From an uncultured Clostridia bacterium (GTDB taxonomy: Bacteria; Bacillota; Clostridia; TANB77; CAG-508), in contig CALXHG010000020.1 of assembly GCA_944388045.1 (NCBI GenBank), positions 1 through 32,000 of the forward strand: a stretch of 32,000 bases of DNA. The letters are read 5' to 3'. Below, one piece after another: positions 1-32,000 of the stretch (positions are counted from its first letter, which is position 1; every line of letters begins with the position of its first letter). The notes beneath the pieces are model-generated. The model was not told where the DNA came from. It ran no database searches and was given only the letters and a program-made list of their open reading frames with translations. The translations under genes and the position numbers were made by a program.

Positions 1-2
1 AG

Positions 3-623
3 GTAGATGTACCAATGGAAGATAAAGAAAGATATGAAATGTTTAATTTATTAAACAAACATAAAATGAGGTATAGGTATATTAGAATGAGGAAAATATA
101 TCAAACAAGTATACATTTAGCAAATCATAGTAGCAGTAGAAATATTAATATATATGACAAAGGGGTTGAAAGTGGTATTCCAGAGTTTGAGAATGTAGTT
201 CGTTTAGAATTACAAATTAAACATAGAGGAATCATAAGGTTATTAAATAAAGAAGAAAAACCAAGAGACATTTATTACTATTGGGGAAAAGAAGCAATGG
301 AGGAATTATTTTTTAAATATTTCGAGGGATTTCTTTATACAGGTACATATTATAAATTAGGACAAGCTATAAAAATAATTGAAAAATCTTCATATACAAG
401 AACATTAAAAAAAGGTTTAATATCTTTTGTTTCAATAGTAAATAAAAATGGTATGTTAGGAGCTGAAAGATTTTTTAGTTACAATACTATAAGAAAATAT
501 GAAAAATTATTGGATAATATAAATGTTAATCCTATAACTATTGAAGATGATGCTGAAATAAATGAGATGGAAAACTTATTAAAAAGAGCAAGAAGAATAG
601 CAGAAGAAAAATATTTCAAATAA
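3..623 (+). CDS. Rep_trans-family rolling-circle initiator / MOB_T-type relaxase, C-terminal part (5' end outside the window)
   Basis: The frame is open from nt 3 with no upstream stop. The block NINIYDKGVE...VVRLELQIKHRG resembles the YDK ... R-x-E-L signature I recall for pT181 RepC, Tn916 Orf20 and ICEBs1 NicK type proteins. The gene lies directly upstream of the xis-like and int genes. Confidence 0.55.
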   Translation, partial: VDVPMEDKERYEMFNLLNKHKMRYRYIRMRKIYQTSIHLANHSSSRNINIYDKGVESGIPEFENVVRLELQIKHRGIIRLLNKEEKPRDIYYYWGKEAMEELFFKYFEGFLYTGTYYKLGQAIKIIEKSSYTRTLKKGLISFVSIVNKNGMLGAERFFSYNTIRKYEKLLDNINVNPITIEDDAEINEMENLLKRARRIAEEKYFK

Positions 624-735
624 AAGAATTTAAAACTCACACAAAGGATTTTATATTAAGTTATTATAAAAAAGTCTTTTGTGGAGCAGTATTGAGTGAA
701 ATAGGAGCAGATAAAATTATTTATGGAGGTAAAAA

Positions 736-966
736 ATGAATTATAAAGAATATGTAGAAAAAAGAAATAAAGAAAATAAAATAACAATAAAAAAGGCAAG
801 TGAATTAATGGGAAAATCACAAAGTTTTGTAAGAATAGCAATGCAAAGAAATTTAATAAATATTGGGGTATGTTTAAAGAAAGAGGGGAGTAAAAGATAC
901 GATTATTATATAAATCCAAAACTATTTTATGAATATTTAGGGGAAAATAAAAAAAACATATTTTAA
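736..966 (+). CDS. Small HTH DNA-binding protein, excisionase-like (xis candidate)
   Basis: 76 aa with GGAGG 8 nt before the ATG. ITIKKASELMGKSQSFVRIAMQR looks like a helix-turn-helix. Its position immediately 5' of the integrase is typical for Xis. Confidence 0.45.
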   Translation: MNYKEYVEKRNKENKITIKKASELMGKSQSFVRIAMQRNLINIGVCLKKEGSKRYDYYINPKLFYEYLGENKKNIF

Positions 967-1034
967 ACCTTAGATTTATAAAAAAGTTTTCATATAATAC
1001 CAAATAATTAAAGAAAGGGGGGAATAAATATATC

Positions 1035-2075
1035 ATGAAGAGAGCCAATGGAATGGGAAGTGTATATAAAGCTGCAGGTAATAGAAGAAAACCTTATATT
1101 GTAAGGGTAACAAAAAAATTTGATGATAATGGAAAACAACTTTTTGAAATTTTAGGTGCATATGCCACACAAAAAGAAGCTGAAAATATGTTAAATGAAT
1201 ATACTAAAAATCCATATAATCTTAATAATCGTCATATTACCTTTAAGGGTGTTTTTGATTTATGGAAAAAAGAAAAATATCCTAAAATAAGAGAGAATTC
1301 TGCAAAGGCTTATGATTCATCTTTCAATAAATATTGTAAAGATTTATGGGATATAAGATTTATAGATCTTAGGTTAACTCATTATCAAACTTTAATTGAT
1401 AATAGTAATTGTAATTATCCAACTAAAAATAAGATAAGAAACCTTTTAAGCCAATTATCTAAATTTGCTCTAAATAATGACATTGTGCTTAAAGATTATA
1501 CAACAGCTATAGATATTGGAAAAAATACTAACACTCAAAAAAGAAAACCATTTACAAAAGAAGAAATACAAAAATTATGGGATAATGTTAACGAATTTAA
1601 ATGGGTTGATAGTATTTTAATTCTCTTATATAGTGGCACTAGAATTTGCGAATTATTAGATACTGAAATTAGTAATGTATTTTTAGATGAAAAATACCCA
1701 TTTTTTGTATCTGGAAATAAAACAGATGCAGGAAGAGAAAGAAAAATACCTATACATAATAGAATTTTACCTTTGGTTAAAAATTATTATGAAAAAAATA
1801 AGGATAAAAAATATCTTATTACAAATCATAATGGAGAAAAAATGGATTATTACAATTATAGAAGGAATAAGTGGGATGTTATAATGAAGGATTTTGGAAT
1901 GGATTATACCCCACATTGTACAAGGCATACATTTATATCATTATTAAAAAGTAAAAGGGCTGACCCATTAAATATAAAAAGAATTGTAGGTCATATTAGT
2001 AATGATGTGACTTCCGATGTTTATACCCATATTGATATAAAAGAACTATGGGAAACAGTAAATTTACTTGACTAG
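1035..2075 (+). CDS. int: Tyrosine recombinase / integrase (Tn916/ICE-type with N-terminal arm-binding domain)
   Basis: The N-terminus MGSVYK..RKPYIVRV..GAYATQKEAE looks like an AP2-like integrase DNA-binding domain. Catalytic signature: LLYSGTRICEL (Arg), HCTRHTFISLL (His-x-x-Arg), VGHISNDVTSDVYTH (His ... Tyr). A GGGGGG RBS precedes the ATG. Confidence 0.9.
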   Translation: MKRANGMGSVYKAAGNRRKPYIVRVTKKFDDNGKQLFEILGAYATQKEAENMLNEYTKNPYNLNNRHITFKGVFDLWKKEKYPKIRENSAKAYDSSFNKYCKDLWDIRFIDLRLTHYQTLIDNSNCNYPTKNKIRNLLSQLSKFALNNDIVLKDYTTAIDIGKNTNTQKRKPFTKEEIQKLWDNVNEFKWVDSILILLYSGTRICELLDTEISNVFLDEKYPFFVSGNKTDAGRERKIPIHNRILPLVKNYYEKNKDKKYLITNHNGEKMDYYNYRRNKWDVIMKDFGMDYTPHCTRHTFISLLKSKRADPLNIKRIVGHISNDVTSDVYTHIDIKELWETVNLLD

Positions 2076-2083
2076 GATTAATG

Positions 2084-2131
2084 ATGATAGATATATTTGT
2101 TATGAAAAATAATATATCTATCATTTTTTTC
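2084..2131 (+). terminator. Rho-independent terminator after int
   Basis: 14-bp perfect arms atgatagatatatt (2084-2097) and aatatatctatcat (2111-2124), followed by a T7 run. Confidence 0.6.
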
Positions 2132-2355
2132 TTTTTAATTTGAGAGATAAAATTTTTTCATTTTTGAGAAGAATATATATATATTAATAATTGATGAAAA
2201 TGTATCATATTATTTCATACTATATTTTATAAAAAAAATTAAAATATATTAAAAATTTTAGTTACTTTACTACCAAATAAATTAAGAGGTTTCGAAGAAA
2301 TACATAGCAAACATAATTTATAAAATATTTAATAAAAATAATAAAAAGAAGTTAA

Positions 2356-2381
2356 AGAATAGTATATTTATATACTATTCT
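2356..2381. repeat. Perfect 11-bp-arm palindrome agaatagtata-ttta-tatactattct
   Basis: Read directly from the sequence. It lies between int and the virB4-like remnant. Confidence 0.7.
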
Positions 2382-2418
2382 AACTAAAAATTAAATTAAA
2401 TAAAATTAAATTAAATTA

Positions 2419-2439
2419 GTAATATACAGGTAATATACA
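2419..2439 (+). repeat. Tandem direct repeat gtaatataca-g-gtaatataca
   Basis: Two exact 10-mers with an 11-bp period, preceded by (aaattaaatta)n-like repeats. This is a candidate recombinase arm or att-type site, or an iteron. Confidence 0.6.
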
Positions 2440-2462
2440 AAATGTTCTAAAAAGATTGATAA

Positions 2463-2813
2463 ATAAGTGTTATTCAAATTCATAAAGAAGATTTAACAAA
2501 TCATATTGAAAAAATAAAAAATAATCAAAAAAAAGAGAATAATAAAACAATAAATAACTATTCAAATAATTATATTGAATTTTTAAAGTTAAAGAATCAG
2601 AAAAATAAATCAGCTTCAAAAAATATATTTTTAATTATAAAAAATACAACAGAGAATAATGAAGAAAATATTTTTCAAGAATTAAATGAAAAATATTTTA
2701 AAATTAAAGATGCATTATTAAGATGTGGAAATTTATCTTATGAATGTGATAAAAAAGAAATAAAAAAAATATTATTTTCTTTTTTTAATACAAAAATATT
2801 TTTAGAAAAATAA
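2463..2813 (+). pseudogene. N-proximal fragment of the VirB4-like ATPase gene (no start codon, separated from the main ORF by a 1-nt frameshift)
   Basis: 116 sense codons end at TAA 2811-2813, with no ATG/GTG/TTG and stops at 2448, 2457 and 2460 just upstream. It reads ...NIFLIIKNT..IKDALLRCGNLSYECDKKEIKKILFSFFN. From memory this resembles the segment preceding the PS-x-I-x-F block of Orf16/PrgJ/TcpF-type proteins. Confidence 0.45.
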
Positions 2814-2817
2814 AGAG

Positions 2818-4965
2818 GTGAAAAAAATAAAAAATTATATAAATAAAAAAAATAATTTGAAAGAAAATAAAAATAAATTAATAGACAATAAAAAAGAAAT
2901 AAAAAACAAAAATAATTTAATAAAAAACAAAAATGAAAAAAGATATAATAAAAATAACATAAATAAATATGAAAAAGAAAAAACAAATAAAAATAATATT
3001 TTAATAAAAAATGAAAATGAAAAAGTAAAGATAGATAAAAAAAATAAAGTTATAGAAAATAAAAATAATTTTATTAAAAATAATAATAAAAAAATAAACA
3101 ACAAAAAAATATTATTTAAAAATAAAATATCAAATAAATATATTAAATTAAAACATAATTTAATATATTTAAAAAATAATTTAATAAAAATAAAAAAAAA
3201 TAATTTTGATGAAGGAGAATTTTTTGACAAAGATTTTTTTTCACCATCGTATATTAATTTCAATAATCCCAAATATATAGAAATAGATGATTATTTTTAT
3301 TCTGGATTAATTATAGTAAATTATTATAGAGAAAATAATGACCTAATTTTAAAAAGCTTATTAGAAACAAATATTAATATGAATATTTCTATGTATTATG
3401 AAAAATGTGATACTCAGAAAGTAATAAAAGAATTAACCTATAATATTGGAAATGTTGGATATGAGTTAAAAAAATTTAATGATAATAGACAAGATATAGA
3501 CATTGCTGAATCTACATATAATGATGCAAAATATATAAGAAAAGAAATTCAACTTAATAATGAAGAATTATATAATTTATACATTTATATAAATTTATTT
3601 AGTAATGATAAAAAAGAACTTTTTTATAATTTAGATAAGATTGAAGGAATACTACAAAGTAGGGGAATGCAAACGAAAAAATCAAATTTTAGACAAGAGC
3701 AATTATTTTTATCATGTTTACCATTATTAGAAAATAATAATGATTTAAAAACTGTTGGAAAAAGGAATATTTTAACTAATGGATTAGTTTCAACATATCC
3801 ATTTATGTCTTCTTCAATTGTTGATGATGAGGGAATCTATATCGGAAATAATATGTATAATAATTCGATGGTTTTAATAGATAGATATAATACTGATAAA
3901 TATAAAAATGCTAATATGTGTATTTTTGGGACAAGTGGAGCAGGTAAATCATTTTACACAAAAGCAATAATTTTGCGTAATGTTCTACTTGGTATTGAAC
4001 AGTACGTGATAGATCCAGAAAGAGAATATATAGATTTAGCTAGTAATTTAAATGGTACTATAATAAAACTTGGAACAACATCAGAAAATTTTATTAATGT
4101 TTTTGATATTAGAAAAGAAAGTATAGAAGAAAATGAACATGGTTATCTAGCAACTAAAATAGGTAAGTTAATTGGATTTTTTAACTTAATATTTGGAGAA
4201 TTGAATGAAGAGGAAAAAGCTGTATTAGAAGAAAAAATTATTGAAGTCTATAAATTAAAAAATATAACTTTTAATGATAATTCTTTATATAAAAATAATA
4301 AATTTAAAACAACAAAAGATATGCCAATATTAGAAGATTTTTATAATATATTAACAGAAGAAAAAAATAAGAAATTTAAAATTAAATTAATTCCTTTTAT
4401 TAAAGGCTCATTAAAATTTTTTAATAATCATACAAATATTGAATTAAATAACAAATTAATTGTTGCAGATGTTTATGAATTAGGAGAAGACAATATGAAA
4501 TATGGAATGTATTTATTTGTTGAACTATTTTGGGATAAAATAAAGATTAATAGAAATATAAAAAAGGCAATTTATTTAGACGAAATTTGGAGACTTATTG
4601 GAGTAACTTCAAATAAAGATGTTGCAAAATTTATTTACAAAATTTTTAAAACTATTAGAAAATATGGAGGTAGTAGTGTTGCTATTACTCAAGACATTTC
4701 TGATTTGTTTAGCTTAGACGAAGGAGCTTATGGAAAAAGTATTTTAAATAATTCTAGTATAAAAACATTTTTTTCTTTAGAGGAAGAAAATATAAAATTA
4801 CTATCTCAATATTCAAATATATCAGAAAAGGAAAAATTAGAGATAAAATCTTTACGAAGAGGAGAGTGTTTAACTTTTGTTGGTGATGAACATATTTTAA
4901 TTAATGTTGAAGTTAGTGATTATGAAAAACAATTAATTGAAAATAAGAATAAAATAAAAAATTAA
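2818..4965 (+). CDS. VirB4/TraE-like conjugative transfer ATPase (Gram-positive PrgJ/Orf16/TcpF type) with a 129-aa Lys/Asn-rich N-terminal tract
   Basis: Walker A is FGTSGAGKSFYTKA, Walker B is AIYLDEIWRL, and ITQDISD is present downstream. The FFSPSYINFNNPKYIEIDDYFYSGLIIVNY block is typical of the VirB4 N-domain. GTG start. Confidence 0.85.
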   Translation: MKKIKNYINKKNNLKENKNKLIDNKKEIKNKNNLIKNKNEKRYNKNNINKYEKEKTNKNNILIKNENEKVKIDKKNKVIENKNNFIKNNNKKINNKKILFKNKISNKYIKLKHNLIYLKNNLIKIKKNNFDEGEFFDKDFFSPSYINFNNPKYIEIDDYFYSGLIIVNYYRENNDLILKSLLETNINMNISMYYEKCDTQKVIKELTYNIGNVGYELKKFNDNRQDIDIAESTYNDAKYIRKEIQLNNEELYNLYIYINLFSNDKKELFYNLDKIEGILQSRGMQTKKSNFRQEQLFLSCLPLLENNNDLKTVGKRNILTNGLVSTYPFMSSSIVDDEGIYIGNNMYNNSMVLIDRYNTDKYKNANMCIFGTSGAGKSFYTKAIILRNVLLGIEQYVIDPEREYIDLASNLNGTIIKLGTTSENFINVFDIRKESIEENEHGYLATKIGKLIGFFNLIFGELNEEEKAVLEEKIIEVYKLKNITFNDNSLYKNNKFKTTKDMPILEDFYNILTEEKNKKFKIKLIPFIKGSLKFFNNHTNIELNNKLIVADVYELGEDNMKYGMYLFVELFWDKIKINRNIKKAIYLDEIWRLIGVTSNKDVAKFIYKIFKTIRKYGGSSVAITQDISDLFSLDEGAYGKSILNNSSIKTFFSLEEENIKLLSQYSNISEKEKLEIKSLRRGECLTFVGDEHILINVEVSDYEKQLIENKNKIKN

Positions 4966-5140
4966 ATAATAAAAATAAAAAATAAATTAAATAATAAAAA
5001 ATTAAAAAAATAAATAATAATTAAATAATAAAAATAAAAAATAAATTAATAATAATTAAATAATAAAAAAATAAATTAAATAGTAATTAAATAATAAAAA
5101 AATAACAAATAAAAGATAACAAAAATAATATTAAAAATAT
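4962..5140 (+). repeat. A-rich, nearly G/C-free minisatellite-like tract
   Basis: There is an exact 28-nt direct repeat ttaaataataaaaataaaaaataaatta at 4962-4989 and 5021-5048. An exact 21-nt repeat aattaaataataaaaaaataa occurs at 5054-5074 and 5085-5105. Stops occur in all frames. Confidence 0.85.
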
Positions 5141-5214
5141 ATATTTAAATATTTAATAAAAAATATTTTATTGATTTAATTAATTTTAAGAAAGGAGATT
5201 TTATTAATAAAAAA

Positions 5215-5940
5215 ATGGAGTTAGAAAATGAAATAGAAAATGATAAAAAAATTGAAAATAATGTAAATTTAGAAAAAGAACAAAAAAATTTTTTTGAAAC
5301 TTCACTAGGGAAAGTAATAGATACAGGAATAGACATTGGATTAAAAGCAATTTTGCCAGATTTAATTGAAGACCAAGTTATAAATATAAAAGATGCATTA
5401 ATAGATAATGGAATAAAAGAAGGAATAAAAACAGCAGTTAATTCTATAATTGATTTTGGAAAAAGTATTAAAGGAATTTTTACTGGAAAATTCGAAAATA
5501 TAGAACAAGTAGAAACAGCAATAGGAAATGGAGGAATAATAGATACAACATCAGACTTAATTGACAAGGCTATAGATAAAGTTTATCAAAAAGGTATAAT
5601 AGGAACTCAAATAAAAAACTTAATAATTAAAGGAAAAGATTTGATTATGAGTAATGTTGCTAGTAATTTAAAAGATGAAATAAATTTACAAGAAAAATCT
5701 TTTTATAATATTGAAAAATATATTAGTAATTTTAATAATTTTTACAATAGTAAAAATTTTGATGGTATGACTAGAGAGTATAATAAAATAGAAAAAGAAT
5801 TAAAAAAATTAATTCCTTTGGAAAATGTATTAAGAGAAACAAATAAAATAAATATTTTATATAATCTAATAAAAAATAATGGACATAATTTTAATTTAAG
5901 TGAAAGTGAGATGGATTTTATAAAGAAAATGAATATATAA
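5215..5940 (+). CDS. Hypothetical protein (helical, Ile/Asp/Gly/Lys-rich), downstream of the virB4-like gene
   Basis: 241-aa ORF on the same strand as the virB4-like gene. I recognise no catalytic motif. The start is uncertain because GGAGA lies about 16 nt before the ATG. Confidence 0.5.
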   Translation: MELENEIENDKKIENNVNLEKEQKNFFETSLGKVIDTGIDIGLKAILPDLIEDQVINIKDALIDNGIKEGIKTAVNSIIDFGKSIKGIFTGKFENIEQVETAIGNGGIIDTTSDLIDKAIDKVYQKGIIGTQIKNLIIKGKDLIMSNVASNLKDEINLQEKSFYNIEKYISNFNNFYNSKNFDGMTREYNKIEKELKKLIPLENVLRETNKINILYNLIKNNGHNFNLSESEMDFIKKMNI

Positions 5941-5946
5941 AAAATA

Positions 5947-5978
5947 GAATAAAGGCTTTTTCCTTTATTCCATTTTTT
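5947..5978. terminator. Hairpin terminator between convergent genes
   Basis: Arms gaataaagg and cctttattc with a 6-nt loop, followed by a T-run. It overlaps the stop codon of the minus-strand XRE gene. Confidence 0.5.
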
Positions 5979-6324
5979 CTCTATCATTAGTGTACTTTTT
6001 ACAAAAATCATTAGAATACATTACAATGTGATAAATGAAATCTGTAGTTTCTTCTGAATTCACTGTTAAAATATTATTAATTTTTTGTATTGTTTGGTTA
6101 TTTGTTCCTTTTCCAAATAATAAATAATCAGCAGATATTCCTGTATATCTTACAACTTTTCTTAATGTTTTTACACTAAGAGCTCTTTCTCCTCTTTCAA
6201 TTTGCCCTAAGAAAGAATCTGTAATGTCAATTTTTTCAGAAAATTCTTCTCTGTTCATTTTCATGTTTTCTCTAATTCCACGAAGTCTTTCTCCTGTGGA
6301 TATATCATCTTGATTATAATGCAT
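5965..6324 (-). CDS. XRE-family helix-turn-helix transcriptional regulator
   Basis: GERLRGIRENMKMNREEFSEKIDITDSFLGQIERGERALSVKTLRKV is a classic HTH_3 pattern. I chose the start at MHYNQ (6324) because GAGGAG sits 8 nt upstream; the ORF track start at 6354 lacks an RBS. Confidence 0.85.
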   Translation of the reverse strand: MHYNQDDISTGERLRGIRENMKMNREEFSEKIDITDSFLGQIERGERALSVKTLRKVVRYTGISADYLLFGKGTNNQTIQKINNILTVNSEETTDFIYHIVMYSNDFCKKYTNDREKME

Positions 6325-6502
6325 ACCTTTATCTCCTCTAAATTTTTTTAACATTATATAGCGAATTTTGTCAACATATAATAAGCAAAAAGCAAATATT
6401 TAACGTATGCATATAAAATGATATAAAAATATAAATCAGATATTAAAAAAGAATATACTTAAAACGAATAAGAATCAAAAATAAAGCTAAAAATATATTG
6501 AG

Positions 6503-6727
6503 GTGATAAATTTGTTTGATGAAGGAAAATTAGATGAAATTTTTAGAAATAATCAAGAAACTGTTGAAGAAAAAATTGCTAAACAATATCATTTAGAATT
6601 AAAAAAGATAAATGATGTTAATTTTGAAGAAAGAGAAAATATAAAACAGGGAATTATAGCGGAATTATATTATAAAGAAGGTTTTAAAGATGGAGTAGAT
6701 TATGCTTTAAAGTATTTGATAAAATAG
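6503..6727 (+). CDS. Small hypothetical protein, divergent from the XRE regulator
   Basis: 74-codon ORF. A more likely start is TTG 6512, preceded by GAGGTG with a 6-nt spacer. No recognisable domain. Confidence 0.4.
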   Translation: MINLFDEGKLDEIFRNNQETVEEKIAKQYHLELKKINDVNFEERENIKQGIIAELYYKEGFKDGVDYALKYLIK

Positions 6728-6803
6728 TTTAAAATATAAAAATTTTAATACTTAAAAAAGGAAATTGTTTCATTAAAAATCTGAAAATAATTCTTTAAAA
6801 TTC

Positions 6804-6832
6804 TTGCAAATTAAAAGTTATTATAATATAAT
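6804..6832 (+). promoter_or_regulatory. Sigma-A-type promoter for gyrA
   Basis: TTGCAA (6804-6809), 17-nt spacer, TATAAT (6827-6832). Confidence 0.5.
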
Positions 6833-6866
6833 ACTAATGCAATACAAAAAGAAAGAGGTAGAAACA

Positions 6867-9314
6867 ATGGAAGAAAGACATGATGGAAATATTATAAAAA
6901 GAGATATTGAAGAAGAAATGAGAACAGCATATATTGATTATGCAATGAGTGTAATAGTTTCTAGGGCTTTACCAGATGTAAGAGATGGTTTAAAGCCTGT
7001 ACATAGAAGAATTTTATATGCAATGCATGAAGATGGAATAACATCAGATAAACCATATAGGAAATGTGCTAATACCGTAGGTTCTGTATTAGGAAGATAT
7101 CATCCACATGGTGATGCTTCTGTATATGATGCGATGGTTAGAATGGCACAAGACTTTTCTATGAGATATATGTTAATAGATGGGCATGGTAATTTTGGAT
7201 CAATAGATGGTGATGGTGCTGCGGCAATGAGGTACACAGAAGCTAGAATGTCAAAAATAGCTGAACAAATGTTAGTTGATATTGAGAAAAATACTGTTGA
7301 TTTTATGCCAAACTATGATGATAGATTACAAGAACCAAAAGTTTTACCAACCAAAATACCAACTTTATTAATAAATGGATCATCAGGAATAGCCGTAGGA
7401 ATGGCAACAAATATTCCACCGCATAATTTAAGAGAAGTTATAGATGGTTTAGTAAAAATAATTGATGATGATAATGTTACAGATGAAGATTTAATGAAAA
7501 TTATTAAAGGTCCAGATTTCCCTACAGAAGGATTAATATTAGGTAGAGAAGGAATTAAAGAAGCATATACAACAGGTAAAGGAAAGATAACTATGAGAGC
7601 TGAAGCAGAAATAGAGGAAACAAGTGGTAATAAGCAAAGAATAATAGTGTCTTCTTTACCTTATCAGGTTAATAAAGCACGTTTAATAGAGAATATAGCT
7701 CATTTATGTAAGGAAAAAAGAATCGAAGGGATTTCTGAATTAAGAGATGAATCAGATAGAAATGATAGAGTAAGAATTGTTATAGAATTAAAAAGAGATG
7801 CTAATGCTAAAATTGTATTAAATCAATTGTATAAAAATACACAAATGCAAGATACATTTGGAGTAATAATGTTAGCACTAGTTGATAATGAACCAAAAAT
7901 TTTAACATTAAGACAGTGTCTAGATTGTTTTATTGCTCATAGAAAAGATGTAATTTTACGTAGAACTCAATTTGATTTAGATAAGGCACTTGCTAGAGCA
8001 CATATTTTAGAGGGATTAAGAATAGCAATAGATAATATAGATGAAGTTATAAATATAATACGTAATTCTTATGATGACGCAAAAGAAAAATTAATGAAAA
8101 GATTTGGTTTAACAGATGTACAAGCACAAGCTATTCTAGATATGAGATTAAAAACATTATCAGGATTGCAAAGAGAAAAAATAGAAGAAGAATACAAACA
8201 ATTAATGGAATTAATTGCACATTTAAGAGCAATTTTAGCTAGTGATAGATTAGTTTTTGATATTATCAAAGAAGAATTACTTGAAATTAGAGAAAAATTT
8301 GGAGATGATAGAAAAACAAAAATTGTTTCTGCACAAGGAGATTTTGAAGAAGAAGATTTAGTTAAAGAGGAACAATCTGTTATAACATTAACACATTTTG
8401 GATATATTAAAAGAATGCCAATAGATACATATAGAAGTCAAAAACGTGGAGGAAAAGGAATTGCAGGTGCAACAACTAGGGAAGAAGACTTTGTTAAACA
8501 AATATTTACGGCTTCAACACATGATATAATTTTATTCTTTACTAATAGGGGAAAATTATATAAACTTAAAGGATATGAAATTCCAGAAGCGGGAAGGACT
8601 GCAAAGGGTACGGCTATTGTTAATTTATTGAGTTTAGATTCAGGAGAAAAAGTTTCTGCTGTAATACCAATACAAAATTTTGCTGAAGGAAAATATTTAT
8701 TAATGGCAACAAAACAAGGGCTAATAAAGAAAACAGCTTTATCAGAATATAATTCATCAAGAACTACAGGACTATTGGGAATAACATTAAAAGAAAATGA
8801 TGAACTTATTGGTGTACGTTTAACTGATGGAGAGGATAATGTTGTATTAGTTACAAGAAATGGTTTATGTATAACATTTGATGAAAAAGAAGTTAGACCA
8901 ATAGGAAGAGTTTCACAAGGTGTTATAGGTATAAGATTAGATGATGATGATGAAGTTATAGGAATGGAATCAATTATTGCAGGAGGTAAAGCGACACTAT
9001 TAGCTATAACAGAAAACGGATTTGGAAAAAGAACAGAATTAGATGAGTATAGAGTTCAACTTAGAGGAGGAAAGGGTGTTATTACATATAAAATAACATC
9101 TAAAACAGGGAAATTAGTTGGAGTAAGAATAGCTACTGATGATGAAGATGTAATGCTTATAACAGATAAGGGTACGATAATCAGATTAAAAGTTAAGGAT
9201 ATAAGTGTTTTAGGTCGTTCTACACAAGGTGTAACTTTAATGAGAACAACAGATGGTGGAAAAGTTGTAAGTATAGAAACACTAAAACCAGATATGACAG
9301 ATTTAGATGCATAA
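6867..9314 (+). CDS. gyrA: DNA gyrase subunit A
   Basis: The N-terminal signature is YIDYAMSVIVSRALPDVRDGLKPVHRRILYAM...HPHGD..VYDAMVRMAQDF. AAMRYTEARM carries the catalytic Tyr. A GyrA-box-like QKRGGKG is followed by C-terminal beta-pinwheel repeats. I chose the start at MEERHDG (AGAGG RBS) rather than the ORF track start 6804. Confidence 0.97.
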   Translation: MEERHDGNIIKRDIEEEMRTAYIDYAMSVIVSRALPDVRDGLKPVHRRILYAMHEDGITSDKPYRKCANTVGSVLGRYHPHGDASVYDAMVRMAQDFSMRYMLIDGHGNFGSIDGDGAAAMRYTEARMSKIAEQMLVDIEKNTVDFMPNYDDRLQEPKVLPTKIPTLLINGSSGIAVGMATNIPPHNLREVIDGLVKIIDDDNVTDEDLMKIIKGPDFPTEGLILGREGIKEAYTTGKGKITMRAEAEIEETSGNKQRIIVSSLPYQVNKARLIENIAHLCKEKRIEGISELRDESDRNDRVRIVIELKRDANAKIVLNQLYKNTQMQDTFGVIMLALVDNEPKILTLRQCLDCFIAHRKDVILRRTQFDLDKALARAHILEGLRIAIDNIDEVINIIRNSYDDAKEKLMKRFGLTDVQAQAILDMRLKTLSGLQREKIEEEYKQLMELIAHLRAILASDRLVFDIIKEELLEIREKFGDDRKTKIVSAQGDFEEEDLVKEEQSVITLTHFGYIKRMPIDTYRSQKRGGKGIAGATTREEDFVKQIFTASTHDIILFFTNRGKLYKLKGYEIPEAGRTAKGTAIVNLLSLDSGEKVSAVIPIQNFAEGKYLLMATKQGLIKKTALSEYNSSRTTGLLGITLKENDELIGVRLTDGEDNVVLVTRNGLCITFDEKEVRPIGRVSQGVIGIRLDDDDEVIGMESIIAGGKATLLAITENGFGKRTELDEYRVQLRGGKGVITYKITSKTGKLVGVRIATDDEDVMLITDKGTIIRLKVKDISVLGRSTQGVTLMRTTDGGKVVSIETLKPDMTDLDA

Positions 9315-9373
9315 TTGATTATAAAATAATTAAATATTAAGTACTTAAATTTATTAAAAAATAATAAAAAAAT

Positions 9374-9422
9374 AAAAATACTATATATAGATTATATTAA
9401 ACAATCTATATATAGTATTTTT
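9374..9422. terminator. Bidirectional A/T-only hairpin terminator between convergent gyrA and dnaI-like genes
   Basis: Arms of about 19-20 bp, aaaaatactatatatagatt and aatctatatatagtattttt, around a 9-nt loop. Confidence 0.6.
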
Positions 9423-10430
9423 TTAACACATGCTTCTTTGTTTTATACGTAAATCATCGCCAAAGAAATAATAAATATCATAAAACCCAGCAATACGAGA
9501 ACCAATTCTTTCTTCATAATTATTAAATATATTATCAATATTTAAATTTGTTGAAATAATAGTTTTTGTGGATTTATTATTTAAATTTAATAATCTAGTA
9601 TTTAATATTGTAAATAATTCACTTAATTTCATACTATTTAAACATTCTGTACCTAAATCATCTATAATTAATAAATCTGTTTCAAGTACATTTTTATAGA
9701 AAGTATCTTTTGAAATATCTTTATATTTATTAAATTTATTATCAATTATAGTTTCTAATAAAACTGGAGCCGTTTGATAAAATACAGTTTTACCTCTTTT
9801 TATAAGCTCATTTGCTATACAATTAGACATAAATGTTTTTCCTAATCCAGTATTACCAATAAATAAAAGATTGCGAGTTTCTAAATTATCAAAATTGTTT
9901 ATAAAATCGATACATTTATCTTTAATATTTATTATATTTTCTCTTGGTGAAATTTGAAAATTTTCAGATATATTGTTAGAAAATAGATTTTCATTAAATT
10001 TTTGAAAATTTTCTTTTTTTAAATTTGAAATATTAGATTTATTATAAGAAATATCTAATAGTTTTTGTTTAAGACAAGAACACATGACTGTTGCAGAAGT
10101 TCCTGATTTTATATAACCAGTGTCTTTACAAATATTACATTCGTAGGTTGGTTGTAAAAATTCTTTTGAAATATGATTATTTTTTATTATTTCATTTTTT
10201 TCATTTCTTAGTTGATCTAGCTTTAAATGTAAATTTTGTAAAGAAGACATGTTCCCAAATAAAATTTTTTTAGTTTCGTTTATTGCAACAGAATTTAGTT
10301 CTTCTTCAATTTCCTTAAGTCTAGGGTGTTTTTTATATAATTCATTTTTTCTGTGTTCAAAATCTAATTCTGCTCTACGTTTCTTCTGTTCATAATCACT
10401 TAAAAGTGATGTTAGTATATCATTATACAT
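9423..10430 (-). CDS. dnaI: DnaI/DnaC-type replicative helicase loader (AAA+ ATPase with N-terminal zinc-binding module)
   Basis: Cys cluster CNICKDTGYI...MCSC, Walker A GNTGLGKTF, Walker B IIDDLGTE. It overlaps the upstream DnaD-domain gene by 8 nt. Confidence 0.75.
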   Translation of the reverse strand: MYNDILTSLLSDYEQKKRRAELDFEHRKNELYKKHPRLKEIEEELNSVAINETKKILFGNMSSLQNLHLKLDQLRNEKNEIIKNNHISKEFLQPTYECNICKDTGYIKSGTSATVMCSCLKQKLLDISYNKSNISNLKKENFQKFNENLFSNNISENFQISPRENIINIKDKCIDFINNFDNLETRNLLFIGNTGLGKTFMSNCIANELIKRGKTVFYQTAPVLLETIIDNKFNKYKDISKDTFYKNVLETDLLIIDDLGTECLNSMKLSELFTILNTRLLNLNNKSTKTIISTNLNIDNIFNNYEERIGSRIAGFYDIYYFFGDDLRIKQRSMC

Positions 10431-11499
10431 TTATATCTCCTTCCGTATTTAAGTTTTTTATATTAGATGCTGAAATATTTGGAGCCGTACTATTTTGCAT
10501 TGAATTTGAAACTATAGATTCATTAGTTTTGGGTTGCATACTAGAATTTGCATATAAAAATGATAAATTACTATATTTTCTTTGTTCAAAAGAAGCTTTA
10601 GCAACTTTTTTCTCTAATTGCTTAGTATCTTTACGTTGTTTTTCTCTTTGTTCAATAAAAGCATATACTTCTTCAGGAGTTTTTAAACCTCTTTCGTGCC
10701 AATTTGTTATTATATTATTAAAGTATTCAAAAGTAGGGTTTGACTTGTAAACACTACGCTTTAAAGCTATTTCGATTATATTTAAATTATAGCCATAATC
10801 TAAAAGCCATTTTTCTATATAAGCTTCTTCATATTGTGTTAAAGTTTGTTTTCCAAGTTTTTTTGCAATGGTTCTCTTAATTTTTACAATTGCATCTTGT
10901 TTTTGATAATATGAATCTAAATCTTCCCAAGTTTGAATTTTATTGCTTCCCCAAGCTTCTGCTACTGTTTGAACATATTTCATATTTAAAGCTGAACGTC
11001 TAAAACAGTAATCAAAAAGAGAAATTAATACTTGATCATCAAAATTATATTTTGTAATCCATAAATCTATATTATTATACCAAGAAGGTCCCATAATTCC
11101 GGAAAAATATGTATTATTAATATGTTCTATAACTTTGGCTCTAGCTTTATTTTTTGATATATCTTCAATTTTTTCTGGAGATAATGTTAAATTTGGCTTA
11201 TATAATTTATGAAGTGTTTGCTCTTGTAAATTTACTAAAATATAACCATTTTCTTTTTTTATGATAAGACCATTTTCTTCTAAATAAGAAAAAGAATCAT
11301 TTATTTCTTTTAATGGTAAAGCTAACTTTTTTGATAAATCGTTTAATTTTATATCTTTTTCATATTTTGATAAAAAAACTATATATAAATAAACTTTTAC
11401 ACAGTTTGCTGGCATTTGAGACAAATATTCTGCAAAAAAAATGTCTGGAATAGTTGTTTCAGAAAATAATAATGGTGTGTCTGATTGTGCTAATTTCAA
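10423..11499 (-). CDS. DnaD-domain replication initiation protein (B. subtilis DnaB/DnaD type)
   Basis: An N-terminal winged-helix-like region (YLYIVFLSK...) is followed by DnaD/DnaB_2-like repeats (YVQTVAEAWGSNKI; IIEIALKRSV..FEYFNNIITNWHERG). It is paired with a dnaI-like gene, as in Firmicutes. TTG start with an AAGGAGG RBS. Confidence 0.7.
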   Translation of the reverse strand: MKLAQSDTPLLFSETTIPDIFFAEYLSQMPANCVKVYLYIVFLSKYEKDIKLNDLSKKLALPLKEINDSFSYLEENGLIIKKENGYILVNLQEQTLHKLYKPNLTLSPEKIEDISKNKARAKVIEHINNTYFSGIMGPSWYNNIDLWITKYNFDDQVLISLFDYCFRRSALNMKYVQTVAEAWGSNKIQTWEDLDSYYQKQDAIVKIKRTIAKKLGKQTLTQYEEAYIEKWLLDYGYNLNIIEIALKRSVYKSNPTFEYFNNIITNWHERGLKTPEEVYAFIEQREKQRKDTKQLEKKVAKASFEQRKYSNLSFLYANSSMQPKTNESIVSNSMQNSTAPNISASNIKNLNTEGDINV

Positions 11500-11539
11500 T
11501 TTCGAAACCTCCTTTTGATATATAAAAAAGTCTAGTAAA

Positions 11540-11567
11540 ATTATATCATTTATAAGGAGAAAATCAA
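11540..11567 (-). promoter_or_regulatory. Sigma-A-type promoter for the DnaD-domain/dnaI operon
   Basis: On the minus strand: TTGATT (11567-11562), 16-nt spacer, TATAAT (11545-11540). Confidence 0.5.
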
Positions 11568-11575
11568 GTAAAAAC

Positions 11576-11860
11576 TCAAAACTTTTTATACAAATATAAC
11601 TTTGGCTTAAATAGATATTTTACTAAATAAGTTATTACTAAAAACAGAGGCTCTCCATAAAAACCAAATATACTAAAAAGAGTCATAGGTAAGCAAAAAG
11701 ATATTATAAAAAATATTTTTATATTCCAATCAGTAAAGAGTAGGTGAAAAGTAAAAAATATTACTAAATACCATATAATATTAAGAATAATTGTTGAATA
11801 ATCTAAAATACCAAATACTTTATTTTTAAAATTATAATTTTGTGGAATAATAAATTTCAT
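11576..11860 (-). CDS. VirB3/PrgI-like small membrane protein of a Gram-positive T4SS
   Basis: 94 aa with two TM helices. The N-terminus IIPQNYNFKNKVFGILDYSTII and the C-terminus GEPLFLVITYLVKYLFKPKLYLYKK resemble the PrgI-family pattern I recall. AGGAGG RBS, 20 nt after the VirB6-like gene. Confidence 0.55.
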   Translation of the reverse strand: MKFIIPQNYNFKNKVFGILDYSTIILNIIWYLVIFFTFHLLFTDWNIKIFFIISFCLPMTLFSIFGFYGEPLFLVITYLVKYLFKPKLYLYKKF

Positions 11861-11880
11861 AAAAATTAACCTCCTTTTTT

Positions 11881-12753
11881 TTATTTTTTTAAAAAGTTAT
11901 TCACATTTTGTGAAATAGTTGTGGAAATCCCACCTAAAAATTCACGTACAAACGAATTTGCTTTTATTAAAACATAAATTGCACCAATATAAATAAATTT
12001 TGTTAATAAATTACTAGAAGAATAGTCCATAGAAAATAGAATAAGTAAAACTAAAGATACAATAATTTGAATAAACAAAAGTGAAAATAAATTTCTTATC
12101 CAACTTTTAAAAAACCAAGATGTATTTTGCAATATTAAAGATAAAAAAGCAAAAGGTGTAAGTAATATAAAAATTTTTACCATCACATATCTAAAGGAAT
12201 AGGAGAAAACTAAACCTAATAAAGAGGTAGAAAGAGATGCTTTTATAAGTCCATCTAATGAGAAAATATCAAGAGATGATTCATTTATAAAAATAGAACC
12301 ATTTATTTCTAAGATTAATTCAGAAAAACAGATATTTTTATTAAAAAGTTCTTCTCCTATTCCTCTTATGGCTAAAGTTATATTAGATGTAAAATTAAGT
12401 ATTTCTGTTATAAAAAAATAGGAAAAATTAATAAATAAGCCAAAAATAATAATTTTAAAGAAAAATTGAGACGGTGATTCTATTTTATTAAATGTAAAGT
12501 GTGAAAATAAATATTTTATACTATAATATAAAGTAACACCAAATAATAAAGAATTACAAATCAATATAACACCACTTTGAGAATTTATACCTAATATTTT
12601 TTCAAAAAAAGAATCAGAAATGATATTTGAGTTAATAAAAGTGATATCATCTAAAATATTATATAAATTATTGTCAATTGAAGAAAATAAATTCTGTAAA
12701 ATAGTATTAATTGTTTCAATAATTATTGTAGTGATATTTTGACTATTTTCCAT
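11881..12753 (-). CDS. Polytopic membrane protein, VirB6/TrbL-like T4SS channel candidate
   Basis: 290 aa with multiple predicted TM segments. It sits between the VirB2-like and VirB3-like genes, 8 nt after the upstream stop, with a GGAGG RBS. Confidence 0.45.
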   Translation of the reverse strand: MENSQNITTIIIETINTILQNLFSSIDNNLYNILDDITFINSNIISDSFFEKILGINSQSGVILICNSLLFGVTLYYSIKYLFSHFTFNKIESPSQFFFKIIIFGLFINFSYFFITEILNFTSNITLAIRGIGEELFNKNICFSELILEINGSIFINESSLDIFSLDGLIKASLSTSLLGLVFSYSFRYVMVKIFILLTPFAFLSLILQNTSWFFKSWIRNLFSLLFIQIIVSLVLLILFSMDYSSSNLLTKFIYIGAIYVLIKANSFVREFLGGISTTISQNVNNFLKK

Positions 12754-12761
12754 TTAACCTC

Positions 12762-13082
12762 CTAGCCAATTAATGATTGAATTGCAGAAATAACTAAATC
12801 AGCAGCTAAAATAAAAGCATAAGAAAATAAAGAACCAGTTATAAGTTTTTTTCCAATTCTTATTTTTTCTTCATCACCAAAACTAAATTTTTTCATAAGA
12901 GCACCAGAACAGACTGCAACAGCAGCTGCTGGTGTAGATATTTTTATTATCCATTCTTTGATTTCTTCAAATGCATCACTTAATGTGCTAACTAATTTTG
13001 GAGTAGCTGCATATACAATTTGATTTGATAAAAATAAGATAATAAAAAAAATTAAAAATATATTAATTAAAAATTTAAACAT
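12762..13082 (-). CDS. Small secreted/membrane protein, VirB2/TrbC-like pilin candidate
   Basis: 106 aa with a signal-peptide-like N-terminus ending VYA-A and two hydrophobic helices (TPAAAVAVCSGALM; GSLFSYAFILAADLVISAI). AGGAGG RBS. Confidence 0.4.
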   Translation of the reverse strand: MFKFLINIFLIFFIILFLSNQIVYAATPKLVSTLSDAFEEIKEWIIKISTPAAAVAVCSGALMKKFSFGDEEKIRIGKKLITGSLFSYAFILAADLVISAIQSLIG

Positions 13083-13084
13083 AA

Positions 13085-13400
13085 AACCTCCTTGAAAATT
13101 TAATAATTAAAATAAATAATAAAATAAATAAATAAAAAATAATAAATAAAAAATAAACAATAAACAATAAAATAAACAATAAAATAAATAATTAAAAAAT
13201 AAAAATTAATAAACAAAAAATAAATAATTTAAAAAATAAAAATTAATAAATAAAAAAATAAATAAATAATAAAATAAATAAAAATTAATAAACAAAAAAT
13301 AATTAAAAAAATAAATAATTAAAAAAATAAAAAGTAATAAATAGAAAATAATAAAAATAAATAAAAAATTAAAATAGAAAAAATTAATAATAAAAGATTA
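13085..13400 (+). repeat. A-rich (plus strand), nearly G/C-free imperfect tandem-repeat tract filling the 320-nt gap between the T4CP and VirB2-like genes
   Basis: Units of about 36 bp: taaataatt(t)aaaaaataaaaattaataaa at 13185-13213 and 13221-13250. An exact 22-mer aaaattaataaacaaaaaataa occurs at 13202-13223 and 13281-13302. The 12-mer caataaaataaa is tandem near 13167-13190. Confidence 0.85.
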
Positions 13401-13402
13401 AA

Positions 13403-15124
13403 TCAATTTTTGAAATATGGAAACATTTGTAATTTAGATGGTTTTATTATATTAGTTCCATCTGATAAAAAAGCTAGGCATGTAAAGGTTTCTAAATATT
13501 GAGTAAAGAAGTTAGTATCAAAGATAAAATCGTTTTGTACATAAGTATTATAACTTTCTGTTATACTAGAATTTTTAGAATTTAATGAATTAGTAATATA
13601 ATTAAAATTAGTTTCTTTTGCATTTTCAGAAATAGTAGATGAAATTTTTTGTTTATCTTCTTTACCTAATTGTTTTTGTGCTTCTTCTATTGTAAAAATA
13701 TCATCTGTTCTAAACCAAAGTTTATTTATTAAATTTTGAGTAATTACTTTTACTGCTGTTTCGTCTTTTAATGTGTTTTTTAATGATGAATAACTTTGCG
13801 TGGAAACAATATTTATACATTTGGCTTCTCTACTTAAAGAGAAGAAGTCAGCATCACTTTTTGTAATATATTCTGAATATTCATCACAAATAAATGCAGA
13901 TGGTTTAATTTTATTATGTGATAAATTGTACATTATTTCAGATTGAAAATCTAATTTTAAATATGCTGCGATTATTTTAGAAAGATTTTTATATTCAGCA
14001 ATATTCATATTTAAAACTAATATTTTTCCTTGTTCTAACATTGAAGAAAAACCTTTAAAATTTAATGCTTCTTTTGAAGAACAAAATATTTTAGAAATTT
14101 TGTAATCTGAAACAAATATATTTGTTATACGAGTAATTTCTGATTTTAAAATTGCTAAAGTTCTTGTATCTAAATTATTAAATTCTTTTTCAAAAAATTC
14201 TAATGCTGTATTTAAATTATAAACTTGTTGATAATTAAATTTGGATTGACAAAATAAATCTTTTAGCTTTTGAATTTTTGATTTATAATATTCTGGTTCA
14301 GTAATGAGTTTTTGTAATTCTATAAATGTAACATAATTGTTATTATATAATCTACAAAGTTTAATAGCTTCGGCTAAAACTTGTTCAGCTTTATCTAGCC
14401 AAAAAGATTCAGTATTATTTTCTGAAAATAGTAATAATATTGTTTTTAATCTATTAGCAAGAACAGAAGCTTTTAGATTAGGCTTATGTAATGGATTATA
14501 TTTTATATTTGAGTTTAATCCTAATTCAATGATATCATTTTCCAAATTATATTTATCTGCATATATTTTTACCTGTTTAAAATAATTACCTTTTACATCT
14601 AAAATTAAAATAGGAATTTTATTTTTTTTATTTAGAGAATTGAATTTAATTAATTGTTCTGTAAAAGGATACATAGCTGAACTTGTTTTTCCTGTTCCTA
14701 TTGTTCCAGTAATTAAAAAATTTTGATATAATCCTGATTCAGGTAAAAATACATTTTTATTTAAATTTATATTTTTTCCAATTAATAATTCTATTTTTGA
14801 ATTATTTTTTTTAGTATAATAATTATTACTATCTTTTCTAATAATTATATTATTATTTTTCTTATATTTATTAAAATATAAAATTTTTAAAATATTTAAA
14901 AATTCTACAATTTTATTTTCTAACAAATTAAAAATAATAAAATTTGACAAAATATTAAAAAACCAAAAACTTGTTTTTAAAAATTTCCATGCAAAAAAAT
15001 TTTTTTGACAAATATCAAAAGGCTGTAAGCTTAAGGTTACAATAAGTTCATTAGCATTAAATAGTGGATAGAAAAAATGATAGATTGTAAAACTAGACAT
15101 AAAAGTATATATTAATAATCTCAA
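13403..15124 (-). CDS. Type IV coupling protein (VirD4/TraG-like T4CP)
   Basis: N-terminal TM region, Walker A ITGTIGTGKTSS, ILDVKGNY (the D-x-KGE-like motif), YNPLH, Walker B AFICDEYSEY and a Q-rich motif NIVSTQSYSSL. The TTG start is uncertain because the RBS GAGGTGA lies 18 nt upstream. Confidence 0.75.
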   Translation of the reverse strand: MRLLIYTFMSSFTIYHFFYPLFNANELIVTLSLQPFDICQKNFFAWKFLKTSFWFFNILSNFIIFNLLENKIVEFLNILKILYFNKYKKNNNIIIRKDSNNYYTKKNNSKIELLIGKNINLNKNVFLPESGLYQNFLITGTIGTGKTSSAMYPFTEQLIKFNSLNKKNKIPILILDVKGNYFKQVKIYADKYNLENDIIELGLNSNIKYNPLHKPNLKASVLANRLKTILLLFSENNTESFWLDKAEQVLAEAIKLCRLYNNNYVTFIELQKLITEPEYYKSKIQKLKDLFCQSKFNYQQVYNLNTALEFFEKEFNNLDTRTLAILKSEITRITNIFVSDYKISKIFCSSKEALNFKGFSSMLEQGKILVLNMNIAEYKNLSKIIAAYLKLDFQSEIMYNLSHNKIKPSAFICDEYSEYITKSDADFFSLSREAKCINIVSTQSYSSLKNTLKDETAVKVITQNLINKLWFRTDDIFTIEEAQKQLGKEDKQKISSTISENAKETNFNYITNSLNSKNSSITESYNTYVQNDFIFDTNFFTQYLETFTCLAFLSDGTNIIKPSKLQMFPYFKN

Positions 15125-15149
15125 AATTTTTACTATTTTTAATCACCTC

Positions 15150-15420
15150 ACTCTAGAAAATAATTAAATTAAATATAATAAAAATAAATAAAATAGAAAA
15201 ATAAATAATAAAAAAATAGAGTAAAAAACAATAAAAAATTAATAAATAACAAATAAATAATAAAAAATTAAAAATGAATAAAAAATAAAAATAAATAAAA
15301 ATAAAAAATAAATAAATAAAAATGAAAAATAATAAATATTAAAAATAATAAATAAATAATAAATATTAAAAATATAGAAAATATAATATAAATAATAATA
15401 ATAATTATTATTATTTCTTG
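15150..15420 (+). repeat. A-rich, nearly G/C-free low-complexity tract upstream of the T4CP gene, ending in an (AAT)n/(ATT)n palindrome
   Basis: Same sequence family as 4962-5140 and 13085-13400. aataaatattaaaaata is repeated at about 15331 and 15358. The palindrome aataataataataa|ttattattatt is centred at 15404/15405. Confidence 0.8.
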
Positions 15421-15759
15421 ATGTTTTTTGATAACTGTTTTTTTAATTTTAATTTGGAACCTTGTAGATTATGAAAAAAATAAATTTCAAAATAAGTATA
15501 AATTGAATATAAAAAAATAATAAAATTAATAAAATAAGTAAAAAAAAATAAAATTAATAATTTAGAAATAAAATCACCACCTAGCTTGTAAAAAATAATA
15601 CAACATTTTTTTAAATTTGTCTATAGTTTTTTTAAAAAATTTACATAAGTTTTATAAAAAAATTTACTACTTGATTTTTTTTGACTTTTATTGTAGAATA
15701 GATTTATTGAAAATACATATAATAAATAAGAACAATTTATTTATAGAAAGGATTTTGTA

Positions 15760-15954
15760 ATGAAAATTAATAAAGATACAAAAATAGGTGAGATATTACA
15801 ATCTGCACCAGAAAAAGCTGATATATTAATTGAGATTGGTATGCATTGCTTAGGATGTCCAGCATCACAAATGGAAACACTAGAAGAAGCATGTGAAGTA
15901 CATGGAATTGATGTTGAAGAAGTACTAAAAAAATTAAATGATGAAGAAAATTAA
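15760..15954 (+). CDS. DUF1858-type small protein (hybrid-cluster-protein-associated redox disulfide domain)
   Basis: The 64-aa sequence TKIGEILQSAPEKADILIEIGMHCLGCPASQMETLEEACEVHGID matches the DUF1858 pattern as I recall it. Confidence 0.7.
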   Translation: MKINKDTKIGEILQSAPEKADILIEIGMHCLGCPASQMETLEEACEVHGIDVEEVLKKLNDEEN

Positions 15955-15982
15955 AAAAATTTAAAAATTTTTGAAAAATGTA

Positions 15983-16011
15983 TTGACAAATTGTTTATTA
16001 TGTAGTATTAT
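15983..16011 (+). promoter_or_regulatory. Sigma-A-type promoter for the tRNA cluster
   Basis: TTGACA (15983-15988), 17-nt spacer, TATTAT (16006-16011), about 30 nt before tRNA-Lys. Confidence 0.5.
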
Positions 16012-16040
16012 AATTAAGCATTGTTCAATACATTGCATAT

Positions 16041-16116
16041 GGGCTATTAGCTCAGGTGGTAGAGCACTTGACTTTTAATCAAGTTGTCCCGCGTTCGAGT
16101 CGCGGATAGCTCACCA
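16041..16116 (+). tRNA. tRNA-Lys (anticodon UUU)
   Basis: Cloverleaf folded by hand: acceptor gggctat/atagctc, anticodon stem cttga/tcaag with loop cTTTTaa, T-arm ccgcg-ttcgagt-cgcgg, encoded CCA. Confidence 0.9.
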
Positions 16117-16167
16117 AAGATTAATTAAGAATTCTAATGTGGAAATAATTAGAATTCTATAATTTAT

Positions 16168-16242
16168 GGCCCCGTGGTCAAGCGGTTAAGACACCGCCCT
16201 TTCACGGCGGAGTCATGGGTTCGATTCCCGTCGGGGTCACCA
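16168..16242 (+). tRNA. tRNA-Glu (anticodon UUC)
   Basis: Acceptor ggccccg/cggggtc, anticodon stem ccgcc/ggcgg with loop ctTTCac, T-loop ttcgatt, encoded CCA. Confidence 0.9.
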
Positions 16243-16244
16243 TT

Positions 16245-16321
16245 GCCACTTTAGCTCAGCTGGCCAGAGCACCGCACTTGTAATGCGGGGGTCCCCAGTT
16301 CGAATCTGGGAAGTGGCTCCA
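16245..16321 (+). tRNA. tRNA-Thr (anticodon UGU)
   Basis: Acceptor gccactt/aagtggc, anticodon stem ccgca/tgcgg with loop ctTGTaa, T-arm cccag-ttcgaat-ctggg, encoded CCA. It starts 2 nt after tRNA-Glu. Confidence 0.9.
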
Positions 16322-16402
16322 TAAAGGTCGATAGTTTTGCATTAAGCTTGATTATTGGCTTTTTTTTATTATAAAAAAATAAAATTAATAAAGGAAATAA
16401 TT

Positions 16403-17122
16403 ATGAATAAAATAGTATTAATAACTGGAGCTTCAAGAGGAATTGGGAGAGAGATTGCAAAAACATTAGATCAAAAAGGATACCAAATAATTGCAAATTA
16501 CAATAAATCACAAGAACAAGCTCAAAAATTGAAAGAAGAAAATAAAAATATAGATATATATAAAGCAGATGTATCTAAAAGAGAAGAAGTTCATAGAATG
16601 GTACAATATATTATTGAAAAATACCATAAAATTGATATACTTATTAATAATGCAGGAATTTCTGAAAGCAAATTATTTACTGATGTTACAGATCAAGATT
16701 GGTATCAAATGATTAATAATAATTTGTATTCAGCTTTTTGTACGACCCAGGAAGTTTTACCTTATATGATAAGAAAAAAGGAAGGATGTGTAATTAATAT
16801 TTCTTCAATTTGGGGAATAGTTGGAAGTTCTTGTGAAACAATTTATTCAATAACAAAAGCAGGACTTGATGCAATGACAAAATCATTAGCAAAAGAATTA
16901 GGACCATCAAATATTAGAGTAAATTCTATTGCACCAGGTATGATAGATACAGATATGAACAAAATTTATGGTAAAAATGAAATTGAAAATATAAAAGAGG
17001 GAATACCTTTAGAGAAAATTGGAAAAACCATTGATATTGCTAAATGTGTTAGCTGGCTTGTAGAAGATGAATATACAACAGGTCAAGTGATTTCAATTAA
17101 TGGTGGATGGGTTATAATATAG
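16403..17122 (+). CDS. Short-chain dehydrogenase/reductase, 3-oxoacyl-ACP reductase (FabG)-like
   Basis: Motifs TGASRGIG, NNAG and the catalytic S...YSITK, plus PGMIDTDM. I chose the start at MNKIVLITG (16403, AAGGAA RBS) rather than 16355. Confidence 0.8.
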   Translation: MNKIVLITGASRGIGREIAKTLDQKGYQIIANYNKSQEQAQKLKEENKNIDIYKADVSKREEVHRMVQYIIEKYHKIDILINNAGISESKLFTDVTDQDWYQMINNNLYSAFCTTQEVLPYMIRKKEGCVINISSIWGIVGSSCETIYSITKAGLDAMTKSLAKELGPSNIRVNSIAPGMIDTDMNKIYGKNEIENIKEGIPLEKIGKTIDIAKCVSWLVEDEYTTGQVISINGGWVII

Positions 17123-17171
17123 AGTAAATATTAATTAGATATAAAAAATTAAATATAAAAACTGCTACTTT

Positions 17172-17642
17172 TTATTTGTTTGTAGCAGTTTTCCTTTTAT
17201 AATTTCCTGAAATAATTTTTGGTAAATATGTAATAATTTTATATACGGCTAATCTTATTTTTTTGCTCCAAATATATGTTTTTCTAAGCTTTCTTGCTGA
17301 ACCAAGAGAAACAGGTTCATCATCTAATGTTATTAATTCTACAGGCTTTTTTTCTATTAAAAAAGAATAATTTGTACCATTATTATTATCCCATTCATTT
17401 TTTTCATTACAAAAACAAAAATTAAAAGTATCAAATTCTCCTAAATCAGCTTCAATTTGGAAACCTAATTCTGTTTTTACCATTTTTTCGTCATGCAAGT
17501 TTTCCCAATTGTTTCCAAAACCATAATGTATAGTAACTTCTTGAGAATTGTCTTGAAAAAATTTGCCTGTATATGATATTTTTACTCTACTATTTTCAAT
17601 TAGTTTGTCAGTATTAAAGAAAATGTTTTTTACTAATTCCAT
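17172..17642 (-). CDS. Carbohydrate-binding-module-like protein (CBM20/25-like) with a basic C-terminal tail
   Basis: HYGFGNNWEN...FCFCNEKNEWDNNNGTNYSF resembles starch/glycogen-binding module patterns. AAGGAG RBS. The product call is tentative. Confidence 0.4.
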   Translation of the reverse strand: MELVKNIFFNTDKLIENSRVKISYTGKFFQDNSQEVTIHYGFGNNWENLHDEKMVKTELGFQIEADLGEFDTFNFCFCNEKNEWDNNNGTNYSFLIEKKPVELITLDDEPVSLGSARKLRKTYIWSKKIRLAVYKIITYLPKIISGNYKRKTATNK

Positions 17643-17765
17643 TTTAAGAACTCCTTATCTTTTGATATACCCTATTATAATATTTAATTTTACAATATTC
17701 AAGTGTTTTTATAAAAATTTTATATTTTTTGCATAATAAATTAATAATTAATATCAAATAATAGA

Positions 17766-17794
17766 TTGTCAAAATATTGAAGATATGGTATATT
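17766..17794 (+). promoter_or_regulatory. Sigma-A-type promoter (extended -10) for the VanW-family gene
   Basis: TTGTCA, 17-nt spacer, then TGg TATATT. Confidence 0.5.
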
Positions 17795-17815
17795 AATATA
17801 GGAGGAAATTGTTTT

Positions 17816-19468
17816 ATGATAAATGTAGAGGAAAAAAAAGTTGAAGAACAAAAACAAATAGATTTAGAAATAGATGAAAAAACTGAGAATAATGAAAAAC
17901 AAGAAAATATAACAATAGATACACATAGCAAAAAAAATAAAATAGGACTTATAATAGGGATAATTATACTAGTATTAATATTTTTATTATTGATTTTATC
18001 TACTATTTTCGCTCTTATAAATTCTAAATCAAATAAGATTGTTAAAGGTATATATATAGAAAATGTAGATATGTCTGATATTACAGAAGAAGAAGCTAAA
18101 AATATTTTAACTGAACTTGCAGAAAAAACCAAAAAAAATGAAATATTGTTTAAATATAAAGAAATTGAAACACCTATTACATATGAAGCATTAGAAGTAA
18201 ATTTTGATATTGATTCTGCAATTAAAGATGCTTATTCCCTAGGAAGAAAAGGAAATATTTTTCAAAATAACTTTGATATTTTAAAAACATGGATAAATGG
18301 AAAAAGTATTAAATTAAATTTTAGTTTTGATGAAAATGTAATAAAACAAGTTTGTGAAAATATTAATAATACATCAGCTGATTCTATAGTTGAGCCAAGT
18401 TATTATGTTGAAAATGATAAAATAATTATAACTTCAGGAAAAAAAGGAATTAAAGTAAAAGAAGATGAATTAATGCAAACTGTTAAAGATAGTATAAAGT
18501 TAAATTCAGATAGTAGTATTTTAATAGATGTTCAAGTTTCTGAAGAGGAGCCATCTGCTATAGATTTAGAAAAAATACGTAGTGAAATTTATAAGGAAGT
18601 AAAGGACGCATATTATACTACAAATCCTTTTACAATTTATCCAGAAGTAAATGGTGTTGATTTTGACATAGAAAATGCAAAAACTATTATATCTGAACCA
18701 AAAGAACAATATGAAATACCATTAATTATTACAAAGGCAGAAAAAACTGTTCAAGAAATAGGGACAGAAGCTTTTCCAGATTTATTAGCAACATTTTCTA
18801 CAAAATATAATGCGGGAGATACAAATAGAACTACAAATCTAAAATTATCAGCAGGGAAGATTAATGGAACCGTATTATTACCAGGAGATGAATTTTCATA
18901 TAATAAAATTGTTGGGGAAAGAACAATTCAAGCAGGTTATAAAATGGCTGCAACTTTTTCTGGAGGAAAAGTTGTTGATGGACTGGGAGGAGGAATTTGT
19001 CAAATTTCTTCAACTTTATATGATGCTGTTGTAATGGCAAACTTAGATGTTACAGTAAGAAGAAATCATCAGTTTGTAACATCATATTTACCAGGAGGGA
19101 AAGATGCAACTGTTGTTTGGGGGTCTCAAGATTTTAAATTTGTAAATTCAAGAAAATACCCTGTTAGAATTACTGCTACAGTAAGTGGCGGAGTTGCAAC
19201 AGTACAAGTATGGGGAGTTAAAGAAGAAGTGGAATATGATATAACAATTGAAACCAAAAAAACTGCAACAATCCCATATACTACACAATATGTTAAAGAT
19301 TCCACATTACCAAAAGGAACACAAAAAGTTGTTCAAAATGGAAATAATGGAAGTAAATATGAAGCATATAAAGTTATGAGACTTAATGGGGAAGTTGTTT
19401 CTAGAACATTACTTTCAAAAGATACATATAATGCGAAAAATAAAATTGTAAAAATTGGAACAAAATAA
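17816..19468 (+). CDS. VanW-family protein with an N-terminal membrane anchor and a C-terminal G5 domain
   Basis: TM segment IGLIIGIIILVLIFLLLIL. VanW-like core NRTTNLKLSAGKINGTVLLPGDEFSYN...GGGICQISSTLY. G5-like tail YTTQYVKDSTLPKGTQKVVQNGNNG. I chose the start at 17816 (AGGAGG RBS). Confidence 0.8.
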   Translation: MINVEEKKVEEQKQIDLEIDEKTENNEKQENITIDTHSKKNKIGLIIGIIILVLIFLLLILSTIFALINSKSNKIVKGIYIENVDMSDITEEEAKNILTELAEKTKKNEILFKYKEIETPITYEALEVNFDIDSAIKDAYSLGRKGNIFQNNFDILKTWINGKSIKLNFSFDENVIKQVCENINNTSADSIVEPSYYVENDKIIITSGKKGIKVKEDELMQTVKDSIKLNSDSSILIDVQVSEEEPSAIDLEKIRSEIYKEVKDAYYTTNPFTIYPEVNGVDFDIENAKTIISEPKEQYEIPLIITKAEKTVQEIGTEAFPDLLATFSTKYNAGDTNRTTNLKLSAGKINGTVLLPGDEFSYNKIVGERTIQAGYKMAATFSGGKVVDGLGGGICQISSTLYDAVVMANLDVTVRRNHQFVTSYLPGGKDATVVWGSQDFKFVNSRKYPVRITATVSGGVATVQVWGVKEEVEYDITIETKKTATIPYTTQYVKDSTLPKGTQKVVQNGNNGSKYEAYKVMRLNGEVVSRTLLSKDTYNAKNKIVKIGTK

Positions 19469-19497
19469 TTGACAAGTGTCTAAAATCGTAATATAAT
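19469..19497 (+). promoter_or_regulatory. Consensus sigma-A promoter directly after the VanW-family stop codon
   Basis: TTGACA (19469-19474), 17-nt spacer, TATAAT (19492-19497). Confidence 0.55.
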
Positions 19498-19533
19498 AAG
19501 TTTGTTATAGAAATATAACAAACTTGTTTTTTT
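19498..19533 (+). terminator. Rho-independent terminator of the VanW-family gene
   Basis: 12-bp arms aagtttgttata and tataacaaactt, loop gaaa, then a T7 run. Confidence 0.65.
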
Positions 19534-19566
19534 ATATTTAAATTTAGTAAAATTATTTTTTTATAT

Positions 19567-19642
19567 GGGTGATTAGCTCAGTTGGTAGAGCAGCTGACTC
19601 TTAATCAGAAGGTCCGGGGTTCGAAGCCCCGATTGCCCACCA
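19567..19642 (+). tRNA. tRNA-Lys (anticodon CUU)
   Basis: Acceptor gggtgat/attgccc, anticodon loop ctCTTaa, T-arm cgggg-ttcgaag-ccccg, encoded CCA. Confidence 0.88.
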
Positions 19643-19708
19643 AATTAATGACTTTTTTTACTTTTCTAAGAGATAGTGTAGAATTCGGTAAAGCATAGGA
19701 TAAAAATG

Positions 19709-19751
19709 ATAGTACTTATATAAAGTTCTTATATAAGTACTATATTTTTTT
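19709..19751. terminator. Hairpin terminator between tRNA-Lys and the convergent CapA-like gene
   Basis: Arms atagtacttatataa and ttatataagtactat, followed by a T-run on the plus strand. Confidence 0.5.
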
Positions 19752-19822
19752 GCTTTTTTTTCATATAATAAACAGTATAAATTTTGTGCATTGCTAATCT
19801 CTTTTTATAAGTAAATATTATA

Positions 19823-21049
19823 TTAATTTATAAAATCCCCCAAAGTATTTTTTATCTTTGTAAGTTCTGATTTTAAAGTAGAGTATACACTAGAAGTTAT
19901 AAAATGGTCACCTGAATCATATCTGTTTATTGCTTTTTCTATATCCATAACTAAATATTTTTGCTTATTTTTTGAAGTATTCTTATACATATAAATAGGT
20001 ATATAAGAAATTTTTCCAATTGTTGTTTTTTCTGTTTCACCATTTTTGTTAAGTTCAATATTTAAAATTATAGAATTTCTTGTTCTTTCTTTTGTTTGCC
20101 CAGACATAAAATTTCCTAAAGAATATATTACAAAACAATCTTTAGTTGTGCCATCTTCTAAAGTAATAGTTTTCTTTTCCATAGGTTGTAATACATGAGG
20201 ATGACTACCTAAAATAATATCAACTCCATTTGTAAATAATAAGTTAGCAAGTCTTTCTTGCTCAGTATTTTGCTTGTTTTGATATTCAATCCCCCAATGC
20301 ATACTTACACATATTAAATCTGGATTTTGTTGTTTTGCTAAACTCAATTGTTCTAAAATAAAATTATCACTTATTAAATTAACAGAAAATTCTTTATCTG
20401 ATTTAATAGGAATTCCATTTGTTCCGTAAGTAAATGCTAAAAATGCAATTTTTATTCCATTAACATCTTTTATTAAAATAGTGTTTTGTTCTTCTAAACT
20501 TCTTGCAGTTCCTGTATGGGATATACCTGCTTCATCTAAATAATTTAGTGTACTAACAATTCCATCATAATTTGTATCCATACTATGATTATTTGCAGTA
20601 GAAAGAACATCTATTCCAAAATCTTTAAGATTTTTAGCTAGTTGTTCTGGTGTGTTAAATCTAGGATAATTACTGTAACCTTTTTTCGCACCAGCAAATG
20701 TAGTTTCTAGATTTCCTATTGCAATATCTGCAGAATTTATATAATCTTTGATATCTTCAAATACATAAGAAAAATCATAAGTTTCGCCATTAAATGCATC
20801 GATATATTGTGAATTATGGCACATAATATCTCCAATAACACTCATTGTTATATTTGTATCTTCTTTTTTTGGCATTTCTACAATAATATTTTCTTCATTT
20901 GTTTTTGAAGTTACATTTTCCTCTATATTTGTTGATTGATTTTGTGTTTCTTGAATATTTTGTTTTGGGATAATAATGAATTCATAAGTAAAAAGACACA
21001 TAATTGCCAATAAAATTATTGTAATAAAACATATAATATTTTTTTTCAT
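19823..21049 (-). CDS. CapA/PGA_cap-family metallophosphatase-like protein (poly-gamma-glutamate capsule synthesis family), membrane anchored
   Basis: Motifs VIGDIMCH, GNLET, TANNHSMD, MHWGIEY and GSHPHVLQP. I chose the start at MKKNIICF (21049, AGGTGA RBS). Confidence 0.75.
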   Translation of the reverse strand: MKKNIICFITIILLAIMCLFTYEFIIIPKQNIQETQNQSTNIEENVTSKTNEENIIVEMPKKEDTNITMSVIGDIMCHNSQYIDAFNGETYDFSYVFEDIKDYINSADIAIGNLETTFAGAKKGYSNYPRFNTPEQLAKNLKDFGIDVLSTANNHSMDTNYDGIVSTLNYLDEAGISHTGTARSLEEQNTILIKDVNGIKIAFLAFTYGTNGIPIKSDKEFSVNLISDNFILEQLSLAKQQNPDLICVSMHWGIEYQNKQNTEQERLANLLFTNGVDIILGSHPHVLQPMEKKTITLEDGTTKDCFVIYSLGNFMSGQTKERTRNSIILNIELNKNGETEKTTIGKISYIPIYMYKNTSKNKQKYLVMDIEKAINRYDSGDHFITSSVYSTLKSELTKIKNTLGDFIN

Positions 21050-21206
21050 AACATCACCTTGTATATTATATATACAACCCTTTCTTTTATAAAAAGAATG
21101 TATCATAATTTGACAAAAAAATCAATAAAAAACTAAAATCATATAAAACAAAATTTACTACGGAACTGTACGAAAAAAATAAGATTTTTTATTTTGTTAA
21201 AAATAC

Positions 21207-21235
21207 TTGTTAAACATGTTAAAATATGGTATAGT
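21207..21235 (+). promoter_or_regulatory. Sigma-A-type promoter (extended -10) for the ABC-F gene
   Basis: TTGTTA, 17-nt spacer, then TGg TATAGT. Confidence 0.5.
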
Positions 21236-21272
21236 AGATTAGCAGAAAAAAGAGATAAAAGGAGGAGTTATA

Positions 21273-22853
21273 ATGTTAACTGCTACAGGAGTAACTGTTA
21301 GATTTGGTAAAAGGGTATTGTTTGAAGATGTTAATATAAAATTTGGAAAAGGAAATTGTTATGGAATTATTGGTGCAAATGGAGCTGGTAAGTCAACTTT
21401 TCTAAAAGTTTTATCAGGAGAATTAGAACCAAGTAAAGGCGAAGTATCCCTAGAAAAAGGAGAAAGAATTTCTGTATTAAAACAAGATCACTTTGCATAT
21501 GAAAATTATAGTGTAATAGATACTGTTATAATGGGAAATAAAGAATTGTATGATATAATGAAAGAAAAAGAAGCAATCTATATGAAACCAGATTTTTCTG
21601 AAGAAGATGGAATGAAGGCTGCAAAATTAGAAGAAAGATTTGCTGAATTAGATGGATGGAATGCAGAGTCTGATGCAGCAATACTTTTAAATGATTTAGG
21701 AATTATACCAGAAAAACACTATAAAATGATGAGTGAATTGGAAGCTAGGGAAAAAGTAAAAGTATTATTAGCACAAAGTTTATTTGGAAATCCAGATGTT
21801 CTTTTATTAGATGAACCTACTAATGACTTAGATTTAAAAAGTATAAATTGGTTACAAGAATTTTTAATTAATTTTGAAAATACAGTTATTGTAGTTTCTC
21901 ATGATAGATATTTTTTAAATAAAGTTTGTACACATATAGCTGATGTAGATTTTGGAAAAATAAAGGTATATCCAGGAAACTATGATTTTTGGTATGAATC
22001 TAGCCAATTAGCATTAAAACAAATGAAAGAACAAAACAAAAAGAAAGAAGAGAAAATTAAAGAATTACAAGAGTTTATTGCAAGATTTAGTGCAAATGCT
22101 TCAAAATCTAAACAAGCAACATCAAGAAAGAAAACACTAGAAAAAATAGAGTTAGATGAAATAAAACCATCAAATAGAAAGTATCCATATGTAGACTTTA
22201 AACCAGACAGAGAACCAGGAAAAGAAATATTACAAGTAAAAAATATTTCTAAAACAATAAATGGAGAAAAGATATTAAATAATATTTCTTTTACTGTAAA
22301 AACAGGAAATAAAATTGCATTTTTGGCTGATAATGAAAATGCAAAAACAGTATTGTTTCAAATCCTTGCAGGAGAAATGGAACCAGATGAAGGTGAACTA
22401 ATATGGGGTTCTACAATTACAAAAAGCTATTTCCCTAAAGATAATAACTATTTATTTGATGTAGATGAAAATTTAACAGAATGGCTTAGAAAATATTCTA
22501 AAGATCCAGATGAAACATATGTAAGAGGATTTTTAGGTAGAATGTTATTCTCAGGAGATGAATCCTTAAAAAAAGCAAGAGTTATTTCTGGTGGAGAAAA
22601 AGTAAGATGTGTTTTAGCAAAAATGATGTTATCTGGTGCAAATTTTTTGATTTTTGATGAACCAACTAATCATTTAGATATGGAAAGCATAACTGCTGTA
22701 AATGATGGAATGCGTAAATTTAAGGGAAATATTTTATTTACATCTCATGACCATCAATTAACACAAACTGTTGCAAATAGAATTATAGATATTAAAGCAG
22801 ATAAAGTAATTGATAAAGAAGTTACATACAATGAATATCTTGGTATTGAATAA
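21273..22853 (+). CDS. ABC-F family ATPase (two ABC cassettes, no TM domain)
   Basis: The first Walker A is GANGAGKST; the second cassette is degenerate at that position. Two signature/Walker B pairs are present (LLLDEPTNDLD; SGGEKVR...IFDEPTNHLD), with a charged inter-domain linker. Confidence 0.85.
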   Translation: MLTATGVTVRFGKRVLFEDVNIKFGKGNCYGIIGANGAGKSTFLKVLSGELEPSKGEVSLEKGERISVLKQDHFAYENYSVIDTVIMGNKELYDIMKEKEAIYMKPDFSEEDGMKAAKLEERFAELDGWNAESDAAILLNDLGIIPEKHYKMMSELEAREKVKVLLAQSLFGNPDVLLLDEPTNDLDLKSINWLQEFLINFENTVIVVSHDRYFLNKVCTHIADVDFGKIKVYPGNYDFWYESSQLALKQMKEQNKKKEEKIKELQEFIARFSANASKSKQATSRKKTLEKIELDEIKPSNRKYPYVDFKPDREPGKEILQVKNISKTINGEKILNNISFTVKTGNKIAFLADNENAKTVLFQILAGEMEPDEGELIWGSTITKSYFPKDNNYLFDVDENLTEWLRKYSKDPDETYVRGFLGRMLFSGDESLKKARVISGGEKVRCVLAKMMLSGANFLIFDEPTNHLDMESITAVNDGMRKFKGNILFTSHDHQLTQTVANRIIDIKADKVIDKEVTYNEYLGIE

Positions 22854-22937
22854 AAAATAATGGCAATATTATAGAAAAAGGAAAAGAACTTTAATAATTA
22901 AATATATGAACACAAATTTATTTTGTAAAATTTGTAT

Positions 22938-22999
22938 TAGAACAATAACATATTTATAAATACATAAAATATTAAAAAATATGTTATTGTTCTATTTTT
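22938..22999. terminator. Long hairpin between the convergent ABC-F and UPF0016 genes
   Basis: 17-bp arms tagaacaataacatatt (22938-22954) and aatatgttattgttcta (22978-22994), then a T-run. Confidence 0.5.
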
Positions 23000-23016
23000 G
23001 TAGAAAAAACTTATAA

Positions 23017-23643
23017 TTAATAATTAAAAAATATATTAATAAGTCCTAAAAATCCAAATATTATAAAAATTGAATTTGACAAAATATCTATATATTTATC
23101 AGAAACTTTGTGACTAAGCCATTTTCCAAAAAATATAGCAATAGAATTACTAAGAAGCATTCCACATATAGAACCACAAATTAATGAGATTTTAAACATT
23201 GGATATTGTATACTTAAACCAATAGAAGCAAGCCATGTTTTGTCTCCAATTTCTCCTATTGCAATTGAAAGTGCTACAATAAATATACAATTTTTTAATA
23301 AAGAAGATATGTAATTTAATAATTTTAATTTATAATCTGTTTTTGTAAAATCATTAGAAGTTTTTATTAATTTTATGAATCCTAGAATCCCCAAAATTAA
23401 AAAAGTTAAATATGTTAAAATTTTTAGATAATATATAAAATTAGCATCTCCATAATTGCATATTTTACTTCCTAATATGATTGCAATTCCATGACTAAGT
23501 AAAGTACCTATTGCAATACCGATTAAAATATGAGAAGTTTTATTTTTTGTAGAAAAAGATAATACAAGAACTTGTGTTTTATCTCCAAGTTCTGATAAAG
23601 CTATAAATAAAAAAGATATAATAAAAGGAAATAAGTATTCCAT
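23017..23643 (-). CDS. UPF0016 (GDT1/TMEM165) family cation transporter
   Basis: The E-x-GDKT motif occurs twice (SELGDKTQ and GEIGDKTW) in a six-TM-like protein. Confidence 0.8.
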   Translation of the reverse strand: MEYLFPFIISFLFIALSELGDKTQVLVLSFSTKNKTSHILIGIAIGTLLSHGIAIILGSKICNYGDANFIYYLKILTYLTFLILGILGFIKLIKTSNDFTKTDYKLKLLNYISSLLKNCIFIVALSIAIGEIGDKTWLASIGLSIQYPMFKISLICGSICGMLLSNSIAIFFGKWLSHKVSDKYIDILSNSIFIIFGFLGLINIFFNY

Positions 23644-23902
23644 AAATATTTTTATTCCTTGTAGAATATATTTAGGTTTTTATAAAGGATTTACCTATAA
23701 ACCTATTGGATTAATAGATATATGTAAAACTATTAAAAATAAATAATGATTAATTAAAACTATGAATAAAAAATAAAAATATTCATACTAAACATTGATT
23801 TTATAGAAAAAATAATATATTATATATTTATAAATATTTAAATTTAGAATAATATCAAAATGATTTTTAAATTTTTTAATATTAGAAAAGAGGGATTAAA
23901 CA

Positions 23903-24424
23903 TTGAAAAAACTTAAGATAAATTCTAGAGGAATTACTATGATATCATTAGTAATAACAATTATATTATTAATCATATTATCAAGTGTAATTACTTATAC
24001 AGGATTAAGTTCTATAAGAAATAATAAATTTGAAAGATTAAAATTTGAGTTGGAAATGGTTCAAGCGAATGTTAATTTATGGTATCAACAGTATAAAGAT
24101 GTACCATATGAAGAATTAACTATAGGGAGTCCAATACCTAATTCTATGTTAAGTGATTTACAAGGACCATCAGGACTATTGAATACTGTAAAAAATATTG
24201 CAGATGGTTTGAATGTAGACATAAATAATGATGTGTCATCATATAGGTATTTTAGTAAAAGTGATTTTGAAAATTTACAGATTGATGGAATTGAAAATAC
24301 TTATATTATAGATATCAAGAAGCAAATTGCAATATTAGTTGAGGCTTATGAATATAATGGTACAAATTATTATATAATAGATCAAGTTAAAGATGTTATT
24401 AGAGGAGGAAGTTTAGTAAATTAA
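23903..24424 (+). CDS. Pilin/pseudopilin-like protein with a prepilin-type N-terminal hydrophobic segment
   Basis: SRG-ITMISLVITIILLIILSSV resembles the Firmicute KGITLIALVITIIVLLIL class of prepilin-like leaders. TTG start with an AGAGGGA RBS. Confidence 0.5.
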   Translation: MKKLKINSRGITMISLVITIILLIILSSVITYTGLSSIRNNKFERLKFELEMVQANVNLWYQQYKDVPYEELTIGSPIPNSMLSDLQGPSGLLNTVKNIADGLNVDINNDVSSYRYFSKSDFENLQIDGIENTYIIDIKKQIAILVEAYEYNGTNYYIIDQVKDVIRGGSLVN

Positions 24425-24487
24425 AAGTATAAATTTGTCTAATATTGTAGTTCCCTAAGAATCAATGTGAAAGTTATGTGAAAAATA

Positions 24488-24516
24488 TTTACAAAAAAAA
24501 ATCAAAATGGTAATAT
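24488..24516 (+). promoter_or_regulatory. Sigma-A-type promoter for the ABC transporter operon
   Basis: TTTACA (24488-24493), 17-nt spacer ending in TGg, then TAATAT (24511-24516). Confidence 0.45.
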
Positions 24517-24551
24517 AAGTTCAAAGAAAAAGAACTTATATTATTTTTTTT
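24512..24551 (+). terminator. Rho-independent terminator overlapping the -10 box
   Basis: 11-bp arms aatataagttc and gaacttatatt, 9-nt loop, T8 run. Confidence 0.55.
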
Positions 24552-24586
24552 CAAAGAAATTATAAATAGAATAGGAGGAAAAATTT

Positions 24587-25612
24587 GTGATTCAGGTAGA
24601 AAATGTTACAAAAAGATATGGAAGTTTTACTGCTGTGAATAATATTAGTTTTGAGATTGACGAAGGGGAAGTTGTAGGATTTTTAGGACCAAATGGAGCT
24701 GGAAAAAGTACAACAATGAATATGATTACAGGTTTTATTGAGCCTTCTGAGGGAAAAATTATTGTAGATGGTTATGATATTTCTAAAAAACCAAAAAAAG
24801 CAAAAAGGCAAATTGGTTATATGCCTGAAGGAGTACCTTTATATAGTGATTTAACAGTTAAAGAATTTGTTACATATATGGCAGAATTAAAAGGATGTGA
24901 ATCTAAAACCAAAAAAGAAAAAGTACAAAAAGTTTTAGAAGAAACAGGCCTAGTAGATGTTCAAAATAAATTAACAAAGAATTTATCAAGAGGATATAAA
25001 CAAAGAGTTAGTATGGCAGGAGCATTGGTCGGGGATCCAAAAGTAATTATATTAGACGAACCAACAGTTGGGCTAGATCCAAAACAAGTTACAGAAATAA
25101 GAACTTTAATAAAAAAACTAGGAAAAAATCATACAGTTATTTTAAGTTCACATATCCTTTCAGAAGTTAGCCAAATTTGTGATAAAGTTATAATTATAAA
25201 TAAAGGAAAAATAATTGCAATAGACACACCAGAAAATTTAGAAAATAAAGTTGTAGATGAAAATTCAATATATGTAACTGTTGAAGATTCAGAAGAAAAA
25301 ATGAGTAATATTAAAGATAAGTTATCTCAAGTTAAAGAAATAAAATTAATAGCTAAAAATGAAGATAAAACTAAAAAATATATTATAATAGGTGAGAAGA
25401 ATGTAGATTTAAGAAAAGATATATTCGAAACATTTGCTAAAGAAGGAATTACAATTTTTGAAATGAAAAAAGCAGATGCAACACTAGAAGATGCATTTAT
25501 GAAAATAATTGAAGATACTCAAGAAGAAACAAACAAATTAAATAATAAAGAAGAAATAACAAAAAAAGAAGAAAACGAAAATGAAAAAGCTAATAAAAAG
25601 GAGGAAAAATAA
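24587..25612 (+). CDS. ABC transporter ATP-binding protein (ABC-2/GldA-like subfamily) with a Lys/Glu-rich tail
   Basis: Walker A GPNGAGKST, signature LSRGYKQR, Walker B IILDEPTVGLD. GTG start 8 nt after AGGAGG. Confidence 0.85.
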   Translation: MIQVENVTKRYGSFTAVNNISFEIDEGEVVGFLGPNGAGKSTTMNMITGFIEPSEGKIIVDGYDISKKPKKAKRQIGYMPEGVPLYSDLTVKEFVTYMAELKGCESKTKKEKVQKVLEETGLVDVQNKLTKNLSRGYKQRVSMAGALVGDPKVIILDEPTVGLDPKQVTEIRTLIKKLGKNHTVILSSHILSEVSQICDKVIIINKGKIIAIDTPENLENKVVDENSIYVTVEDSEEKMSNIKDKLSQVKEIKLIAKNEDKTKKYIIIGEKNVDLRKDIFETFAKEGITIFEMKKADATLEDAFMKIIEDTQEETNKLNNKEEITKKEENENEKANKKEEK

Positions 25613-26295
25613 TGTTAGCGGTATTAAAGAAAGAATTTAAAAGTTACTTTTTATCTCCAATAGGATATGTTGTAATAGGGATATTCCTGTTCGTTTTTAG
25701 TGTTTTTTTCTATTTAACAACAATATTATATGGAACTGTTGATTTAGGGTCATTATATTTTTACACAGCTTTATATGGACTAATTATTATTGCACCTATA
25801 TTGACTATGAGAATGTTTGCAGAAGAAAGAAAATCTGGAACAGAACAATTAATATTAACTTCACCAGTAAGTATGATAGGAGTTGTTTTTGGAAAATTTT
25901 TGGCTGCAATGGGAGTTATTATTATTACTCTTTTATTATCTTTTATGTATTTCTTTATAGTACAATATTTTGGAAAACCAAATCTTTCAGCAGTATTAGT
26001 ACATATGCTTGGATTTGTTTTAGTTAGTGGAGCTGCAATTTCTATAGGAATGTTTGCATCTAGTATTACTGAAAATCAAATAATTGCAGGAGTTATAACT
26101 ATTGCATTTTTAGTTATGACACTATTTTTACAAGATGTAAATAGTGTGTTTGCTAATGCATCTATAATGAATTTTTATAATAATTTTTCAAGTGGGGTTA
26201 TTTCATTAAAAGAAGTTTTGGGATTAATTTCATTTACTGCAATGTTTATTGCTTTTACAATTATAGTTATGCAAAGACGTAAGTTAGTAAAATAA
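25612..26295 (+). CDS. ABC-2 type transporter permease (GldF-like)
   Basis: 227 aa with about six TM segments and FAEERKSGTEQL (the ABC-2 permease motif). Its start overlaps the upstream stop by 1 nt. Confidence 0.75.
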   Translation: MLAVLKKEFKSYFLSPIGYVVIGIFLFVFSVFFYLTTILYGTVDLGSLYFYTALYGLIIIAPILTMRMFAEERKSGTEQLILTSPVSMIGVVFGKFLAAMGVIIITLLLSFMYFFIVQYFGKPNLSAVLVHMLGFVLVSGAAISIGMFASSITENQIIAGVITIAFLVMTLFLQDVNSVFANASIMNFYNNFSSGVISLKEVLGLISFTAMFIAFTIIVMQRRKLVK

Positions 26296-26319
26296 ACAGA
26301 AAGAAAGGAAAGAGTAAAA

Positions 26320-27768
26320 TTGAAAAAATTTTTAGAAATTATAAAAAGCAAATGGCTAATTAGAGGAACGACAACATTATTATTAATTTTAATAATTATT
26401 GCACTTTATATAGGTATAAACATAATATCAAATGAGTTGAATATTGCAGATTTAGACTTTACAGAAAAAAAGTTATATTCTTTATCTGATGAGACAAAGT
26501 CAAAATTAAAAAATTTAGAGCAAGATGTAATTATTCAATTAATTAATACTTCAGATTATACATATTTAACAGATTATGCTAAAAAATATGAAACAATAAG
26601 TGATAAAATAAAAGTTGAAGAAATTACAGATTTATCATCAAGAGTTGATTTAAAAACAGAATATAATCTTGAAGATACAGATATGTTAATTGTAATAAAA
26701 GAAGGTGACCAAGAACAAGTTATTCATGAGTATGATTTATATACATATGATTATTCATCAGGAAAACAAATAGATTTAACAGAAGAAGCAATAACAAATG
26801 CAATTGTAGGATTATCAATTACAGATAAACCTAAGGTATATATTTTTTCTGGAAAAACACTATATAATCCAGAACAATCATTATATAGCATAGTTAATAG
26901 TTTAACTCAAGAGGCAAATGATGTAGAATATTTAGATATGTTATCAACAGGAGAAGTTCCTGAAGATTGTGATTGTTTAATTATAACAACATTAAGCCAA
27001 GACTTAAATGAACTTGAAAGGGACAAAATATTAGAATATATTAGACGTGGTGGAAAAATAATGTTATTAACTTCTCAAAATATTGTAGAAGAAGAAATGC
27101 CTAATCTTAAACAAATATTTAATGAATATGGATTAAACATAAATTATGGAGTTATATTTGAACAAGATACATCTAAAATGTTACAAAATGCACCAGAGTT
27201 TGCAATAACAGATGCTTATGCAAGTTTTATGCAAGATATAGACATGTCATTAAAAATGTGTTTTGTTGATGCAGGAAGAATAGAATTTGCTGATGATGAG
27301 AAACTAGAAGAATTAGGTGTAACATATGAAACAATTGCAAAAACAGGAGAAACATCATTTATAAGAACAAATTTTGAAAGTCAATCATATACAAAAACAG
27401 ATGAAGATGGAGATGAAGGAGAATTTATCGTTGGAGCATATGTGACTAAAAAGATATCTGATGATATAACTTCTGAATTAATAATTTATTCTAGTGAAGT
27501 TTCGGCTTCAAATATGCAAATCCCTATAAGTAGTGAATATTATTTATATGCAATCGATTTGCATAACAATGAAGATGCTATATTAAACTCAATTTCTCAT
27601 TTGACTGAAAGAACAGATACTATTACAATAAGAAAAGATGATGATTCTGAGGTATATACTGTTTCTGAACAAGAAGATATTATTATTAGGATAATTATAT
27701 TTGCAGTTCCAGTAATAATTATATTTATTGGAGTTATAGTTGCAATAATAAGAAAAAGAAGAAAATAA
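26320..27768 (+). CDS. GldG-like ABC-transporter auxiliary protein (ABC_transp_aux family), anchored at both ends
   Basis: N-terminal and C-terminal TM anchors flank a large extracytoplasmic domain. It is the third gene of the ATPase/permease operon. TTG start with an AAGGAAAGAG RBS. Confidence 0.6.
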   Translation: MKKFLEIIKSKWLIRGTTTLLLILIIIALYIGINIISNELNIADLDFTEKKLYSLSDETKSKLKNLEQDVIIQLINTSDYTYLTDYAKKYETISDKIKVEEITDLSSRVDLKTEYNLEDTDMLIVIKEGDQEQVIHEYDLYTYDYSSGKQIDLTEEAITNAIVGLSITDKPKVYIFSGKTLYNPEQSLYSIVNSLTQEANDVEYLDMLSTGEVPEDCDCLIITTLSQDLNELERDKILEYIRRGGKIMLLTSQNIVEEEMPNLKQIFNEYGLNINYGVIFEQDTSKMLQNAPEFAITDAYASFMQDIDMSLKMCFVDAGRIEFADDEKLEELGVTYETIAKTGETSFIRTNFESQSYTKTDEDGDEGEFIVGAYVTKKISDDITSELIIYSSEVSASNMQIPISSEYYLYAIDLHNNEDAILNSISHLTERTDTITIRKDDDSEVYTVSEQEDIIIRIIIFAVPVIIIFIGVIVAIIRKRRK

Positions 27769-27776
27769 AAATTGCG

Positions 27777-27821
27777 AAAATCATAAGAATTAGAAAAAAT
27801 GCTATTTCTTATGATTTTTTT
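27777..27821 (+). terminator. Rho-independent terminator of the ABC operon
   Basis: 13-bp arms aaaatcataagaa and ttcttatgatttt, followed by T residues. Confidence 0.6.
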
Positions 27822-28020
27822 GTCTGCCATAAAAAATTAAATCAAGTAGAAAGAAATTAAAATTATAAGATTTAAAATTTTATTCCATATAATGTAGTAT
27901 GTAAATTGAATGAAAACAATAAATAGATGAATATAAGTAAAAAAAAGTAATATAAATTTATTACATTAAATAAAAATTTATAGATAATTAAAATTCTAAA
28001 TTAATAATGAGGAATAGATA

Positions 28021-29046
28021 ATGAGAGAAATTATATCAATTACATTAGTGATTATAGGTGCTTTAGTAGGTGCTGGATTTGCTTCTGGACAGGAAATTTT
28101 TTCGTTTTTTTACTTATATGGAGTATATGGAGTTTTTGGAATAATCCTGATGTGCATATTAATGTATATACTTATTTATAAGACATTAAAGATTATATAT
28201 TTAAATAAAATAGATAATTATAATGAATTTTTAAAACTATTTTTAAAAGAAAATAAAGCTAATAAAATAATAAATATAATAATTAATATATTATTATTAT
28301 TTTCCTTTTTTATAATGGTTGCTGGGTTTGGAGCATATTTTGAACAAGAACTAGGAATAAATAGACTTTTTGGGAGCTTTTTGTTTTCTTTTCTGTGTGC
28401 AATTGTATTTTTTTTAGATATAAAAGGTATTCTTAAAATAAGTAATATTGTTGTACCAGTATTAATTATATTTATTATTTTTATAGGAATTAAAAATATT
28501 TTAAATATTCAGGATATTAAATTAATTAGAACAAAAAATAATTGGATAATGAGTTCAATATTATATACTAGTTATAATTTAATATTATTAATACCAGTAT
28601 TAATATCTTTAAGAAAACAAATCAGTAAAGAACTAAATATAAAATATATAGCTTTTTTTAGTTCAATTATAATAAATATTTTGGCAATTTTAATTTTTAT
28701 GTTAATGGCAGAATGGAATTTAATAGACTTAGAAAAACAAGAAATGCCTGCTATCTATATTGTAAGAAATAAATTTTTTGAATTTAGAAATATGTATGCA
28801 TTTATAATTTTGGCTTCTATTTTTACAACAGCTATTTCAGTAGGAATAGGATTTTTACAAAATATAAGTAAAAATAAAAAAAGTTATACACAATATGTTA
28901 TAATTATGTGTATAACTAGTTTGTTTATAACTAAAATAGGTTTTTCTAAAGTAATGAATTTTATATATCCTGTTTTTGGTTATTTTGGAATTATGCAAAT
29001 AGTATTAATATTAACTAGAAAATTAAAAAATGATATTGCTAAATAA
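28021..29046 (+). CDS. YkvI-family membrane protein (putative transporter)
   Basis: The N-terminal motif IGALVGAGFASGQEIFSFF is typical of YkvI-like proteins, and the protein has about ten TM segments. Confidence 0.65.
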   Translation: MREIISITLVIIGALVGAGFASGQEIFSFFYLYGVYGVFGIILMCILMYILIYKTLKIIYLNKIDNYNEFLKLFLKENKANKIINIIINILLLFSFFIMVAGFGAYFEQELGINRLFGSFLFSFLCAIVFFLDIKGILKISNIVVPVLIIFIIFIGIKNILNIQDIKLIRTKNNWIMSSILYTSYNLILLIPVLISLRKQISKELNIKYIAFFSSIIINILAILIFMLMAEWNLIDLEKQEMPAIYIVRNKFFEFRNMYAFIILASIFTTAISVGIGFLQNISKNKKSYTQYVIIMCITSLFITKIGFSKVMNFIYPVFGYFGIMQIVLILTRKLKNDIAK

Positions 29047-29097
29047 TGGTTAAATGTGATAAACTAATAGTATTAAAAAAGAAAGGAATACAAAAAG

Positions 29098-30282
29098 ATG
29101 AAAGATTTTTGGGCTGAAGGGCTACAGAATCGTAGAAAACATAAGGTTATAAAGGCTATAGTATTATGGATATTAATCTTAATATTCTTGTTTATAATTT
29201 TATTAAATATTATCTATTATTATAATATTAATTTTAGAAACTGGTGTGATGAAAATATAATAAAAAAAGAAATATTTCAGAAAGATGTTAAAGTTATAGA
29301 AATAGATAATAATGAAAACATTCAAGTATATGCATATGATAAATATATTTGTATACTTTCTAAAAAGAAATTGAATCTATATAATAGAGTTGGAACACAA
29401 ATAGCGTCAATAGATGTAGATATTGTTAATGCAGAATTTAGTTCTTCAGGTAGATATTTAACTATAAGTGAAAAAAATGGTCAAAAATTTTATTTAATTT
29501 CAGATAAAGAAATTTTATATGAAAACAATATAGAAGGAAATATAACAGAAATTAATGTTAATAGAAATGGATTTGTATCTGTTCTTATATCTAATACAAC
29601 ATACAAATCTGTTATAGAAGTATTTGATAAAACTGGAACAGAAATTTTTAGAACAAATTTAGTAAGTTCTAGAGTAGTAGATATTAGTGTTTCACAAGAT
29701 AGTAAATATTTAGCAATAGCAGAAGTTGACATATCTGGAATTATAATAAAATCTAATGTTATGATTGTTTCTTTTGAAATAGCACAAACAAATTCTGATG
29801 AAGCAATAATATATAAATATGAAGCTCCTATAGGTAAATTGATTACAAATATAAATTATCAAGAAAATGAAAAATTAATATGTATGTTTGATGACTCGAT
29901 AGGGGTACTGGAAAATAAAAATTACAAAGAATTAATGCAGATAAACAAAGATAATATAGTATTTGTCACAATTGGACTAAATAATAGAATTATTGTTGTT
30001 GAAGAAAATTCAACAGGAGAGTATACATCTGACACAAGTGTTTTTATTATTAATCCACAAAATAGTAAAAAAAGAGAATATCATACAGATAATGTTGCAA
30101 AAGCTATTTATACATATTCTAATAAAATTGCAATTAATTTTGGAACAGAATTACATATTATTGGCACAAATGGTATTTTGATAAAAAAATATATTTCTGA
30201 GTCAGAAATTAATGATATAGTAATGACAGATAATTTAGTTGCAATAGTATATAATGATAAAATTGCAATTGTTGATTTTTAA
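29098..30282 (+). CDS. Membrane-anchored repeat (beta-propeller-like) protein, DUF5711-like
   Basis: A single N-terminal TM segment is followed by repeated beta-strand-rich units (YLTISEKNG, FVSVLISN, YLAIAEVD, LVAIVYND). It lies upstream of cvpA, as I recall for this family in Clostridia. Confidence 0.5.
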   Translation: MKDFWAEGLQNRRKHKVIKAIVLWILILIFLFIILLNIIYYYNINFRNWCDENIIKKEIFQKDVKVIEIDNNENIQVYAYDKYICILSKKKLNLYNRVGTQIASIDVDIVNAEFSSSGRYLTISEKNGQKFYLISDKEILYENNIEGNITEINVNRNGFVSVLISNTTYKSVIEVFDKTGTEIFRTNLVSSRVVDISVSQDSKYLAIAEVDISGIIIKSNVMIVSFEIAQTNSDEAIIYKYEAPIGKLITNINYQENEKLICMFDDSIGVLENKNYKELMQINKDNIVFVTIGLNNRIIVVEENSTGEYTSDTSVFIINPQNSKKREYHTDNVAKAIYTYSNKIAINFGTELHIIGTNGILIKKYISESEINDIVMTDNLVAIVYNDKIAIVDF

Positions 30283-30309
30283 ACATAAAAATAATAAGGA
30301 GGAATAAAA

Positions 30310-30954
30310 ATGATAGGAATTATTTTTGATATTATTTTAGTAGCTATTATAGCATTAAATATATTTATTTGTTATAGAAAAGGATTAGTGAAATTAGCAG
30401 TTGGATTAATTGCAGTTCTAGCAGCAATTATAATTTCTATAGTATTATATAAACCAGTTTCAAATATTATTATAGAAAATACTGAATTTGATGAAAAAAT
30501 AGAAAATACAATAATAGAGAATTTTTCTGTTGAAGTGGAAGAACAACAAGAAGAAACAGATAATGGATTTATGAAATATATGGAGAAATATGTTAATGAT
30601 TCTGTTAATAAAACAAGAAACCAAATAGTACTTGAGGCTTCAAATGTAATTGCAACAAAAGTTATTAATATATGTGCATTTTTGGGTATTTTTATAATAG
30701 CTAGACTTGTTTTAATATTATTGACATTTGTTGCAGATATAATTATGAGTTTACCTATATTAAAACAATTTAATAAAGCAGGTGGAATTATTTATGGATT
30801 AATAAAAGCATTATTGATTATTTATGTTATATTGGCAATTATATTCTTTATAATATATATTTCTGGAAATACAACACTTTCAAATGCAATATCTAGTTCA
30901 TATATTACTAAATTCTTTTATAATAATAATTTATTGTTAAATTTAATATTTTAA
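30310..30954 (+). CDS. CvpA-family membrane protein
   Basis: The N-terminus DIILVAIIALNIFICYRKGLVKLAVGLIAVLAAIIIS is typical of CvpA, and the protein has four TM segments. AAGGAGG RBS. Confidence 0.65.
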   Translation: MIGIIFDIILVAIIALNIFICYRKGLVKLAVGLIAVLAAIIISIVLYKPVSNIIIENTEFDEKIENTIIENFSVEVEEQQEETDNGFMKYMEKYVNDSVNKTRNQIVLEASNVIATKVINICAFLGIFIIARLVLILLTFVADIIMSLPILKQFNKAGGIIYGLIKALLIIYVILAIIFFIIYISGNTTLSNAISSSYITKFFYNNNLLLNLIF

Positions 30955-31118
30955 AATTTAAAAAGGTTTCTAAATTAAATTTAGAAATCTTTTCTAATTT
31001 TGTGAATAAATTGTGAAAATTTTATTAAATATTTGTTAATATATTGAAAAAACTTGTAAAATTTGATATGCTATAAAAGCAAGTATTTTATAATTTTATA
31101 AATAGGGGTGAATTAACA

Positions 31119-32000
31119 TTGACTAAGAAAAAGAAAAAGTCAAGTGTTTTAAAAAGAATAATAATTTTTTTGTTAATATTACTAATAGGATGTATAGGAT
31201 TTATTGGATATAAAACACATGCAAATGGAGGAGGAATGCAAGGATTTTTATCAACTATAGTAGGTAATAATGAATCTACTTTAGAAGAATTAGATCCAAT
31301 TCAAATTTTATTATTAGGAGTTAGTACAGACTTAGGTGGGAAGATTACTGATACTATAATGGTTGCAACATATAATCCAAAAAATCAAACAGCATCATTA
31401 CTATCTATTCCAAGAGATACATATACAGGAAATGATTATGCAAATGGTTCTGCTAGTGAAAAAATAAATGCATTATATACTAGAGGAATTGATAAATTAT
31501 TAGATGAAGTTAATGAATTGACAGGACTAGACTTAAAATATTATATGGTAATAGATAATCAAGCATTAATAAAATTAGTAGATGTTCTTGAAGGTGTTGA
31601 ATTTGAAGTTCCAATAGATATGTATTATACAGATAAAACACAAGGACTAAAAATAGATTTAAAACAAGGACTACAAGTATTAGATGGTAATAAGGCAGAA
31701 CAATTATTACGTTTTAGAAAAAATGATGATGGAACAGGATATCCTGCTTGGTATGGCTCTGATGATATAGGAAGAATGAAAACACAAAGGAATTTTATAA
31801 TGGCAACAGCAAAACAAGCTTTACAAGCTAAAAACATATTTAAAATAAGAGATATAATTGATATATTATATGAATATGTTGAAACAAATTTATCTATATC
31901 AGATATAAAAGCATATGTTCCATATGCAATAAACTTTGATATTAATAATTTAAAAAGTGCAGTACTACCAGGAGTTTCTGTAGGACCAACACAAACAGGT
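31119..32000 (+). CDS. LytR-CpsA-Psr (LCP) family cell-envelope phosphotransferase, 3' end outside the window
   Basis: Not in the ORF track because no stop lies inside the window. TTG start after AGGGGTG. An N-terminal TM anchor is followed by ILLLGVSTD..TDTIMVATYNP...LLSIPRDTY and RFRKNDDG..DIGRMKTQRNF. The frame is open to nt 32000. Confidence 0.8.
   Translation, partial: MTKKKKKSSVLKRIIIFLLILLIGCIGFIGYKTHANGGGMQGFLSTIVGNNESTLEELDPIQILLLGVSTDLGGKITDTIMVATYNPKNQTASLLSIPRDTYTGNDYANGSASEKINALYTRGIDKLLDEVNELTGLDLKYYMVIDNQALIKLVDVLEGVEFEVPIDMYYTDKTQGLKIDLKQGLQVLDGNKAEQLLRFRKNDDGTGYPAWYGSDDIGRMKTQRNFIMATAKQALQAKNIFKIRDIIDILYEYVETNLSISDIKAYVPYAINFDINNLKSAVLPGVSVGPTQTG

Follow-up and report, generated by a model that had tools for sequence, protein, structure and literature searches.

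In the 32,000-nucleotide window analysed here (contig CALXHG010000020.1 of an uncultured Clostridia bacterium), the genes of a type IV secretion system (T4SS) lie in two blocks on either side of gyrA, dnaI and dnaD, which raises the question of how the set came to be divided and what has kept it there. The initial annotation found the T4SS set split exactly between virB3 and virB4 and explained this by an inversion. The position of the split was confirmed; VirB3 adjoins VirB4 in mobile relatives, and the closest plasmid homologue has a PrgI-VirB4 fusion. For the origin of the layout, comparison with related genomes supports a different explanation, which we hold with good confidence: the T4SS is domesticated, split and vertically inherited, and has been knocked out in the window strain by a site-specific mobile element.

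Table 1. Features of the window discussed in the text
Feature	Position	Strand	Remarks
Mobile element right end (integrase/primase)	1..2491	+	junction with host ~2472-2491
VirB4 N-domain gene remnant (B4N, TrsD/TraD-like), codons ~70-182	2472..2813	+	no start codon
VirB4 ATPase cistron	2818..4965	+	Walker A (GTSGAGKS) and Walker B (YLDE) intact
orf241, conserved protein, no TM segment	5215..5940	+	directly upstream of gyrA clade-wide
XRE-type HTH regulator	5965..6354	-	HTH_3 1.8e-12
Small ORF, 74 aa, subclade-specific	6503..6727	+	without family match
gyrA, chromosomal DNA gyrase A subunit	6867..9314	+	DNA_topoisoIV 2e-169, DNA_gyraseA_C 1e-76
dnaI/dnaC-like helicase loader, intact in window	9423..10430	-	NCBIfam PRK06835; IstB_IS21, Bac_DnaA
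DnaD-domain replication protein	10423..11499	-	DnaB_2 2.6e-26, two stretches; TIGR01446 DnaD_dom
VirB3/PrgI-like small membrane protein	11576..11860	-	two TM segments; PrgI matches in orthologues
VirB6/TrbL-like polytopic membrane protein	11881..12753	-	TrbL/VirB6 matches in orthologues
VirB2-like T4SS pilin	12762..13082	-	signal peptide and two hydrophobic segments
T4CP (VirD4/TraD-like)	13403..15124	-	Walker A GTIGTGKT; likely start ATG at 15100

The ORF coordinates first given for the T4CP, VirB2-, VirB6- and VirB3-like genes were reproduced, as were the 8-nt and 20-nt gaps, the 76 nt up to the DnaD-domain gene (11499) and the GGAGG site before virB2, virB6 and virB3, which was also found before dnaD; gene callers start the T4CP at 15100 rather than 15124. 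Pfam and NCBIfam profile matches bore out the gyrA, dnaI-like and DnaD-domain calls, the dnaI-like gene scoring 329 bits with PRK06835 (cutoff 215). Among the T4SS genes, profile searches were firm for VirB4 and T4CP, and weak but consistent for VirB2, VirB3 and VirB6. The VirB4 ATPase ORF matched P-loop_TraG (6e-17) and AAA_10 in Pfam, and the CD1110-family VirB4 (2e-83; 281 bits, under the 325-bit cutoff) and Mbov_0397 family (5e-75) in NCBIfam. T4CP matched TrwB_AAD_bind (5.9e-8, 32.4 bits; Pfam cutoff 20.5), TraG-D_C (2e-6, 28.2 bits; cutoff 22) and the NCBIfam SXT_TraD model (8e-8). The VirB2-like protein fell just under the 26.6 cutoff of T4SS_pilin (8e-6, 26.3 bits), with a weak hhalign match to a Vescimonas 'fimbrial protein' (E 1.2e-3). 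Profile searches with the VirB3- and VirB6-like proteins of the window itself gave no family match. PrgI was matched by 6 of 34 VirB3-like orthologues, whose profile resembled the PrgI N-terminus of the Vescimonas PrgI::VirB4 fusion (hhalign E 9e-5, 90 columns, probability 59%), and TrbL/VirB6 by 12 of 37 VirB6-like orthologues (best E 4.8e-4), a protein with at least four predicted TM segments that is intact in every species seen. The sub-threshold profile matches, together with gene order and topology, tentatively suggest the VirB3 and VirB6 assignments.

To compare the locus across the clade, 80 GTDB species representatives were retrieved around gyrA (GyrA 81-98% identical). The two-block layout was common to every sampled species: wherever the flank was long enough, all 80 showed the fixed order gyrB–virB4N–virB4–(parA-like)–orf241–gyrA–dnaI–dnaD–virB3–virB6–virB2–T4CP, with gyrB, virB4N, virB4, the parA-like gene where present, orf241 and gyrA on the plus strand and dnaI, dnaD, virB3, virB6, virB2 and T4CP on the minus strand. 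With a right flank of at least 9 kb, dnaI through T4CP were found in 35 of 36 loci, the lone exception being cut at a contig end; with a left flank of at least 7.5 kb, orf241, virB4, virB4N and gyrB were found in 35 of 41, the other six having larger inserts or gyrB beyond range. All 47 further metagenome contigs, which were selected by their VirB4 (67-86% identity) and span at least 9 kb, had the same order; 23 same-species contigs carry an identical DnaI protein, and all 10 of those displayed show the layout. The sampled loci include Clostridium sp. CAG:273; GTDB assigns CAG-273 to TANB77; CAG-508 (PMC13508870). Upstream of the blocks, locus L063 carries dnaN, recF, a RemA-like gene and gyrB, and the T4SS blocks sit within this origin-proximal dnaN-recF-gyrB-gyrA cluster. 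No presence/absence variation of the T4SS was seen among the loci compared. The T4SS is thus very probably a chromosomally fixed trait of TANB77/CAG-508, an uncultured low-GC gut clade of Clostridia.

Some genes at the locus are more variable. A ParA/MinD-like ATPase lies between virB4 and orf241 in many species and is absent in the window; the XRE-type regulator occurs in a subset of clade loci only, and the 74-aa ORF is confined, among the loci compared, to the closest species. orf241, which had no Pfam, NCBIfam or PDB family match, was found at 70 of the 80 species loci with 26-83% identity and is the fastest-evolving of the set (dN/dS 0.03-0.38). Separately, a +1 frameshift at an unused CGG codon is conserved in the dnaI genes of at least 18 related species. 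An inversion of a different block, running from dnaI through VanW, was seen in three or four species (L068, L074, L075 and probably L086).

The 5′ end of virB4 had been described as degenerate and taken as an inversion breakpoint. It is indeed abnormal, but the single degenerate gene at 2463-4965 proved to be two cistrons: the remnant at 2472-2813 is a start-less 3′ end in another frame, containing no ORF of 50 aa or more in the ORF listing of the window, and is separate from the ATPase ORF. VirB4 is naturally encoded here by a TrsD-like N-domain gene (virB4N) and an ATPase gene, which are separate ORFs in all species but one, with a frame offset that differs between species and an RBS 3′ of the virB4N stop. 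The intact virB4N of L004 encodes 182 aa with a Pfam TraC-like match, and corresponds to positions 2-169 of the NCBIfam CD1110 VirB4 model (4e-11) and to the TrsD/TraD family (9e-7). About 140 aa at the N-terminus of the window species' ATPase are K/N-rich and of low complexity.

Instead of an inversion breakpoint, the 5′ end is the right junction of an integrase/primase element inserted site-specifically at codon ~69 of virB4N, and it looks degenerate because the insertion removes the virB4N start and the first ~69 codons. The right end of the element, as present in the window, comprises the last 202 codons of an ORF of 309 aa (15-623), an Xis-like ORF of 76 aa (736-966) and the gene for a tyrosine integrase (1035-2075; Phage_integrase 2.6e-16, phrog_1 integrase 1e-47). 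Positions 1-2480 are 100% identical to locus L091, and identity to the empty-site allele L004 begins at 2472. In the empty-site alleles L004 and L011, gyrB lies ~1.2 kb upstream of the intact virB4N, and an empty-site allele is present in the window's own species. The element is at least 11.4 kb long, a lower bound, and over the ~11.46 kb compared its copies are 99.9-100% identical between species that share just ~80% GyrA identity, with flanks ~80% identical or unalignable. An identical integrase occupies the same site in at least five species. Frameshifted virB4 was found in three of five species with the element versus four of 42 without (p = 0.019, small sample). The insertion probably switches the T4SS off in the window strain.

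Selection on the T4SS genes was estimated from dN/dS in 11 species pairs. The ratios were 0.00-0.15 for virB4, 0.03-0.27 for virB6, 0.09-0.23 for virB3, 0.00-0.20 for virB2, 0.10-0.22 for T4CP and 0.00-0.42 for virB4N, with 0.00-0.24 for dnaI and 0.01-0.13 for dnaD as reference; in many pairs dS was 0.4-1.0 and those ratios are therefore approximate, the picture being unchanged in closer pairs (dS 0.05-0.4). T4SS ORFs are intact in ~90-95% of species, and protein identity to the window rises and falls with that of GyrA (rho 0.64 for VirB6, 0.61 for T4CP and 0.65 for DnaD). These data argue firmly for purifying selection on the T4SS genes across the clade. The T4SS is nevertheless dispensable, a minority of species having frameshifted genes (virB4 in L013, L042, L051 and L024; T4CP or virB2 in L024, L049 and L056). 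The window and the 10 kb on either side of each locus yielded no relaxase, VirB1-type hydrolase or VirB8/TcpC-like gene, nor an integrase belonging to the T4SS, the sole integrase being that of the separate mobile element. It is possible that the machine is incomplete or that its remaining parts are encoded elsewhere.

Under the domestication explanation, the products of both blocks would assemble in trans into one membrane machine, with VirB6 as channel, VirB3, the VirB4N/VirB4 ATPase, T4CP as substrate receptor and the VirB2-like protein as surface component. Its likeliest job would be export of DNA or nucleoprotein, because the T4CP has been kept with its TrwB-type domain while the neighbourhood has no relaxase; the relaxase or substrate would come from elsewhere, such as a second chromosomal locus or mobilizable elements. 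Alternative jobs would be protein secretion or contact-dependent interaction. An ancient rearrangement, by one or two inversions or a transposition, plausibly split a once-contiguous operon between virB3 and virB4 in the ancestor of the clade; since no relative with a contiguous operon was found and the loci retrieved include no outgroup, the canonical gene order of mobile relatives is our sole basis for this.

The alternative that survives best, possible though clearly less probable, is that the T4SS serves DNA uptake (ComB-like) or purely protein secretion or adhesion. Its chromosomal location, vertical inheritance, lack of a nearby relaxase and VirB2-like pilin would all suit such a role. 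Against it, the T4CP has conserved TrwB-type all-alpha and TraG-D_C domains, ComB-type uptake systems are not known to have a coupling protein, and no effector candidates were identified. The hosts are uncultured and have reduced genomes, which suggests dependence on partners (PMC11680825) and would favour this alternative. It differs from the preferred explanation in the substrate only.

It is improbable that the two blocks are a functionless, decaying fossil of an ancient conjugative element, kept only by being wedged between essential genes. Essential partners (relaxase, hydrolase, VirB8-like protein) were not seen near the locus, some species have frameshifts in virB4, T4CP or virB2, and the mobile element has knocked out virB4N in many genomes with no obvious harm. 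However, six T4SS genes show dN/dS of 0.03-0.27 at divergences that would erase neutral genes, the ORFs kept intact in most species include their Walker motifs, RBSs are conserved, and useless DNA is lost quickly from reduced genomes.

A recent inversion, with a breakpoint inside an integrated conjugative element, that moved gyrA, dnaI and dnaD and left dead, non-transferable halves, is very unlikely. Reversing ~2.3-11.57 kb does rebuild the canonical virB3-to-virB4 order geometrically, and the virB4 5′ end of the window is truly truncated, but a strain-level event does not fit an identical divergent layout that recurs across 80 species and, beyond these, in more than 70 contigs, those of the same species included, nor do dead halves fit intact genes under purifying selection. 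The proposed left breakpoint is the mobile-element junction, beyond which gyrB is oriented as gyrA in empty-site strains. Before the inversion gyrB and gyrA would have been convergent, unlike the ancestral bacterial arrangement. An integrated conjugative element also does not accord with the missing relaxase and element-owned integrase or with the invariable presence of the T4SS, and inverted repeats at the proposed breakpoints were limited to low-complexity AT-rich matches. An assembly artefact or programmed invertible segment, for which nothing more than the unusual gene order speaks, has a negligible probability given these trivial repeats and the agreement of independent assemblies from many studies and assemblers.

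Among known systems, the Gram-positive conjugative T4SSs of the pSK41/pGO1 (TrsD-TrsE) and pIP501 (TraD-TraE) type likewise divide VirB4 function between a small N-domain protein and a separate ATPase, and have a T4CP and a VirB6-like membrane protein. In those systems the operon is contiguous, resides on a plasmid and also encodes a relaxase, a VirB1-type hydrolase and a VirB8-like protein, whereas the T4SS of the window is chromosomal, clade-fixed and split around gyrA-dnaI-dnaD, with these three partners absent nearby. The best family for the window VirB4, below cutoff, is that of the CD1110-family VirB4/CD1115-family VirD4 modules of Clostridia. Of the sequenced examples, the one on pMM35_02 of Vescimonas fastidiosa is closest: its PrgI::VirB4 shares 34% identity with the window VirB4, and a VirB2-like small protein and PrgI are likewise part of it. 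That module is contiguous and includes a C39 peptidase, with PrgI fused to VirB4 and T4CP downstream, whereas in the window VirB3 and VirB4 are ~6.6 kb apart in opposite orientation with replication genes between, and T4CP heads the VirB3-containing block.

The element in virB4N resembles those that interrupt host genes site-specifically, such as skin in sigK, the phage in Listeria comK and SpyCIM1 in mutL, in having a tyrosine integrase, an Xis-like protein and one fixed intragenic site; it differs in that its target is a T4SS gene and its copies are near-identical across species. Domesticated chromosomal T4SSs include Helicobacter pylori ComB (DNA uptake), the Neisseria gonorrhoeae genetic island (DNA secretion), Bartonella and Brucella VirB (effectors), Streptococcus 'type IVC' islands and the conserved T4SS genes of Saccharibacteria, and T4SSs without a relaxase have reportedly been discussed as co-opted systems. 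As in these, conjugation-derived machinery appears to have been kept by the host without self-transfer functions. Those examples are mostly Gram-negative, contiguous and often strain-variable islands, whereas the T4SS described here belongs to Clostridia, spans the clade, lies near the origin and is interspersed with essential replication genes.

A search of 80 GyrA-anchored loci with the window proteins (tblastn; 10-kb flanks, one genome per species, GyrA 81-98% identical) revealed one gene order around the type IV secretion system (T4SS) genes. From the left it reads gyrB(+), virB4N(+), virB4(+), a variable gap, orf241(+) and gyrA(+), and continues with dnaI(-), dnaD(-), virB3(-), virB6(-), virB2(-), T4CP(-) and DUF1858(+), where virB4N is a TrsD-like N-domain gene, virB4 the ATPase cistron, orf241 a conserved ORF and T4CP the type IV coupling protein gene. 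All four left-hand genes were present in 35 of the 41 loci with at least 7.5 kb of left flank, and all six right-hand genes in 35 of the 36 with at least 9 kb of right flank. A second, independent sample, taken from metagenomes by VirB4 (67-86% identical) and comprising 47 contigs of 9 kb or more, showed this order only. The 80 loci are all from metagenome-assembled genomes of uncultured gut Clostridia, including Clostridium sp. CAG:273, CAG:567, CAG:571 and CAG:575; GTDB places CAG-273 in Clostridia; TANB77; CAG-508 (PMC13508870). Upstream of gyrB lie a RemA-like gene, recF and dnaN, which puts the left block inside the classic origin-proximal cluster, and the positive GC skew of the window's plus strand agrees with this.

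A ParA/MinD/CbiA-like ATPase gene (300-440 aa) lies between virB4 and orf241 in most of the more distant relatives and has been lost in the species of the window, and the closest species, that of the window included, carry an XRE regulator and a 74-aa ORF between orf241 and gyrA. In five loci (L015, L028, L029, L060 and L073) an insert of 2-6 kb separates orf241/XRE from gyrA, which suggests a second insertion hot spot. In L068, L074, L075 and probably L086 the dnaI-VanW block as a whole has flipped relative to gyrA, and T4CP-virB2-virB6-virB3-dnaD-dnaI remains colinear within it. The neighbouring DUF1858, SDR, CBM and VanW genes are syntenic clade-wide.

Coordinates of features in the window and in related loci from public assemblies (L-numbers)
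Feature	Position	Strand	Remark
Tyrosine integrase	1035-2075		
VirB4 ATPase ORF	2818-4965	plus	preceded by a start-less fragment (about 2472-2813) in a different frame
dnaI	9423-10430	minus	intact
VirB3-like	11860 to 11576	minus	
VirB6-like	12753 to 11881	minus	
VirB2-like	13082 to 12762	minus	
T4CP	15124 to 13403	minus	
A-rich tracts	2821-3200, 4925-5141, 13047-13402, 15157-15404		three intergenic (around T4SS genes), one inside the virB4 ORF
tRNA-Lys(UUU)/Glu/Thr cluster	16041-16321		just beyond the T4CP block
tRNA-Lys(CUU)	19567-19642		just beyond the T4CP block
ParA/MinD/CbiA-like gene	L063:7666-8994		
ParA/MinD/CbiA-like gene	L095:13713-15011		
ParA/MinD/CbiA-like gene	L093:13552-14736		
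ParA/MinD/CbiA-like gene	L092:14074-14967		
Frameshifted dnaI	L027:12507-13506	minus	
Frameshifted dnaI	L062:12616-13615	minus	
Frameshifted dnaI	L071		
Frameshifted dnaI	L025		

The window has a GC content of about 22% and reads well with the standard code, and every ORF, coordinate, spacing and GGAGG site named in the initial annotation was found in it. Gaps of 8 nt and 20 nt separate virB2, virB6 and virB3, the DnaD-domain gene follows 76 nt further downstream, and GGAGG stands ahead of all four; 3' of virB4 come orf241, the XRE regulator (minus), the 74-aa ORF and gyrA. The VirB4 call is firm, with matches to P-loop_TraG (6e-17), to the NCBIfam CD1110-family VirB4 (2e-83, just below cutoff) and to a TraC-F-type NCBIfam model (2e-40), and with Walker A and Walker B motifs. 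The coupling protein carries TrwB_AAD_bind and TraG-D_C, each over its Pfam cutoff; gyrA is unambiguous, the DnaD gene has two DnaB_2/DnaD domains, and the dnaI-like gene is over the NCBIfam PRK06835 cutoff. The VirB2-, VirB3- and VirB6-like proteins were assigned less firmly. The VirB2-like protein falls 0.3 bits short of the T4SS_pilin cutoff but has a signal peptide and two hydrophobic segments. The VirB3-like protein has no match on its own, but PrgI is the top recurrent family, weakly, in 6 of 34 orthologues; the orthologue profile aligned by hhalign with the PrgI::VirB4 N-terminus of a Vescimonas plasmid over 90 columns (E 9e-5, probability 59%). The VirB6-like protein also lacks a match on its own, but TrbL/VirB6 was the top recurrent family, in 12 of 37 orthologues (best E 4.8e-4), all under the curated cutoff. 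The VirB3 and VirB6 assignments are sub-threshold, and the predicted topologies, with two and at least four TM segments respectively, fit them. Profile searches of the PDB with VirB6 and VirB2 gave no match, and hhalign found no similarity between VirB6 and a 309-aa Vescimonas neighbour protein. Neither a VirB1/PrgK/TcpG-like hydrolase nor a VirB8/TcpC/PrgL-like protein was found in the window or within 10 kb on either side of the related loci, though their genes could lie at another place in the genome. The conserved ORF orf241 gave only scattered chance matches in Pfam (35 orthologues), NCBIfam and a PDB profile search. A promoter and terminator scan was uninformative in DNA of 20% GC (148 promoter-like sites versus 155 expected); it placed a TG-extended -10 site, and no terminator, between virB3 and dnaD.

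Nei-Gojobori dN/dS over 11 species pairs, with dS high for many of the pairs, was 0.00-0.15 for virB4, 0.03-0.27 for virB6, 0.09-0.23 for virB3, 0.00-0.20 for virB2, 0.10-0.22 for T4CP and 0.00-0.42 for virB4N; values for dnaI (0.00-0.24), dnaD (0.01-0.13) and the neighbouring SDR (0.13-0.21) and VanW (0.21-0.38) genes were obtained in the same way. The T4SS ORFs are intact in nearly all species, the exceptions being virB4 in L013, L042, L051 and L024 and T4CP or virB2 in L024, L049 and L056, and the T4SS proteins diverge in step with GyrA to about the same degree as DnaD. Judged from its sequence evolution, therefore, the T4SS set is vertically inherited and apparently functional, but dispensable.

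The 5' end of virB4, which the initial annotation had called degenerate, was explained by comparison with L004, a contig of the same species whose allele has no integrase region. There a 715-aa ATPase ORF directly follows an intact ORF of 182 aa, with gyrB about 1.2 kb further upstream. The 182-aa product is TraC-like in Pfam and aligns with the CD1110 VirB4 model over positions 2-169; it also matches the TrsD/TraD family. From position 2472 on, the window agrees with this allele at 99.7% identity, and before that point the two are unrelated; hence a mobile element has entered a separate virB4N gene at codon ~69, and its right end makes up the first ~2.48 kb of the window. Separate virB4N and virB4 ORFs were found in all but one of about 40 species, and the division of VirB4 into two cistrons is native. 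A programmed frameshift from virB4N into virB4 was rejected as a candidate, the frame offset varying among species (0, +1 and +2) and an RBS following the virB4N stop. With virB4N deprived of its start and first ~69 codons, the T4SS is probably off in this genome unless the element excises.

The window's part of the element comprises a partial 309-aa ORF, a 76-aa Xis-like ORF and the tyrosine integrase. An identical 346-aa integrase occurs in 655 indexed blocks of the public collection, and it adjoins the virB4N remnant at the same site in at least five species (six places among the matches listed). Insertion is always at codon ~69, within the most conserved virB4N motif of the clade (IQILIQSKKEDL). 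Empty-site alleles were found in L004, L005 and L011, and the element is absent from all 80 species-representative loci. With an integrase, a constant site in different hosts and empty alleles of that site, it is a site-specific integrative mobile element. Between hosts it is 99.9-100% identical over ~11.46 kb (window 1-2491; L091-L096 1-11460), against an adjacent gyrA region that is ~80% identical or not alignable and GyrA that is ~80% identical, which indicates that it spread between species very recently. It codes for a DUF927-type primase/helicase and an ADP-ribosylglycohydrolase, for pieces of a DnaB-like helicase and of a second integrase, and for several proteins without an assigned family. 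Neither relaxase nor capsid genes were recognised in the at least 11.4 kb retrieved; its 309-aa and 446-aa proteins had no informative Pfam, PHROG, NCBIfam or PDB match, and so no relaxase was identified in the element. The junction sequence is not repeated within these 11.4 kb; the left end is situated outside the window, over 10 kb from its start. A search of a viral contig collection gave no relatives of the integrase element. The virB4 ATPase is frameshifted in three of the five species with the element versus 4 of 42 without it (Fisher p = 0.019, on small numbers), an excess consistent with the insertion inactivating the system. The element's targeting of a T4SS gene suggests a natural switch and a possible control point.

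These data bear directly on the initial reading of the locus, an integrated conjugative element (ICE) broken by an inversion that carried gyrA, dnaI and dnaD between its halves. For an ICE, the T4SS genes would need mobility functions of their own. The only integrase is that of the separate element and is absent where the T4SS genes stay (L004, L011 and the 80 representatives); no relaxase was detected in Pfam and NCBIfam scans of window ORFs of at least 60 aa or of the called genes of flanking loci; no att repeats flank the T4SS genes; and, at odds with an accessory distribution, these genes are found at one and the same position in all loci whose flanks reach far enough. A recent inversion, or a still invertible segment, fares no better: all contigs listed for the species have a single orientation, and inverted repeats at the proposed breakpoints (about 2.3 and 11.57 kb) were limited to low-complexity AT-rich matches of 70-79% identity. 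The exact DnaI protein was found in 23 contigs of the same species, and the two-block layout in ten of ten among those listed. Assembly artefact is dismissed by the one orientation across all assemblies. Relatives sharing the divergent layout, which the initial annotation had named as grounds against its own reading, occur many times over, and selection is the evidence of function.

The most natural origin of the split would be a rearrangement in the ancestor of the clade, as mobile relatives keep PrgI/VirB3 next to VirB4 or fused with it. A contiguous minus-strand operon may have been inserted beyond dnaD, after which two nested inversions would give today's order. No outgroup with a contiguous operon was found among the best 120 of 4002 VirB6 homologues, which were close relatives only, and a metagenome scan with a VirB4 profile likewise returned in-clade loci and no such outgroup.

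Three further features were observed. For the virB4 ATPase cistron, the apparent start codon is often ATA or ATT, 6-9 nt past a GGAGG-like site: window 2814-2830 has the sequence AGAGGTG-AAAAAA-ATA, in which the RBS overlaps the listed GTG at 2818, and no ATG is nearby. virB4N of L011 likewise apparently starts at ATT. Non-canonical starts may be common in the clade and, if so, will mislead ORF callers. Degenerate A-rich low-complexity tracts (AAATAAAAAT-like) are expanded in the species of the window; the A-rich strand is always the plus strand regardless of gene orientation, and the tract within virB4 encodes a K/N-rich stretch of ~140 aa that is far shorter in relatives. In at least 18 related species (~25 by a looser ORF-fragment criterion), dnaI has an extra C inside the Walker A motif. 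At this site, GGT TTA C GGT AAG, frame 0 gives L-R(CGG)-stop; with the C skipped, GNTGL-GKTF is regained, as also encoded by the window's own dnaI. Compared with the window protein, the frameshifted genes are 52-56% identical upstream of the site and 75-81% identical downstream. Among 43,973 codons counted in conserved genes of species with the frameshift, not one is CGG, and the site is a candidate for programmed +1 frameshifting at a codon left unused. A literature search gave no report of a dnaI +1 frameshift; if true, this would be a new case of programmed frameshifting in a replication gene.

The T4SS genes form two co-oriented strings, each with RBSs, and their catalytic motifs are conserved. 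Their products (VirB6, VirB3, VirB4N/VirB4, T4CP and the VirB2-like pilin) would meet in the membrane as one T4SS, and a relaxase would come from elsewhere. That a coupling protein carrying a TrwB-type domain has been kept speaks for the export of a recruited substrate and not for ComB-like uptake, and this substrate would most likely be DNA or nucleoprotein. We tentatively propose DNA export or mobilization as the job of the system; uptake, protein secretion or contact functions appear rather unlikely. A bolder proposal, which we hold to be improbable as a whole, is that the split T4SS is a core-genome organelle of TANB77 for clade-wide DNA exchange or partner interaction, exploited and controlled by hitcher elements. 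The integrase/primase element would then spread via the T4SS and act as a reversible on/off switch, toggling the host machine as it integrates in or excises from virB4N, and wedging of the halves between gyrB, gyrA, dnaD and dnaI near oriC would tie dosage or expression to replication and entrench the system.

TANB77 has been linked to immunotherapy response, and the conserved TANB77 'pilin' cluster is a Tad-type pilus at a different locus (PMC11680825). The T4SS studied here is inherited vertically and under selection, and no sampled species of this uncultured human and animal gut clade with reduced genomes lacks it, a pattern suggestive of a lifestyle function, for instance DNA exchange, hitcher mobilization or cell-cell interaction. 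Gram-positive T4SSs are almost always carried on plasmids or ICEs, and automated ICE finders as well as human readers will take loci of this kind for degraded elements. The locus also implies that a canonical operon order can stay broken for very long without loss of function. A literature search gave no description of it, nor did we find described the combination of a clade-wide fixed Gram-positive T4SS, its interleaving with gyrB, gyrA, dnaI and dnaD next to the origin, a stable virB3/virB4 split and a promiscuous integrative element as invader. Its parts are like those of Firmicute conjugation modules (CD1110/CD1115 families, the TrsD-TrsE split and PrgI), and in concept it is like the domesticated T4SSs.
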